DNA of 64,000 bases, taken from positions 124,001-188,000 of the forward strand of contig OZ025804.1 of NCBI GenBank assembly GCA_964019425.1, given 5' to 3'. The translations under genes were made by a program, and so were the position numbers. The notes under the pieces were generated by a model, which searched no databases, had not been told where the DNA came from, and worked only from the letters and a program-made list of their open reading frames with translations. This DNA comes from Flectonema sp. DT1601. Taxonomy: Eukaryota. Shown one piece after another: positions 1 through 64,000 of the stretch. Numbering within the stretch: position 1 is the stretch's first letter; each line of letters begins with the position of its first letter.

Positions 1-1103
1 TCCGAGTGTTCTGCCGGAGGTGGTGAGCTCAAAGCTGAGATCGCCTGCGATATGCGGCCCTCTCTTACCAGTTCGGTTGCCCTCCGATTTCTTGATTTCT
101 GGACGGCGCCACTTTTGTCTGGATCTGGGTACTCCCGGTCGCATTTGCCGCCCATAGTACCATGAAGTTGCCCTTTGACCATGCCGTCAGGTCCTCGATC
201 GCGCCGTTCAAGGCTGATTCAGTCATCCGTCCTCCCTTTCTTCGTACTCTTCTCAGGGTACAGACTGGTAGCATTAGTAGCAGCCGCCAGGCTTGGTCGT
301 TATTTAAGTCTGCTACCAGATCCGACGTCAGCTTCAGCGCTTTCGCGAAGTGGTGCAGTAGGGGTACTGGAATCACCTTCAGTAGGGGCCTCCTCCGAGT
401 GGCGATGGTTTCGAGGTCCGGCAGGTCTTGTGTCGATAGAGCCATCTCCTTGAACCCCTTGTAGGCGTCATCTAATTCCTTGGATTCTAGCTTTTCTCTG
501 CAGGATTGGTGCATGGGTTGTGTCATTCCAATTACCAATCGGCAGACTGGGCACTCCCGTAGGTTGAGTCTGGAGAGGTGACTGTGTGTCAGGGGGTTCC
601 CACTGAAAGCGCGCTCTTGCGCGTGCTGGAGCAGCTCCGTCCAAGACGGGAACGCCGCCTTGTGTCTGTCGCATTCCGGTTGTGGACACGTAAGTGAGAC
701 ATCCTTTGGGCTGGGCGGATGTGGTAGCAAGGGACCAGCTGTTTCCGCGGTATTCATTCTGCCTGTCTGCAGGATCAGGAGAGGCCTTGCTTTATTGAGG
801 AGGGATGTTAGCTTTTCCGGTGCCACTACGACGGGGTCGTAATGGCTCCCCTGCAAGGTGAGTGCGATCACGTGGCCCGGGGTTGTCCCGTTCCTTCCTG
901 ACACCACTAGTTCTTCCTTTCCAACGAACAGTAGGAAGCTGCACTTCAGATCGTCTGCCATGGCTTGTAAGGCCAGTGCGTCACCCCACGCCTTGTCTGT
1001 TCTGAGCGTATTGAGGTATGCTTCCATCTCTGTGTCTGATGAAAAGCATTGGTTGAACACTTCTTGGCTCTTCTCAATAAAGTCAGCCGTCCTCTGTCGT
1101 AGC
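1..1103 (-). mobile_element. Fragment of a CRE/SLACS-like non-LTR retrotransposon ORF (C-terminal OTU-like domain, C2H2-type zinc fingers, pre-RT region); N-terminally truncated, frameshifted near 70-130, continues past the window start
   Basis: The frame of ORF 65-1060 extends upstream to about 1102 as LRQRTADFIEKSQEVF..EAYLNTLRTDKAWGDALALQAMAD..LTLQGSHYDPV (OTU WG and HY motifs, no N-terminal catalytic Cys). It also has CPQPEC..H, CPVC..H..C and AWRLLLMLPVCTLRR..GG. Bases below about 90 read RRATELVREGRISQAISALSS in another frame, resembling CRE-clade pre-RT sequence. Confidence 0.6.
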
Positions 1104-1169
1104 TTTTTTTTGAGTGCACCACGACCCGTGAGTCTGTGATGCTGATTGCGCTGTTAGGCGCGGTTGTTC

Positions 1170-1955
<786 letters not shown>

Positions 1956-2128
1956 CTTTCTTTGTTTTGGGGGTTGGGGGTGGGAACCCCGTAGGCTTCG
2001 TATCTCCTTTCTTTGTTTTGATAACTTAAAACTAATACTACATAATTAATTGTCCACTTGGACGACTTCAGATGTGTTGCAATGATGCCTTCAATGTTGA
2101 TATTCAAAATGTCGATGTTTTAATAATA

Positions 2129-4881
2129 CTACCGTCCTAATAGTTGTGCCAGTCTGTCTAAGGTTGTGACAAAACCAGTCATCTGCTGTTGATTCGCAGG
2201 TAAGTAGCAGTCCTCCAGTTGGCATGCTTCCTCTCCCTTGTCATTCATCATGTGACTGATGTATTTTTCCCTCAAGGTTTCTATACACCAATGTTCGCAT
2301 ATAAATAATACATGATGTGCTGTCGCCTTTCCAAGTTTACAGAAAAAGCACAGCTCGTTCAGTCCTTTGATTATCAGAGATCTGCAATGTCCCACTCTAA
2401 AGCGTGACATCAGTACTTCCTCTGGTCGTGTTAGAGCTTCGATGTACGGAGGGTGTCTTACCTCTCCTGGTCCGATCCAGTTCTCCCTTTTTCTCCGCTT
2501 GTGAAACGTCATCAATGTTCCCATGTCAAGTTGAGTGGGCAGTTGTTTAATAATAACATCTTCGTGAGGTGGATCTTCCTTCAGGCCTGCAGCGAATTTC
2601 GCCAGTTGGTCCGCTACTTCGTTGTACCGCACGTTTCTGTGTGCCGGTACATACTGCATGTTGACTTGGATTCCCTTCTTCTCCAATTTCATTGCCAACT
2701 TCCAGATCCTCTTGTTCATTGGGGACCTTTGTTTATATGGCCCTTGTTCCAATGCCTGCATGACTGACATCGAATCAGTCAGCAGGTGCGTCGTTGCTGT
2801 TAGAGATTCATGTTCATCCTCCGCCACCTGAACTAAATTTTCCAACGCCATTTTCACTGCAATCTGCTCGGTCCTATACGAGGAACCCGCTACTGGTATT
2901 TTATATCCAAGTAGACGCATCTTGCTTTCGTTAACCATGACCACAGCGGCAGCCGAGTCTGTCATGTAAGTCTTGGGTTTGTGTCTTATCGACCCGTCAG
3001 TGTAGACTTTCATCTCGTGAGCTGGTAGTTCAGTTTCTCGCTGTTCAGCCTCTTCCTTGTTACTTGAATATGTGAATCTCATCGCACTAGTACTTTCCAT
3101 GGAGGGAGAGTGTAGTGTTCTGGGTTCACTTCCAGGTTGGTAATGCTCCGGTAATTGTCAAGGCCAGGGACACCAGAGACATAGTCTATCCAGACATTCC
3201 ATCCCCATTTCGATTTTTGAAATAATTCTGAACTCCCTGTTCTCGTCAGCTTGCGAGTCGGTAGGAACGGACTCAATTTAAAAAGTTCATAAGTTCTACA
3301 CATCTTATACTGGATGTGTTCCTTCAGTCTTGGCGTGTCGGCTTCTTTGTAAAGTCTCTGTAGTTTGGTGCTCCGCAGACATCCAGTTACCAGCCTCACT
3401 GCCCTGTTTACCAGTAATTCCAGTTGTTCGAAGCACTCTTTTGGTAGCATCCAAGCAAAGCTTTCAACACCATAAAGCACCCTTGCTAACACCACCGTCA
3501 CCAGTATACTGATGAGTGTCCTCTTTCTACAGCCTATCCTGGTGAGTCTAACCAACAAGCCTAGACCCTTGGAAGCAGCTGTCATCATCTTTTGAATTTG
3601 CGACTTAAAGGTTAACTTCTCGTCATAATGTACACCCAGGTACCGCACGGTATTCGTCTTGTGAACTTTTCGTCCAACCGCATAGGCAAATCCGTGTAGT
3701 CCGGGTCCTCATCAGGTATTCCTTGCAAGGTTGGTTCACCGTCTTCGAATTTGAATTGGTCTGCGTATGTTTTGGTGAAGACATCTGCCATCTCCCGCGG
3801 GTCGGTTAATTCCTTCTCACCGTCGACAATCTTAGTAATTGAATGGTCCATCATTCTACCTTCCAGTTGTTTAACTTTTCTAAAGGCCCATCGGTAGTCC
3901 ATTCCAGTCATGTCGCACTCAATGATCTTCTGTTTGATCATGTTGATACCTCTTTCAATTGCTTCTGAGTCTGTCTTATCAGGGTCAGTCTCTGCCATTA
4001 AATCTTCCAATTCTGAATCCCTCACAGCGAAGGTACTACTTGACTTTTTGTTGTAGCCTGGGATGGCCCTACTCGCTGCTCTCAGAATCTCGTTGTTGAT
4101 CCTATTAGCAAGTTTCTGCACATTCTTAATTCTTTCTAATTTGGGCGCTGCCCTTTCCAACAATATTTTATAATAATTCCAATCGGCACAATGCCACTTC
4201 CATTTCCATGTCCCAGAACTCTCTTTTGAATATTCATCTGTTTTGATATCTTCGATTGTCAGTTTGAGTGGCAGGTGATCGCTGCCCCATCCCTTCATGA
4301 GTTCGATTTGTGCATCTATTGAAATATCTAATGCAATTACATCCGGAGAAGCTGAGCTTTGTGGTCTTGTTTGTTGTTGAGGTTTATTTAAAATTTGAAT
4401 TGTTGCTTCTAGTGACCAATCGTAGAAGCTGTTACCAGTGGTGTTCGTATTTCCATTTGACCAAGTTGAATGGTGTCCATTAATGTCACCCGCAATCAAT
4501 GTGCCGGGCTCTGTTTTGAACTTCCAGGTTGTTGCCTTGATTTCAGGCGGGTGGTAAACATTGTGAATTGTCAATGGCGGATTAGATTGAAGTACTACTG
4601 TTAATATCTCAGTTTGGTCATGTGAGATGTCGGGGTGTTTTAATATTAACTTATTTAAATCATTTCTGACCAGAGTGACGAGTCCTCGATGACCTGACTT
4701 GATGGTGCTGTCTCGCCTGTGGATTGCATATCCTTCAATAGCGAATTGTTTTTCTTTTGATAACCACGTTTCCTGCAGTAGTACTACTTCAGGCTTTTCT
4801 TCTTTCAGTGCCCAGTTCAATCGAAAGTAATTTTCTGGTTTCAGAACTGAGCGAATGTTATTTGACCAAATCACAATCATG
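2129..4881 (-). pseudogene. Disrupted ORF2 (APE, deleted RT, RNase H, CCHC) of copy A1
   Basis: ORF pieces 3612-4910, 3079-3648 and 2129-3100 match segments of the 1305-aa A2 protein; PQGS and FADD motifs are absent. Confidence 0.92.
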
Positions 4882-6467
4882 ATTGGCCAGTGTTGTTCCT
4901 GTTGGCGCACTTGTAGTAATCTTGTTCATACCAAGATTGTTCTCAATCCTCTTGACAGCTTCTATCAACGAAGTGATGGCTGTCGCCATGTTGTTGTTGG
5001 CTGCTTCGTTCTTTTTCGTAGTTTGCACCAGGGTTTCTACAATCCCGGTTATCTGTGCCATGCCTTCATCAAGTCGAACTTGCATGTCTTTTACTTCTTT
5101 CTGGAGACGTTCGATAGTCTCGTTCGTTTTCTCTCTCAGGCTGTTCACGTTGTTTTCTACAACCTGAACTTCGGCCGTTGGTTTCTTCGTTGTCGGGAGT
5201 GACTTCTTGACCGCGGCTGCGTACGATGTCTTAGCCTCACGGTATTTTACTACAACGGGTTTCTCCGTTTCTTTCGCCTTCACTTCTGTTTCTAATTTTT
5301 CAATGAGGATGACAATATCACCACACTGTACAAACCTTGATTCTGGTTTCTTGTCCAGTGCGATGATAAAGTCCCCTCTGTCCATCCTTATAAACTTCGA
5401 CTTCAGTCCTATCTCCAATAGGATGTTCCGAAGTCTATTGCCCCAGCTGTATGGTGCTCCACTGAGACGGTGAAGCCCTTCGCCAAACACTGTGGATGCA
5501 TATTTACCAGCACCCTTTCTCACCTTGTCAACATCCTTCGTGTAAACCACCCTCAATCCAATCTTGCCATGTATGATGGTGAGTCCATGGCAGAGGTCAT
5601 GTTGGGCTTTAAGTATGCCAACCGCCTCTTCGTTTGTTGTCTTGCGGTCCAGCCACACTGTGGTGTACTGAGTGGGTGTCTGTCCCGCCACTGATTTGAT
5701 CCGGAAATAAACATTTCCTATTCCAGAGTTTTTTAGAAGTATAACAGCTGCTTCCACATCGTTTGGGAGAACAGTGAGTTCTACAAAGTCTTTGCCAACG
5801 TATCTGTAGGAGCGTTGATCGACTCTTCCGTGTTGTGCCACAACAGCTTTGACAATTGCTGTTACAGCTGCTGGATTTTGGACCTGTGACTTGGTCAACT
5901 CTTTAGTTGTTATCCACGCAATTAGTTCGTGGGTCACTGGTGGGCTGATCTTCTTGGCGATTGTTAGAGTAGGTCGGTGTATCGTGCTAGACAAAGCAAC
6001 GAACCACCAGCTTCTTATTCTTAATTGTCCATCAAATTGGACCGGCGTTTGTATCTGACTGCAGTCAGTTGCGTGTTGTAGGGCACGTTTTGGAGGTGGC
6101 CGTGTGAACACCATCGTCAGTTGCTTCGTTTTGCTGGCCTTTTCGAAGTATTGTTCGTCCAGGCTTCTTCCTTGTTGAGCCAAGTATAATTCCATTGGTC
6201 TTGCTGTTGAGGTCATCAGTTGGCTGGAGTATTTTGCAATTAAAATGCTCCTTGTTGAGTTTCGGTGGTGGTCCATTCATAATCACCGTTGATCTTCTTT
6301 GTGCCTCTTTGATTTGAGGGCTTGATTGGGGTGCCTCATTTGACGGAGGGCTTTGTTTCGTTTTTTTCTTATCCCTTCTAGTTTTTTTTTTTTTTTTTTT
6401 TTTTTTTTTGCACCACGACCCGTGAGTCTGTGATGCTGATTGCGCTGTTAGGCGCGGTTGTTCTTTT

Positions 6468-6503
<36 letters not shown>

Positions 6504-6677
6504 ACTTTCTTTGTTTTGGGGGTTGGGGGTGGGAATCCCGTAGGCTTCGTATCTCCTTTCTTTGTTTTGATAACTTAAAACTAATACTACATAATTAATT
6601 GTCCACTTGGACGACTTCAGATGTGTTGCAATGATGCCTTCAATGTTGATATTCAAAATGTCGATGTTTTAATAATA

Positions 6678-9600
6678 CTACCGTCCTAATAGTTGTGCCA
6701 GTCTGTCTAAGGTTGTGACAAAACCAGTCATCTGCTGTTGATTCGCAGGTAAGTAGCAGTCCTCCAGTTGGCATGCTTCCCCTCCCTTGTCATTCATCAT
6801 GTGACTGATGTATTTTTCCCTCAAGGTTTCTATACACCAATGTTCGCATATAAATAATACATGATGTGCTGTCGCCTTTCCAAGTTTACAGAAAAAGCAC
6901 AGCTCGTTCAGTCCTTTGATTATCAGAGATCTGCAATGTCCCACTCTAAAGCGTGACATCAGTACTTCCTCTGGTCGTGTTAGAGCTTCGATGTACGGAG
7001 GGTGTCTTACCTCTCCCGGTCCGATCCAGTTCTCCCGTTTTCTCCGCTTGTGAAACGTCATCAATGTTCCCATGTCAAGTTGAGTCGGCAGTTGTTTAAT
7101 AATAACATCTTCGTGAGGTGGATCTTCCTTCAGGCCTGCAGCGAATTTCGCCAGTTGGTCCGCTACTTCGTTGTACCGCACGTTTCTGTGTGCCGGTACA
7201 TACTGCATGTTGACTTGGATTCCCTTCTTCTCCAGTTTTATTGCCAACTTCCAGATCTTTTTGTTCATTGGGGACCTTTGTTTATATGGCCCTTGTTCCA
7301 ATGCCTGCATGACTGACATCGAATCAGTCAACAGGTGCGTCGTTGTTGTTAGAGATTCATGTTCATCCTCCGCCACCTGAACTAAATTTTCCAACGCCAT
7401 TTTTACTGCAATCTGCTCGGTCCTATAAGAGGAACCCGCTACTGGTATTTTATATCCAAGTAGACGCATCTTGCTTCCGTTAACCATGACCACAGCGGCA
7501 GCCGAGTCTGTCATGTAAGTGTTGGGTTTGTGTCTTATCGACCCGTCAGTGTAGACTTTCATCTCGTGAGCTGGTAATTCAGTTTCTCGCTGTTCAGCCT
7601 CTTCCTTGTTGCGTGAATATGTGAATTTCATCGCATTAGTACTTTTCCATGGAGGGAGAGTGTAGTGTTCTGGGTTCACTTCCAGGTTGGTAATGCTCCG
7701 GTAGTTGTCAAGGCCAGGGACACCAGAGACATAGTCTATCCAGACATTCCATCCCCATTTCGATTTTTGAAATAATTCTGAACTCCCTGTTCTCGTCAGC
7801 TTGCGAGTCGGTAGGAACGGACTCAATTTGAAACGTTCATAAGTTCTACACATCTTATACTGGATGTGTTCCTTTAGTCTTGGCGTATCGGCTTCTTTGT
7901 AAAGTCTCTGTAGTTTGGTGCTCCGCAGACATCCAGTTACCAGCCTCACTGCCCTGTTTACCAGTAATTCCAGTTGTTCGAAGCACTCTTTTGGTAGCAT
8001 CCAAGCAAAGCTTTCAACACCATAAAGCACCCTTGCTAACACCACCGTCACCAGTATACTGATGAGTGTCCTCTTTCTACAGCCTATCCTGGTGAGTCTA
8101 ACCAACAAGCCTAGACCCTTGGAAGCAGCTGTCATCATCTTTTGAATTTGCGACTTAAAGGTTAACTTCTCGTCATAATGTACGCCTAGATACCGCACGG
8201 TATTCGTCTTGTGAACTTTTCGTCCAACCGCATAGGCAAATCCGTGTAGTCCGGGTCCCACTCTTTGCAGCATCTTATCTATTTCTGCCTTGTTGTGGAC
8301 TTTCTTCAGTTGTGGGAAGCGGGCACTCATCTTCATTGTTTTCAGTACCGCCGGTTTGTTCGGTAGCTTGACTTTGATCTTATGTTTTGGAACGACATAC
8401 AGGTGAGTGATGGCGAATTCTTCTTTTGAAGCTACAGTTGTTGAGTTATCATCCTTCACAAGGTTACTCATTTGTTCTGCCGTGGCCACCACATATTTAA
8501 ATGTGTGTTCTTCAGAGTATACTACTACTGGGGACTTGTCATGTGTTCCTCTTGGCCTCACGTGAATGTATTCCGTCTTGCCAGGGTTCTTATTGATTTT
8601 GATGTGTGAGTCAAGTGCCCACCTTTCAAATATTTTGACTGCGTTGTTAACCTTGTTTTCTAAACAGCTGACAGTGCCCGCGGTTATTACTATTCCAACA
8701 TCATCTGCAAAGACAGTCGGTTCGTACATCTCTAGTTTATCTATCAAATCGTTTATGAAGATAGAGAATAACTGGGGTCCCAGCACGCTTCCTTGTGGCA
8801 CTCCTACTCGAATGTTCCGGAATGCTCCCTTCACTCCATTCACCCTTGTTGAAATCTTCCTGCTAGTCAAGTAGTTTTGAACCCACCGTAGATATTTCGT
8901 TGGTAGTCCTATTTTGGACATCTTATTTAGAAGAGTTACCGGTTGAACTGCATCGAAGGCTTTTTGTAGGTCGAAGGTGATTAATATCGCTTCTTCTCCC
9001 ATTGCCTTGGCACTTTTGAGTTTGTCTGTAACTATACAGAGATTTTCAATGGAATCCCGTCCTCGTTTGTAGGCTGCTTGCCTCGGATTCATTCTGTCTT
9101 TCAACAGGTGGTGCATCCGTTCCACGACCATTCTTTCAAAGAGTTTCGAGACGGTCGAGGTTAGTGCTATCGGTCTGTACGATAAGACTTGTTTCTTGTC
9201 TTTATCAGGTTTCAGTATGGGTATTACCATTCCACTTTTCCAGCACCTGGGTACTGCTGATCGTTGCCATGAGAGGTTGAATAGTCTTAGTAGTTGCTCG
9301 AGGAAAGCTTTTGGAAGTTGTTTTAACATCGAGTTCCAGATGTGGTCAGGTCCAGGTGCCTTCTTCTCCTTTGTTTTTGAAATTTGTCGTTCCAGTTCAG
9401 GCATTCCAAATTCCACCGAGTTATCATCAGGTATTCCTTGCAAGGTTGGTTCACCGTCTTCGAATTTGAATTGGTCTGCGTATGTTTTGGTGAAGACATC
9501 TGCCATCTCCCGCGGGTCGGTTAATTCCTTCTCACCGTCGACAATCTTAGTAATTGAATGGTCCATCATTCTACCTTCCAGTTGTTTAACTTTTCTAAAG

Positions 9601-10595
9601 GCCCATCGGTAGTCCATTCCAGTCATGTCGCACTCAATGATCTTCTGTTTGATCATGTTGATACCTCTTTCAATTGCTTCTGAGTCTGTCTTATCAGGGT
9701 CAGTCTCTGCCATTAAATCTTCCAATTCTGAATCCCTCACAGCGAAGGTACTACTTGACTTTTTGTTGTAGCCTGGGATGGCCCTACTCGCTGCTCTCAG
9801 AATCTCGTTGTTGATCCTATTAGCAAGTTTCTGCACATTCTTAATTCTTTCTAATTTGGGCGCTGCCCTTTCCAACAATATTTTATAATAATTCCAATCG
9901 GCACAATGCCACTTCCATTTCCATGTCCCAGAACTCTCTTTTGAATATTCATCTGTTTTGATATCTTCGATTGTCAGTTTGAGTGGCAGGTGATCGCTGC
10001 CCCATCCCTTCATGAGTTCGATTTGTGCATCTATTGAAATATCTAATGCAATTACATCCGGAGAAGCTGAGCTTTGTGGTCTTGTTTGTTGTTGAGGTTT
10101 ATTTAAAATTTGAATTGTTGCTTCTAGTGACCAATCGTAGAAGCTGTTACCAGTGGTGTTCGTATTTCCATTTGACCAAGTTGAATGGTGTCCATTAATG
10201 TCACCCGCAATCAATGTGCCGGGCTCTGTTTTGAACTTCCAGGTTGTTGCCTTGATTTCAGGCGGGTGGTAAACATTGTGAATTGTCAATGGCGGATTAG
10301 ATTGAAGTACTACTGTTAATATCTCAGTTTGGTCATGTGAGATGTCGGGGTGTTTTAATATTAACTTATTTAAATCATTTCTGACCAGAGTGACGAGTCC
10401 TCGATGACCTGACTTGATGGTGCTGTCTCGCCTGTGGATTGAATATCCTTCAATAGCGAAGTGTTTTTCTTTAGATAACCACGTTTCCTGCAGTAGTACT
10501 ACTTCAGGCTTTTCTTCTTTCAGTGCCCAGTTCAATCGAAAGTAATTTTCTGGTTTCAGAACTGAGCGAATGTTATTTGACCAAATCACAATCAT
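6678..10595 (-). CDS. ORF2 polyprotein of A2: APE endonuclease, reverse transcriptase, RNase H, CCHC finger (1305 aa)
   Basis: APE motifs LQET, GDINGH, SDHLP; RT motifs APGPD, YRPIAL, DLQKAFD, GVPQGSVLGP, FADD, YLGV; RNase H motifs YTDGS, TDS, VPAH..NEVAD; CFFC-x8-H-x4-C. Confidence 0.96.
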   Translation of the reverse strand: MIVIWSNNIRSVLKPENYFRLNWALKEEKPEVVLLQETWLSKEKHFAIEGYSIHRRDSTIKSGHRGLVTLVRNDLNKLILKHPDISHDQTEILTVVLQSNPPLTIHNVYHPPEIKATTWKFKTEPGTLIAGDINGHHSTWSNGNTNTTGNSFYDWSLEATIQILNKPQQQTRPQSSASPDVIALDISIDAQIELMKGWGSDHLPLKLTIEDIKTDEYSKESSGTWKWKWHCADWNYYKILLERAAPKLERIKNVQKLANRINNEILRAASRAIPGYNKKSSSTFAVRDSELEDLMAETDPDKTDSEAIERGINMIKQKIIECDMTGMDYRWAFRKVKQLEGRMMDHSITKIVDGEKELTDPREMADVFTKTYADQFKFEDGEPTLQGIPDDNSVEFGMPELERQISKTKEKKAPGPDHIWNSMLKQLPKAFLEQLLRLFNLSWQRSAVPRCWKSGMVIPILKPDKDKKQVLSYRPIALTSTVSKLFERMVVERMHHLLKDRMNPRQAAYKRGRDSIENLCIVTDKLKSAKAMGEEAILITFDLQKAFDAVQPVTLLNKMSKIGLPTKYLRWVQNYLTSRKISTRVNGVKGAFRNIRVGVPQGSVLGPQLFSIFINDLIDKLEMYEPTVFADDVGIVITAGTVSCLENKVNNAVKIFERWALDSHIKINKNPGKTEYIHVRPRGTHDKSPVVVYSEEHTFKYVVATAEQMSNLVKDDNSTTVASKEEFAITHLYVVPKHKIKVKLPNKPAVLKTMKMSARFPQLKKVHNKAEIDKMLQRVGPGLHGFAYAVGRKVHKTNTVRYLGVHYDEKLTFKSQIQKMMTAASKGLGLLVRLTRIGCRKRTLISILVTVVLARVLYGVESFAWMLPKECFEQLELLVNRAVRLVTGCLRSTKLQRLYKEADTPRLKEHIQYKMCRTYERFKLSPFLPTRKLTRTGSSELFQKSKWGWNVWIDYVSGVPGLDNYRSITNLEVNPEHYTLPPWKSTNAMKFTYSRNKEEAEQRETELPAHEMKVYTDGSIRHKPNTYMTDSAAAVVMVNGSKMRLLGYKIPVAGSSYRTEQIAVKMALENLVQVAEDEHESLTTTTHLLTDSMSVMQALEQGPYKQRSPMNKKIWKLAIKLEKKGIQVNMQYVPAHRNVRYNEVADQLAKFAAGLKEDPPHEDVIIKQLPTQLDMGTLMTFHKRRKRENWIGPGEVRHPPYIEALTRPEEVLMSRFRVGHCRSLIIKGLNELCFFCKLGKATAHHVLFICEHWCIETLREKYISHMMNDKGGEACQLEDCYLPANQQQMTGFVTTLDRLAQLLGR

Positions 10596-12457
10596 GATTG
10601 GCCAGTGTTGTTCCTGTTGGTCGCACTTGTAGTAATCTTGTTCATACCAAGATTGTTCTCAATCCTCTTGACAGCTTCTATTAGCGAAGTGATGGCTGTC
10701 GCCATGTTGTTGTTGGCTGCTTCGTTCTTTTTCGTAGTTTGCACCAGGGTTTCTACAATCCCGGTTATCTGTGCCATGCCTTCATCAAGTCGAACTTGCA
10801 TGTCCTTCACTTCTTTCTGGAGACGTTCGATTGTCTCGTTCGTTTTCTCTCTCAGGCTGTTCACGTTGTTTTCTACAACCTGAACTTCGGCCGTTGGTTT
10901 CTTCGTTGTCGGGAGTGACCTCTTGACCGCGGCTGCGTACGATGTTCTAGCCTCACGGTACTTAACTACAACGGGTTTCGCTGTTTCCTTCGCCTTCACT
11001 TCTGTTTCTAACTTTTCAATGAGGATGACAATATCTCCACACTGTACAAACCTTGATTCTGGTTTCTTGTCCAGTGCGATGATAAAGTCACCTCTGTCCA
11101 TCCTTATAAACTTTGACTTCAGTCCTATCTCCAATAGGATATTCCGAAGTCTGTTACCCCAGCTGTAAGGTGCTCCACTGAGACGGTGAAGCCCTTCGCC
11201 AAACACTGTGGATGCATATTTACCAGCACCCTTTCTTACTTTATCAACATCCTTTTGATAAACCACCCTCAATCCAATCTTGCCATGTATGATGGTGAGT
11301 CCATGGCAGAGGTCATGTTGGGCTTTAAGTATGCCAACTGCCTCTTCGTTTGTTGTCTTGCGGTCCAGCCACACTGTGGTGTACTGAGTGGGTGTCTGTC
11401 CCGCCACTGATTTAATCCGGAAATAAACATTTCCTATTCCGGAGTTTCTTAAAAGTGCGACAGCTGCTTCCACATCGTTTGGGAGAACAGTGAGTTCTAC
11501 GAAGTCTTTGCCAACGTATCTGTAGGAGCGTTGATCGACTCTTCCGTGTTGTGCCACAACAGCTTTGACAATTGCTGTTACAGCTGCCGGGTTTTGGACC
11601 TGTGACTTGGTCAACTCTTTAGTTGTTATCCACGCAATTAATTCGTGGGTCACCGGTGCGTTGATCTTCTTGGCGATCGTTAGAGTTGGCCGGTGGATCG
11701 TGCCAGACAGAGCAACGAACCACCAGCTTCTTATTCTTAATTGCCCATCGAATTGGACAGGTGTCTGTATCTGACTGCAGTCAGTTGCGTGTTGTAGGGC
11801 ACGTTTTGGAGGTGGTCGTGTGAACACCATCGTCAGTTGCTTCGTTTTACTGGCCTTTTCGAAGTAGTCTTCGTCCAGGCTTCTTGCTTGTTGAGATAAT
11901 GCAAGTATAATGCCGTTGGTCTTGCTGTTGAGGGTCTCAGTTGGCTGGAGTATTTTGCATTTAAAATGCTCCTTGTTTAGCTTCGGTGGTGGTCCATTCA
12001 TAATCACCGTCGATCTTCTTTGTGCCTCTTTGATTTGAGGGCTTGATTGGGGTGCCTCATTTGACGGAGGGCTTTGATCTGCTTTTAAAAATTTACTTCC
12101 ATGTGCCTCGATATTTTGAGGGCTTATTTGAATTGCCTCTTTGTTTTGAGGGCTTGTCTTTGTTTGAGTTGCCTCCTTGTTTTGAGGGCTTGCTTGAAAT
12201 GCTGCGGGAGGTCCCACTGCGGTCACCTCTACTGCGATTCCTTCCGGTACTTCTGGAGAGTCCATCTCCATTTCTTCCTCTGATACTTCTGGTGATTCTC
12301 CCATCACCACGTCCTCGTCTTCTCGCTGTTGGGTCTCTTCTTCTTCCCGGATCTCATTTCTGGCTTGTTCCCTCATCATCTTCGCCTCTTTCCTTTCTCT
12401 TTCTCTCCTTTCTGCAGCCCTTCTATCTTGCGGACGCATTGCTTTCTTTCCAGCCAT
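10592..12457 (-). CDS. ORF1 (gag-like) of A2, 621 aa; charged N-terminus, SPQ repeats, C-terminal coiled-coil-like region
   Basis: Lies upstream of ORF2 with a 4-nt ATGA stop/start overlap; near-identical in A3. Confidence 0.88.
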   Translation of the reverse strand: MAGKKAMRPQDRRAAERRERERKEAKMMREQARNEIREEEETQQREDEDVVMGESPEVSEEEMEMDSPEVPEGIAVEVTAVGPPAAFQASPQNKEATQTKTSPQNKEAIQISPQNIEAHGSKFLKADQSPPSNEAPQSSPQIKEAQRRSTVIMNGPPPKLNKEHFKCKILQPTETLNSKTNGIILALSQQARSLDEDYFEKASKTKQLTMVFTRPPPKRALQHATDCSQIQTPVQFDGQLRIRSWWFVALSGTIHRPTLTIAKKINAPVTHELIAWITTKELTKSQVQNPAAVTAIVKAVVAQHGRVDQRSYRYVGKDFVELTVLPNDVEAAVALLRNSGIGNVYFRIKSVAGQTPTQYTTVWLDRKTTNEEAVGILKAQHDLCHGLTIIHGKIGLRVVYQKDVDKVRKGAGKYASTVFGEGLHRLSGAPYSWGNRLRNILLEIGLKSKFIRMDRGDFIIALDKKPESRFVQCGDIVILIEKLETEVKAKETAKPVVVKYREARTSYAAAVKRSLPTTKKPTAEVQVVENNVNSLREKTNETIERLQKEVKDMQVRLDEGMAQITGIVETLVQTTKKNEAANNNMATAITSLIEAVKRIENNLGMNKITTSATNRNNTGQS

Positions 12458-12464
12458 TTTATTT

Positions 12465-12519
12465 CAATAAAGTACAGAAACAATAAAGTACAGAAACTGT
12501 AGCTTTAGAATCGTTGGTT
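12465..12519 (-). other. Full 39-nt spliced-leader exon (12481-12519) followed by a 16-nt relict SL (nt 24-39; 12465-12480), 7 nt upstream of the ORF1 ATG
   Basis: Minus strand reads AACCAACGATTCTAAAGCTACAGTTTCTGTACTTTATTG TTTCTGTACTTTATTG AAATAAA ATG. The 39-nt length and CAGTTTCTGTACTTTATTG end match euglenozoan SL exons. No GT donor follows. Confidence 0.9.
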
Positions 12520-12615
12520 CTAGTATTTTTTTTTTTTTGTGTGCACCACGACCCGTGAGTCTGTGATGCTGATTGCGCTGTTAGGCGCGGTTGTTCTTTT
12601 TCTTTCTTTCTTTCT

Positions 12616-12743
12616 CACATGGCATCGTTTTTCGATCGCGATCCCCGTGATTTCCTTTTCCTCTTCTCTTTCCCACGCCGCGATCTCTCCAACAATCCGC
12701 AGCATTCAGCGTAGTCACACTTCACGCACATGACTACCCGCGG
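12616..12743. other. About 128-bp foreign insertion in the (GAAA)n tract of the A3 3' UTR
   Basis: Absent from A1 and A2 at the same position; flanked on both sides by TCTTTCT. Confidence 0.75.
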
Positions 12744-12925
12744 TCTTTCTTACTTTCTTTGTTTTGGGGGTTGGGGGTGGGAACCCCGTAGGCTTCGTAT
12801 CTCCTTTCTTTGTTTTGATAACTTAAAACTAATACTACAGAATAAATTGTCCACTTGGACGACTTCAGATGTGTTGCAATGATGCCTTCAATGTTGATAT
12901 TCGAAATGTCGATGTTTTAATAATA

Positions 12926-15900
12926 CTACCGTCCTAATAGTTGTGCCAGTCTGTCTAAGGTTGTGACAAAACCAGTCATCTGCTGTTGATTCGCAGGTAA
13001 GTAGCAGTCCTCCAGTTGGCATGCTTCCTCTCCCTTGTCATTCATCATGTGACTGATGTATTTTTCCCTCAAGGTTTCTATACACCAATGTTCGCATATA
13101 AATAATACATGATGTGCTGTCGCCTTTCCAAGTTTACAGAAAAAGCACAGCTCGTTCAGTCCTTTGATTATCAGAGATCTGCAATGTCCCACTCTAAAGC
13201 GTGACATCAGTACTTCCTCTGGTCGTGTTAGAGCTTCGATGTACGGAGGGTGTCTTACCTCTCCTGGTCCGATCCAGTTCTCCCTTTTTCTCCGCTTGTG
13301 AAACGTCATCAATGTTCCCATGTCAAGTTGAGTGGGCAGTTGTTTAATAATAACATCTTCGTGAGGTGGATCTTCCTTCAGGCCTGCAGCGAATTTCGCC
13401 AGTTGGTCCGCTACTTCGTTGTACCGCACGTTTCTGTGTGCCGGTACATACTGCATGTTGACTTGGATTCCCTTCTTCTCCAGTTTCATTGCCAACTTCC
13501 AGATCTTTTTGTTCATTGGGGACCTTTGTTTATATGGCCCTTGTTCCAATGCCTGCATGACTGACATCGAATCAGTCAACAGGTGCGTCGTTGTTGTTAG
13601 AGATTCATGTTCATCCTCCGCCACCTGAACTAAATTTTCCAACGCCAGTTTTACTGCAATCTGCTCGGTCCTATAAGAGGAACCCGCTACTGGTATTTTA
13701 TATCCAAGTAGACGCATCTTGCTTTCTTTTACTATGACCACAGCGGCAGCCGAGTCTGTCATGTAAGTCTCGGATTTGTGTCTTATCGACCCGTCAGTGT
13801 AGACTTTCATCTCGTGAGTTGGTAGTTCAGCTTCTCGCTGTTCAGCCTCTTCCTTGTTACTTGAATATGTGAATCTCATCGCACTAGTACTTTTCCATGG
13901 AGGGACAGTGTAGTGTTCTGGGTTCACTTCCAGGTTGGTAATGCTCCGGTAATTGTCAAGGCCAGGGACACCAGAGACATAGTCTATCCAGACATTCCAT
14001 CCCCATTTCGATTTTTGGTATAATTCTGAACTCCCTGTTCTCGTCAGCTTGCGAGTCGGTAGGAACGGACTCAATTTGAAACGTTCGTAAGTTCTACACA
14101 TCTTATACTGGATGTGTTCCTTTAGTCTTGGCGTATCGGCTTCTTTGTAAAGTCTCTGTAGTTTGGTGCTCCGCAGACATCCAGTTACCAGCCTCACTGC
14201 CCTGTTTACCAGTAATTCCAGTTGTTCGAAGCACTCTTTTGGTAGCATCCAAGCAAAGCTTTCAACACCATAAAGCACCCTTGCTAACACCACCGTCACC
14301 AGTATACTGATGAGTGTCCTCTTTCTACAGCCTATCCTGGTGAGTCTAACCAACAAGCCTAGACCCTTGGAAGCAGCTGTCATCATCTTTTGAATTTGCG
14401 ACTTAAAGGTTAACTTCTCGTCATAATGTACGCCTAGATACCGCACGGTATTCGTCTTGTGAACTTTTCGTCCAACCGCATAGGCAAATCCGTGTAGTCC
14501 GGGTCCCACTCTTTGCAGCATCTTATCTATTTCTGCCTTGTTGTGGACTTTCTTCAGTTGTGAGAAGCTGGCACTCATCTTCATTGTTTTCAGTACCGCC
14601 GGTTTATTCGGTAGCTTGACTTTGATCTTATGTTTTGGAACGACGTACAGGTGAGTGATGGCGAATTCTTCTTTTGAAACTACAGTTGTTGAGTTATCAT
14701 CCTTCACAAGGTTACTCATTTGTTCTGCCGTGGCCACCACATATTTAAATGTGTGTTCTTCAGAGTATACTACTACTGGGGACTTGTCATGTGTTCCTCT
14801 TGGCCTCACGTGAATGTATTCCGTCTTGCCAGGGTTCTTATTGATTTTGATGTGTGAGTCAAGTGCCCACCTTTCAAATATTTTGACTGCGTTGTTAACC
14901 TTGTTTTCTAAACAGCTGACAGTGCCCGCGGTTATTACTATTCCAACATCATCTGCAAAGACAGTCGGTTCGTACATCTCTAGTTTATCTATCAAATCGT
15001 TTATGAAGATAGAGAATAACTGGGGTCCCAGCACGCTTCCTTGTGGCACTCCTACTCGAATGTTCCGGAATGCTCCCTTCACTCCATTCACCCTTGTTGA
15101 AATCTTCCTGCTAGTCAAGTAGTTTTGAACCCACCGTAGATATTTCGTTGGTGGTCCTATTTTGGACATCTTATTTAGAAGAGTTACCGGTTGAACTGCA
15201 TCGAAGGCTTTTTGTAGGTCGAAGGTGATTAATATCGCTTCTTCTCCCATTGCCTTGGCACTTTTGAGTTTGTCTGTAACTATACAGAGATTTTCAATGG
15301 AATCCCGTCCTCGTTTGTAGGCTGCTTGCCTCGGATTCATTCTGTCTTTCAACAGGTGGTGCATCCGTTCCACGACCATTCTTTCAAAGAGTTTCGAGAC
15401 GGTCGAGGTTAGTGCTATCGGTCTGTACGATAAGACTTGTTTCTTGTCTTTATCAGGTTTCAGTATGGGTATTACCATTCCACTTTTCCAGCACCTGGGT
15501 ACTGCTGATCGTTGCCATGAGAGGTTGAATAGTCTTAGTAGTTGCTCGAGGAAAGCTTTTGGAAGTTGTTTTAACATCGAGTTCCAGATGTGGTCAGGTC
15601 CAGGTGCCTTCTTCTCCTTTGTTTTTGAAATTTGTCGTTCCAGTTCAGGCATTCCAAATTCCACCGAGTTGTCATCAGGTATTCCTTGTAAGGTTGGTTC
15701 ACCGTCTTCGAATTTGAATTGGTCTGCGTATGTTTTGGTGAAGACATCTGCCATCTCCCGCGGGTCGGTTAATTCCTTCTCACCATCGACAATCTTAGTA
15801 ATTGAATGGTCCATCATTCTACCTTCCAGTTGTTTAACTTTTCTAAAGGCCCATCGGTAGTCCATTCCAGTCATGTCGCACTCAATGATCTTCTGTTTGA

Positions 15901-16843
15901 TCATATTGATACCTCTTTCAATTGCTTCTGAGTCTGTCTTATCAGGGTCAGTCTCTGCCATTAAATCTTCCAATTCTGAATCCCTCACAGCGAAGGTACT
16001 ACTTGACTTTTTGTTGTAGCCTGGGATGGCCCTTCTCGCTGCTCTCAGAATCTCGTTGTTGATCCTATTAGCTAGTTTCTGCACATACTTAATTCTTTCT
16101 AATTTGGGCGCTGCCCTTTCCAACAATATTTTATAATAATTCCAATCGGCACAGTGCCACTTCCATTTCCATGTTCCAGAACTCTCTTTTGAATATTCAT
16201 CTGTTTTGATATCTTCGATTGTCAGTTTGAGCGGCAGGTGATCGCTGCCCCATCCCTTCATGAGTTCGATTTGTGCATCCAAAGAAATATCTAATGCAAT
16301 TACATCCGGAGAGGCTGAGCTCTGTGGTCTTGTGTGTTGTTGAGGTTTGTTTAGAATTTGAATTGCTGCTTCTAGTGACCAATCGTAGAAGCTGTTACCA
16401 GTAATGTTCGTATTTCCATTTGACCAAGTTGAATGGTGTCCATTAATGTCACCCGCAATCAATGTGCCGGGCTCTGTTTTAAACTTCCATGTTGTTGCCT
16501 TGATTTCAGGCGGGTGGTAAACATTGTGAATTGTCAATGGCGGATTAGATTGAAGTACTACTGTTAATATCTCAGTTTGGTCATGTGAGATGTCGGGGTG
16601 TTTTAATATTATCTTATTTAAATCATTTCTGACCAGAGTGACGAGTCCTCGATGACCTGACTTGATGGTGCTATCTCGCCTGTGGATTGAATATCCTTCA
16701 ATAGCGAAGTGTTTTTCTTTAGATAACCACGTTTCCTGCAGTAGTACTACTTCAGGCTTTTCTTCTTTCAGTGCCCAGTTCAATCGAAAGTAATTTTCTG
16801 GTTTCAGAACTGAGCGTATGTTATTTGACCAGATCACAATCAT
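12926..16843 (-). CDS. ORF2 of A3 (APE-RT-RNase H-CCHC, 1305 aa)
   Basis: Same motifs as A2 ORF2 and nearly identical sequence. Confidence 0.96.
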   Translation of the reverse strand: MIVIWSNNIRSVLKPENYFRLNWALKEEKPEVVLLQETWLSKEKHFAIEGYSIHRRDSTIKSGHRGLVTLVRNDLNKIILKHPDISHDQTEILTVVLQSNPPLTIHNVYHPPEIKATTWKFKTEPGTLIAGDINGHHSTWSNGNTNITGNSFYDWSLEAAIQILNKPQQHTRPQSSASPDVIALDISLDAQIELMKGWGSDHLPLKLTIEDIKTDEYSKESSGTWKWKWHCADWNYYKILLERAAPKLERIKYVQKLANRINNEILRAARRAIPGYNKKSSSTFAVRDSELEDLMAETDPDKTDSEAIERGINMIKQKIIECDMTGMDYRWAFRKVKQLEGRMMDHSITKIVDGEKELTDPREMADVFTKTYADQFKFEDGEPTLQGIPDDNSVEFGMPELERQISKTKEKKAPGPDHIWNSMLKQLPKAFLEQLLRLFNLSWQRSAVPRCWKSGMVIPILKPDKDKKQVLSYRPIALTSTVSKLFERMVVERMHHLLKDRMNPRQAAYKRGRDSIENLCIVTDKLKSAKAMGEEAILITFDLQKAFDAVQPVTLLNKMSKIGPPTKYLRWVQNYLTSRKISTRVNGVKGAFRNIRVGVPQGSVLGPQLFSIFINDLIDKLEMYEPTVFADDVGIVITAGTVSCLENKVNNAVKIFERWALDSHIKINKNPGKTEYIHVRPRGTHDKSPVVVYSEEHTFKYVVATAEQMSNLVKDDNSTTVVSKEEFAITHLYVVPKHKIKVKLPNKPAVLKTMKMSASFSQLKKVHNKAEIDKMLQRVGPGLHGFAYAVGRKVHKTNTVRYLGVHYDEKLTFKSQIQKMMTAASKGLGLLVRLTRIGCRKRTLISILVTVVLARVLYGVESFAWMLPKECFEQLELLVNRAVRLVTGCLRSTKLQRLYKEADTPRLKEHIQYKMCRTYERFKLSPFLPTRKLTRTGSSELYQKSKWGWNVWIDYVSGVPGLDNYRSITNLEVNPEHYTVPPWKSTSAMRFTYSSNKEEAEQREAELPTHEMKVYTDGSIRHKSETYMTDSAAAVVIVKESKMRLLGYKIPVAGSSYRTEQIAVKLALENLVQVAEDEHESLTTTTHLLTDSMSVMQALEQGPYKQRSPMNKKIWKLAMKLEKKGIQVNMQYVPAHRNVRYNEVADQLAKFAAGLKEDPPHEDVIIKQLPTQLDMGTLMTFHKRRKRENWIGPGEVRHPPYIEALTRPEEVLMSRFRVGHCRSLIIKGLNELCFFCKLGKATAHHVLFICEHWCIETLREKYISHMMNDKGEEACQLEDCYLPANQQQMTGFVTTLDRLAQLLGR

Positions 16844-18702
16844 GATTGGCCAGTGTTGTTCCTATTGGTCGCACTTGTAGTAATCTTGTTCATACCAAGA
16901 TTGTTCTCAATCCTCTTGACAGCTTCTATCAACGAAGTGATGGCTGTCGCCATGTTGTTGTTGGCTGCTTCGTTCTTTTTCGTAGTTTGCACCAGGGTTT
17001 CTACAATCCCGGTTATCTGTGCCATGCCTTCATCAAGTCGAACTTGCATGTCCTTCACTTCTTTCTGGAGACGTTCGATAGTCTCGTTCGTTTTCTCTCT
17101 CAGGCTGTTGACGTTGTTTTCTACAACCTGAACTTCGGCCGTTGGTTTCTTCGTTGTCGGGAGTGACCTCTTGACCGCTGCTGCGTACGATGTTCTAGCC
17201 TCACGGTACTTAACTACAACAGGTTTCGCTGTTTCCTTCGCCTTCACTTCTGTTTCTAACTTTTCAATGAGGATGACAATATCACCACACTGTACAAACC
17301 TTGATTCTGGTTTCTTGTCCAGTGCGATGATAAAGTCACCTCTGTCCATCCTTATAAACTTTGACTTCAGTCCTATCTCCAATAGGATATTCCGAAGTCT
17401 GTTTCCCCAGCTGTAAGGTGCTCCACTGAGACGGTGGAGCCCTTCGCCAAACACTGTGGATGCATATTTACCAGCACCCTTTCTGACTTTATCAACATCC
17501 TTTTGATAAACCACCCTCAATCCAATCTTGCCATGTATGATGGTGAGTCCATGGCAGAGGTCATGTTGGGCTTTAAGTATGCCAACTGCCTCTTCGTTCG
17601 TTGTCTTGCGGTCCAGCCACACTGTAGTGTACTGAGTGGGTGTCTGTCCCGCCACTGATTTGATCCGGAAATAAACATTTCCTATTCCGGAGTTTCTTAA
17701 TAATGCAACAGCTGCATCCACGTCGTTTGGGAGAACAGTGAGTTCTACGTAGTCTTTGCCAACGTATCTGTAGGAGCGTTGATCGACTCTTCCGTGTTGT
17801 GCCACAACAGCTTTGACAATTGCTGTTACAGCTGCCGGGTTTTGGACTTGTGACTTGGTCAACTCTTTAGTTGTTATCCACGCAATTAATTCGTGGGTCA
17901 CCGGTGCGTTGATCTTCTTAGCTATTGTTAGAGTTGGGCGGTGGATCGTGCCAGACAAAGCAACGAACCACCAGCTTCTTATTCTTAATTGTCCATCAAA
18001 CTGGACCGGCGTTTGTATCTGACTGCAGTCAGTTGCGTGTTGTAGGGCACGTTTTGGAGGTGGTCGTGTGAACACCGTCGTCAGTTGCTTCGTTTTGCTG
18101 GCCTTTTCGAAGTAGTCTTCGTCCAGGCTTCTTGCTTGTTGAGATAATGCAAGTATAATGCCGTTGGTCTTGCTGTTGAGGGTCTCAGTTGGCTGGAGTA
18201 TTTTGCATTTAAAATGCTCCTTGTTGAGTTTCGGTGGTGGCCCATCCATAATCACCGTTGATCTTCTTTGTGCCTCTTTGATTTGAGGGCTTGCTTGGGG
18301 TGCCTCATTTGACGGAGGGCTTTGTTTCGTTTTTAATACACTTCCTTGTGCCTCTATGTTTTGAGGGCTTATTTGAATTGCCTCCTTGTTTTGAGGGCTT
18401 GTCTTAGTTTGAGTTGCCTCCTTGTTTTGAGGGCTTGCTTGAAATGCTGCGGGAGGTCCTACTACGGTCACTTCTACTGCTATTCCTTCCGGTACTTCTG
18501 GAGAGTCCATCTCCATTTCTTCCTCTGATACTTCTGGTGATTCTCCCATCACCACGTCCTCGTCTTCTCGCTGTTGGGTCTCTTCTTCTTCCCGGATCTC
18601 ATTTCTGGCTTGTTCCCTCATCATCTTCGCCTCTTTCCTTTCTCTTTCTCTCCTTTCTGCAGCCCTTCTATCTTGCGGACGCATTGCTTTCTTTCCAGCC
18701 AT
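16840..18702 (-). CDS. ORF1 of A3 (620 aa)
   Basis: Near-identical to A2 ORF1; ATGA overlap with ORF2. Confidence 0.88.
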   Translation of the reverse strand: MAGKKAMRPQDRRAAERRERERKEAKMMREQARNEIREEEETQQREDEDVVMGESPEVSEEEMEMDSPEVPEGIAVEVTVVGPPAAFQASPQNKEATQTKTSPQNKEAIQISPQNIEAQGSVLKTKQSPPSNEAPQASPQIKEAQRRSTVIMDGPPPKLNKEHFKCKILQPTETLNSKTNGIILALSQQARSLDEDYFEKASKTKQLTTVFTRPPPKRALQHATDCSQIQTPVQFDGQLRIRSWWFVALSGTIHRPTLTIAKKINAPVTHELIAWITTKELTKSQVQNPAAVTAIVKAVVAQHGRVDQRSYRYVGKDYVELTVLPNDVDAAVALLRNSGIGNVYFRIKSVAGQTPTQYTTVWLDRKTTNEEAVGILKAQHDLCHGLTIIHGKIGLRVVYQKDVDKVRKGAGKYASTVFGEGLHRLSGAPYSWGNRLRNILLEIGLKSKFIRMDRGDFIIALDKKPESRFVQCGDIVILIEKLETEVKAKETAKPVVVKYREARTSYAAAVKRSLPTTKKPTAEVQVVENNVNSLREKTNETIERLQKEVKDMQVRLDEGMAQITGIVETLVQTTKKNEAANNNMATAITSLIEAVKRIENNLGMNKITTSATNRNNTGQS

Positions 18703-18748
18703 TTTAATTTTTTTTTTTTTTTACGTACGTACGTTAAGACAATAAAGT

Positions 18749-20642
18749 ACAGTAATTATCTTGCATCCTTTGGGCACCTGTTTGGAAGAAAGGAAACATG
18801 AGAAACAAATCACTCGGTGATATCAATAAACTAAACAATGGTCAACTTGGTGGACTACCCATGCGAGTAGGTCACCGCGTTGGGGTTGTGGTGGGTCCGC
18901 CATGGATGGGCTGGACGCCGCTGCCGGTCCCAGTTCTGTTCGTTGGGTTGCCGGCGATGGAGGGTCGGTGGGTGGGACTTTTTTTTTTTTTTTTTTTAAA
19001 AAGGTGTGGGTGGGTGGGAATTTAAAATTCGTGAAAAAGGTATGCGCGAAACGGGGTTCGAAATCTGATAAATGGGTGTGAATTAAGAATTGGTATTAAG
19101 AAACTAATAATCATAATGTTGGATTTACATTATGGGAACGCATCGAAAAATTCGATGCTTGGTGAAACGGTGCTTTGGGATGCTGCAAATTACTGAAATA
19201 TATTTAACAGTAATTATCTTGCATCCTTTGGGCACCTGTTTGGAAGAAAGGAAACATGAGAAACAAATCACTCGGTGATATCAATAAACTAAACAATGGT
19301 CAACTTGGTGGACTACCCATGCGAGTAGGTCACCGCGTTGGGGTTGTGGTGGGTCCGCCATGGATGGGCTGGACGCCGCTGCCGGTCCCAGTTCTGTTCG
19401 TTGGGTTGCCGGCTCCACCACCCCGCCGCGAGTTAAAGAATTCCCCCAGCGCAAGTTCTACCTTCTGCCTGGTAGCCGAAGATATTGCTTCCCTAGATGG
19501 AATATCTGCTGGGTTGTACTTCGTACTCACCCATTTTAAAGAAAAAGAACACTTAAAAAACAAAATTCTCTCCACTGCTTTTATAACAAAAAAGTTCAAA
19601 TCATGCGATCTTACACACATTCTCTTCCTGAATGCTCCACATACCGAGGTATTGTCTACCCAGATGTCCAGGTGGTCAGCATGGCTGATTCCATCCAGAG
19701 TCCTGGCCAGAGCATCAGCTTCAAGAATGTTAATGTGGCGACTCTCACCATATGGCCATGCCCCTCCCAGGATTTCCAATTCTCCAGATTCCCAAACAAT
19801 AACCCCGCCCCACCCTTGGAGCGAGGCATCAACAAATACCTCAGCTTTCTTTTTCTTTGTCCCATTCAACTTAATGATCCTTTTCTTCTGGACCGACTTA
19901 CACCAATTGAAAAACTCTCTTTTCACAGAGGGGGGAATAACCACTTCCTGTTCAACACGTAAAGAGCCCTTGTTGAGCTTGTTTGTTACTCTTCTCAGAA
20001 ACTTTAAAGCAAACCAGTAACGCCCAGGTGGAACACCTGAAATTGCACTTGCATGTAGAAGTCTCCCCCCTAATGACTCGATACTCGAGGCAGTCATACG
20101 ATTTAAATCACACTTGAAAATACCTCTTCTAATCTTGGCACCTAAGCCCACTTCCTTTGCATTATGTAAAAAAGAAACACCAAGAAAATCATAAGATCCA
20201 CCACAGTTAACTGTATCCTGTGGTTTCCAAGAAATGTTGCATTCAGATGCCAGTTTATCCAATCTTTCTGTTGCACTGTGCACCTTCTCCCTTCCACCGA
20301 AATACCTGATATTGTCGATCCACCAATGGATCCCAACATCCTTCTCCGCATACCTGTCCTTGACAAAAAGCGGGTCACCTGCTACCACAGCAGCCACGGT
20401 GTTCATTATTTCCGGTGCACAAACATGCCCCATGGGCAGTCTGGTCAAGGCATTTAAAATTCGTGAAAAAGGTATGCGCGAAACGGGGTTCGAAATCTGA
20501 TAAATGGGTGTGAATTAAGAATTGGTATTAAGAAACTAATAATCATAATGTTGGATTTACATTATGGGAACGCATCGAAAAATTCGATGCTTGGTGAAAC
20601 GGTGCTTTGGGATGCTGCAAATTACTGAAATATATTTAACAG
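18749..20642 (-). mobile_element. Internally deleted tyrosine-recombinase-type (DIRS order; TATE/VIPER/Ngaro-like) retroelement with split direct repeats
   Basis: A 191-bp repeat occurs at 20452-20642 and 19020-19210, and a 207-bp repeat at 19207-19413 and 18749-18955. On the minus strand this gives A1-coding-B1-A2-B2. Both ends and the B1/A2 junction share CTGT. Encodes an RT/RNase H remnant. Confidence 0.82.
19330..20448 (-). pseudogene. C-terminal RT plus RNase H fragment of the YR-type element
   Basis: RT-like LPMG, WWIDNI and DFLG; RNase H-like VFVDAS..GWG, HINILEA, WVDNT and NPADIPSR. The RT N-terminus, gag and recombinase are missing. Confidence 0.8.
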
Positions 20643-20896
20643 AAACTGTAGCTTTAGAATCGTTTTTTTTTTTTTTTTTTTTTTTTGTGTGCACAGCAGG
20701 TTCCTTCGACCTGCTTTGCTGTTTGCGCTGTTAGGCGCGGTTGTTCTTTCTTTCTTCTGTAAACTTTCTTTTTGTGGGGATTGGGGATGGGATGGGGGGT
20801 TCCCGTAGGCTTCGTATCTTCTTTGTTTTCTTTGTTTATCAATTACTAAAGAGTTCAGTTTACTTCCTCATTTGGTCTAAGAACCGCATCTTTAAA

Positions 20897-23800
20897 TTAT
20901 GGATTTCCAGGTCTTCCGAGCATTTCAGCTATTTGGTCCAGTACCACTACAAAGTTGGACATGCTGCGTTGATTCTCCTTTAAGAAGCAGTCCTCTACTT
21001 TACTCACTACTTCACCAGTTTCGGTATTAATCATGCTGTGTATGTACAATGATCTCATCTTTTGGATACACCAGTGGTTGCACTTGAAAAGCACATGATG
21101 CGGTGTTGCAGTATCTCCATGACAGAAGATGCACTGTTCGTTTATTCCTTTTAGTTTAAGAGATCTACAGTGTCCAACTCTGAAGCGGGACATTAGGACT
21201 TCTTGTGGTCTCGTCAGTTCTTCTATAAAAGGTGGATGCCTCTGTTCGCCGGCTCCAATCCACTCCTCTCGTTTTCTTCTCTTGTGAAAAGTCATAAGGG
21301 TTCCCATATCCAGTCTAGTAACTAAACTCTCGAGTACCACACTGTCATCTGGAGGTTTCTTTATCGTACCTGCAGCGTGTTTTGCCACCTTGTCTGCTAT
21401 TTCATTATACAGCACATCCATATGTGCCGGGACATACTGCATGTTAATATTAACACCTCTGTGTTCCAGTTTCAGTGCTAACTTCCAGATTGATGCATTT
21501 GTAGCAGATTTCTGTTCTTCAGGTCCTCGCTCAAGTGCCTGTATTAGCGACATTGAGTCAGTTAGAATATGCGTCTTTGTTGTGGGAAGTATTCCTTCGG
21601 ATGCCTTTTTGTTTTTCAGGAGTATTCTCATCGCTTGTTCCACGGCTATCTGTTCAGTTCTGTAGGAGCTTCCTGCTACAGGTATTCTGAATCCGGTCAT
21701 GCTAACTTCCTTACCCTTCACTATTATCACAGATGCTCCTGACTTGGTCATGTACGTCTTCGTCCTATGTCTAATAGACCCATCTGTGTACACCTTCACG
21801 TCTTCAATTGGTAGACCGGCTTCTTTGTCTTTTGCCTCTTCTTTTCCAAAACAGTAATTGAATTCCATTGCATTAGTTACCTTCCATGATCGCATCTTAT
21901 AGTGCTTTGGATTGATTTCCGAGTGATACGAGCTTCTGTGTTTGTCGAGTCCCGGGATCCCCGACACATATTCATCCCAAACTATGCGACCCCAAGCTGT
22001 TTTTGGTGGGTAGTTTAGGCCTCCCTCCGTCATTGTGAGGCTACAAGCTGGTAGGTGGGGACTTAATTTGAATTCTTCATAGGCCCTACACATCTTGTAG
22101 CGTATGTGTTCTTGTAATTTCGGCATATCTGCTTCATGGTACAAGTTCCTCAGTCTGGTGCTTGGCAGACATCCCGTTACCTGTCTAGCGGCTCTGTTTA
22201 TTAAGATGTTTAGCCTCTCAAGACTGACGTCACCTCTCTTTGGCAGCAGCCAGGCAAAACTTTCAACCCCATAGAGCACTCTCGCCATTACAACAGTCAC
22301 CAGCACACAGATGAGGGTTCTCTTCCTGCATCCCATCCTGGAGAGTCTTAGCAGGAGCCCCAGTCCTCTGGAGGCTGCCGTCATCATCTTTCGCATGTGA
22401 GTTTTGAAGTCGAGGTTTTTGTCGTACAGAACTCCCAAGTATCTTACTACATCCGTTTCATGTAGTTTGTCCACCACCGAAAATGCAAAAGCCTTGAGAC
22501 CAGATCCAGTTCCTTGTAGCATCCTCAGGATGTCTCCTCTGGTGCGAACCTTTTGCAGTTGTGAGCATTTACTAGGTTCCATCTGCATGCCTACCAATAC
22601 AGTTTCTGTCGTCGGTAATTTTCGTTTTATTTTATGCTGCGGAACCACATAGAAATGTGTTATCGCCTTTTTAGAATTGCCTATAGTAGTTGAGTCCTGA
22701 TTATTTAGCATTTTTCGGATGGCCTCTGCTGTTGTGACGACATATTTGAAGGTGTGCCCCTCCGGGTATAGCACTTGTGGAGACTTATTTTCTTGGCTAT
22801 CGGTATCCGGCCTCACATGTATGAACTCTGTTTTACCCGGGCTCTTGTTTATACAAATGTGGGATGCTGCGGCCCAATTTGAGAAGATGCGTACTGCTGT
22901 GTTAGCTTTGTCCTCCAGTCCTTTAACATCTGGAGATGTCATCACGAGCCCAACATCATCTGCAAAGACTGCTGGTTTATACCTATTCAATTCTCGTATA
23001 AGGCTTTCGATGTATATCGAGAATAGCTGTGGTCCTAGGATACTTCCTTGGGGTACTCCAACTTGTATGTGTTTGAATGTTCCCTTTTCGCCGTTTACTC
23101 TGGTTGTGATCTTTCTCCCAGTCAAATAGCTCTGGACCCATCTTGTGTATTTCGCCGGTATCCCAACTTCAGACATCCTCTTCAGTAGAATTTTCGGTTG
23201 GACGGCATCGAATGCCTTCTGCAGGTCAAACGTCATTAACATCGATTCCCTACCTCGGTACCTTCCATCTAGTAGTCTCTCTGTTATCATGCAGAGATTT
23301 TCTACGGCACTGCGCCCTCTTTTATATGCGGCTTGCCGCGCACTCATTCTGTCTCCAAGTAAATGATGCATCCTTTCTGCCATCATCTTCTCAAACAACT
23401 TGCTTATTGCTGACGTCAATGTTATTGGTCGGTAAGAGAGTACACGTTTCTTGTCTTTTCCCGATTTTAAGATTGGAACTACTATCCCATACTTCCAAGA
23501 TCTCGGAACCGCCGACTTTTCCCAAGTCATGTTGAACAGCCGTAAGAGTTGCACCATAAATGTTTCTGGGAGTTTCTTTAACATAGTGTTCCACACCCCA
23601 TCCGGCCCGGGTGCTTTCTTGTCTTTTAATTTCTTGAGCTGTCGCTTTAGTTCTCTCATTGTGAATTCTTCATTGCCTTCGTCCCCTGGTTTGTTCTCAA
23701 ATACCAAGGAGGGCACTTCGTCGTCTACCAGATTGAATTGTGTCGCGTATGCCGTGGTAAATATGTCTGCCATTTCTTTTGGATCAGTTGTTGTACTGCC

Positions 23801-24862
23801 TTCATGTTCTAATTCGCTAATGTTATTATCAACAATGCCCCCTTCAAGTTGCTTTACTTTTCTGAAAGCCCATTGGTAGTCCATCCCAGTCATGTCACAT
23901 TCGATGATGTTTCTTTTAATTTTTCTGATGCCTTCCGCAATGGCATCCTTGTCAACTTTGTCCTGGTTGGGTTCATCAAGCAGTCTTTCTATTTCTGGAT
24001 CCCTCACTGAGAAGGTGGTTTGCGTCCTTTTCTTATAGCCCGGTATGGTTTGTTTCGCAGCCTTCAGAATTTCTACAGAGATCCTTGTTGCAAGTTTTTG
24101 CACTGTTTCAATATTCTTTAACTTCGTTGCCGCCGTCGTTAAAACCTCCGAGTATGCATGCCACTTTGCACACTTCCATTTCCATTGCCACATCTCGTTC
24201 GATTGTGGTTTGGTTTTCGTCAAGTGTATGTTTTCAATCTTTACACTTATTGGAAGATGGTCGCTACTCCATCCATTTAGCAGTCCTATGTTTGCCATCA
24301 TTGAATTATCCAGAGCAATAATATCTGGGGAGGATGAGCTCAATGGTCTCGTTATCTGCTGGGGCTCGTTTAATACTTCCATGGCAGCTTCTAATGACCA
24401 ATTATAGAAGCTTGTTCCTGCTGAATTCGTCTTTCCTTTTGACCAGATCTCATGATGTCCGTTGATATCGCCTGCTACCAGTGTTCCTGGCTCTGTTGGT
24501 AACTTCCATGTGTTTGCCGTTACGTTAGGCGGGTGATATACATTGTGTATTTTTAATGGCGGTGTTGATCGCAATTCTACAGATAGTATCTCAGTTTGGT
24601 CGTATGAGATGTCGGGGAGTTTAGTCACATAATTTGTAATATCCATTCTGACAAGTATGGCCAGACCTCGGTATCCTACCTTCAGAAGGCTGTCTCTTCG
24701 AATTATAATATAACCATCTATATTCAGAAGTTTTCCGTAATTGAGCCATGTTTCTTGTAGTAGAACAATTTCTGGCTTGTGCTCTCTTAACGATCGATTT
24801 AATTGGAAGAAGTTTTCATTTTGTAGTATCGATCTTATGTTATTAGACCAAATCTCAATCAT
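20897..24862 (-). CDS. ORF2 of A4 (APE-RT-RNase H-CCHC, 1321 aa), divergent subfamily
   Basis: All APE, RT and RNase H motifs present; colinear with but clearly diverged from A2 ORF2. Confidence 0.95.
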   Translation of the reverse strand: MIEIWSNNIRSILQNENFFQLNRSLREHKPEIVLLQETWLNYGKLLNIDGYIIIRRDSLLKVGYRGLAILVRMDITNYVTKLPDISYDQTEILSVELRSTPPLKIHNVYHPPNVTANTWKLPTEPGTLVAGDINGHHEIWSKGKTNSAGTSFYNWSLEAAMEVLNEPQQITRPLSSSSPDIIALDNSMMANIGLLNGWSSDHLPISVKIENIHLTKTKPQSNEMWQWKWKCAKWHAYSEVLTTAATKLKNIETVQKLATRISVEILKAAKQTIPGYKKRTQTTFSVRDPEIERLLDEPNQDKVDKDAIAEGIRKIKRNIIECDMTGMDYQWAFRKVKQLEGGIVDNNISELEHEGSTTTDPKEMADIFTTAYATQFNLVDDEVPSLVFENKPGDEGNEEFTMRELKRQLKKLKDKKAPGPDGVWNTMLKKLPETFMVQLLRLFNMTWEKSAVPRSWKYGIVVPILKSGKDKKRVLSYRPITLTSAISKLFEKMMAERMHHLLGDRMSARQAAYKRGRSAVENLCMITERLLDGRYRGRESMLMTFDLQKAFDAVQPKILLKRMSEVGIPAKYTRWVQSYLTGRKITTRVNGEKGTFKHIQVGVPQGSILGPQLFSIYIESLIRELNRYKPAVFADDVGLVMTSPDVKGLEDKANTAVRIFSNWAAASHICINKSPGKTEFIHVRPDTDSQENKSPQVLYPEGHTFKYVVTTAEAIRKMLNNQDSTTIGNSKKAITHFYVVPQHKIKRKLPTTETVLVGMQMEPSKCSQLQKVRTRGDILRMLQGTGSGLKAFAFSVVDKLHETDVVRYLGVLYDKNLDFKTHMRKMMTAASRGLGLLLRLSRMGCRKRTLICVLVTVVMARVLYGVESFAWLLPKRGDVSLERLNILINRAARQVTGCLPSTRLRNLYHEADMPKLQEHIRYKMCRAYEEFKLSPHLPACSLTMTEGGLNYPPKTAWGRIVWDEYVSGIPGLDKHRSSYHSEINPKHYKMRSWKVTNAMEFNYCFGKEEAKDKEAGLPIEDVKVYTDGSIRHRTKTYMTKSGASVIIVKGKEVSMTGFRIPVAGSSYRTEQIAVEQAMRILLKNKKASEGILPTTKTHILTDSMSLIQALERGPEEQKSATNASIWKLALKLEHRGVNINMQYVPAHMDVLYNEIADKVAKHAAGTIKKPPDDSVVLESLVTRLDMGTLMTFHKRRKREEWIGAGEQRHPPFIEELTRPQEVLMSRFRVGHCRSLKLKGINEQCIFCHGDTATPHHVLFKCNHWCIQKMRSLYIHSMINTETGEVVSKVEDCFLKENQRSMSNFVVVLDQIAEMLGRPGNP

Positions 24863-26543
24863 TTTGACAGTGGTTTTGGTTTGCTGTTACTTGGTGGGTA
24901 GTTCCGCTTAGCCCTACCTTGGCTTCTATCTTGTTGACGGCGGTTGCAATTTGAGATATTGCATTCAACATTAGTTGATAGTTTTTAACAATCATTTCTT
25001 CATTTTTCTTTGTCGCATTGGTCAGTCCTTCAATTATCTGCGTCATTTTTGACATCGTTTCATCCAATCTAGTTTGCAAGTCAGCTACCTCAGTTTGTAA
25101 TTTTGCTAGCGTCTCGTCAGTTCTTTCCTTCATAGTCTTGAGACCATCTTCTACTTTCTTCAGTTCTTGCGTTTTTCCCTGCGATGGGGGCAGTTTATTT
25201 TCTTGTTTTTTGGGCTGCTTGTTTCCTTGCAGTGTCTTTTTAGTTGCTTCCGCATAAGATATTTTCGCATCTCGATACTTTTGTACGGCTGGTTTTGGTT
25301 GTTTTTGGTCTTCTGGCAGCTCCATTTTCTCAATAGACATCAGGGTCTCACCACATTGTAAGAACTGGCTTTTCGGACTTTTATCGAGGGCGACCAAGAA
25401 GTCGCCTTTCTCCATGCGAATAAATTTAGAATTTAATCCCGCTTCCAAGAGCATTCCCTGGAGCCGGTTCGACCACCTGTACTGTGCACCACTGATACGG
25501 TACAGTCCAGCACCGTAGACTTGCGCAGCGAATTTTCCGGCACCCTTCCGTACTTTCTCTACGTTTGCAGAGGCACTCACCCTTATCCCTATCTTCCCAT
25601 AGTTGGTAGTCAGCCCCATGCACATGTCTTGTTGTGCCTTCAGGACTCCCATGGCTTCCTCATTCGAAGTTTTCCTGTCAAGCCATACTGTTTCATAGAC
25701 ATGCTTGGTCAGGCCCTCTATCGATTTTATCCTGAAGTAAACTTTGTTACTCCCTGAGTTGTGCATCAGTGCGATTGCTGCCTTTTCATCATTTGGTAGG
25801 ACTGTGACTTCACTAAAATCCCCCTTTCCAACTATCCGGAATGTCCTTGTGTCGACCCGTCCCTGATCACCCACCACTGCCTTGATTTTTGCAGTAAGCG
25901 ATGCTGGGTTTCTGATAGCATCTCCTCCTAGCTCCTTTGTTGTAGCCCACGCGATGAGTTCGTGAGTGATCGGTGGCTTTATGTTTGTTGCCACTATTAG
26001 TGTTGGGGTGTAGGTTGCTCCGGTAAAAGTCACAAACCACCATGATCTTATTCTTATTTGTCCATCAAATTGGACCGGCGTTTGTATCTGACTGCAGTCA
26101 GTTGCGTGTTTTAGGGCACGTTTTGGAGGTGGCCGTGTGAACACCATCGTCAGTTGCTTCGTTTTGCTGGCCTTTTCGAAGTATTGTTCGTCCAGGCTTC
26201 TTCCTTGTTGAGCCAATGAAAGTATAATTCCATTGGTTTTGCTGTTGAGGTCATCAGTTGGCTGGAGAATTTTGCAATTAAAATGCTCCTTGTTGAGTTT
26301 CGGTGGTGGTCCATTCAAGATCACCGTTGATCTTCTTTGTGCCTCTTTGATTTGAGGGCTTGATTGGGGTGCCTCATTTGACGGAGGGCTTTGTTTCGTT
26401 TTTAAAACACTTCCTTGTGCCTCTATGTTTTGAGGGCTTATTTGAATTGCCTCTTTGTTTTGAGGGCTTGTCTTTGTTTGAATTGCCTCCTTGTTTTGAG
26501 GGCTTGCTTGAAATGCTGCTGGAGGTCCTACTGCGGTCACCTC
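24855..26543 (-). pseudogene. 5'-truncated ORF1 of A4
   Basis: Begins at EVTAVGPP and lacks about 77 N-terminal aa of A2 ORF1; overlaps the ORF2 start by 8 nt (ATGATTGA). Confidence 0.82.
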
Positions 26544-26643
26544 AAAGACAAAACAAAGAAGTGAAAAGAACAAAAACAAAGAGTCTGGAAGCACAAACGA
26601 GTGTAACCAAAAGAAAAGAAAAATTCTTTTTTTAGCTTTTTTC

Positions 26644-29600
26644 TTTTTTTTTTTATTTATTTATTTATTTATTTAGTCACATCCCCCCTGTCTTTCCACT
26701 TTATTTTTCTTCATTCTGAGCATTCTTGCCCTTCTTATTTTTTGATAAAGTAAACAATTAAAAACAAGCGCAACTGTCCTGAGTCCGTTGGAGGACTTCC
26801 CCGGATAGGAATCTCAAGACACAGTTAATATAAAGCGAAGGATCAGTACAGGGACGGTGGCCAAAGACCACTGGGTTACCTACGAGCCATGAAGCTCTGC
26901 GGATGTCCTCAGAGAAATTAGGAGATGATTAAGGAGTGTGATAAGGAAGAATGATACTAATGAATTAGCAACTACCAATCAGTTAACAGTTTGATAAGCC
27001 TGTTCGTTGTTCCAAATGCCATAAGTAGCCGGCTAGGGCGTGAAGATTTCTCGTCGCAAACATTATTGAAAGATTTAGTTTGGTCTCGGAGATTCTCGCT
27101 TCCTGAATGTTTGATCTAATTGTTCCTTCTCTAATGCGGACCACGTCACCATCCTCGCAATCAAATATTAGATGTCGGGCAGAAGAGTCTGTTCTTTTGC
27201 AGAAGGGGCACTTTATCGGTAGTTCATTTACCCTGAGCAGGGGGTGAGAGCCCGTTCTGAACCTGGCTATCCTTATCTCTGATTCTCTCAGCATGTCCTT
27301 GGGGTATCGAGCCGCTCTCAGGCCTCCGGTAGCATCAAGATATTGCCTAAGCATCACCCGTTTGATCGGTGGTTTCGCCCTTGTTGAACCCTCCATAATC
27401 TTACCAAACAGCTTTCTGTTAGCTTCCCTCGCTATCCTTGACTTATGTGCGAAGAAGTCCATAGTCGTTGACACCGGCTTGCTCTTAACATCTTTTGAGA
27501 TCTTTTTCGCCAGTTCATCTGCCTTGTCATGCGGTTCAATTCCCACATGAGCTGGGATGAATTGGAGGTGAACGAATGAGTCTAATTTTCTTATCCCTTC
27601 TAGTATCGAGAGAGAGTTCAGCTTCCTCTGAGCCGCAATTCCACCACGCAGCTCATCCAGATTGGATTTAGAATCACTGAAGACTCTCGTGATTCCAGAT
27701 CTGGGACCCAAGACAGAGGTTGCTTTTTCAAATTCACTTATTAACAGCTTCAGAGTTACCTGTTCAGCTTTATAACTACTTTCCGTTGCAACAAGTCTCG
27801 ATGCCATGGTCCGTTCACACGGCGTGATCTGCACTGCCGCTGCGCCTGCCGTGTAGTTGACAGGGTCGTGGGATCCGTCAACAAAAATGGACGAGGTACA
27901 AGGCCTAAGTTCGCTGCAGTACTCCTCGAACTTAGCCTTGTCCACTTCAGCAACACAGGTCTTCGAATGTCCATATCCGCAAGATATCTCCAGGTTCGGA
28001 ACATCTATCCATGGCTCGATGCTGTCAGGCATGACAATCCCTTGGATCTCCATATTACGGTCCTCGGCCGGTAAAGTTGAACTCCAAGTTCCACTAGCGA
28101 TTCCCTTCGTAGAAGGAACCCAATCCAGTGACCGATACCTAAATAAGGCAATCCTGGCTTGCTTCTCAATCTGCAGTCTCATCGGGAGTATGTTCGCCTC
28201 CCACAGTAACGGAAGGGACCTTGTGTTGAAGCCGCAGCCGGTGATCTTTCTAGCTATCTCCCTCAGATTCAGGTCAATAGGTTTAAGCTGTTCATCTGTC
28301 AGGAAAGGTCCATAGCTCTCAAGCCCATACAGAATCCTTGAGAGGATGTACAAGTTCTTGATCATGTTCAGCGTTTTGAAATCAAAGTTGAATAGCTCCA
28401 ACTTTCGAAGCAGAACAAGTCCCTTCCTCGTCTCATCCAGTAGTTTATCCACTTGTGTACCATATGTAAGGTCATCGTCAATATGGACACCCAAGTACTT
28501 AACACTATCCACCATCGGCATGAGTACGGCAGTCAGCAACTTCACCCAGGTCGGATCCGGACCCACTGGCATCAGTTCAAGAAGTTCACTTGCCTTCGTA
28601 ACCTCCGTATCACCCAGCTTGAGGATCATCGCCCCATTTCCAAGTAATGGCCTACCTTCTTCATTTGACCGAATCATCCCAGCCAGTTCCTCCCTACTGA
28701 TCCGAAAGAAGTTCTCTCCTGACGTTCTGGGGAATCCCAGTCTCCAATACATATTCCTAGGACAGTCCACCGGCATCCCGCAGGTCTTCGAAACCGACAG
28801 TGCCATGTCATTATCTTTGCACCAACGATCCACTAACCCAAGGACTAATTGCGCCATCCGGTAAGTTACTTTAAAATCCTTATTCGAAACCACACAAGCT
28901 GTGTCGTCTGCGTAGAGTGCTGAAACACATCCGGTCTTCTCAAGTTTCTTAGCCAGGTCGTCGACATATATCAGATAAAGGAGAGGCCCAACAATCGACC
29001 CTTGCGGAACACCTTTCGTCACAGTTCTGTATGCGCTCAGATTGCCATTGACACTAACCTTTGCCTTCCTTCGCGTCAGAAAGTTAGCGACCCATCCGAT
29101 GAATGGTGAAGGAATCCCCATCGTCACCATTTTAGCAATCAGTTTAACATGATTTATCCTATCAAATGCCTCAGTGAAGTCGAAAGAGAGCAGTATCGAA
29201 CTCTTGCCACCTTTTCTCGCACCATGAAGCGCATTGACCAGCAGTGAGATTTGCTCGCAAGTATTCCTACCCCTTCTGAAACCTGCCTGAATGGAGGACA
29301 AGGCATTATTTGACGTCAACCAATACATTAGCCTGTCGTAAATTATCCGTTCAAGCATTTTACCGACTACAGATGTCAACGTGATCGGTCTGTAGCTGGA
29401 TAGCTTTTCTTTGGGTTTACCCGGTTTGTATACCGGTTTGATCATACCCTCTTTCCAGACCTTCGGAACTCTAGCTGAGAGCCAGGAGTCGTTGAACACC
29501 GCTAAGAGAAAACGTCTACCGGTTGCAGAAAGGTTCTTCAGCATCGCCCCGTGGATTCCATCAGGACCAGGAGCCTTACCAGTTTTAACCTTCTTGATGG

Positions 29601-30864
29601 CGCGCTCAAGCTCAGACATCACCAGAGGTCCACAAGCACCTACGTAATCACTTGGCTTCAGCTTCGAAGATTTCAGTTGTTTCCTGACAGAGGTCTTAAC
29701 GAACTGATCGAGAAATTTACTGGGGAGTTGGTCCTCACTGAATTCAGGGATTTGGACGTCCTGTCCCCCATCGGCATCCAAGTCCTTAATCTTCTTAAAG
29801 GCGAATGCAAAACCTTCACCTTGTGCAAGTTTCTCAGCAACGAATTTTCCCTTCGCTTGTTTGGTCTCAGGGGTTGAGGAATTCCACATTCTCCTCCTCT
29901 TACCCTGGATCCTGAGCCTTCTGCGGATGTTCTTCTTCGCCACATGAAGCAGGATACGGTTAAATGTTGCCGCTCTGATACCCACCTTCGGAGGACTGTT
30001 CACCTTGCTAAGTCGGTAATCCAAATCATGACGGAACGAGTACCAATCAGCTGTATTAAAGTCCCAGACTGATTTTTTCGATGCCTGGTTGTTAACTGTT
30101 TCCAGAGGTGAGAACGTATCAAAGACAGCAGCAAGAGGTAAGTGATCAGATCCATGTTCAGTGCCATCACCTATTAGCCCGAAGTGTAGTAGTAGTAACT
30201 CCTCGTGGTGTAGGATTGCATCCGGCGAAGTCCCGTGTCTCGGCAACGTCACAAATCCCGGATCGTTTGCAATTAGAAGGTTATTAGATCTGCACCACTC
30301 CAGAAGCTGGCAGCCCTTCGTATCCGTCTTCTTCGACCAGAGTTTATGATGGGCATTGAAGTCACCAGCAAATATAAACCTTTCATCACGCTTCAAAGGG
30401 AAGAGATCAAAATCTATCTTAGAACTTGGTGGCGAATACACGTTAAGAACATTTATCTCATCATTAATCCTGACACCCAATGTCTCAACAATTCCTCTAA
30501 CCGAAGGGATACAGACTTCATAGCAAGCATGCTGAAGGCCTCTCTTCACCATGGTGATTATACCGCCACCTCTACCCGGTCTATCTCTCCTGTACGTGAT
30601 GTAATTCCAGTGATATAGAGGCTTCCGAACTGAGGTTTCCTGCAGGCATAATACATCAGGGCTGTACTTTCCCAGGATATTTCCTATGAACTCCTCTCTT
30701 CCGTTGATCGTTCTGCAGTTCCAGCTGATAACTCGCAGCTCCGAAGTGGGTCCATCATGACGGCGTCTCGGTCCCGGATTCCTCTCTACGTCACCCGCCA
30801 GTAGCAGAAGACGCCTTCGCGTTTCCGCCCAATCCCGCCCGTCAAGTCACTTGCTCCCTACAAG
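26644..30864 (-). mobile_element. Non-LTR retrotransposon family B (Ingi/L1Tc-like, 2A-bearing), copy B1, truncated just upstream of ORF2
   Basis: (TAAA)n/A tail at 26644-26675, conserved 3' UTR, intact ORF2 with N-terminal 2A motif. Confidence 0.92.
26983..30846 (-). CDS. ORF2 of B1: 2A peptide, APE, RT, RNase H, CCHC; open frame starts right after TGA at 30847-30849, first ATG lies inside the APE domain
   Basis: Manual translation: *LDGRDWAETRRRLLLLAGDVERNPGP..VISWNCRTI..LCLQETS continues in frame into the 1189-aa ORF (GDFNAH, SDH, GVPQGS, YADD, YLG, VDGS, CPFC..H..C). Confidence 0.92.
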   Translation of the reverse strand, partial: LDGRDWAETRRRLLLLAGDVERNPGPRRRHDGPTSELRVISWNCRTINGREEFIGNILGKYSPDVLCLQETSVRKPLYHWNYITYRRDRPGRGGGIITMVKRGLQHACYEVCIPSVRGIVETLGVRINDEINVLNVYSPPSSKIDFDLFPLKRDERFIFAGDFNAHHKLWSKKTDTKGCQLLEWCRSNNLLIANDPGFVTLPRHGTSPDAILHHEELLLLHFGLIGDGTEHGSDHLPLAAVFDTFSPLETVNNQASKKSVWDFNTADWYSFRHDLDYRLSKVNSPPKVGIRAATFNRILLHVAKKNIRRRLRIQGKRRRMWNSSTPETKQAKGKFVAEKLAQGEGFAFAFKKIKDLDADGGQDVQIPEFSEDQLPSKFLDQFVKTSVRKQLKSSKLKPSDYVGACGPLVMSELERAIKKVKTGKAPGPDGIHGAMLKNLSATGRRFLLAVFNDSWLSARVPKVWKEGMIKPVYKPGKPKEKLSSYRPITLTSVVGKMLERIIYDRLMYWLTSNNALSSIQAGFRRGRNTCEQISLLVNALHGARKGGKSSILLSFDFTEAFDRINHVKLIAKMVTMGIPSPFIGWVANFLTRRKAKVSVNGNLSAYRTVTKGVPQGSIVGPLLYLIYVDDLAKKLEKTGCVSALYADDTACVVSNKDFKVTYRMAQLVLGLVDRWCKDNDMALSVSKTCGMPVDCPRNMYWRLGFPRTSGENFFRISREELAGMIRSNEEGRPLLGNGAMILKLGDTEVTKASELLELMPVGPDPTWVKLLTAVLMPMVDSVKYLGVHIDDDLTYGTQVDKLLDETRKGLVLLRKLELFNFDFKTLNMIKNLYILSRILYGLESYGPFLTDEQLKPIDLNLREIARKITGCGFNTRSLPLLWEANILPMRLQIEKQARIALFRYRSLDWVPSTKGIASGTWSSTLPAEDRNMEIQGIVMPDSIEPWIDVPNLEISCGYGHSKTCVAEVDKAKFEEYCSELRPCTSSIFVDGSHDPVNYTAGAAAVQITPCERTMASRLVATESSYKAEQVTLKLLISEFEKATSVLGPRSGITRVFSDSKSNLDELRGGIAAQRKLNSLSILEGIRKLDSFVHLQFIPAHVGIEPHDKADELAKKISKDVKSKPVSTTMDFFAHKSRIAREANRKLFGKIMEGSTRAKPPIKRVMLRQYLDATGGLRAARYPKDMLRESEIRIARFRTGSHPLLRVNELPIKCPFCKRTDSSARHLIFDCEDGDVVRIREGTIRSNIQEARISETKLNLSIMFATRNLHALAGYLWHLEQRTGLSNC

Positions 30865-30880
30865 AATAAATAAAACCCTA

Positions 30881-33800
30881 TTTTTTTTATTTATTTATTT
30901 AGTCACATCCCCCCTGTCTTTCTACTTTGTTTTTATTCTTTCTGAGCATACTCGCTCTTCTTATTTTTTAACTAAGTAAATAAGCAACAACGAGTGCAAC
31001 TGTTGTGAGTCCGTTGGAGGACTTCCCCGGATAGGAAGCTCACGACACTGTAAGTACAAAGCGAATGATCAATACGGAGACGGTGGCCAAAGACCACTGG
31101 GTTACCTGCGAGCTATGAAGCTCTACGGATGTCCTCAGAGAGTTATTAGGAGATGAATTAGGAGTGATGTATGAGTATGATATACTAAAAAGATAGTAAC
31201 TTCTGATAACAGCTTGTTGCCGTCCATTGTTCTAAATGCCATATGAAGCCAGCGAGGGAATGTAAGTTCCTCGTAGCGAACATAAATAGCAGGCTGTGTT
31301 CCTTCTTTGAAATCTTCGCTTCTTCCATGACAGATCCAATTGTTCCATCTCTGATGCGTACCAGAGCAGAGTTCATGCAGTTAAACATCAAGTGTCTAGG
31401 TGATGAGTCCGTCCGTCTACAAAAAGGGCACTTCAGTTGTACGCCTTTGTCTCTCAGCAAGGGGTGTGAACCCGTTCTGAATTGTGCAATTCTTACTTCC
31501 GAAGCTCTCAGCATGTCTTTCGGATATCTAGCAGTTCTCAATCCTCCGGTCGCCTCCAGATACTGTCTGAGCATCACCCGTTTCATTGGAGGCTTTGCCT
31601 TCTCGGAGGCTTCCATCATCTTTCCTATCAACTTCCTGTGAGACTCCCTCGCTACCCTTGATTTGTGGGCGAAGAAATCCATGGTCGTTGAGACCGGTTT
31701 ACTTTCGGCATCCTTCGAGACTTCTTTGGCCAGCTTATCAGCCTTATCGTGTGGTTCAATCCCCACATGGGCCGGGATGAACTGGAGATGCACCTGTGTC
31801 TTCAGATCCCTAATGCTTTCCAGTATTAACAGAGAGTTCAACTTCCTCTGGGCAACAATCCCTCCATTGAGTTCCTCCAGGTTGGATTTCGAGTCACTGA
31901 AGATTCTGGTAATACCTGACCTGGGACCCAAGATCGAGTCAGCTTTGCCAATTTCTCTCATCAGCAGTTTGAGTGTTACTTGTTCAGCCTTGTAGCTGCT
32001 TTCAGTAGCTACAAGTCTTGACGACATCGTTCTCTCAGTTGGTGAGACCTGTACTGCTGCCGCACCCGCAGTGTAGTTAACAGGATCATGTGAGCCGTCC
32101 ACATATATAGCCGAGTTGCAAGGGACTAAGTCCCTGCAGTATTCCTCAAATTTGTTCCTATCCACATCTGCATCACCGGTCTTGTTATGACCATACCCAC
32201 AGGATATCTCTAGATTTGGTACATCCGCCCAAGGTTCGATGCTGTCAGGTTGAACTATTCCTTGGAGGGCGATGTTACAATCTTCCTGCGGCAACTTAGA
32301 ACTCCAGAATCCTTTCGCTATTCGGTTCGTCGAACGTACCCACTTCAGCGATCGATACCTAAACAGAGCAGTTCTGGCCTGTTTTTCTATTATCAACTTC
32401 ATCGGGAGCATGTTCGCCTCCAAGAGCAGTGGGAGAGACCTGGTGTAGATGCTGCAACCCGTTATCCTTCTCGCAATCTTCTTCAGATTCAAGTCCACAA
32501 GATCAATCTGACCCTCAGATAGGAAAGGACCGAAGCTCTCCAGCCCATATGACAGCCTTGAAAGTATGTACAGGTTCTTGACCATGCACAGCGTCTTAAA
32601 ATCAAAATCATACTGTTCTAGTTTCCCCAGGAGTGCAAGACCCTTCCTGGTCTCATCCAGCATCTTTCCGACCTGTGTTCCATAAGATAAATCACCATCA
32701 ATGTGCACCCCCAGGTATTTAACGCTGTCTACCATCGGCATCAGTACTGCGGTTAACAACTTTACTCTCAGCTTACTTGATCCATCAGGGAAAATTGCAA
32801 GCAGGTCCTTCGTATTAGCAACTTCGGTATCATCCACCTTGAGAATGGTTTCTCCACTCCCCAGAATTGGCCTTCCAAACTCGTTCGGTCTGATCATCTT
32901 AGCCAGATCTCCCCTGCTTACAACGTAATAATTATCCTTTGCAGTCCTGGGGAAGCCCAGTCTCCAGTAGATATCCTTTGGGCAGCGCACAGGCATACCA
33001 CATGTCTTAGAGACGGACAGTGCCATATCATTGGTTTTGCACCAGCTATCCACAAGTCCAAGGATCCATTGCGCTTTCTTATTGGTTAAATTAACGTCCT
33101 TATCAGAGACTACACAAGCGGTGTCATCTGCATAAAGAGCCGAAACTGAGCCAGTCTTCTCCAACAACTTTGCCAGGTCATCAACATAAATCAGGTATAG
33201 CAGCGGACCGATAATCGATCTTTGGGGAACCCCCCTCGTTACCGTTCTGTAGGAGCTAAGGTTGCCATTCGCACTCACCCTTGCCTGCCTGCCCTTCAGG
33301 AAGTCAACTACCCATGCAATGAACGGGGAGGGAATACGCATGTTCTTCATCTTCTTGATCAGTTTCTCATGATTAATTCTATCAAATGCTTCCGTGAAGT
33401 CGAACGACAGCAGAACAGAGCTCTTGTTCTTTTCACTGGCCTCATGAAGAGCGTTGACTAACATTGAAATCTGCTCACACGTATTCCTTCCTCTTCTAAA
33501 ACCCGCCTGGATAGACGACAGGGCATTGTTCTGGGTAAGCCAATACATCAACCTATCATAAATCACTCTTTCAAGTACTTTACCCACCACCGAGGTCAAC
33601 GTGATCGGTCTGAAACTTGCGATCTTATCTTTTGGCTTACCTGGTTTGTAAACTGGCTTGATAAGACCCTCCTTCCAGATCCTCGGTACCTTTGACGTTA
33701 GCCACGATTCATTGAATAACGCCAGGAGGAAATCCATTCCTATCACCGATAAGTTCTTCAACATTATCCCATGGATCCCATCTGGACCTGGTGCTTTCCC

Positions 33801-35181
33801 GGGCCTTACCTTCTTGATGGCTCGCTTCAGTTCAGTCATTGTTAGATTCCCTCCGATTTTGGCGAAGTCGCTGCTCTTCGTATTCGGAGGTCCTAGTTTA
33901 CGTTTTGTCGGGGTCTTGACAAATTGTTCCAAGAACTTCGCAGGTAGTTGGTTCTCGTCAAACTCCGGAATGTGAATTTCACGTCCTTCATCCGTCTCAA
34001 GGTCCTTTATCTTTTTGAACGCATATGCAAAGCCTTCACCTTTTGCTAGCCGTTCAGCGATAAATTTTCCCTTCGCACGCTTGGTATCTGGGGTGGAAGC
34101 GTTCCACATTCTTCTTCTCTTCCCTTTGATCCGAAGCCTTCTCCTAACGTACCTCTTCGCTACTCCAAGAACGATTCTGTTGAACGTTACTGCTCTTCTC
34201 CCAACGCTCGCAGAGTTGTTTACCTTTCCAAACCTGTAGTCTAGTTCATGTTCATATGAGTACCAATCAGCTGTATTGAAGTCCCAGACCGATCTCTTCG
34301 TCGCGTGGTTGCCCGAAGGCTCAAGGGGTGAGGGCGTATCGAAGGTAGCAGAGAGTGGTGTATGATCCGAACCGTGCTCAATTCCTTCACCTACCAGCTC
34401 AAAGTTAAGCAGTTGAATCTCCTCGTGGTGCAGGATCAGATCGGGCGAGGTCCCATGTCTCGGCAGTGTCGCTAGACCTGGCGGGTTCGCAATCAGGAGG
34501 TCCTCTTGCCCTGTCCAGTTGAGAAGGTCACAGCCTTTTACGTCGGTTTTCTTGGACCAGTACCTATGGTGTGCGTTGAAGTCACCAGCGAGAATGAACT
34601 TGCCAACACGTTTCAGGGAGAATAGTTCAAAATTAATCCTCGAGCTCGGTGGGGAGTAGATGTTGAGAATACTTACGTCTTCGTTAATTCTGACACCCAT
34701 CGACTCGACGGTTCCTCTCATCGACGGTATGGAGATATCAAAGCAATCATGTTGAATTCCTCGTTTTATTAAAGTGATCAGGCCACCTCCCCTTCCTGGC
34801 CTATCCCTCCTGTAGCAAACGTAGTTCCAATGAAACAATGCCATCCTGCAAGAAGTCTCCTGAAGGCAAAGTACGTCGGGGTCAAGCTTACTCAGGATGT
34901 GTCCAATGAACTCCATTTTGTTCGAGATGGTGCGACAATTCCAACTGATTACATTTAGTTTGCAAGAGGGACCATCCTTTCTCCTATTTGGCCCTGGGTT
35001 TCGTTCAACGTCCCCTGCTATCAGCAAGAGACGTCTTCGAGTCTCAGCCCAGTTCCTTCCATCTACGTGCCGTCATTTACCTTCCAAGAATCTCGTCATC
35101 AGCATCTCTAAACGATCCATCCTTCGTTCCATCGTATCCTGTTCAGCTGTCGACTTCATCACAGTTTTCTTTGTCACAACC
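30881..35181 (-). mobile_element. Family B copy B2, 5'-truncated in the C-terminal part of ORF1
   Basis: (TAAA)n tail, conserved 3' UTR, intact ORF2, and 35 codons of an upstream ORF ending in TGA at 35073-35075. Confidence 0.92.
31185..35072 (-). CDS. ORF2 of B2: 2A peptide, APE, RT, RNase H, CCHC
   Basis: *RHVDGRNWAETRRRLLLIAGDVERNPGP followed by WNC, LQET, GDFNAH, SDH, YADD, YLG and VDGS. RT motif reads GVPQRS (G to R), possibly inactivating. Confidence 0.92.
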   Translation of the reverse strand, partial: RHVDGRNWAETRRRLLLIAGDVERNPGPNRRKDGPSCKLNVISWNCRTISNKMEFIGHILSKLDPDVLCLQETSCRMALFHWNYVCYRRDRPGRGGGLITLIKRGIQHDCFDISIPSMRGTVESMGVRINEDVSILNIYSPPSSRINFELFSLKRVGKFILAGDFNAHHRYWSKKTDVKGCDLLNWTGQEDLLIANPPGLATLPRHGTSPDLILHHEEIQLLNFELVGEGIEHGSDHTPLSATFDTPSPLEPSGNHATKRSVWDFNTADWYSYEHELDYRFGKVNNSASVGRRAVTFNRIVLGVAKRYVRRRLRIKGKRRRMWNASTPDTKRAKGKFIAERLAKGEGFAYAFKKIKDLETDEGREIHIPEFDENQLPAKFLEQFVKTPTKRKLGPPNTKSSDFAKIGGNLTMTELKRAIKKVRPGKAPGPDGIHGIMLKNLSVIGMDFLLALFNESWLTSKVPRIWKEGLIKPVYKPGKPKDKIASFRPITLTSVVGKVLERVIYDRLMYWLTQNNALSSIQAGFRRGRNTCEQISMLVNALHEASEKNKSSVLLSFDFTEAFDRINHEKLIKKMKNMRIPSPFIAWVVDFLKGRQARVSANGNLSSYRTVTRGVPQRSIIGPLLYLIYVDDLAKLLEKTGSVSALYADDTACVVSDKDVNLTNKKAQWILGLVDSWCKTNDMALSVSKTCGMPVRCPKDIYWRLGFPRTAKDNYYVVSRGDLAKMIRPNEFGRPILGSGETILKVDDTEVANTKDLLAIFPDGSSKLRVKLLTAVLMPMVDSVKYLGVHIDGDLSYGTQVGKMLDETRKGLALLGKLEQYDFDFKTLCMVKNLYILSRLSYGLESFGPFLSEGQIDLVDLNLKKIARRITGCSIYTRSLPLLLEANMLPMKLIIEKQARTALFRYRSLKWVRSTNRIAKGFWSSKLPQEDCNIALQGIVQPDSIEPWADVPNLEISCGYGHNKTGDADVDRNKFEEYCRDLVPCNSAIYVDGSHDPVNYTAGAAAVQVSPTERTMSSRLVATESSYKAEQVTLKLLMREIGKADSILGPRSGITRIFSDSKSNLEELNGGIVAQRKLNSLLILESIRDLKTQVHLQFIPAHVGIEPHDKADKLAKEVSKDAESKPVSTTMDFFAHKSRVARESHRKLIGKMMEASEKAKPPMKRVMLRQYLEATGGLRTARYPKDMLRASEVRIAQFRTGSHPLLRDKGVQLKCPFCRRTDSSPRHLMFNCMNSALVRIRDGTIGSVMEEAKISKKEHSLLFMFATRNLHSLAGFIWHLEQWTATSCYQKLLSF

Positions 35182-35200
35182 AATAAATAAAAACCCTAAA

Positions 35201-38200
35201 TTATTTTTTTATTTTTATTTTGTCACATCTTTCTTGTCTCTCTTTCATTTTGCTTTTTTTATATTCTGAGCACCAACGCTCTTCTTATTTTTTAACAAGA
35301 CAAAGATACGCGTGCAACTGTCAGGAGTCCGTTAGAGGACCTCCACGGATCGGCAGCTCCTGACACTGTGCTTGCAAAGCGAGAGATCAACGTAAAGACG
35401 GTGGCCAAAGACCACTGGGTCACCTGCGAGCCGAAAGGGCCCTACGGTTGTCCTCATAGAACTAGGAGATAAGGAGAAAGAATGGAGAAGATGTATACTA
35501 AAAGATAATAGTATTGACTTGTTTAACTACAGCTGAGTGCTGTCAGGTTTGAACCCATTGCTCCATGTTCCATATGAATCCGGCAAGGGCATGCAAGTTA
35601 CGTGTAGCAAACATGAACGGAAGACTCAAGGCAGTCTTCGAGATTCTTGCTTCCTCAATAATTTCACCAATAGTTCCTTTTCGAATGTACATCAGCGCCG
35701 CAGCAGTGCATTCCAGTATCAGATGACGTGGTGAAGACTCCGTTCTTTGACAAAAGAGACACATCCGAGGAACTTCTTTAATTCTAAGTAAGTGATGAGA
35801 TCCAGTCCTGAATCTAGCTATTCTAATTTCTGATGACCTCAGCATGTTGGGGGGGTAACGAGCAGCCTTGTAACCCCCAGTGGCTTCCAGGTATTGTCTC
35901 AGCATGACACGCTTGACAGGGGGCCTCGCAGTCTCAGCACCTTCAAGCATCCTGCCAAATAGCTTCCTACCGGTTTCGCGTGCAACCCTCGACTTGTGTG
36001 CAAAGAAGTCCATTTTTGAATTAACTGGCTTCCCATCCAAATCTTTAGAAGCTGCCTTAGCCAGTTTATCAGCCTTGTCGTGAGGATCAATCCCTACATG
36101 CGATGGGATGAATTGAAGATGGACAAAGGTCCCCAATTGTTTGATTTTGTTCAGTATCGACAGCGAATTCACCTTCCTCTGAGCCACAATACCTCCCTTC
36201 AGTTCATCTAAATTCGACTTCGAGTCACTAAATATCCTTGTGATCCCGCAGGTAGATCCAAACGGCGAGTTTATCTTGCCAATTTCATAAACCAATAATT
36301 TCAGAGCTATCTGTTCAGACTTGTAACTACTTTCGGTGGCCACAAGTCTGGATGCCCTGGTACACTCTACCGGTAAGACCTGCACGGCCGCTGCACCAGC
36401 AGTGTAGTTCTTAGGGTCATGAGATCCATCAGTATATATCGTGGAGTCAGAGGGTCTGAGTTCCCTGCAGTATTCATCAACTTTAGTTTATCAGCTGCAG
36501 CATCGACAGTTTTGGAGTGTCCGTAGCCACACGATATCGAGAGGTTCGGTACATCTGCCCACGGTTCAATACTGTCGGGCTGTACTATATCTTGAATTGA
36601 GATCTGTCGATCCTCAGGCGGTAGTTTTAAACTCCATAGACCACTAGCAATTGAACGAGTTGAGGGGACCCACTTCAGAGATCTGTACCTGAAGAGGGCA
36701 GTCCTTGCTTGTTTTTCGATCAGAAGGCGCATTGGCAGCATATCCGCTTCCCACAACAGCGGCAAGGAGCGTGTAAAGTCACTGCAACCCGTGATCCTCC
36801 TCGCGACTTTCCTAAGACTGAGATCGATTGGCCCAAGTTGTTCATCAGTTAGGAATGGGCCGAAGCTTTCCAGACCGTAGGACACCCTTGAGAGGATGTA
36901 GAGGTTTTTTACCATCTGTAATGACTTAAAATCGAGGTTATAAGGTTCGAGCTTCCTCAGCAGAGCCAGTCCCTTCCTAGATTCGTTCAGTATTTTATCA
37001 ACTTGTGTATCGTACTTGAGATCATCATCGATGTGGACCCCAAGGTACTTTACGCTGTCCACCATCGGCAAGAGAACCGATGTTAGTAATCTTACCCGAG
37101 TCCGTTGCGGGCCAGCGAGTATGACCCTCATTAAATCATCAGTGCTAAGGACTTCAGTGTCATCGATCTTTAGAATTGTTTCACCACTTCTTAATATTGG
37201 CCTCTTAGAGTCATTTGGTTGCAACATCTTCCTCAAATCATCCCTGTTCACCAGATAGAAATTGTCTTTCACCGTCCTGGGGAAGCCCAGTCTCCAGTAC
37301 ACATTCTTCGGACATCCCACCGGCATCCCGCACGTTTTTGAAACAGACAAGGCCATGTCGTTGTCCCTACACCAAGTATCAACGAGTCCCAGTATCCATT
37401 GAGCCTTCTTATTCGTACTTGATAGGTCCCTATCCGATATGACACAAGCAGTGTCATCGGCATAAAGAGCCGAGATAGAACCAGTTTTCTCCAAAGTCTT
37501 TGCGAGGTCATCCACATAGATCAGGTAAAGAAGCGGACCCACGATTGAACCTTGAGGAACACCCATTGAGACCGTCTTGTATGAACTAAAGTTTCCGTTA
37601 GCTTCCACCCTTGTGCGTCTTCCTGAAAGGAAGTTGGCTATCCACCCAATGAACGGGGAGGGAATGCCCATAGCTTTCATTTTTGCAAGGAGTTTGGTGT
37701 GATTTATTCTGTCAAAAGCTTCCGTGAAATCGAATGACAGTAATATAGAACTCTTCTGGGTTGCATCGGCCTCATGTAGTGCATTCACAAGTAGGGAAAT
37801 CTGTTCACATGTGTTCCTTCCTCTTCTAAAGCCAGCTTGGATCGAAGACAGAACTTTGTTCTGGGTGAGCCAAAACATCAATCTGTCATAAATAATTCGT
37901 TCTAGAACCTTACCAACTACTGAAGTCAGCGTAATTGGTCTATAGCTTGCCACCTTTTCTTTTGGTTTGCCAAGTTTGTGAACAGGCTTGATCAAGCCTT
38001 CCTTCCAGATCTTCGGCACTTCGGTCGACAACCAGGAGTCGTTAACTAGAGACAGAAGGTGCACCTTGCCCAGCGGGGATAAATTCTTAATCATCGTTCC
38101 ATGAATCCCATCCGGACCAGGAGCCTTGCCTGACTTAACTTTTTTCAGTGCAAACTCTAGTTCAGACATTACTACAGGCCTACACACATCTTTGTAGTCG

Positions 38201-38301
38201 CTAGGTTTAACAGACGGTGATTTCAACTTCGGTCTATTTGAGGTCTTGACATATTGGTCTAGGAACTTTTCGGGCAGCTGTTTCTCATCGAACTCAGTAA
38301 T
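35201..38301 (-). mobile_element. Family B copy B3, 5'-truncated (no APE), frameshifted near 36480
   Basis: ORFs 36367-38226 (RT) and 35543-36385 (RNase H/CCHC) are homologous to B1/B2; conserved 3' UTR and A-rich tail. Confidence 0.9.
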
Positions 38302-38362
38302 ACAAATAAAAACCCTATTTTTTATTTATTTTTATTAAATAAAAAACCCTAAATTTAGCAGA

Positions 38363-38369
38363 GCCGCTT

Positions 38370-38418
<49 letters not shown>

Positions 38419-38435
38419 AATCCCAGGTGGTGGCA
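38363..38435 (+). tRNA. tRNA-Phe (GAA)
   Basis: 73 nt: D-arm GCTC/GAGC, anticodon arm TCAGA-CTGAAGA-TCTGA, T-arm CCTGG-TTCAATC-CCAGG, A and B boxes. The acceptor stem has G-U pairs and a U7-U66 mismatch. Confidence 0.93.
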
Positions 38436-38440
38436 TTTTT
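38436..38440 (+). terminator. RNA polymerase III terminator (T5)
   Basis: TTTTT immediately after the discriminator base. Confidence 0.75.
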
Positions 38441-38588
38441 ACGTCAGGACTGACATTGGAAAAATTATTCCAGTGTTCATCAGAAATAGAAAATCTTTTG
38501 TAAAGCCATTTCAGGTGTGGAGAACCTTTCTTGTATAAGGGTCTCAGGATCACATTGGCAGATGCTTAGGGAGTATCTGGTATTGAAC

Positions 38589-38650
38589 AAAACCCTGGTT
38601 TTATTATTATTTTGTCACATCTTTCTTGTCTCTCCTTTTTGCTTTCTTTT
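38589..38650 (-). mobile_element. Very short 3'-terminal remnant of a family B element
   Basis: TTTTGTCACATCTTTCTTGTCTCTC matches the B3 3' terminus (about 35219-35243), with an A/T tail and an adjacent AAAACCCT. Confidence 0.65.
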
Positions 38651-38973
38651 TAACACTGGACAACATTGCTCTTCTCGGAACATTAGATCATGTTCTCCAG
38701 AAAGGAGGCATTTGCAAGGTGCAAGGAGAATGAAGGGCAAAACAAGTTCCCCGGCGAGTGATGCCTCGTCAGATATTTTCCACAAGGAAACAGTCAGGAG
38801 AAGATTGTGTGACAATGTCAGAGTTTTCTCCAGTTTCTTCACAAGTGCAGATATAGGATCCATTTCCAACTTCACATGCAAGTGTGCTTTCAGGGAAGAG
38901 AACAAACATAGTGCAGATGAGGGACGGAGGGCTGTTGCCACATTGCAACATGTATGGAGCGCCAGCGATGACG

Positions 38974-39459
38974 CTAATTCTTCGACGTCTGTGTGACTTT
39001 GCGGTTGACCTTAGCCAATACAAACACAACAGATGTGAGGGATGAACAATGACTTAGAAAGTAATTTCCAACAACTGAAAAATTGCTGAGACCTGATAAG
39101 TCAACAGATGTGACGTATTGAAGACCAGGAAGACTGACCTTTATAACCTTACGAGATGAGGATAAGAAATCATCCGAAACGGTCGTGACTGAGGGTTCAG
39201 GGTTGCTGAATGAGATGTTCGTAACATCATCCAAGAACCACTCACCCACAGCGAATGTGGGAGTATCAAGGCAGAAAAACCCGTCCTGATCCCGTTCTCC
39301 TCGTAGGAATGCCTTCGCTCTCTTTGCAGCATCTGTGAACCATTCCAATCCAAACAAGTGCACCACAGATGCAACCAACAGCGAGCCGTCCTCCACTCCG
39401 TGCGACACCAGTCGACTACCTGCTCGAAGCAGCGATCCTGCGAATGAAAGCTCGAACAT
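38974..39459 (-). pseudogene. Deleted/truncated paralog of the ubiquitin-like + LRR genes
   Basis: Near-identical to parts of 40982-42082, but lacks the N-terminus and most repeats. Confidence 0.8.
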
Positions 39460-39681
39460 ATTTCTTCAAACAGACTTCTTTTTCTTACATATCACGATTT
39501 AGTCTCAACCTATTGAAGTTAGGGGTTCTGATGTCATCTTCGCTGTTAAGTGAAAAGTGATAATTAAGTTTCACTTTAAAAGAAGAAACAGACAAATCAA
39601 AAACAAACAGTGGCCGACTTTAGCCAAACAACACAGTGATTGCGGTGACAAGTTCGCATCAGAAATACTCAAATTCATGCA

Positions 39682-40269
39682 TCACATGCCTCCCAGCAAG
39701 ACTTCACTACAACCAGATAAGAAGTAATAACGACCATCACTGTAGCAGTTGCCTATTCCTGTAATGTTTTTCAACACTGAAATGTTGAGTGATTCCAAAG
39801 CAGGACAACAAGAGAGGAAAGCTTCTCCAATATTTGTTAATTTTCTGAATGAGGAAATGTCAATCGAAGTTAACCCAGCACATCCAAGTAGGAATCCAGC
39901 TCCAATGGTTGTGACATTCTGAAGACAAGACAGATTTAGGCTTTTTATTGAGGTACAACCACACAGAAAATAATCCCCCAATGCTTGTACGCTGTCGAAA
40001 CACATGAAATTCAATAATTCGATGTTAGAATTTGATAAAAAAATTGTGTCAACAGAAGAAATGACAAGATCCGCATTGAAAAACGCTATTCTCTGAACTT
40101 CGAGAGGCAACATCTCAGATTGAAAATCAAAGCATCCATCCACAGTGAAGGTTGTTGCGTCAACACATGATACGTTTCTAACGAGTGTCGATTCAGTCAC
40201 CATCAACGATATGTCTGACAACAAAGATGTTGAATGTGATATTGTGACTTGTATTGTTTCTTTATTCAC
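39682..40269 (-). pseudogene. LRR protein of a second subfamily, internally deleted relative to its paralog at 42400-42798
   Basis: LRR-type FLxGCxxLxSxxxSxLxxxTxIG repeats; N-terminus shared with ORF 42514-42798. Confidence 0.6.
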
Positions 40270-40981
40270 ACCATTACTTGTGAAAAGTTACCCAAATGAT
40301 CAAAAGGGAATGAGGAAATTGCCATTAAAATAATTTTTAATAATGAAGTATAGCGAATACCATATGCATGACGTAAACTATACAACTCAGCTAAGCTGTG
40401 TAACACCAACACAAGATGTTCTCCATTACATTAATATTTCAGCTGTACGATTGTACGATTGTATTTAAATATGAGCGTTACTGAATTTTTCGATCCACCG
40501 AACCTGAAGAAATTCCTAATTATCCGTGGAAGCAAAAGAGACAATTTCGGTAATAAGCTTCCCATCACTGTTTGCACCTGAGAAGGAAATATGATAAGAG
40601 AATAAGGCATTAACTAAACAAGCTGAGATCAACACAAAGAAGTATCTACACTGTATGGGTGCAGATTACTTCCACTCGAGCAGGGATTGTGTCAGGCCCG
40701 TTTCGATTCGATCGGACACTGGCGGGGGAAAGGGCGGGTGGGGAATACCAAATGGGGTTGGGAGTCTGATAGAATATGACCCAGTCAAGGGAATAAGAAC
40801 ACTGCAATGCAATCAAACATTCAATTCCAACTAACAAACACTTGTTAAGAGTGTGTGAGCGAAACACACATCTTCCTTTCTGAAAACACCATCGAATAAA
40901 AGATAAATTAAATACCCCAAAACAAAACAAAACAAAAGGAACAACGCACACACACTAAAAACAACACTGATGTGATTTATG

Positions 40982-42082
40982 TCATTTCAAATCCTTTATG
41001 CTCGTATGCAGTTCGTCTCTGTTAATGGATGAACAACCTCTTAGGAAATTACTTCCAACGAATTGCACATTCATGAGGGTTAAATCCAAGGAAGTAAGTG
41101 ATGAACAATTAAATAGAAAACAGTCTCTAACAACTGAAACATTGCTGAGACTTGATAAGTTAACAGATGTGAGCGATGAACAACTTCTTAGGAAAGAGTG
41201 TCCAACAACTGTAACATTGCTGAGACCTGATAAGTTAACAGACGTCAGGGATGAACAATTATTTAGAAAACCATCTCCAACAGCTGAAATATTGCTGAGA
41301 CTTGATAAGTTAACAGATGTGAGGGATGAACAATAATATAGAAAACCATCTCCGACAGCTGAAACATTGCTGAGACTTGATAAGTTAACAGATGTGAGGG
41401 ATGAACAAAAATATAGAAAATAGTCTCCGACAGCTGAAACATTGCTGAGACCTGATAAGTTAACAGATGTGAGGGATGAACAATTATTTAGAAAACCATC
41501 TCCGACAGCTGAAATATTGCTGAGACTTGATAAGTCTACGGATGACAGTGAATTGCAATCTTGGAGGAAATTATTACCAACAGATGTGACGTATTGAAGA
41601 CCAGGAAGGCTGACCTTTATAACCTTACGAGATGAGGATAAGAAATCATCCGAAACGGTCGTGACTGAGGGTTGAGAGTTGCTGAATGAGATGTTCGTAA
41701 CATCATCTGAGAACCACTCACTGTTACTAAACTGAAGACAGCCATCCACAGCGAATGTGGGAGTATCAAGGCAGAAAAACCCGTCCTGATCCCGTTCTCC
41801 TCGTAGGAATGCCTTCGCTCTCTTTGCAGCATCTGTGAACCATTCCAATCCAAACAAGCGCACCACAGATGCATCCAACAGCGAGCCGTCCTCCACTCCG
41901 TACGACACCAGTCGACTACCTGCTCGAAGCAGCGATCCTGCGAGTGAAAGCTCAAGAAAGTCAGCATCGGTACCCCACTCATCAGCTGCAACCTGCAATG
42001 CATCCTTCACGAGCGACTCTCCAGAAGCTGTGAAAACAACGTCAGGAAACCCTGTGTCTGGGAACGTAACCGAGAGTTGCAT
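40982..42082 (-). CDS. N-terminal ubiquitin-like domain plus 25-aa LRR protein (about 366 aa)
   Basis: Start MQLSVTF taken from the paralog at 45901; repeats of SSLTSVNLSSLSNVSAVGDGFLxxC. Confidence 0.85.
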   Translation of the reverse strand: MQLSVTFPDTGFPDVVFTASGESLVKDALQVAADEWGTDADFLELSLAGSLLRAGSRLVSYGVEDGSLLDASVVRLFGLEWFTDAAKRAKAFLRGERDQDGFFCLDTPTFAVDGCLQFSNSEWFSDDVTNISFSNSQPSVTTVSDDFLSSSRKVIKVSLPGLQYVTSVGNNFLQDCNSLSSVDLSSLSNISAVGDGFLNNCSSLTSVNLSGLSNVSAVGDYFLYFCSSLTSVNLSSLSNVSAVGDGFLYYCSSLTSVNLSSLSNISAVGDGFLNNCSSLTSVNLSGLSNVTVVGHSFLRSCSSLTSVNLSSLSNVSVVRDCFLFNCSSLTSLDLTLMNVQFVGSNFLRGCSSINRDELHTSIKDLK

Positions 42083-42399
42083 TTTAACTCGCCTGAGTAA
42101 CCTACGAAATGTGATGATGAATGGCTTGGAGTATGATGAGATTAAAGAACGTGTAAAAACAAATTTCTTCAAACAGACTTTCTTTTTTTTTTGTTGCACA
42201 ATATGGTCCCAACCTATTGAGATTAAATGCCACTGGGGGTTCTGACAATGTCATCTTCGCTGTTAAGTAAAAAATGATAATTAAGTTTCGCTTTAAAAGA
42301 AGAAACAGACGAACCAAAAACAAACAGTAGTTGACTTCAGCTAAACAACACAGTGATTGCGGTGACAAGTTCCGTATCAGTTTCTGAGTCCACTCTGAA

Positions 42400-42798
42400 C
42401 GATGAACTCCGAGAAGCAACATCTCAGATTGAAAATCAAAGCATCCATCCACAGTGAAGGTTGTTGCGTCAACACATAAAATGTTAAAGCTATCAGTGAA
42501 CATGGTGGATAATTTATCTTTTTTTTTCTTTAGTTGTAAACCATATCTTACTAAAGAGAGTCATTGTTGATGCCATTGGATGGGAATTTGAATCAATTCC
42601 GTGTGAAAGTAAAATACTTTCTTCTGAAAGAACAATGCCAGCATAACTTATCTCAAGGATTTCATTTTCTATATCCCACTCATCAGCCACAGCCTCTGAT
42701 ACGTTTCTAACGAGTGTCGATTCAGTCACCATCAACGATATGTCTGACAACAAAGATGTTGAATGTGATATTGTGACTTGCATTGTTTCTTTATTCAA
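42400..42798 (-). pseudogene. Truncated 5' part of a second-subfamily ubiquitin-like/LRR gene
   Basis: Homologous to 40100-40269; contains AVADEWDIE..LEISYAG..LLSHGI (ubiquitin-like); frameshifted at an A-run and truncated. Confidence 0.6.
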
Positions 42799-43269
42799 AC
42801 CATTACTTGTGAAAAACTAACTAAATGATCAAAATAAATGGCTGCGCCAATCGAGGAGGAGGAAATTGTCATTAAATAGTCTTTCAGCTTTGTCTGTATC
42901 TCCCAGAGCCAATGTCTCAGATGGATCTTAGCAGGTCCCCTCGGCATTGAATTCCTTGTGCAGATGCATTTAAGGTTTGGGTGGCAAGTCTTTTCGAAGC
43001 ATGTCGGTATGTAGCCACCGCATGATTCTCCCTCCTAGTTTTCAAGATTGGAGTGTAGTTACTTTTAAGTATCATGTTTCATAATAATAAAAGGATTAAT
43101 CTGATGAATATTTGACCTTCATTTACTTTAGTCAAAAGTATGAAGGGGACTCGTTGGAAATCCTTTTTTCGTGTTCTTCTTTTTGTCTTATTAGTTGGGA
43201 ATTTCGTTCGGCACACGGAACTTTTTTTTTTTTTTTTGTTATTTTGAATTAAAATCTTCGTTCCTAAAA

Positions 43270-43545
43270 ATATTACAAATGTGAATTTAAAATGACTAAT
43301 CCAGAACCTCTCGGTTGGGTGTTGTTTTTCAAGAAGTCAGGTTTATTAATAACTTTCAGTGTCATTGGGAAAAAGTGGATATTTTCTTTTTCCAATCAAT
43401 TTGTATAATGGTTGAGTAGATTTCCCCTGAACTGAGCGATTGCTCTAAAGTTGTTTTTCTCGACCTCACGAAGTTATACAAGTTTGACCAACATAACGGA
43501 TGTGTCCTTTCTTACACAATTAACCATAAATTACTTCTGTATATT
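43270..43545 (-). pseudogene. Degenerate GIY-YIG endonuclease relic (Penelope-like element?)
   Basis: Manual translation EVIYG*LCKKGHIRYVGQT....REKQ..QPLYKLI and, after frameshifts, ERFWI; contains stop codons. Confidence 0.5.
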
Positions 43546-43844
43546 CTTGTGGTTGTGCTTCCGTGGCTTTCACCTCGTTAATGACAGCCATGTGATTGAT
43601 TGTTGATAATAATAATAATAAAACTGAATACATATGAACTACATCACTATCTGTTCATCATCGTATGGTGTGAAGTCCCTGGGGAGTTCCTTGTTTTAGT
43701 AATTACTTTGAGGGAGTAATAAGATACTTAATCAGGCTCAATGTAACAACACTACGGGGAAGCTAAAGTCATACGGCACTGGAGAATCACAGCAGGGAGA
43801 GGATCCCAGAAACGTCAATCAAAAAAAGGTTCACAAAAGAGAAG

Positions 43845-46115
43845 ATTTCGGTAATAAGCTTCCCATCACTGTTTGCACCTGAGAAGGAAATATGATAAGA
43901 GAATAAGGCATTAACTAAACAAGCTGAGATCAACACAAAGAAGTGTCTACACTGTAGATGGGTGCAGATTACTTCCACTCGAGCAGGGATTGTGTCAGGC
44001 CCGTTTCGATTCGATCGGACACTGGCGGGGGAAAGGGCGGGTGGGGAATACCAAATGGGGTTGGGAGTCTGATAGAATATGACCCAGTCAAGGGAATAAG
44101 AACACTGCAATGCAATCAAATATTCAATTCCAACTAACAAACACTTGTTAAGAGTGTGTGAGCGAACACACATCTTCTTTTCTGAAAACACCAACAAATA
44201 AAAGATAAATTAAATACTCTGAAATAAAACAAAAGGAACAACGCACACACACTAAAAACAACACTGATGTGATTTATGTCATTTCAAATCCTTTATGCTC
44301 GTATGCAGTTCGTCTCTGTTAATGGATGAACAACCTTTTAGGAAATTACTTCCAACGAATTCCACATTCACGAGGGTTAAATCCAAGGAAGTAAGTGATG
44401 AACAATTAAATAGAAAAGAGTGTCCAACATATGAAATATTGCTGAGACTTGATAAGTCCAGAGATGTTAGGGATGAACAATTATTTAGAAACTCGCTTCT
44501 AACTTCTGAAATATTGCTGAGACTTGATAAGTCCAGAGATGTTAGGGATGAACAATTATATAGAAAATTGATATCAACAACTGAAACATTGCTGAGACCT
44601 GATAAGTCCAGAGATGTGAGGGATGAACAATTATATAGAAACTCGCTTCTAACTTCTGAAATATTGCTGAGACTTGATAAGTCCAGAGATGTGAGGGATG
44701 AACAACCTCTTAGAAAATTGAAACCAACAACTGAAACATTGCTGAGACCTGATAAGTCCAGAGATGTGAGGGATGAACAATTATATAGAAAATTGTTTCC
44801 AACATCTGAAATATTGCTGAGACTTGATAAGTCCAGAGATGTGAGGGATGAACAATTATATAGAAACTCGCTTCTAACTTCTGAAATATTGCTGAGACTT
44901 GATAAGTCCAGAGATGTGAGGGATGAACAATCTCTTAGAAAATTGAAACCAACAACTGAAACATTGCTGAGACCTGATAAGTCCAGAGATGTGAGGGATG
45001 AACAAAAATATAGAAAATTGTTTCCAACATCTGAAATATTGCTGAGACTTGATAAGTCCAGAGATGTTAGGGATGAACAATTACAAAGAAAACTGTCTCC
45101 AATAACTGAAATATTGCTGAGACTTAATAAGTTAAGAGATGTGAGGGATGAACAATGAATTAGGAAAGAGTATCCAACAACTGAAATATTGCTGAGACCT
45201 GATAAGTTAACAGATGTGAGGGATGAACAATTACTTAGAAAACCATCTCCAACAGCTGAAACATTGCTGAGACTTGATAAGTTAACAGACGTCAGGGATG
45301 AACAATTATTTAGAAAACCATCTCCGACAGCTGAAATATTGCTGAGACTTGATAAGTCTACGGATGACAGTGAATTGCAATGTTTGAGGAAATTATTACC
45401 AACAGATGTGACGTATTGAAGACCAGGAAGACTGACCTTTATAACCTTACGAGATGAGGATAAGAAATCATCCGAAACGGTCGTGACTGAGGGTTCAGAG
45501 TTGCTGAATGAGATGTTCGTAACATCATCCGAGAACCACTCACTGTTAAACTGAAGACAGCCATCCACAGCGAATGTGGGAGTATCAAGGCAGAAAAACC
45601 CGTCCTGATCCCGTTCTCCTCGTAGGAATGCCTTCGCTCTCTTTGCAGCATCTGTGAACCATTCCAATCCAAACAAGCGCACCACAGATGCATCCAACAG
45701 CGAGCCGTCCTCCACTCCGTACGACACCAGTCGACTACCTGCTCGAAGCAGCGATCCTGCGAATGAAAGCTCAAGAAAGTCAGCATCGGTATCCCACTCA
45801 TCAGCTGCAACCTGCAATGCATCCTTCACGCGCGACTCTCCAGAAGCTGTGAAAACAACGTCAGGAAACCCTGTGTCTGGGAACGTAACCGAGAGTTGCA
45901 TTTTAACCTGCCTGAGTAACCTACGAAATGTGATGATGAATGGCTTGGAGTATGATGAGATTAAAGAACGTGCAAAACATATTTCTTCAAACAGACTTTC
46001 TTTTTCTTATGATACACGATTTAGATTCAACCTATTGAAGTTGGGGGTTCTGATAATGTCATCTTCGCTGTTAAGTAAAAAATGATAATTAAGTTTCGCT
46101 TTAAAAGAAGAAACA
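43845..46115. repeat. Segmental duplication of about 40545-42310 (LRR gene with flanks)
   Basis: Near-identical flanks, e.g. ATTTCGGTAATAAGCTTCCCATCACTG at about 40544 and 43845, and the 5' flank up to TTTAAAAGAAGAAACAG. Confidence 0.9.
44279..45901 (-). CDS. Ubiquitin-like domain plus expanded 25-aa LRR protein (540 aa)
   Basis: Same N- and C-termini as 40982-42082, with about 7 additional 75-bp repeats. Confidence 0.88.
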   Translation of the reverse strand: MQLSVTFPDTGFPDVVFTASGESRVKDALQVAADEWDTDADFLELSFAGSLLRAGSRLVSYGVEDGSLLDASVVRLFGLEWFTDAAKRAKAFLRGERDQDGFFCLDTPTFAVDGCLQFNSEWFSDDVTNISFSNSEPSVTTVSDDFLSSSRKVIKVSLPGLQYVTSVGNNFLKHCNSLSSVDLSSLSNISAVGDGFLNNCSSLTSVNLSSLSNVSAVGDGFLSNCSSLTSVNLSGLSNISVVGYSFLIHCSSLTSLNLLSLSNISVIGDSFLCNCSSLTSLDLSSLSNISDVGNNFLYFCSSLTSLDLSGLSNVSVVGFNFLRDCSSLTSLDLSSLSNISEVRSEFLYNCSSLTSLDLSSLSNISDVGNNFLYNCSSLTSLDLSGLSNVSVVGFNFLRGCSSLTSLDLSSLSNISEVRSEFLYNCSSLTSLDLSGLSNVSVVDINFLYNCSSLTSLDLSSLSNISEVRSEFLNNCSSLTSLDLSSLSNISYVGHSFLFNCSSLTSLDLTLVNVEFVGSNFLKGCSSINRDELHTSIKDLK

Positions 46116-46119
46116 GGAA

Positions 46120-46385
46120 ACACGACACCCACACACGACAATTCGATGTTCTGAAAGCCAACACCCCACTCATCGACCGCTGCCTCTACTGCGTCCCTGA
46201 CCAGCGTGTCCGCCGTCACTGTAAACGGAACAGTTGGGAATTCTCCATCTGAACAGGAAATGAAAATCTACATGTTGCCTGTCAGCCCTGTAATGTAAAC
46301 AGTAATAACTAAATAACGTGTAAGCAGTAAGCAATGATGAAGTCTTGAAGAATCGATGTTTGTGTTGTGTAGCATGTGACCTGTG
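46120..46385 (-). pseudogene. Duplicated 5' fragment of the 55758-57164 LRR gene
   Basis: Near-identical to about 57011-57273; the second codon is changed from CAG to TAG. Confidence 0.85.
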
Positions 46386-49300
46386 TGCTCCGATTAGCAT
46401 GTTTTCTATCAGACGAAATAAGTTTTTAACTTTCGACTCATAAGAAGTTCAGTCACCGTGTCAGAATATTTCATTTGTTATATGAATATTAAAACAAATT
46501 AAAGCTGCAGTGTCTTCACTTCTTTATTTTATTTTATTTATTTCTTTCCTTAGATGTAAACAACAGAAACTCGTAAAAGAAAAAAAAATTTACCTAAAAA
46601 ATAAACTTGTCTAACGGCAATCGTTGATCGGAAGTCTTTTTTTTTTTTTTTTTTTTTTTTTCCCATATTTTTCCACCTTTAAAGTCACACTGGTACATAC
46701 CAGTTAAACATCGTCAATTTTATCATAGAAGGTGAAGGTAGGACAAAGTGATTCAAAATGGTGAAGAAAAGGCCACAAAGAAGAAAGCAGATAAGACTCA
46801 GTGAGATACACTCACAAAATCGATTTGATATTTTAACGGGGGAAGGGGGAGAAGGAAAGACACCGGGTCTTCGCTTTATAAAAAAAAAAAAGAATAAAAA
46901 AAAATAAAAAAAAAAGTAGAGTTAGCTGGGTAAATTCACCTTCCAAGAGAAGCCACAAGACAGATTGAGTCCTAACAACGACGATATATTAATTTTCTTT
47001 TTACCAAATACAGAGAAGAAGAACTGTTTGAACCGTTTACTTTTAAAAGCAACGAAGCAGCAATCATTACTTTCAAACACACATTCTGTCTCTCTAAACA
47101 CGAAACAGTTATTTAATTTTTTGGTATTTCAGAGAGCCAATCAATTCTTTCGAAAAAAAAAAAAATTTAGGAACAATTTTGTTATTTTGCGAACAACACT
47201 TCTCCGATGGTAATAAAATGATAAGAACAAGCAGGGTAACAATACAAAAATAATTTTTTTTTTTTTTTTTTTTTAATTAATTTGCTTTTGACTGGAAAAA
47301 AAAAAAAAAAAAAAAATAAAAAAAAATTGAAGTTGTTAATCAAAGAAAAAGGCAAATTTTTTTTAGAAAAAAAATAAAACATAAAATAAAAAAGGGAACG
47401 AGGGGGAAAAAAAAAAAAAACAGTTCTTATTACAGCTACGAAGTGGGGAATTTTTTGTTTTTTTGTTTTTCATGCAATACTGGTTTAGTGTATCAGTTGC
47501 GAGGGGGCAACTTCATAAGATTAAATATAAAGCAACTTGAAACTGGCTAAAACGAATACAGGGTTCGACCAAACTTAGTTGCAATAAATGAGATAACCAA
47601 CAGTTGGGGGGGTTTAACTGTTCGAGTTTGTACGTAAAATACAAATGTTGGGGGGGAAATGAAAAAAGAAAAAAGAGGAGGAAAAAAAAGATCGGATAAA
47701 TTATTTAAATTTACCGATGTAAGAGAACTACAAACGGGCAAGTACTAACAAAGACATAAATGGGTCGACACAACTGCCTCATCTCAATTCAATGGAAGGA
47801 AACTATTATGTCAACAAAAAGAAGAAGAAGAGGAGAAAATGAAAAGGGAAACGACACACTTAAACTATTTACAATAATTATGTGTTGAAATAGTTGCAAA
47901 CAGAGAACAATGAAAAAAAAAAAAAAAAAAAAAAAATTACTTTTTTTGGAAATAGAGCCCACCCAAAACAACCTATTTGTATCGTACAGAAAGTAAGACA
48001 ACACGAAACTCCATCATCTTCTTCTTCACTTTCTTGGGGGAAAAAGAGAGCAGTAAACCATTGTTCGACTTGTTTCTTTTTTTTTTTTTTTTTTTTTCTT
48101 CTTCTTAAATGTCTCACGGTTTGTGCATGTTAGGCGTCTAAAAAAATAAAAATAAAAAAACAGAGCAGACGTATCCCAAAACCTAAAAAGTTGAGAACAG
48201 GGGAACAGGATGAAGCAAATCCCTCAACTGCTTTTTTTGATTTTGTAAAAACTGTGAACCATAATAATAGATAGTATCATTGTTTTAGTATAGAAAAAGT
48301 GAAAAATAAAAAATTGAGATTAGTAAAAGAAAAGTATTGTAGATATAGAAGTCAAATACATTGCGTACTTTACATCGCTGATACAGCAAACCAGCGACTG
48401 GGATTTAACTCCCGCTTAACTTTGCCTTTCGAAGTAATATTTAGAAGGCTAGGGAGGCAAGACTGTTTAAAAAGTAATAATTTCAAAAAATAAGTAATAA
48501 AGGGATACTATGATTACTGAGAGGGGGGGGGGTTAACTTGATTTTTGTGAGGAGGGAAAGCCAATACGCTGACTACAAGCAGCTACACACAACTCTTTCC
48601 TCCATGGGGAAGAGGAGGATTCCCTTTTTTTCTTCTTTTTTTTTACTCCAACTGAAAATCCGGTTATGATATTTTCAGTCCGGCAAAACACTTTTAAACA
48701 CAAAGAGAAAAATAAGAAATGTGTTTTTTTTTTTTTTTTTTTTTTTTTTTCTAAAAATAAAAGTAAACAAATAAAATGAACAGAATAAAAAAGACGGTAG
48801 CAATACACAAAGCTTAACCAGGACGGTACCGTCATTTATTTGTCCCACAAACGTCGAGATAGAGAGAGTGTGTGGGGAGAAGAACAAAAAAAATATGAAG
48901 CAAGCTGGGAAACAAAAAACGAAGACGCATAGCGGTGGTGAATAACGAGCATTAAAAAAAAAAAAAAAAAAAAGAAAGAAAGAAAAAAAAAGAGATAAGC
49001 GCCCATAGTCTTTCATGATATTACCACAAGCACGAAGAGACGGGAAAGTGACGGCTTGTTAAGATATTTTCGTAGTAAAACATTCAGGTTTTTTCTTCTT
49101 TTTTTTTTTTTTTTTCATTCACCTTGAACAATATAACTAGTATATCAATCAATCACTCACTCAGCTTCTTATTTGAGTCCACTGAGTACGTTATGAAGAC
49201 AACTCCCAAAGATAACTCCAGAGGCCCCAAATACCGATACGAATTAAAACCTAATCCCAGACAGCGCCAATACGGTAAGACTATCCAAATGCAATTGCAA

Positions 49301-51011
49301 GAAACGTGGTTTTTTTTTTTTTTAAAAAAAAAGAGAAAAAAAAACCCCAACCTCATCGCACCTTACTGCTGATGTGTATGTTGGAAGAGCGATCACACGT
49401 ACTTATCATTTTTGGGGAAAACGATGTGAGAACCGGAAATTGAGTCACTATCGGGGCGTTAGAACATTACGGGGGGTTAACTGTTCGATTTTTTAAACGT
49501 AAAATACAAATCAAGTAATTGTAATAAACAATATAACGATAATTTAACATTAATTCATAGATACATGTTGACTAAAAGGTAATGTTAGTATAAACATACA
49601 CTCTGCTTTAAGGGAGGTGTGAAACTTTGACAATGTTAGTATCATTAATTTTAGAACAGAAAAGTGAGAATAAGAAAAGTAGAGATCAATAAAAGAAAAG
49701 TATTCATTTCTGCAGTTTCCTAACATCAAAGGGTAATAGAATATGTAGTTTCAGGCCTTAATCTTATACTACTTGTCCCTTTTTAGGCCGGGAAACTTTG
49801 ACAATGTTAGTTAGTTAGTCAATGTAAAAACAGTAGCAATTTTAGGGTATTAAAAACAAAATTAACATCAAAGTACTTGACTGGGAAATATTTGTAGTTA
49901 ACTATCAAAGAAAAGGTACGTTTAACCAGCAGACGCTGTCGAAGCTGTTAGCGTACTATCAGGTTGAGCGTCCCATGCCTTGTAGTCCGCTCTACAACAT
50001 ATACTTAAACAACATATAAAAAAAAAAAAATTAAAAAAAAAAACAGTTCTTAATATAGCTAGTTGGCAGAACTTTATGGGGTGAAAATCTGACAATGTAA
50101 AAACAGTACAAAATTAATATCAAAGTACTTGACTGAAGAAATATTTGTAGTTGTTAATCAAAGAAAATTACGTTTAGAAAAAAAGTAAACATAAAAAGAG
50201 AAAACTATATTTTTTGTCTTACTGACCGAGAAGACGTTGTCGAATCTGGTAAATCGAGGACCACACTAAACAGGTTGAGCGTCCCATGCCCTGTAGTCCG
50301 TTACAACTTACACTTAACCGAAGTTAAAAAGAAAAAGTTAGTTCCTATTACGGCTGAGAAAAAAAAATGAAAAATAGAAATCGATTTTCATATTTAAGAC
50401 GTCCTTTTTTTTTTTTTTTTTTTTTTTCGCCGAAGCGAAGATGCCGGGAAGAAACCACTTTTTTTTTCCTCGTAACGATATGAGCGGTTCCGCACACAAA
50501 ATAACAACAATGAAATAAAAAGAAATGAAGCCACGCGTGTCATCAATATTTTTTTTTTTTTTCCCCTCCTCCTCTCCCCGATTGGCTTTAGTTTAGTTAG
50601 TTAGTTTGGTTGGCTTGGTAAGCACAAAGTCAGGGAAAGGAAAAAAAAAAAAACAGAACGTCAACTATTGTACAACTGGCGTTAAACAAAAAAAATTATA
50701 ATAAAATACCACCGTAACGCTTCCATTTGACTGAAAAACAGAGAAAAGAAAATAGTTGGAAACTTAACATTCCCAATCATTGATTGAATGTCAGCTCTGT
50801 GCCGTCTCAAAACAGTGAACCTGAACTAAAACAGATTTACTGTGAGCCGCTTCAACATTATTATTCTTGTTGGTTATAAAAATAAACCTATTCAGTCAAA
50901 GTTGCGTTTTTTTAAAAAAAAAAAAGAATAATTCGTGCACGAAAAGATAAAAACGCCAAACAGACCCACGTGTCCCTTGGGTGGGCTCTTCTTCGAAGAG
51001 TCTTAATAGGA

Positions 51012-54000
51012 TTAAACAAGACTCTCATTATCACTGTCATTTCTGACGCCGTTCTCTCCAATTAGTTTGGCATTTTTAGCGAGTTCGTAGAATATTCCTT
51101 CAGTGTCGTCTAAGAGTTCACCGTAGGAAGCGTACTGGGCAACTTCACCAACTCCATCAACACAATCCATAACAAGAATTCTATCAGAATGTGTGATTGT
51201 ATTCAGTCGATGAGCAATCGTTAAAACAGTGCAATCAGCGAATGCTGACAAGAGAGTTGACTGAATAAGTTTATCAGTGTACACATCAACAGACGCAGTC
51301 GCTTCATCTAAGAGAAGGAATTTCCTTCCTAAAACAAGTGCTCTTGCTAAACACAACATCTGACGTTGACCAATTGAAAGAGTGTCATCACTAATTGTAA
51401 CGTCAAGGATGTCTTTAGTCGCAAGACGTTCAGCTCTTGATTGCAAGTGTTCCTCAAGATGACACTTCTTTAAAGCTGATCGAAGCTCATCGTCGTTAAC
51501 TTTATCAAAAGGGTCGATGTTCTTACGAACTGAATTAGCGAATAGAATCGGTTCTTGTGGAATGATAGCAAACAACGATCTGAGATCTTTCAAATTCATT
51601 TTGTTTGCATTCACTCCATCGATTATAAGTTTAAAACCCGATTCCGGTCTCATCAGACGAAATAATGTTTTTAGAAGAGTACTCTTTCCGGCACCAGTAC
51701 GACCAACAATTCCAATTTTCCAACCAGGTTCAATTTCGATATTTACATCACGTACAGCCAGAGGTAAGTTTTTTCGATACCTGACCGAGAGATTGCAAAT
51801 TGACATCCGTCCTTCAGTTGGCCAATTTTTTGGTTTTGGAAGAGCTTTCATAGCAGCAGCAGTCGACTCTTCAGGTGGTAAGTCGCAGTACTCAAGGACT
51901 CTCTCAGCAGAGTTCATAGCGAGATCAAGTTGTTGAAGCATTAAGAATGTTTGACTTACCGACAATACAATAAATACACCCTGAGATATTAGTATTCCTA
52001 ATGTTGAGTCGGTGACGTCATCAGAAACTAATCCGAGAATTACAAAAATAGATCCCATTATCACACCCGACAAGAAATTAACTCTTAATCTGACCCACTC
52101 GAATGCCATTCTCTCGGTCATAAAACACTTGTGATTCGTATCAACTGCCGCAGCTTGATCTCTTAAAACTATATCTTGTTGACCGTATGCTCTGATGGTG
52201 GCTAAGCCTCTCAAATTTTCAGCAAAATTATTAGAAACTGGTGATTTTGTGATGTTAAAAAGTCTTCTAAGTTGAATCGAGGCAGCGTTTCTTGTTAGAA
52301 TCCAATACACTGAAAGACCAATCGGAATGTACATCAAAGTAAACCACGGCAGAGTTAAAGAAATCATAACCATCGCAGAGAAAAGCATTCCAACAGCTGT
52401 AGAGAATTGCGATGCATAAATAGGAACTTGAAAATCAACAGCTTCCCAGTCATTTACGAATCGAGTTAAGATTCTTCCAACTGGTGTTGTGTCAAAGAAT
52501 TCAGTTGGACTAGCAAGTACAGCTTTCAATTCATTTTTATACAAGTTGATACAAGGACGACAGGCTCCCTTTCCAAACTCGTACTCTCTTAAGGCGAATA
52601 CTAAACACCCGATAGTTATTATTCCAATATAACAAATAAACCATACTCCTGTTGACATCCTGTCTTCAATAATATATCCACGGTACCAGGCGGCGGATTG
52701 CCGACCTCCTCGTTCTGCGTACCACCCAAGCCAAATTTGAGAAAACTTATCACAAAAGTTGAATATAAAGTGTCCCAACACGATTCCACTCCACCATAGC
52801 TTCCCACCATACTGTCCGAAGTATTGTTTGTAAGTGGAAAGGGAAACGTCTTCTTCGAGAAGAACTTCAGCGACTTCCAAATCCTTGCCGGAGAATTTTT
52901 TGTTTTTAAACACTTTTTCGTTCTCAACGACGCTGCCAGTCGTTACCTCCGTACAGACTGAGGCGGTGTCGGCTCTCTGTTTGGCTTCTTCAGCATCAGT
53001 CTGTGTAGTCATGAATTCATTTACTAACTGTGCGAGAGTCAAGTCACTGTAATCGTCAGCTATCCCTCTCAAGTCAGAGGCGTACTTCTTAATGTTAATT
53101 TCAACAAGTCTACCTCCAGGTTCTGCACTGTAAAGCCTGTCTGCTTCATGAATAAATTGGAGTTGGTTTGTGACCAGGATTCTTGTCTTTCCAGATAATT
53201 GTTTTTTCAAGACTTTTTCAAAAATGTATTTTCCAACGTGTGCGTCTACAGCAGACAGCACATCATCAAACAGATAAACGTCGGCATCTCTGTAGACTGC
53301 ACGACCTAATGCAATTCTGGCTTTCTGTCCACCACTTATGTTGATTCCCTTCTCTCCGATGACGGTGGCGTCTCCCTCAGGGAATTGGTTTTCAATGTCT
53401 TGTAAAAGTGCGACGTCCTTCACAACTTTTCGGTAATCGCTTTCACTGTCAACAAGACCAGGAAGTTTTCTACCCCATTGAATGTTTTGTTTTATTGAAC
53501 CTGATGCAATCCATGGTGTTTGAGGACAATACGCAATGTCACCTCCGATATGAAATTCACCACTGCTGTGAGTGACTTCTCCTAATAAGCCTGACAAGAA
53601 TGACGTCTTACCCGATCCTACCTTTCCCACAATCATTACTAACTCTCCAGCGTCAGCTTTGAAGTTTATATCTGAAAGAATTGGTGTTGGTGTCGATCCT
53701 TTTCCGCCGGAGGATTCCCATGAAATAGATCCTTGAGTGACGGTTACACAGCTGTCTTTGGTTTTTATTTTACGCGGAGCAGCTTGTTCTTTACAAAGCA
53801 TCGACTGAATTCTACGAAGTCCTATAAGAGATTGAGACAATCCAGACCATACAAATGGAATGATGACGGTACTAATACGTAACACGTGACTCAGTGCTAA
53901 TGATGTAAAGATCTTTCTAGCAGTCAAGTCATCTGGATAAACAGATGCATATGTTACTAAGATCACAGTTTGAAAAACAAACGGAGTGAATTGAGTACTG

Positions 54001-55385
54001 CTCATGAGTTTAGCGATTCTTAACATCAATCCATAGATAATCTTAACTTCTTCTTGTCTAATAGCACCTATTTGAGTAGCGTATTCCTTCTCCCATTGAT
54101 AGAATTTAACTCCTCTGATGTTTTCAATCATCTCGTGAACTTTTTTTGTACGGCCGTCAGTTTTTCCCATTCTCTCAATAAATTTTTGAACAAAAGACAT
54201 CGCAATACTGACATTGTATGGTGTCAAAATTATTAAAAAAGCAACACCAACAATTGTAGTCCACGACAATAAGAAAAACAGTGCTCCAATGGCTAGCAGT
54301 GCCAGAGTTGGAACATAAAAAGCCAACCCAAGTAGCGATGTTGTTGTTAAAAAGATCCGTTCAGTGTCAGCATGGAGCAGTGTAAAAATTTTCGAATGTC
54401 CTCCCGCAGACTGCCACCCATTCTGAGACAACAATAAACTCTTTTTTGTAATAGCTCCAGCCAAACATGCCCTGAATTTAACTCCCAGCTTGGTCGAATA
54501 CACAAAGGTTCTGTACATCGCGAATCCCATAAAAGAAATGGCCACTAAGACGACAGCAGCATAGATGTAGATTAAATACTTTTCATCTTTTTGAATAAAA
54601 GCAACTCCCTCTGGAGTATACCTTGTATAACCAATCAGAATGTCAGACACTTGAGGGTACAAGTAGACAGGTGCGAATGGAGCAATGCTCTGAGCAAGAC
54701 CCCAAAGAGAACCAATTATGAAATCCCTTTTGTACATTTTGAATATCGTATCTTGAAGAGATGGTTCACAAGTACCAATTACCTGTTTCATTCGTGCAAC
54801 TACTGGTGAGATCTGCTCGTGAGCAGGATCTGGTGGTGGGAATGATTTAGTCTCAGGAACACCTTCAGGTAAAGGACACATTCCAATTCGACAACGAATG
54901 CAGTCTGGAGCTAATAGTTTGTAATGTTGATTTATAACTTCCATCACTGCTGTTTCAAATTGTTGAATGTGAGTGTGATTGGAGAACTCACCAGCATCCA
55001 CCCTGCTGTGCATGTCCTTCCAAGGATTCTTCTTCTTCTTAAATAGCTTCTGGTCAGGATCGCTGTTTTCGAGTCCCACGAGAGTTCTTTTGAATGTCGA
55101 TTTTGAGATTTGTTTCAATTTTCGTTTCCAAAATTTATTGAAAACCTTTTCTTGATATTCCATAGTTTCTTCTTCAGCCACTTCCTTTAAATCAGAAGCC
55201 TCGAGAGACCTCTTTCTTGCCTTTTCTAAGATGGGTTCTATAAATGAGACAGTACTTTGGGACCACCATCCAGCAGTCTCAAAAGAATCGTAAGTTGTGT
55301 CCCTCCGCCATCCTCCTGGTTTCTTGTTTTTTAATTTTGAGACATCAACTCTGACTTCCTTCCCTTCATCGTCAGGAAGCGTCAT
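51012..55385 (-). CDS. ABC transporter, ABCC/MRP subfamily (1457 aa)
   Basis: Two TMD-NBD halves: GKVGSGKT, ISGGQKARI and YLFDD in NBD1; GRTGAGKS, LSIGQRQMLCLARA, LDEATA and IAHRL in NBD2. Confidence 0.96.
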   Translation of the reverse strand: MTLPDDEGKEVRVDVSKLKNKKPGGWRRDTTYDSFETAGWWSQSTVSFIEPILEKARKRSLEASDLKEVAEEETMEYQEKVFNKFWKRKLKQISKSTFKRTLVGLENSDPDQKLFKKKKNPWKDMHSRVDAGEFSNHTHIQQFETAVMEVINQHYKLLAPDCIRCRIGMCPLPEGVPETKSFPPPDPAHEQISPVVARMKQVIGTCEPSLQDTIFKMYKRDFIIGSLWGLAQSIAPFAPVYLYPQVSDILIGYTRYTPEGVAFIQKDEKYLIYIYAAVVLVAISFMGFAMYRTFVYSTKLGVKFRACLAGAITKKSLLLSQNGWQSAGGHSKIFTLLHADTERIFLTTTSLLGLAFYVPTLALLAIGALFFLLSWTTIVGVAFLIILTPYNVSIAMSFVQKFIERMGKTDGRTKKVHEMIENIRGVKFYQWEKEYATQIGAIRQEEVKIIYGLMLRIAKLMSSTQFTPFVFQTVILVTYASVYPDDLTARKIFTSLALSHVLRISTVIIPFVWSGLSQSLIGLRRIQSMLCKEQAAPRKIKTKDSCVTVTQGSISWESSGGKGSTPTPILSDINFKADAGELVMIVGKVGSGKTSFLSGLLGEVTHSSGEFHIGGDIAYCPQTPWIASGSIKQNIQWGRKLPGLVDSESDYRKVVKDVALLQDIENQFPEGDATVIGEKGINISGGQKARIALGRAVYRDADVYLFDDVLSAVDAHVGKYIFEKVLKKQLSGKTRILVTNQLQFIHEADRLYSAEPGGRLVEINIKKYASDLRGIADDYSDLTLAQLVNEFMTTQTDAEEAKQRADTASVCTEVTTGSVVENEKVFKNKKFSGKDLEVAEVLLEEDVSLSTYKQYFGQYGGKLWWSGIVLGHFIFNFCDKFSQIWLGWYAERGGRQSAAWYRGYIIEDRMSTGVWFICYIGIITIGCLVFALREYEFGKGACRPCINLYKNELKAVLASPTEFFDTTPVGRILTRFVNDWEAVDFQVPIYASQFSTAVGMLFSAMVMISLTLPWFTLMYIPIGLSVYWILTRNAASIQLRRLFNITKSPVSNNFAENLRGLATIRAYGQQDIVLRDQAAAVDTNHKCFMTERMAFEWVRLRVNFLSGVIMGSIFVILGLVSDDVTDSTLGILISQGVFIVLSVSQTFLMLQQLDLAMNSAERVLEYCDLPPEESTAAAMKALPKPKNWPTEGRMSICNLSVRYRKNLPLAVRDVNIEIEPGWKIGIVGRTGAGKSTLLKTLFRLMRPESGFKLIIDGVNANKMNLKDLRSLFAIIPQEPILFANSVRKNIDPFDKVNDDELRSALKKCHLEEHLQSRAERLATKDILDVTISDDTLSIGQRQMLCLARALVLGRKFLLLDEATASVDVYTDKLIQSTLLSAFADCTVLTIAHRLNTITHSDRILVMDCVDGVGEVAQYASYGELLDDTEGIFYELAKNAKLIGENGVRNDSDNESLV

Positions 55386-55757
55386 TATTGTTGTCTTTTG
55401 TTTTGTTTTGGTTTGATATGCTGCGGTAAGGAATAAAGATAAGATAATATAATAAATACTTCAGTAGTGTCATAAATATTAACTATCCAGATCCTCTATT
55501 CGACGTGGCTCTCTCAAAGGAAACCGACTGGCGGAAATCAGAAAACCACACACAAGACGTTGTTTTGCTTTTTCGCTGAGACCAATTTAACCTTTAAAGA
55601 AAGAAAGTTGGTTTAGTTTCAGCGACGCAACCGGAGAAAAGGAAAAGGGAGATAAAACAAGAACACGGAGGGAGAGACAGAGAGCAGAATTGCTAATTGA
55701 TCTTCCGGATAATTATATTTCTAAGAATACGTTGAGTGGTTCTAACAACAATAAGCA

Positions 55758-57164
55758 TTAGTAGGAAATGGAGTCTTCCAACTGAACAAGTTGCTCAGAA
55801 AGAGTTGTCAGGTCATCTTCTAAAGTCCGCATGTTGTTGACAACACACAAAGTCTGAACTCGCGTATTCTTCAACACTTCCTTCAGCTGCTTCAATGCCG
55901 CATCACGGCCCCGCTTGCGTAATTGATCAATAAGTTGGTCATTGGATTGGTCACGAGTCCTCACGGAATCACAACCCAAGAGGAACGTGTCCGTGAAATC
56001 GCAATCGTCAGGGAGGGATGTCAAGTCAACTGCTGTGAGTTGGGTGCAACCCGCAAGACCATATTTTCCCATTTTCCTTAAACTACTGAGCCCATCAAAG
56101 CTTACAGTCGTAAGTTTTGAACAATCCGCAAGAAATGACTCCCCAACATCCGTAAGTGACGTCATCTTGCTGAGGTCGACCTCTTCCAATGAGACGCAGT
56201 CGCTGAGAAAATCATTCCCCAAGGAAGTTGTGTTGGTCAGACCAGACAAGTTAATGAACTTCAGGGATGTGCATCCACGCAAGAATCCATCACCAATTGA
56301 CTTGACGCTTACTAACATCGACAAGTCAAGTTCGGTAAGTACCACATGATTCGTCAAAAAAAAGTTTCCGATTGTTCTCAGGCTTTGCAGACCTGAAAGG
56401 TCAATACTCGTAAGTGTATTATTGGTGCCGGAGCAAACATATAAAAATCCATCAGGTATATTCTCAAGAAGGGGAAGGTTCATATCAATCGATGTGAGTT
56501 TAGAGCAGCCCGACATTGAATAATCATTCAGGTGTCGGAGATTAACCAGCGGTGATAAATCAATAGTTTTGAGTGATTTACAATTACCCAAGAAATCTTT
56601 CCCAATCGATTCCACACCAGACAATCCCGACAAGTCCATGTCTGTAAGTGACTCACAGCAGGATGCGAAAGAGTAACCGACGGATCTCACATTCCGCAAA
56701 CCTGGAAACCTGACCCGTTGCACATGTCGCATGCCTCGTATGAGGGAACCAGGGCAATCAATAACCTCACGACCATTGACAAAGGACAGGCATGTCAGGC
56801 GAGGACATAATCCGTAATTATCTTCGTCATCTACAAATGACTTCATGTTGACGGACAAGAAACCCTCTTCATCACAGGACTGCAGCAGTTCCTCAATCTT
56901 TTCTGATCCTCCTCTGATGTCCTCGAAACTACACCCCAGCACCCCATCCAACACTTCCAACTGTGTACCTCCTTCTATCCCATGTGATACCAACGTAGAC
57001 AACTCTGGAAGCACGACTCCCGCACACGACAATTCGCTGTTCTGAAAGCCAACACCCCACTCATCGACCGCTGCCTCTACTGCGTCCCTGACCAGCGTGT
57101 CCGCCGTCACTGTAAACGGAACAGTTGGGAATTCTCCATCTGAACAGGAAATGAAAACCTGCAT
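55758..57164 (-). CDS. Ubiquitin-like domain plus LRR protein with C-terminal coiled-coil-like tail (about 468 aa)
   Basis: Likely start MQVFISCS, homologous to MQLSVTF; diverged FLxxCxSLxxxDLSxL repeats. Confidence 0.85.
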   Translation of the reverse strand: MQVFISCSDGEFPTVPFTVTADTLVRDAVEAAVDEWGVGFQNSELSCAGVVLPELSTLVSHGIEGGTQLEVLDGVLGCSFEDIRGGSEKIEELLQSCDEEGFLSVNMKSFVDDEDNYGLCPRLTCLSFVNGREVIDCPGSLIRGMRHVQRVRFPGLRNVRSVGYSFASCCESLTDMDLSGLSGVESIGKDFLGNCKSLKTIDLSPLVNLRHLNDYSMSGCSKLTSIDMNLPLLENIPDGFLYVCSGTNNTLTSIDLSGLQSLRTIGNFFLTNHVVLTELDLSMLVSVKSIGDGFLRGCTSLKFINLSGLTNTTSLGNDFLSDCVSLEEVDLSKMTSLTDVGESFLADCSKLTTVSFDGLSSLRKMGKYGLAGCTQLTAVDLTSLPDDCDFTDTFLLGCDSVRTRDQSNDQLIDQLRKRGRDAALKQLKEVLKNTRVQTLCVVNNMRTLEDDLTTLSEQLVQLEDSISY

Positions 57165-58715
57165 GTTGCCTGTCAGTCCTGTAATGTAAACAGTAATAAC
57201 TAAATAACGTGTAAGCAGTAAGCGATGATGAAGTCTTGAAGAATCGATGTTTGTGTTGTAGCATGTGACCTGTGAGACGCCTTCAAAGGTACCCAAGTGT
57301 AGTTCTGTTTGTAAGTAAAGAACATAAAGGTATTAAACAGAACTTGATAAACAAACGAATAGAAAACCAAAATACGAATAGTGTCCACAAATAAACAGCT
57401 GGTAGTATTTGCGAGGAATAAGAAGAGACGACAAGACAGTAAACGAACAAAACGAAAGCAGTGAGACCCACTCTTCCGTAACAGAGGCCTGGTGTCTAGT
57501 AAAGGGAAGTTGGGAACTTAATTAATAATTTTAACTGCACGTCAATCAACAACTATCTAAGCAGTGCGCTCATAAATTAAATTAGAAATCTGCGTTTTTT
57601 TTTTTTTTTTTTCAAAAACCAATAGTACTGCAGCCTTGCGTTTCGGCCGACCACAGGCTATTATGAAAAGGGAGAAAGGAGAAGAAGAGATAAGAATCCA
57701 TAATAAGAAAATACATATTTTTTTTTTATTTTTTTTTTAATTCTTCTGCTCACCTGATACTAGAATAGTGGCTCACTAAATGGAATGCAAACGACGGTAA
57801 GCTCACAACTAAAGTCGTCCTTACTTATTTAGGTTCTAAAAAAAATTTTATAAAAATCCATTACACACACAGAGCACATCAATATTTGAGTAAATAATAA
57901 AAAAAGGGAATTACAGCAACAGAAATCTTACTTTTGTCTGCGAGGATTTGACAACCTTCGAATAAGTAAGGGGGTAGACTCTATAAATAAATAAAAAAAC
58001 TAATAAAAAAAAACTACACAAAAAAAGAAAGAAAGAAAGAAAGAAAAAGAAACCAATGAACAGAACGAAATTGTCCTTTGCAAGAAAACCCTACCGAGAT
58101 GACATTTAGTTTTTTTATCTTACTCGGCCAGAGACAATCACTGAAGAAAAGAGATCACGAAAAAGGTGACAACTTTTCGATATCACCACCACCAGCCATG
58201 AGCGTTTTCACAATCTAAAATACGAATAACAAGGGGAATGAACATATCTGTTCTCTCATCATCAGTTAATTGTGTACAAGTAAATCTGTCTAATTATTGA
58301 GACTGAATTACCCCCTCAGTCCCCCTCCTCAGTTAGTTAATATTATGAATGTAGTTTCGGGGTAACACCCTCCCAGAGCACTCTTCCACAATGAATGTAG
58401 AAAGTATCGCGTGATCGCATCAAAAAAAAAAAGTCTGAACACGTCTTCGTATTAATTCTGAAGAGAGCTAACGAGAGTCGATGAATTACTCACTTTTTTG
58501 TCTAATTTGACTTCCACATTTGAGTAGTGGCTACGTTAGACTTTCTGACCTTGACAGAGTGAAGTACATAAATAGCATTAGAGAAGAGAGAAAGAGAGAG
58601 CTTGATTAACTCAACACACACGCATAAGATAGATGTAGGAATTGGGAAATGAGTTGTTTTGCTAGTCGTGATCACAATAGAACACAATTGGTCGTCAATG
58701 AGAGGATCACCGCTC

Positions 58716-59105
58716 TCACACTTCTTTAACATCTCTATCGCCAGGCATTACAAAATTTACTTCCTTAGCAGAATGAGTCTTACTACTGAATACCATGTGG
58801 TTGGAAGTTGTTCGTAGTTCTACGTCGTTGTTAGTGTTGTTGTTGTTGTTGACGTTGTTGTCGTTGTTATTTCTAGTCAAGTCATCATCATCTTCATCAG
58901 GATGTTTACATATCATTAGCCAACACAATAATAAAGTTACCACTAACATAACCACAGTTCCAATTGCAACAAAAAAGAACGTCTCGGATACATTACCGGG
59001 GTAAGGAGATGACTTTGATTTAACTGCTGCAGGCAGCTGCGTTACGTTCTGACCTGTGGCTTCATAAACAAAAATAGCGCAGAAAACTACTAATAGTTCC
59101 CTCAT
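58716..59105 (-). CDS. Small single-pass membrane protein with putative signal peptide
   Basis: MRELLVVFCAIFVYEATG signal-like segment; hydrophobic FFFVAIGTVVMLVVTLLLCWLMI followed by an acidic/Asn-rich tail. Confidence 0.6.
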   Translation of the reverse strand: MRELLVVFCAIFVYEATGQNVTQLPAAVKSKSSPYPGNVSETFFFVAIGTVVMLVVTLLLCWLMICKHPDEDDDDLTRNNNDNNVNNNNNTNNDVELRTTSNHMVFSSKTHSAKEVNFVMPGDRDVKEV

Positions 59106-60184
59106 ATTGTGCAACTTAGTAACTTTATTCAAACAGCTGAAGAGAGAATAATTATTTTTTTTTATATACTTTTGACCATCTGTAAAGTGTACATTGCTAC
59201 ATCATTATTTTCTGACCTGATTAAAAGAGAACATCAGTAAAATTATAAATTCAATTCAAACATATATTTGAGAGGTCGTCGCCAAGTTCATATTATTCAC
59301 GAATACGAATAACGTGTTGTTTCTACAGAAATCTTTTTAAAGAAGTAATCGACTCCCATCGCATACTACGATGATGAAAATAAGAAGATAACGAGTGCTC
59401 TCAATATTTCACATAAGACATTTAGTCAATATGTCACCAAGTGTGTGTAACATTTTTTCTTACAAACAAAGTCAGAAAGTCAGAGTAGGGTGTTAACTAC
59501 AAAACGACCGTGTAACTAGTCATTTTGTGTTCAAAGAAGTAATAAAAAATATAAAAAAAAGAAGGGTAAAAAAACACAAGAAAACGAGCAAATCTCGCTC
59601 CTCTCACTTCAGTCATGTTGATAACACAACTTGTTTTAGTTCCCTTTTATTTTGTGACAAAAAAAAAGGTCACTTCCCCTTCACAAAAAAAAAGAAGAAA
59701 AAAAGAGAAGAGAGAGAGATAGAATAACAAATGAATACCAACGACGATAAGGTCATCCATTCAGAAAAAAAAAAGTTTATAATTAGCACAAGGAAAGATA
59801 AGGAAGTAACACAGTGTGTAAACTGCGAGTTGTAAGACAACAAACTCAAAAATAATCAAAAAAAAAAAGCATGATTTACACTAGCAGGGACACTGGTTTC
59901 CAATGAATGAATATTTATTAAAGGAGAGAACTAATGACTTTGTTTTCTTTATTACCTTCTATGAGGGAAAAGGGGAATGGGAGGGGGAAAAAAAAAAAAA
60001 AAAAAAAATGACAAACAGCAGTCGAATTCCTGTTAGGAACTGATGCTTAAATTATTAAATAAAAAGAACGTTTGTTTTTCTCAAAATCAGATGAAATAAC
60101 CATTCCTAGTTTAGGAAATGACACATGCCTGTTAAAAGCATCAGGAGAATGAAAAATAATAATAATAATAATCAAATTGACAAC

Positions 60185-61282
60185 TCATTGAGACCACATC
60201 ATTCTCAATAGAAATGGTTGTTGTGCTGTTTGTGATGTACAGAGCAGAGCTGATGTTACTGCTGCAATATCGAAACCATTCTTATAACACAATATAGGAT
60301 AGGCTGCAAAGGTTGCACAATAGTTTGATATAGTCACTTGTTGTTGAGGTGATTCAACAGCAATAAACAACCCAGGTAGCAGTAAAGAACACCACAACAC
60401 AAACGGTGAACACTTTGAATTCGGAAGAGCATGACCAGTCATAGCGATAGCCCACCAGGCAGAAGTACAGTACGATGTTAAGAACAATGAACTTCTTAAG
60501 ATATCAATTAAGAAATTCATTATTTGCAACGACAACTTCGGAATAGGTTCGACTGACAAAACAGAAGCCAACCGAACAGCTCCTCTCTTCCTTAAGAAAT
60601 GTACCAGCAGTCTGACGGAATATATTTTCAAATAAAACTGAAAACTCTCTCTGTAATGTCTAACAAAATATTCAGCAGCTGATTTGAAAATCCCGGGAAT
60701 GTCAGTTCCGTGTTTTTGTGTGAGAGGAGCACCTTCCTTTTGAGGGAAGGCATGCTTAATAACTTCTCTATTCGTTGAGTTGTTGAAACAGCTACGAAGA
60801 GTGTGAATATGTTCTCGTGTTGCTTTACCTTGAGAATACAAGAATCTAATATAATGATCTGGAAGGTGATCATCTGATAGAATCCAAGACGATAACAGCT
60901 GAGCTGATCCAACGCTGTTTAAAAGAATTGGGTTTCGATAATCCCGTGGAATCATTCCAACTAGTACCTGAGAGAACAGATACGCTACAATAAAATTATA
61001 ATTAAAGCTGTAAGTCTTTTCATCACACAACATCTTCAAAGGTAAGAATGACAACACTCCTGCGATATTCTCAGACATCAGCTGCTTTCCACGGCCATAA
61101 ATAAGTGCTGTGCCTGCTGCTGCTGAAGCTGTTCTCCAAACTTCATCCCAGTCGTCTGGTTTACTGCTGCTGCTTCGCTTCTTTTTCATCAATCTTTTAA
61201 GTGCTCTCACGATCACGAATCCAACAGAGACGACAACAGCATTACGAGCAGCATGGCGCTCTACTGGACTGACGATAACCAT
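60185..61282 (-). CDS. TMEM135/PMP52-like membrane protein (365 aa)
   Basis: Multiple hydrophobic segments and motifs LPDHYIRFL, FYLKIY, RSSLFLTSY and IAVES..ISNY, reminiscent of the TMEM135 family (recalled, not searched). Confidence 0.6.
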   Translation of the reverse strand: MVIVSPVERHAARNAVVVSVGFVIVRALKRLMKKKRSSSSKPDDWDEVWRTASAAAGTALIYGRGKQLMSENIAGVLSFLPLKMLCDEKTYSFNYNFIVAYLFSQVLVGMIPRDYRNPILLNSVGSAQLLSSWILSDDHLPDHYIRFLYSQGKATREHIHTLRSCFNNSTNREVIKHAFPQKEGAPLTQKHGTDIPGIFKSAAEYFVRHYRESFQFYLKIYSVRLLVHFLRKRGAVRLASVLSVEPIPKLSLQIMNFLIDILRSSLFLTSYCTSAWWAIAMTGHALPNSKCSPFVLWCSLLLPGLFIAVESPQQQVTISNYCATFAAYPILCYKNGFDIAAVTSALLCTSQTAQQPFLLRMMWSQ

Positions 61283-61798
61283 TTTGTGGTTTTAACAAAT
61301 GCTGAATAATAAATGTAACATGAAACTGGTTGTAACTAACTGTCACTAATCTTTAGTTGGAATTAATATACGAAAATCAATTCATCAGCTGAAGGGGAAG
61401 ACTGTTTGATTAGGTTCATACGAATATAAATATCTGTATTGTATCAGAACTCAATAATAAAATTAAAAAAACTCATGACACAAGTGACTGTAGGGGGGGA
61501 TTGATAAAGGTAAAGATGAATTGATTGGTTGCTGAATATTATAGATATTTCCTCTAATTACAGAATACAAAAAAAAAAAAAGGATAGAAAAAAAAAAAAG
61601 GAGGGGTTTAACTTCTAACAGAACAATAATTTTGTATCGGTAACCTCAACCAGGGAGTGAAGGTTCATATTCGTGAAGGGAAACAAAGGCAAGAGGGAGC
61701 GGGTCACAACCAAGAATATTGTTTTAATTAAAAACAAAAGTTCGAGCAGGACTCAAGCTGAGATATTTATGGTGTTGACAAGCTGTAATTATATTTCA

Positions 61799-62230
61799 TT
61801 AAAAAGATGAATAAACGTCAATCACAGATGAAGAAGGAGAATGTGAATAACCAGACGCCTCCCTTCCCACACTATGATGCTCTATGTATTGGTGATAAGG
61901 TGTTGCTGCTGACACTTGTCTTGTAGGTCTGACTGGTGGGATTGGTGCCTCAATCTCAGACAATAAAACATCTGCTTCACTTCTTGGAGGAAGAGTACCT
62001 TCAACATTGTGAGGAAGAGCATATCTAGAGAAGTACCTTTCACCGTTAGCTCTATGCTCCTCAGGCCATGGTGGAGTACCATAAGCACCCATTCTAACAA
62101 ATGATGGTATCGGGATGGTCCTCGTCTCTATTCCTCTCATCACTTGTTCATACTGCCGATCTATATTCGCTGAATGAGCAAACAGGTAGTCTCTTGTTGA
62201 GGTAGCCCTAGTAAGCTGCGGCATGTACAA
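61799..62230 (-). CDS. Hypothetical protein (143 aa)
   Basis: Open frame of coding-like composition within AT-rich flanks, same strand as neighbours; start uncertain. Confidence 0.5.
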   Translation of the reverse strand: MYMPQLTRATSTRDYLFAHSANIDRQYEQVMRGIETRTIPIPSFVRMGAYGTPPWPEEHRANGERYFSRYALPHNVEGTLPPRSEADVLLSEIEAPIPPVRPTRQVSAATPYHQYIEHHSVGREASGYSHSPSSSVIDVYSSF

Positions 62231-62496
62231 CTATTCTCTTGTTGAAAAAAAAAATATATAATAAAACACAGCTACCGCATCACAACAAATACATTGTACA
62301 AAATACCAAAACCTGAAAATAAAAACAAGGCTCACTGCAAGTCAGGTAGCTTACAGGAATTAATATTTATTTTTCAAAAAAGACTCCCTAAAACGTTACT
62401 ATTCAGACTGGTATAGAATTAGTTGAGTATCTCTAGTTCGGATGTAGATTCCGTAGTCCGATAAACCAATTGGAAGCATGCATGTCTCTAGACTGG

Positions 62497-62525
62497 GTTC
62501 TGGCTTAGAGGCGTTCAGCTATAAT
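62497..62525 (-). rRNA. Short fragment matching a conserved 3' segment of LSU rRNA (not a full gene)
   Basis: Minus strand ATTATAGCTGAACGCCTCTAAGCCAGAAC resembles the conserved LSU motif CTGAACGCCTCTAAG(T/C)CAGAA. Confidence 0.55.
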
Positions 62526-62558
62526 GTGTCGTAGTGTTGTTATAAATAAAAGACTTCC

Positions 62559-62777
62559 TCACTTTCCATAAATATTTGTAAACCTGTCGTTTGAGTATCG
62601 CTCTCCCGGAGCGAAACCACTATTCCCATCTGACTTGTAGGCTTGGTAGTAAGTGTTATCTATGTCAGTCCCGACGACTGGTACGGCGCAGGCAGCCATT
62701 TCCATGCGCTGCTCAAAGCTGCTTTCCGTCTGTGGCGGATTTATCTTTCGCTTGTAGGCCTCCCATGACCGAGACAT
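62559..62777 (-). CDS. Small hypothetical protein (about 72 aa, MSRSWEAYKRK...)
   Basis: GC-richer open frame preceded by a pyrimidine-rich tract and AG, compatible with a trans-splice acceptor. Confidence 0.45.
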   Translation of the reverse strand: MSRSWEAYKRKINPPQTESSFEQRMEMAACAVPVVGTDIDNTYYQAYKSDGNSGFAPGERYSNDRFTNIYGK

Positions 62778-64000
62778 TGACGATATGCTGACTTGATAAT
62801 ATAGAAAGGGAGAAGATGAAATAAGGAGAGCGAGGGAAACAAAAAATAATTGAAAATACGCACCCCGACAGCCACTCAACATGTTCATCTGGTTTGATAA
62901 GTAAGTTAACAACGGCCCCCACTTTGATAATTAGTTTTAATACACGCGGTAAAGATTGTTAGCTCTAGTAAAGAATTTTAAAAAAAAAAAGAAATCGGCA
63001 GACATGGGAAGAGATGACAGAAACCCTAAAAAGCAGAACACAGCTGATCAACTCTTATTCGCAAAATCAATCAACGGGAAAAAAAAATCTAAACAAATAA
63101 ACTAAATCCGTGATGAATACAATGAAGTACATTATTATAATTATTATTTTTGTTGATGTTGTTTTTTTTTTTTTTTTTTCAACTCGGTCAACCCTCAACG
63201 GTAACCGTCACCTCAGGTTCTTGTCTTCGAATAACATAAATTGTTACAAAAAGTTGTTAAAACAAAAAAAAATAAAAAAATAAAAAAAACAGGGGAAGAT
63301 GGGAAAATGAAATGTATAATAAAAAGAGAATACAACCTAAACCTTAAATAAAAAAAAAGGGTTATGGCCCACAAGAATAATAACAGAGGAAAATAATATC
63401 ATAAACTGTACAATACAAAACAACCAAAAAAAAATTGAGGGATTTTTTTTTTTTTTTTTCTTCTTTTTTTTTTTCGAATAAAATACTGTTAAGGAACTCA
63501 CCCATTGTGCCGAGCTTGGAATTGTCCTTAATAAGTGACCAAGGCTGACAGTGTATTTTTGCTTACCGATAGGTAACAAATCTCCTTGTTAGTTTCTGAA
63601 CATAGGAATTATTTTTGTATCGGTCACTTAATGTGCCGAATAAGAATAACTGACACAAAAAGTGTCCTTACAGTGAAGGAAAAAAAAAAAAAAAAAAAAT
63701 CCACTGTAAGAGCGTAACTATTTTTGAGTTTAGGAAAACAGTTCGTGAAGAGAACGCTATTCTCAATCACACGCAGACATGGCTGTGATTTATTATCTGC
63801 TCACATTTCAACATTCTAAAAGCCGATGTGTGATTGGATCTGTTGTAATGATTGGTGAGAAACATCCCCTTCCTCTACTCGTACGCGGGGATCCATTCGG
63901 AGTGGAAGACGGTTTTCCGGTGATTCCCAAAAAAGGATCTGAAGAAGTACCTCCTTTTGTATTTAACACATCAGAATTCCTGTAAGAACACGGTGATTGC

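Follow-up and report, generated by a model that had tools for sequence, protein, structure and literature searches.

The retroelement array and its family A copies

The window (the whole stretch of DNA analysed, 64,000 nt from Flectonema sp. DT1601) opens with 38 kb of retroelements arrayed head to tail on the minus strand; long host ORFs on that strand, at 38974-61282, lie upstream of them. A tRNA gene separates the host genes from the array, and tRNA was the only Rfam match in the window at gathering score. The host genes at 38974-45901 and 51012-57164 (minus strand) comprise tandem leucine-rich-repeat proteins with 75-nt units and an ORF that, by eye, is ABC-transporter-like. Positions 26650-38300 hold three tandem copies of an endonuclease-reverse transcriptase-RNase H family without a long ORF1, approximately 26% identical to the ORF2 of the family discussed below; this second family starts about 60 nt upstream of the tRNA-Phe gene (38363-38435) and is oriented away from it. 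At each of its junctions, (TAAA)n is followed by a TAGGGTTTT-like word, and targeting of the tRNA or of this motif is possible.

Family A is represented in the window by four copies, of which A2 and A3 are intact and A1 and A4 are 5'-truncated. The three copies around A2 are as follows:

6365-1104, minus strand: A1, 5'-truncated, with an internal ORF2 deletion and 800 nt of (AAAG)n
18702-12526, minus strand: A3, the intact sister, with ORF1 at 18702-16840 (620 aa), ORF2 at 16843-12926 (1305 aa) and poly(A) at 12538-12526
26543-20665, minus strand: A4, 5'-truncated, from a diverged subfamily (ORF2 59% identical to that of A2), with no spliced leader (SL) at its 5' end

A2 and A3 differ at 117 of 5934 aligned letters, and the ORF2 of each matches the Pfam endonuclease, RVT_1 and RNase H families. 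The 3' UTRs vary in their (AAAG)n tracts, which in A1 (1172-1967) has grown to 200 units (800 nt) and in A3 (12616-12743) contains approximately 120 extra letters that are absent from A1, from A2 and from contigs of sequencing runs X1 and X2. The truncated 5' end of A4 (26541-26600) lies behind an 85% pyrimidine tract followed by AG, a textbook splice acceptor, with an in-frame ATG at 26147; with this arrangement, splicing and translation of A4 are conceivable despite its truncation.

Beyond the window, 91 member sequences make up the family A ORF2 cluster, and two sister clusters contain 31 and 39; long ENA contigs are the source of them all. The closest named relatives are transcriptome proteins of Flectonema neradi, with which family A forms a diplonemid clade in a reverse transcriptase tree (support 100/99, 24 of 26 rows kept), from which the host is taken to be a diplonemid; this tree does not include metagenome loci L006 and L008, which the A2 query did not match, and the matches included no sequence named ingi or L1Tc. 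A search for ORF2 relatives in viral contigs gave six pattern matches, none of which was confirmed.

Structure and boundaries of A2

The leader-bearing copy, A2, consists of the following features:

12524-12520, minus strand: 5' copy of the target-site duplication ACTAG, the next AA being SL nt 1-2
12519-12481, minus strand: complete copy of the 39-nt SL exon at the A2 5' end, by sequence match
12480-12465, minus strand: relict leader, SL nt 24-39, starting after the AG of nt 22-23 (16/16 identical)
12464-12458, minus strand: 7-nt spacer AAATAAA, the sole sequence between the leader and the ORF1 ATG
12457-10592, minus strand: ORF1, 621 aa, no Pfam family, its stop overlapping the ORF2 start (ATGA)
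10595-6678, minus strand: ORF2, 1305 aa, apurinic-type endonuclease, reverse transcriptase and RNase H (Pfam)
6677-6382, minus strand: 3' UTR with an (AAAG)n tract and a 28-nt poly(A) at 6409-6382
6382-6376, minus strand: 3' copy of the target-site duplication, ACTAG(AA), directly behind the poly(A)

With ORF1, an ORF2 that encodes endonuclease, reverse transcriptase and RNase H, a poly(A) and a target-site duplication, A2 is an autonomous APE-type non-LTR retrotransposon. The endonuclease at the ORF2 N-terminus belongs to Pfam Exo_endo_phos_2, and no restriction-like motif of the PD-(D/E)xK type was found in A2 ORF2 by a pattern that finds it in three of four metagenome reverse transcriptase ORFs. 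Atlas matches to ORF1 below 0.9 are treated as leads only.

The ORF1 ATG stands at 12457 on the minus strand, and the succession of a 39-nt SL, SL nt 24-39, 7 nt and this ATG that the initial annotation had described holds letter for letter at 12519-12457. The leader contains AG only at nt 16-17 and nt 22-23, and the relict begins immediately 3' of the second; the claimed cut at this internal AG, with no GT or SL intron behind it, agrees with the letters, as GT follows neither the full leader nor the relict. Allowing two mismatches or fewer, the 16-mer occurs three times in the window against 0.17 expected, a count reached in none of 100 shuffles. The relict and the leader are identical at 16 of 16 positions with no inner decay visible, in a copy that is young (2% from A3). 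Among the two window copies with a complete ORF1, one (A2) has a relict and the other (A3) has none. Upstream of the A2 ATG there is no AG outside the leader, and the only stretch common to the 5' ends of A2 and A3 is TAAAATG, ATG included. With these features and only 7 nt ahead of the ATG, A2 cannot accommodate an upstream promoter or a ribozyme of 77 nt; a promoter might lie within ORF1.

The duplication ACTAG(AA), 5-7 nt long, encloses SL, relict, A2 and poly(A), so that the inserted unit of leader, relict, both ORFs and tail measures 6138 nt. Chance agreement at the flanks of A2 amounts to 0.0048 for a random 4-mer pair and 0.0004 for a 6-mer pair, to be read for a duplication that is short and was recognised post hoc. 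ACTAG as an element terminus was ruled out, being absent from the other family 3' ends checked in the window (A1 and A4); the 16-mer as the A2 target-site duplication was likewise ruled out, being absent from the A2 3' end. Since the duplication lies outside the SL, the copied RNA included the leaders, and the 16-mer cannot be explained as the scar of insertion into an SL gene. Judged by these boundaries, A2 very probably derived from an RNA that carried a spliced leader, and it is inserted right behind the A3 poly(A).

Identity of the 39-mer as a spliced leader

The 39-mer matches the 'Euglenozoa 14' leader of PMC3795323 at 37 of 39 letters, and a precedent exists in D. papillatum, where the leader exon has 39 bp and the SL genes are in tandem (PMC10161547). 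The junction was compared with four sequencing runs, of which X1 and X2 gave contigs and X7 and X8 gave no contig. X1 and X2 are presumed to contain the organism of the window, given that they share family A sequence with it; one contig from each has the exact 39-mer with GTACAG behind it and a flank ending in TAAGGTT ahead of it. By their sequence these contigs are SL RNA genes with GT after nt 39, as the initial annotation had proposed should be seen in true SL RNA genes. Its identification of the 39-mer as an SL is accordingly borne out by the published euglenozoan leader and by the gene contigs, and on the grounds of sequence and gene structure the 39-mer is a diplonemid-type SL exon. Neither flank of the SL gene (the GT intron or TAAGGTT) is present around A2.

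Other leader pieces in the window

Upstream of A3, leader sequence occurs in two pieces, both letter-for-letter equal to the A2 leader:

20664-20639, minus strand: SL nt 5-30, the 5' piece of a split leader, right behind the A4 poly(A)
20638-18749, minus strand: split-direct-repeat element of 1.9 kb, inserted in the leader at CTGT, with a 367-aa ORF at 20433-19330
18748-18740, minus strand: SL nt 31-39, the 3' piece of the split leader
18739-18703, minus strand: 37-nt spacer before the A3 ATG (18702), consisting of 17 nt, an A run, then TT and AAA

An SL located 37 nt upstream of A3 had been reported; the distance and the letters stand, but the leader is not one block, being clipped at its 5' end and split by the 1.9-kb insertion. 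In the inserted element, 18749-18955 repeats as 19207-19413 and 19017-19213 as 20449-20645; CTGT occurs at both of its ends and at its internal repeat junction, and the only Pfam match of the 367-aa ORF is RNase H-like and below threshold. By its repeats it looks like a non-autonomous element of the DIRS order, presumably TATE/Ngaro-like.

This leader may not be A3's own: both ends of A3 show an A run followed by T, which might represent the A3 duplication, and the leader may then belong to a short upstream retrocopy rather than to the RNA of A3. One X1 contig has the A3 alleles at four of four listed ORF1 sites and the start of A3's A run, in which the contig ends; it hints that the A3 5' form, as far as the A run, is common in the family.

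A further leader remnant lies behind A1:

1103-1075, minus strand: altered leader remnant (nt 17-21, 15 other letters, nt 31-39) behind the A1 poly(A)

This remnant is broken near nt 30/31, as is the A3 leader, and lies ahead of an unclassified ORF (1027-65) that runs toward the window edge. The ORF has no homologue among longer proteins, no Pfam match and no match to metagenome locus L008; it may be akin to CRE-type proteins.

The same junction in metagenome and viral contigs

An SL tail joined to nt 24-39 was found at seven loci in metagenome contigs, none of which continues with GT. The pattern demanded the nt 24-39 unit, and because the 16-nt unit was forced, these counts cannot reveal a preference for it. 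At three of the seven (L006, L008 and L010) the next ORF carries Pfam RVT_1; L006 and L010 also show the restriction-like endonuclease motif, which marks an element class other than family A. At L007 and L009 the junction runs into long ORFs without Pfam match, and the contigs of L005 and L011 end 125 and 487 nt past the junction. L011 has a third unit, nt 18-39, that was unforced by the search and starts after the leader's other AG. L010 contains two restriction-like-endonuclease elements (2-2764 and 2900-6085) that are 43% identical and arranged head to tail as in the window array, with leader and relict at their junction.

The outer leaders begin near nt 11-13 in L006 and L008, and at nt 5-7 in L010, L011 and A3. 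In a cap-4 structure the nucleotides next to the cap are modified, and the starts at nt 5-7 might reflect stalling of the reverse transcriptase at modified cap nucleotides.

A tandem pattern of open length gave no loci in prokaryote genomes and one in viral contigs, L012, which was discarded as chance, being a phage-like AT-rich stretch with no leader. Giant-virus-like contigs (L001-L004 on one 237-kb viral contig, L015 and L017) carry the leader in cis before ORFs. In L001-L004, all six leader heads sit 18-19 nt behind a AAAATTGA-like motif and four are the exact 39-mer of the window, which points to a diplonemid host. Bodo saltans virus is described as probably independent of leader splicing (PMC5871332), and the idea that it uses the host leader was dropped as contradicted by that source.

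A proposed cycle of repeated trans-splicing

The structure of A2 suggests the following course of events. In an ancestor, a leader would have been trans-spliced onto the RNA 7 nt before ORF1, and leader and RNA would have been inserted together; the leader-bearing copy would then have been transcribed from outside, likely by polycistronic read-through. The spliceosome would have used the CAG within the inserted leader as its acceptor and added a new capped leader, after which ORF2 would have placed the relict-bearing RNA immediately behind the A3 poly(A) by target-primed reverse transcription. Because no other AG lies upstream of the A2 ATG, the leader copy would serve as a portable splice acceptor that supplies a promoterless element with a cap and fixes where its 5' end lies. 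Since the 5' end is lost in most new copies, relict arrays would not grow long. What the DNA preserves are the products of this cycle, and from these we infer each RNA step.

That A2 was reverse-transcribed from an RNA that was trans-spliced at the AG of a leader already inserted in a previous round appears probable. With leader and relict enclosed by one duplication, two splice-and-insert rounds through the internal AG are the simplest reading, held with good confidence, and the earlier view that A2 records at least two cycles thereby fares well. For the wider claim of the initial annotation, that the whole family lives by leader recycling without a promoter, the prospects are about even. The sequence just upstream of the proposed acceptor is 33% pyrimidine in A2, a value that refers to the present site and not to the donor locus; the A4 5' junction has 85%. 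A low pyrimidine content upstream of the acceptor is poor by trypanosome rules, and a tRNA gene, such as the one ahead of the array, might stop read-through as in trypanosomes.

A single round might also yield the A2 5' end if the inner 16-mer were a clipped SL cDNA end and the outer leader came from a template jump or RNA ligation to a free SL exon, or if 16 nt were duplicated at the DNA level. Template switching and ligation do yield chimeras of small RNA and LINE within one duplication (bioRxiv 10.1101/2025.02.02.635956), and both observed relict starts follow a G, so that 1-nt microhomology with the last G of the leader explains these starts more cheaply than pure chance. However, an AG is formed by only two of the four internal Gs, and the relicts of 16 and 22 nt each start after one of those two; moreover, the outer unit ends exactly at nt 39 with no intron, and chimeras of the kind described are typically 5'-truncated LINEs (bioRxiv 10.1101/2025.02.02.635956), whereas A2 is complete. 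A single round is therefore judged unlikely. Rather unlikely as well is a leader that acts in cis, with a start signal of the element's own (in ORF1 or in the leader copy) driving transcription from leader nt 1 and trans-splicing at the internal AG as an occasional accident. Leader nt 1-4 are intact in A2, a single relict is seen despite the large family (the 91-member ORF2 cluster), the giant-virus contigs have the window's leader in cis behind a promoter-like motif, and in dinoflagellates relict leaders have been suggested to act as promoters (PMC6050394). However, the leader-to-ATG stretches of A2 and A3 differ completely, contrary to what would be predicted from a fixed internal start, the promoter of the trypanosome SL gene is described as external (PMC4035085), and the relict would still require one splice at AG.

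Targeting of leader sequences by family A, in the manner of CRE, SLACS and CZAR and with the 16-mer as target-site duplication, would account for the leader pieces behind poly(A) in three of the four family copies (A3, A4 and A1) and for the position of all four ACTTTATTG words of the window at family junctions, a number that 3 of 100 shuffles reach. CRE-type elements insert at about leader nt 11-13, near which the outer leaders of L006 and L008 start; the 3' flanks of these two loci lie outside their contigs, so that SL-targeted insertion may apply there. For family A, such targeting is highly improbable, and for A2 it is largely refuted by the sequence around the copy. The ORF2 endonuclease is of the apurinic type and lacks the restriction-like motif, the leader pieces that follow A3, A4 and A1 begin at nt 1, 5 and 17, respectively, and the 5' ends of A4 and A1 are leader-free. 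On its 3' side, A2 is followed by neither leader nor intron, and SL-gene flanks are absent. The initial annotation had named as contrary evidence a copy inside an SL RNA gene, with the 16-mer as duplication and SL intron at the 3' flank; what is found instead is a different duplication, A2's own, outside the SL.

Comparison with known systems

Relict SLs of recycled mRNAs are known from dinoflagellates, where their description is credited to Slamovits and Keeling 2008 (cited via PMC3229502 and PMC6050394). As in A2, a full leader is followed there by a leader truncated after an internal AG, an arrangement read as repeated transcription, trans-splicing and retroposition (PMC3229502). A2 shows the features by which such relicts are recognised, with a relict after a leader AG behind a full leader, no SL intron, a poly(A) and an outside duplication of 5-7 nt. 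In dinoflagellates, however, the cargo consists of host genes, and the mobilising enzyme is given as unknown in the available passages of these reports (PMC3229502, PMC6050394), whereas the cargo in A2 is an autonomous LINE with a poly(A) and a target-site duplication in a euglenozoan host.

Among the LINEs of trypanosomatids, ingi and L1Tc encode an endonuclease, a reverse transcriptase and RNase H. Like A2, these are non-LTR elements of hosts with polycistronic transcription and a 39-nt leader (PMC1874656, PMC4035085). L1Tc carries a 77-nt internal promoter and ribozyme and produces unspliced RNA (PMC1874656, PMC4035085), and unspliced transcripts are presented as a general trait of trypanosomatid LINEs (PMC1874656). 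The Pr77 hallmark (77-79 nt, promoter plus HDV-like ribozyme) is not at the A2 5' end, where 7 nt only separate leader and ATG; A2 differs from L1Tc in this 7-nt UTR, in its ORF1 and in having the SL within the insertion.

Transcripts of SLACS are probably trans-spliced. The accessible part of PMC4162612 makes no mention of trans-spliced SLACS transcripts. As in A2, leader sequence adjoins the 5' end in the CRE clade (SLACS, CZAR, CRE1 and CRE2; PMC12278014) and in NeSL (PMC4640811), but these elements have a restriction-like endonuclease and a fixed insertion position in SL RNA genes (PMC12278014, PMC4640811). A2 does not reside in an SL gene, and the SL intron follows none of the four window copies. 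In flatworms, partial leaders beside LTR and LINE elements have been considered possible products of trans-spliced element RNA (PMC12582326); unlike the case of A2, this is offered as a possibility, and duplications, relicts and repeated cycles go unmentioned in the available text of that paper. U6/LINE-1 chimeras resemble A2 in that one duplication encloses a LINE and, at its 5' end, a small-RNA sequence, but arise by ligation or template switch and usually involve truncated LINEs (bioRxiv 10.1101/2025.02.02.635956), whereas A2 is a complete element that carries exactly the exon donated by trans-splicing.

Implications for retrotransposon biology

Recycling through relict leaders has been described as apparently unique to dinoflagellates (PMC3229502), and a search of the literature by title and start of abstract, covering few subscription papers, found no relict leaders on a euglenozoan retrotransposon. 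What is likely new at A2 is a leader bounded by a duplication, a second-round relict in an intact autonomous element, and the presence of the same junction on other element classes. A2 would extend relict-leader recycling to Euglenozoa and would tie it to a named enzyme, which was missing in the dinoflagellate work.

A LINE must regain its own 5' end in each generation, and trans-splicing discards everything upstream of the acceptor. Trypanosome LINEs reportedly avoid splicing by means of an internal promoter and a ribozyme; A2 points to the opposite solution, in which splicing is accepted and the acceptor is carried in the leader. A broader proposal, which is tentative and somewhat less likely to be right than wrong, is that several unrelated non-LTR lineages of diplonemids and free-living kinetoplastids (the APE-RNase H family A and at least two restriction-like-endonuclease types) gave up promoters and 5' UTRs and use a retro-copied leader as a self-renewing acceptor, the number of relicts (16/22 nt) corresponding to generations. 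If this is true, the relict count would be a per-copy record of successive rounds of transposition, with each generation of the element capped by the host spliceosome.

What the first reader, a model, noticed from the sequence alone, without database searches (positions are those of the whole stretch)
18740..20664. Tyrosine-recombinase-type retroelement integrated inside the spliced-leader exon
Seen: the SL of A3 is split into nt 5-30 (20639-20664) and nt 27-39 (18740-18752) with CTGT on both sides. The 1.9-kb insert has A1-RT/RH-B1-A2-B2 split direct repeats, and its B1/A2 junction also contains CTGT. Known: PAT/Ngaro/VIPER-type elements have this repeat layout and integrate circular intermediates at a short shared core. 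The SL-targeting elements I know (SLACS, CZAR, CRE, NeSL) are non-LTR. Inference: this may be an SL-specific YR retroelement that normally targets SL gene arrays and here hit a retro-copied SL. One insertion cannot prove specificity.
Basis: partly seen in the sequence, partly recalled or inferred. Interest (0 to 1): 0.8.

Follow-up and report, generated by a model that had tools for sequence, protein, structure and literature searches.

The report
VIPER retrotransposon splitting a spliced leader
A broken copy of a VIPER-type jumping gene cleanly splits a genomic copy of the short leader that this protist, probably a diplonemid, puts on its mRNAs; it likely entered by recombination at a shared four-base core, but whether the family seeks out leaders is untested.

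Summary
A retro-copied 39-nt spliced leader (SL) at the head of a LINE is split at CTGT (nt 27-30) by a 1,890-bp insert laid out A1-RT/RNase H fragment-B1-A2-spacer-B2. A1/A2 (191 nt) and B1/B2 (207 nt) are 100% identical. The CTGT at the B1/A2 junction sits in a 10-bp imperfect dyad (8 of 10; 0 of 578 other CTGT sites reach this), the anatomy of a recombinase site. The copy has lost gag, YR and the RT N-terminus. A 1,028-aa family member, identical over the fragment, carries a recombinase-compatible overlapping frame. Motifs and spacer match published VIPER, not TATE. SL specificity is not shown: no flank of any other copy could be reached, the 8 family ORFs lie on 6 contigs, and the SL resembles the element's arms only modestly (48 of 578 sites score as high). 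Yet only 5 of 578 CTGT cores here lie in SL copies, and the sister clade TATE is site-specific. Verdict: a new, recently mobile VIPER member; about 40% that it targets SL, which I found in no paper.

The parts
20639..20664 (-). Spliced leader nt 5-30, left half of the target; follows the poly(A) of the upstream LINE and ends in the CTGT core (left junction)
20452..20642 (-). Repeat A1, 191 nt including the core
   Evidence: identical to A2
19330..20451 (-). C-terminal RT/RNase H fragment, 373 aa, no own N-terminus; equals residues 656-1028 of family member P0113; keeps WIDN and RNase H, lacks the RT motif at P0113 residue 627
19207..19413 (-). Repeat B1, 207 nt, overlapping the ORF end and ending in the core
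19197..19220 (-). B1/A2 junction: CTGT core (19210-19207) inside a 10-bp imperfect inverted repeat; predicted recombinase site of the circular intermediate
   Evidence: 8 of 10 dyad; 0 of 578 other CTGT sites reach 8
19020..19210 (-). Repeat A2, 191 nt
18956..19019 (-). 64-nt spacer between A2 and B2 with a poly(A) run and TCCCACCCACC motifs, like the internal region of SIRE/VIPER
   Evidence: T. cruzi VIPER copy, read by eye
18749..18955 (-). Repeat B2, 207 nt, ending in the core (right junction)
18740..18752 (-). Spliced leader nt 27-39, right half of the target
12521..18739 (-). Host LINE (ORF1 16840-18720; APE-RT-RNase H ORF2 12926-16861) whose retro-copied SL was hit
12465..12519 (-). Intact SL (nt 1-39) plus a relict SL (nt 24-39) heading the sister LINE copy; serves as the empty-site reference

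Best explanation
This is an internally deleted VIPER-clade retrotransposon copy that splits a retro-copied spliced leader exactly at CTGT and likely entered by tyrosine-recombinase exchange at that core, probably as a chance hit of a family that needs little more than the core. Shown: repeat layout, three CTGT cores, exact empty site, dyad at the B1/A2 junction, loss of gag, YR and the RT N-terminus, and near-identical longer family members elsewhere. Inferred: reverse transcription through the split repeats rebuilds a circle whose junction is B-CTGT-A; the family's YR binds the AT-rich arms and exchanges strands with a genomic CTGT, leaving one core at each end and no true target duplication. 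Identical repeats make the event recent. The copy cannot be autonomous; it was either moved in trans or deleted after insertion. The target was the SL at the 5' end of a LINE in a nest of LINEs.
For: Anatomy. Family: 8-member 90% cluster, P0112 and P0113 identical over 371 of 371 residues. YR: the +1 frame of P0113 is compatible with 13 of 13 box I/II residues of a natural relative at the same 94-residue spacing, 1 of 200 shuffles equal, 48 of 100 residues compatible against 18 in the +2 frame; that relative's ORF (L006, gag-YR-RT/RH) scores 0.98 to clusters with 27-32% Phage_integrase members. VIPER: motifs and spacer agree with the VIPER file of PMC6681497, not the TATE file. For a loose target: family ORFs on 6 contig lengths; a sister family on 12 different contig lengths in 12 of 12 rows; SL arms no better than 48 of 578 CTGT sites; PMC5994713 names only CZAR as SL-specific in T. 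cruzi (passages). Core-at-junction model: PMC7192593 (passages, stated for DIRS elements).
Against: Only 5 of 578 CTGT cores in the window lie in SL copies, so a chance hit is about 1% per insertion here and probably less genome-wide. The element lies in the SL's sense. TATE is site-specific. The YR of this family was inferred from protein overlap, not read from DNA; Pfam did not detect the L006 YR and its model was poor (pLDDT 41.6, best match Cre at E 0.04).
Confidence: 0.55

Rival explanations
1. Same element and same recombination, but the family is SL-specific or strongly SL-preferring: its YR recognises the conserved 3' half of the SL exon, inserts into SL RNA genes and dispersed SL retro-copies, and may use the SL promoter and cap for its own RNA.
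For: Exact hit in the conserved SL half, sense orientation; 5 of 578 cores are in SL copies. All four half-sites share A at -7 and -5 (noticed after the fact). TATE targets telomere repeats and CRE-clade elements target SL genes. A sister family clusters on few contigs, as an array-targeting element would (15 of 28 rows listed: 4, 3, 2 and 2 on four contig lengths).
Against: One site only, picked because it was striking. Arm likeness is modest (48 of 578). Family ORFs lie mostly on separate 184-435 kb contigs. No split SL among 5 of 5 metagenome matches, a weak test.
Confidence: 0.38
2. The element first entered an SL RNA gene; the enlarged exon (SL 1-30, element, SL 27-39) was trans-spliced onto the LINE transcript and retro-copied with it as one unit.
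For: The unit begins at SL nt 5 directly after a poly(A); the element is in the SL's sense; these LINE heads are copied from trans-spliced RNA.
Against: It needs a kilobase-long SL exon to be transcribed and spliced (implausible from my own knowledge of SL RNPs; not tested). DNA insertion explains every junction more simply.
Confidence: 0.04
3. Assembly chimera or LINE template switching at 4-base microhomologies.
For: The region is a nest of repeats; no laid contig bridged either outer junction.
Against: It needs both switches at the same CTGT that is also the element's own internal junction, leaving the SL exactly conserved.
Confidence: 0.03

Closest known systems
VIPER and its short form SIRE (order DIRS, VIPER-like; Ribeiro et al. 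2019, PMC6681497)
   Same: A1-ORFs-B1-A2-B2 repeats of similar size (T. cruzi 173 and 219 bp), YR overlapping RT/RH, LTRLPMG and WIDNI motifs, W-x-TASRW / HSIKRG / AKH recombinase motifs, a C-rich spacer between A2 and B2, GAT(A/T)ATT just before the B/A junction (supplement read by eye)
   Different: Host is probably a diplonemid; this copy is internally deleted; the core and both target halves are resolved, and the target is an SL exon, which the passages I read do not report for VIPER
TATE (Leishmania braziliensis and others)
   Same: Same layout; site-specific insertion into a repeated sequence is its precedent
   Different: Inserts in telomeric hexamers; RT and YR motifs differ. Diplonema papillatum ORFs were labelled TATE-like (PMC10161547); whether those are the relatives found here was not checked
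SLACS / CZAR / CRE1 / CRE2 (CRE clade)
   Same: Insert in the SL exon of Euglenozoa
   Different: Non-LTR, restriction-like endonuclease, poly(A) tail, true target duplications; none present here
Ngaro elements of Cafeteria burkhardae (PMC8547959)
   Same: Split direct repeats; some types prefer one class of target (virophages) and ORF1-deleted forms exist
   Different: Preference is for a region, not a base position; different host and lineage

Membership tests
VIPER | Split direct repeats A1 ... B1-A2-B2 | tested here: met
VIPER | YR ORF overlapping the RT/RH ORF | tested here: met
   Family level only, inferred from the +1 frame of P0113, P0112, P0111; deleted in this copy
VIPER | Gag-like ORF1 | not testable with these tools
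   Deleted here; no DNA of full-length family copies reachable. Present in the distant relative L006
VIPER | VIPER-type rather than TATE-type RT and YR motifs | tested here: met
   Compared by eye with parts 1 and 3 of 6 of the VIPER file and part 3 of 4 of the TATE file
VIPER | RT/RH phylogeny inside the VIPER clade | tested here: inconclusive
   Quick tree of 75 rows: P0113 groups with four sister families (SH-aLRT 100) among diplonemid-type rows; no named VIPER, TATE or Ngaro reference was in the tree, only an unnamed T. theileri protein
VIPER | No true target duplication; terminal bases equal the B1/A2 junction core | tested here: met
   absence of TSD stated in PMC12278014
TATE | Insertion in telomeric hexamers | tested here: not met
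   Flanks are SL halves
CRE clade (SLACS/CZAR/CRE) | Non-LTR structure with RLE, poly(A) tail and TSD | tested here: not met
SL-specific element (any kind) | Independent copies at the same SL position | not testable with these tools

The most novel reading that the evidence does not exclude
A VIPER family has evolved a recombinase that reads the conserved 3' half of the spliced-leader exon: an SL-specific tyrosine-recombinase retrotransposon, convergent with the non-LTR SLACS/CRE elements, that places itself behind the SL promoter and cap and also lands in SL retro-copies. Its attP and 39-nt attB are defined to the base, which would make eukaryotic YR-retrotransposon integration testable in vitro.
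Probability: 0.4. Interest if true: 0.72.

Novelty: new member of a known kind. Interest (0 to 1): 0.46.

Why it matters
Even as an ordinary VIPER, the copy is useful: because the target is an invariant known sequence, the empty site, both junctions and the internal junction are fixed to the base, which defines a 4-bp core in a dyad for a group whose integration sites I did not find described. It also points to a young, many-family VIPER population in a probable diplonemid. If SL-specific, it would be a second class of element converging on the SL exon and a defined substrate for testing how YR retrotransposons choose targets, which PMC7192593 (2020) calls experimentally uninvestigated for DIRS-1.

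Tried and rejected
No whole genome is held, so the flank tally could not be run. Sequencing runs: 3 of 5 listed runs held part of the stretch, no RNA holder listed; laying contigs of 5 runs in two calls gave only short depth-2 to 2.8 pieces inside the element, no joints, no loose ends. Related-locus scans: metagenomes 0 of 138 candidates, viral 0 of 25, prokaryote genomes 6 of 40, of which L006 is a VIPER-like element without usable flanks and five are distant. Pattern for an SL broken after nt 30: 5 metagenome matches, all single-base SL variants, none split. Left-junction 18-mer in viral contigs: 10 matches, none longer than 27 nt against the insert, taken as chance. One profile search ran on a wrong length range and found nothing. 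Pfam finds nothing in the window fragment or the L006 YR; PDB sequence search 0 hits; the YR model was low-confidence and its Cre matches are not significant. Rfam found nothing at 12000-21500. An SL-like string near 1100 was rejected: it is coding sequence of an OTU-like ORF. Three rows were dropped before the tree (P0275 short; P0363, L009 no hit), and the careful tree did not finish. Earlier scan findings: none on this genome or family.

Full report
Observation. Reading both strands and searching for SL pieces shows SL nt 5-30 at 20664-20639 and nt 27-39 at 18752-18740 on the minus strand, and an intact SL at 12519-12481 heading a sister LINE that is 98.0% identical. Taking out the insert and one CTGT restores the intact SL over the span compared. 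The insert is 1,890 bp: A1 (191 nt), an RT/RNase H fragment, B1 (207 nt), A2, a 64-nt spacer, B2; both repeat pairs are fully identical. The window holds no other copy and no SL RNA gene.

Host. The SL agrees at 37 of 39 positions with a published euglenozoan SL (PMC3795323, one table passage; that this row is Diplonema is my recollection). The nearest named homologues of the fragment are Diplonema papillatum proteins. The host is therefore probably a diplonemid. The SL copies are retro-copies: they head LINEs, follow poly(A) tails, and one is trailed by a relict of nt 24-39, which begins right after the SL's internal AG.

What the insert is. The fragment has no Pfam hit but 33 homologues among longer proteins and 1,070 in the 50% library. 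The window ORF belongs to an 8-member cluster at 90% identity. P0112 and P0113 match it at 371 of 371 residues, and P0113 is a 1,028-aa RT/RH ORF. The fragment starts at P0113 residue 656, after the RT motif at 627, so this copy makes no working RT, gag or YR. The N-terminal part of P0113 is compatible in its +1 frame with both recombinase boxes of a natural relative: 13 of 13 residues, same 94-residue spacing, 1 of 200 shuffles as good, followed by positions compatible with A-K-H and R-Y. Three of the four closest sister proteins tested gave 13-14 of 15 with 0-1 of 100 shuffles; P0004 gave 12 with 7 of 100. The relative, L006, is a gag-YR-RT/RH element read from DNA; its second ORF scores 0.98 to clusters in which 27-32% of members carry Phage_integrase, while Pfam, PDB and fold searches were blank or weak.

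VIPER, not TATE. I read parts 1-3 of 9 of Ribeiro et al. 2019 (PMC6681497), further passages, two of six parts of its VIPER file and one of four of its TATE file. By eye, T. cruzi and C. fasciculata VIPER share LTRLPMG or close, WIDN, W-x-TASRW, HSIKRG and AKH with this family; TATE has other motifs. T. cruzi VIPER also has TCCCACCCACC between A2 and B2, like the spacer here, and GATTATT before the B/A junction where this element has GATAATT. The Asp-Asn in place of the RT's Asp-Asp is a group trait, 172 of 180 matched proteins (many rows are near-identical). A quick tree puts P0113 with four sister families at support 100 but had no named references; the .fas supplements that hold them could not be read.

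Mechanism. The same CTGT stands at both outer junctions and at the B1/A2 junction. At the latter it is flanked by 10-bp arms that are inverted at 8 of 10 positions; none of 578 other CTGT sites in the window reaches 8. [quoted passage not shown] Identical repeats indicate a recent event (reasoning in PMC6681497). Circle formation, arm binding and trans-mobilisation are inferred.

Is it SL-specific? For: 5 of 578 cores in the window lie in SL copies; the element is in the SL's sense; TATE targets telomere repeats; CRE elements target SL genes (PMC12278014, passages); one sister family clusters on a few contigs. Against: it is a single site chosen for being striking; the SL arms score 10 of 20 against the element's arms, reached by 48 of 578 sites; the 8 family ORFs lie on 6 contig lengths; another sister family lies on 12 different contig lengths; the locus is a nest of LINEs where insertions pile up. 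Shared contig lengths suggest that these families and the window's LINEs are in one assembly; that is an inference from lengths only, and clusters list at most 15 members. With many VIPER families in one genome, a chance hit in some SL copy is not far-fetched; neither is one family being specific. My estimate, from assumed copy numbers and priors rather than data, is about 40% for targeting. Every route to further flanks failed.

Literature. Nine full-text searches gave no paper whose listing or read passages describe a YR retrotransposon in an SL exon or VIPER in diplonemids. The D. papillatum genome paper mentions TATE-like ORFs only (passages and supplement search). A review passage lists SL exons as targets of non-LTR elements only (PMC8869645). 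Subscription journals and Repbase were not searchable, and unread supplements may bear on this.

Verdict. Real, well-formed, a new and recently mobile VIPER member with a base-exact integration site. The SL-specific reading is open and can be settled by one flank tally in the source assembly.

Noticed in passing
window 12519-12465 (-): Full SL followed by a relict SL nt 24-39 that starts right after the SL's internal AG: the LINE seems to have gone through two rounds of trans-splicing and retro-copying, like the relict SLs of dinoflagellate retrogenes (search listing).
   Followed up: partly
window 1104-38300 (-): Head-to-tail nest of at least seven APE-RT(-RNase H) LINE copies of two or three families; the SL-headed family has 91 ORF2 cluster members. 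ACTAG(AA) at 12525 and 6382 may be the target duplication of the middle copy.
   Followed up: partly
window 1-1100 (-): ORF with an OTU-like protease fragment (Pfam E 0.0016, below cut-off) and zinc-finger-like motifs, interrupted by the LINE nest; possibly a CRE/SLACS-like retroelement (resemblance recalled, not tested).
   Followed up: partly
L001 (reverse strand 2460, 2913, 3735), L002, L004, L005, L003: Metagenome contigs carry several DNA-encoded copies of the same SL 5' half, each preceded by a shared AAAAAAATGAAT... motif about 30 nt upstream and followed by ORFs: looks like a virus or mobile element that writes its own SL and promoter in front of each gene.
   Followed up: partly
window 38363-38435 (+): tRNA-Phe beside TTTAGGGTTTT motifs that also stand at the 5' ends of the second LINE family's copies; may be that family's target or interstitial telomere-like sequence.
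   Followed up: no
window 12744-12616 (-): About 130 nt of unrelated sequence sit inside the (AAAG)n tract of the host LINE's 3' UTR.
   Followed up: no
protein cluster of P0004: A sister VIPER family with many full-length ORFs concentrated on few, often small contigs; best candidate for a tandem or array-targeting family.
   Followed up: no
L006, L010, L011: Prokaryote MAG contigs holding eukaryotic-looking YR retrotransposons (L006 VIPER-like; L010 and L011 with inverted terminal repeats), probably binning contamination.
   Followed up: partly

Follow-up and report, generated by a model that had tools for sequence, protein, structure and literature searches.

It has long been asked how a bicistronic LINE RNA yields its small amount of ORF2p, and the solutions described in the reviews consulted are stop/start coupling (SART1) and unconventional reinitiation (LINE-1). 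Both elements have a bicistronic RNA and an ORF2 AUG, with a UAAUG overlap in SART1 and a 63-nt spacer in LINE-1 (PMC5972666, PMC10275272).

2A peptides placed just before the LINE APE endonuclease have already been described. According to the accessible portions of two papers (PMC3708506, PMC3894237), L1Tc, ingi and other 2A-bearing APE elements carry the canonical GD(V/I)ExNPGP at this place and mostly lack an ORF1, the exceptions being CR1-26_BF, CR1-53_BF and CR1-1_LG. An in-frame stop before the 2A is not described in these portions of the L1Tc/ingi papers, and the word "readthrough" is absent from the main text of PMC3708506. In the pseudoscorpion Cordylochernes scorpioides, the 2A lies between the ORF1p and ORF2p domains of single proteins (PMC13405545).

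Readthrough, in turn, is known from viruses. In MuLV gag-pol, it gives a minority polymerase product from an abundant upstream ORF, the viral readthrough fusion being later cut by a protease (PMC8310308, PMC13517186), and a UGA-CGG followed by a 3' extended stem-loop constitutes the type II signal of VEEV and CTFV (PMC13517186).

ORF1, an In-Frame UGA, and a 2A-Like Peptide Precede ORF2

The window analyzed here is a stretch of 64,000 nt from Flectonema sp. DT1601 (contig OZ025804.1), in the first 38 kb of which non-LTR retrotransposons are arrayed head to tail, all on the minus strand. B1 and B2 are 5'-truncated copies of an APE-RT element, each encoding an APE endonuclease and, behind it in the same ORF, an RT (matches to Pfam Exo_endo_phos(_2) and RVT_1 exceed the cut-off), and B3 is a third copy:

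31185..35072, minus strand: B2 ORF2 (APE, RT, RNase H-like region, C-terminal Cys/His motif)
26983..30846, minus strand: B1 ORF2, 72% amino acid identity to B2 ORF2
35543..38304, minus strand: B3, copy of a third subfamily, 5'-truncated inside ORF2

ORF2 is open to 31185 in B2 (1295 codons) and to 26983 in B1 (1287 codons). B3 has one frame break near 36367-36487 and begins inside ORF2, thus showing no junction. Pfam gave no RNase H match for B1 or B2 at E 0.001, and acidic motifs are visible by eye; the B3-type protein P0173 reached E=0.003, below cut-off, and the Flectonema protein P0003 matched above cut-off.

Upstream of ORF2, B2 and B1 present the following junctions:

35076..35180, minus strand: last 35 codons of ORF1 in the 5'-truncated copy B2
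35073..35075, minus strand: in-frame UGA ending ORF1 in B2 (AAA-UGA-CGG), the proposed readthrough codon
34989..35072, minus strand: B2 linker and 2A-like peptide, 27 codons to Gly, then Pro
30850..30864, minus strand: five codons upstream of the B1 stop, presumed to be an ORF1 tail
30847..30849, minus strand: in-frame UGA in B1 (AAG-UGA-CUU)
30769..30846, minus strand: B1 linker and 2A-like peptide, 25 codons to Gly, then Pro

The sequence-only reading had held that each junction is read in a single frame from the stop to the endonuclease, and this was borne out: B2 runs on the minus strand from TGA-CGG (TGA 35075-35073) to NPG/P-APE, and B1 from GSK-TGA-CTT (TGA 30847-30849) over 25 codons to the Pro at 30771. 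Both have Lys-UGA-C and 25-27 codons from stop to skip site, and the frame-preserving indel that had been reported between them consists of 6 nt immediately after TGAC. The claim that no AUG precedes the endonuclease holds as well, since no in-frame ATG occurs between the stop and the WNC motif in either copy; the first in-frame Met lies inside APE, past WNC, and the NPGP Pro sits 16 residues ahead of the W of WNC. The 2A cores (DVERNPGP at 35012-34989 in B2, with Pro starting at 34991; 30792-30769 in B1) belong to the sequences LLLIAG-DVERNPGP and LLLLAG-DVERNPGP, which match the class A 2A (StopGo) pattern of an LLLLSG-like hexamer followed by the core D(V/I)ExNPGP (motif groups of PMC12846837). 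Junction DNA comes from these two copies and from one short contig of sequencing run X1 (168 nt), which has identical letters across the B2 stop and maybe derives from the same sample.

Because both copies are 5'-truncated, the window holds only the tail of ORF1 (35 codons in B2, five in B1). When the 40 codons ahead of the B2 stop were used as query, a single protein was returned, P0190 (1054 aa), and 34 of the 35 residues of the B2 tail are identical to its C-terminus. The full ORF1 of the B2 family, as represented by copies elsewhere, therefore has 1054 aa. P0190 belongs to a cluster of 23 members; among the 15 listed, ORF1 ends at the same Lys in ten, at 97-100% identity, and earlier in five, and none extends past it. 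ORF1 and B2-type ORF2 members occur on contigs of equal size in four cases (23348, 190111, 463091 and 634926), which we take to be the same contigs. The order ORF1-UGA-linker-2A-ORF2 is thus real for the B2 family, and to this extent an ORF1 upstream of the stop, as claimed by the sequence-only reading, is confirmed through P0190; for the truncated B1, we infer the same layout from five codons. Pfam gave no match for P0190, and its similarity to the ORF1 of family A, another group of elements in the window, is faint (pairwise blastp E 0.004-0.013).

The database proteins are in line with a retained stop. None of the ORF2 calls listed starts upstream of the 2A (0/15 of the 42 B2-type, 0/15 of the 74 B1-type), and in eight B2-type and six B1-type calls the start is the first Met inside APE, a warning that gene callers shorten ORF2s of this kind to a start within the endonuclease and overlook the 2A, which is absent from all 30 of these calls. 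A fused protein of 2268-5000 aa was found in none of 2076 candidates, which is weak evidence. If the stop were a defect or the in-frame layout a coincidence, the copies being dead or their masters having a sense codon or an AUG, one could understand why both window copies are 5'-truncated and why P0205, a frameshifted B2-type singleton fragment, has its start Met five residues upstream of the 2A core. We regard this as very improbable, given that both ORF2s are intact over about 1290 codons, that the same ORF1 end recurs in the P0190 cluster as described above, that two subfamilies 28% diverged have the stop position in common, and that no upstream-started or fused ORF2 appeared among the calls examined.

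ORF2 might also come from differently processed RNA, be it a subgenomic mRNA that is trans-spliced separately, one translated from an internal non-AUG start, or one whose stop has been removed or edited. Copies of family A start with a 39-nt spliced-leader-like repeat (12519-12481), suggesting that these elements are trans-spliced; we take this repeat to be the diplonemid spliced leader, and a literature search for it gave no match. The 5' junction of B2 ends in the same seven letters as the family A repeat, but this 7-mer occurs 15 times on the minus strand and overlaps the target motif of the elements. Moreover, trans-splicing would give no in-frame AUG before APE, an RNA starting in the ORF1 tail would still meet the UGA, and pyrimidines make up 34% of the region, which is thus rich in purines. 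The B2 stop lies within an 18-nt GT...AG segment, whose removal would fuse ORF1 in frame to the conserved linker; B1 has no counterpart, however, and spliced RNA would yield fused retrotransposed copies, of which the candidates mentioned above contained none. Altogether, we consider an origin of ORF2 from processed RNA improbable.

Relatives With and Without an AUG

Among named relatives, four protein clusters of Flectonema neradi come nearest to B2 ORF2, with 37-48% identity; together with the spliced-leader-like repeat of family A, they make a diplonemid host likely. In a FastTree tree of 34 ORF2 rows, which included no named ingi or L1Tc row and no formal clade test, B1-B3 group with Flectonema P0003 (support 99), and this group adjoins a clade with the families P0005, P0159 and P0006 of the same collection. 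F. neradi P0003/P0143 and the families P0005 and P0159 belong to the same RT lineage (FastTree support 96-100) and have the same 2A-APE junction, but their ORF2 begins at a Met located 16-29 residues before the ExNPG motif, whereas B1 and B2 have no AUG there. P0003, P0005 and P0159 thus begin as Met-(short peptide)-2A-APE, and for P0006, near P0159, the call starts with a Met inside APE. In B3-type proteins, a Met precedes the W of WNC by five residues. It is likely that the AUG-started 2A is ancestral and that the loss of the AUG in B1 and B2 is derived, although the presence of an AUG is labile.

These relatives set the limits of any readthrough model. The 2A can exist without readthrough, as the Met-(short peptide)-2A-APE of the sister families shows, and since B3 has its Met just before APE as well, readthrough is not needed family-wide. 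The sequence-only reading had proposed readthrough followed by 2A for family B. The layout stands for the B2 family, with readthrough now its best explanation; the proposal does not yet extend to all of family B, because the ORF1 of B1 is unseen and the third subfamily has a Met directly before APE.

Compared with L1Tc and ingi, the junction described here has the same canonical motif directly before APE. PMC3708506 also characterizes the ingi/L1Tc group by a single ORF and no ORF1. The B2 family differs in having a 1054-aa ORF1 that stops 27 codons before the skip site and an ORF2 without AUG. The likeness to the C. scorpioides elements lies in the 2A between ORF1p and ORF2p; those are described as single proteins (PMC13405545), whereas a stop codon separates the two here and would add a second, ratio-setting step.

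Searches of metagenome contigs returned no close relative (71 loci, whose best segments are mostly 22-37% identical), three loci were matched in viral contigs, and in GTDB the 80 matches retained, out of at least 231 confirmed, were all distant. The 2A motif was seen in 0/71 and 0/3 loci, hence in none of the 74 from metagenome and viral contigs. As a viral background, we inspected 135 GD(V/I)ExNPGP sites from 124 of an estimated 440 viral loci: an AUG-less in-frame stop at most 40 codons upstream was present at 0/135, and two sites had a stop followed by a Met.

Selection on the Linker

The UGA-C context had been put forward by the sequence-only reading as a leaky signal. The context is indeed kept between B1 and B2, but Lys-UGA-C by itself does not go beyond chance. 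UGA-C is found at three of 14 other ORF ends checked in the window, two of them AAA-UGA-C in two paralogous LRR genes, and drift alone would keep TGA plus C with a probability of roughly 0.2, as estimated from the B1-B2 identity at neutral sites (57% at A/G two-fold and 35% at four-fold sites). What does exceed chance is protein-level selection on the linker, together with its shared fold.

Other recoding candidates were considered at this stop. A recoded nuclear code was rejected, ordinary ORFs here ending in TGA. Selenocysteine insertion at the UGA was unsupported, with no SECIS family among the Rfam matches, and so was -1 frameshifting, with no slippery heptamer near either junction.

The linkers were compared from codon 2 of B1 and codon 4 of B2 to the Pro. 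Of their 25 residues, 23 are identical, with pS 1.04 (about 1.0) and pN 0.05, against pS 0.73 and pN 0.17 in the body of ORF2. The first eight codons, which lie upstream of the hairpin described below and of the usual 2A helix, have seven synonymous changes and one non-synonymous (binomial p=1e-4), and the two other frames contain stops. By this test, the linker is translated. In B1, CUU alone separates the stop from the conserved stretch; with selection starting one codon after the stop, ribosomes are therefore already in the linker frame there. Neither copy has an AUG or near-cognate codon at the beginning of the linker, and the first in-frame near-cognate codons (B1 codon 9, B2 codon 6) fall inside the conserved stretch. 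Ribosomes must thus either pass the UGA or start at an adjacent non-cognate codon.

The second of these routes deserves attention, since AUG-independent reinitiation at the stop would lead one to expect an anatomy much like that of readthrough. Here, ORF1 would terminate, ribosomes would reinitiate at or beside the UGA with help from the stem-loop, and the 2A would only clip a leader of 25-27 residues, just as it would in the sister families with an ORF2 AUG. Reinitiation of L1 ORF2 is AUG-independent. Family A, which lacks a 2A, has an AUGA stop/start overlap in copies A2-A4, and the junctions contain AUGA in B2 and GUGA in B1, perhaps as relics; the sister ORF2s, moreover, begin Met-2A-APE. 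The known systems point the same way: SART1 needs a downstream structure, which serves reinitiation and not readthrough there, the reinitiation that produces LINE-1 ORF2 is unconventional, and caliciviruses can reinitiate at non-cognate codons (PMC5972666, PMC10275272). Nevertheless, the overlapping AUG or GUG is in the -1 frame, which closes after ten codons in B2 and two in B1, and B1 would have to initiate at CUU or GAC. In addition, reinitiation would leave the linker free to take any frame relative to ORF1, whereas in B2, and apparently in B1, the two share a frame despite saturated synonymous divergence. We therefore hold reinitiation to be rather unlikely, although it is the alternative to be taken most seriously.

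A Predicted Stem-Loop Within the Linker

Both linkers are predicted to fold:

34990..35056, minus strand: predicted extended stem-loop of the B2 linker
30836-30770, minus strand: homologous predicted stem-loop of B1

In B2, the prediction comprises an outer helix (35052-35048/34998-34994) and an inner hairpin (35034-35023/35019-35008). The B2 linker stands out in a shuffled-sequence fold test (z -3.45), and the B1 linker by itself is no more stable than its dinucleotide shuffles (z 0.0 and -0.33). Among 2000 synonymous randomisations, three were as stable as the inner hairpin in B2 and 62 in B1, which beats its synonymous shuffles only modestly (62 and 203 of 2000). The inner hairpin ranks first of 1274 sliding windows of 11 codons. 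The joint consensus fold over 25 codons has -23.3 kcal/mol, against a randomised mean of -7.8; its stability is reached by 0/5000 synonymous randomisations, and it is the best of 1260 ORF2 windows, the next non-overlapping one having -13.6. All 18 base pairs are kept between B1 and B2, eight of them through one-sided changes, and these two sequences show no two-sided compensatory change. The shared fold is accordingly a prediction from two sequences and not a proof by covariation.

StopGo is not conferred by mRNA structure (PMC12846837), so the linker fold needs another purpose. UGA-CGG with an extended 3' stem-loop makes B2 resemble the type II signals of VEEV, SINV and CTFV (PMC13517186, PMC8310308). 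B1, with UGA-CUU, is no exact fit to UGA-CGG or UGA-CUA. Counted from the first letter of the stop (+1), the stem begins at +14 in B1 and +20 in B2 and the strong inner hairpin at +36 and +42, compared with stem starts of +9 to +16 in the alphavirus, coltivirus and MoMLV entries in a table of PMC13517186, whose counting convention is our inference. Both the B1 hexamer, which is outside those listed, and the somewhat larger distance of the stem count against the readthrough reading.

A Candidate Double-Recoding Cassette

Selection one codon past the stop, the absence of a near-cognate start and the conserved stem-loop make readthrough the best explanation of the junction. We consider it probable, with some reserve, that a programmed readthrough of the UGA is followed by StopGo release of ORF2. 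Most ribosomes would stop at the UGA and produce ORF1p. A minority, likely assisted by the stem-loop predicted for the codons that follow, would decode the UGA as an amino acid, probably Trp, Cys or Arg, and add about 26-28 residues to ORF1p, the last of them NPG; the 2A motif, 25-27 codons past the stop, would then free ORF2 with an N-terminal Pro. This free APE-RT protein would share its N-terminus with the sister families in which ribosomes arrive at the 2A from an ORF2 AUG. A single stretch of 75 nt would serve both as an RNA readthrough signal and as the nascent StopGo peptide, and the output would be abundant ORF1p, little extended ORF1p and a free ORF2p starting with Pro. As in MuLV gag-pol, the polymerase would be a minority product of an abundant upstream ORF; there the fusion is later cut by a protease, and here release would be cotranslational (viral comparison from PMC8310308 and PMC13517186).

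A broader version of this reading, to which we give an even chance, is that of a double-recoding LINE cassette, with a leaky UGA, a 75-nt stem-loop that also encodes the 2A, and a StopGo step that frees ORF2p, which would have arisen in diplonemids when an AUG-started 2A-APE became stop-gated and would achieve a retrovirus-like gag-pol rationing without a protease. The two recodings are known singly, 2A peptides from LINEs and readthrough from viruses, and both occur in Providence virus, though at different sites. In cardioviruses, StopGo is coupled with frameshifting. The sequence-only reading had called the two-step recoding unfamiliar from non-LTR elements, and readthrough into a 2A in such an element was likewise not found in the mainly open-access literature searched, although published 2A catalogues may hold similar cases. 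If true, the combination of readthrough and StopGo would be another route to a rationed LINE ORF2p, an unusual two-step way of rationing a copying enzyme with a cassette under 100 nt, and the LINE 2A would gain a clear job, that of turning a readthrough fusion into a free enzyme. Judged from two DNA copies, the feature is real and better supported than the sequence-only reading could show.

Insertion Sites of the B Copies

Further features of the array concern the sequences that flank the B copies:

35199..35542, minus strand: B3 3' UTR with its A-rich tail, as opposed to a B2 5' UTR
35186..35198, minus strand: target-site motif TAGGGTTTT(T)ATT before B2
38363..38435, plus strand: tRNA-Phe(GAA) gene

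Segments homologous to the 3' UTR of B3 trail B2 (about 30881-31184) and B1 (about 26650-26982). The idea that these conserved 330 nt represent a 5' UTR or ribozyme of B1 and B2 was rejected, since they follow all three ORF2 stops, one of which has family A next. A search of Rfam over 26000-40000 gave the tRNA as the sole match with a credible score, hence none for the 5' Pr77 signature or HDV-like ribozyme of the ingi/L1Tc clade, the 5' ends being absent from all B copies of the window.

The three B copies have three different truncation points and TAAA/poly(A) tails, and the same target-site motif precedes each of them, in keeping with the target-site duplication of APE-type non-LTR elements; besides the copy before B2, TAGGGTTTT(T)ATT occurs at 30869-30880, 38305-38317 and 38338-38351. 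TRE5 and NLTR-B insert repeatedly at a fixed distance upstream of many tRNA genes (PMC5006619), whereas here a single locus is concerned. The B array begins 59 nt upstream of the tRNA-Phe(GAA) gene, with its 5' ends toward the tRNA, and at this one locus the motif is also present directly upstream of the gene, at 12-25 and 46-58 nt.

Target Site of Family B Elements

A tRNA-Phe(GAA) gene adjoins the head-to-tail array of family B non-LTR retrotransposons (window 38305-38435), and the 5' ends of the copies point toward it. We found two occurrences of the target motif, the short sequence that precedes each B copy, beside this gene, where they flank a tail-only insertion, and further occurrences directly before the copies B2 and B1. 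Judged from this one locus, B elements have likely inserted repeatedly and site-specifically upstream of tRNA genes, in a manner similar to that of Dictyostelium TRE5 and NLTR-B. The opposite side of the tRNA-Phe gene carries a remnant B-type 3' end (38599-38675; 81% to the UTR of copy B3).

The 3' UTRs of the B copies are conserved at 75-87%, above the level of the B ORFs:

35199-35542, minus strand, B 3' UTR
30881-31184, minus strand, B 3' UTR
26650-26982, minus strand, B 3' UTR

Their predicted consensus fold is long, with two-sided changes in 11 of 76 pairs among the three sequences.

ORF1 Protein and Stop Codon of B2

The N-terminal half of the B2-family ORF1 protein (P0190, residues about 85-530) is very long, Gln/Glu-rich and coiled-coil-like; a Pfam search with P0190 returned no matches. 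The B2 stop lies within an 18-nt GT...AG segment (35064-35081) whose excision would preserve the frame. Since B1 has no equivalent, this segment is likely a product of chance.

Family A and Other Elements

At the starts of copies of family A, another non-LTR family of the array, a 39-nt spliced-leader-like repeat occurs whole or in part (12471-12519, 18740-18752, 20640-20664). Trans-spliced family A RNAs were therefore likely copied into DNA, leader included. Between ORF1 and ORF2, family A has no 2A; the stop and start codons overlap there as AUGA. An expanded (TTTC)n microsatellite of about 790 nt lies within a family A 3' UTR (1160-1950).

One leader-like repeat is split at CTGT by another element:

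18749-20645, element whose direct repeats are split (18749-18955 = 19207-19413; 19017-19213 = 20449-20645)

It contains an RT/RNase H-like ORF (19330-20514), for which a Pfam search gave no matches, and resembles a DIRS/Ngaro-type tyrosine-recombinase element.

The ORF at 65-1153 encodes Cys/His motifs and an OTU protease domain (Pfam PF02338); it stands at the head of another element extending past the window edge. Site-specific LINEs bearing OTU are known.

Host genes outside the array were labelled by eye:

38974-46006, host genes
51012-57332, host genes

Among them, several genes carry leucine-rich repeats, and one ORF of 1482 codons is ABC-transporter-like and intronless.
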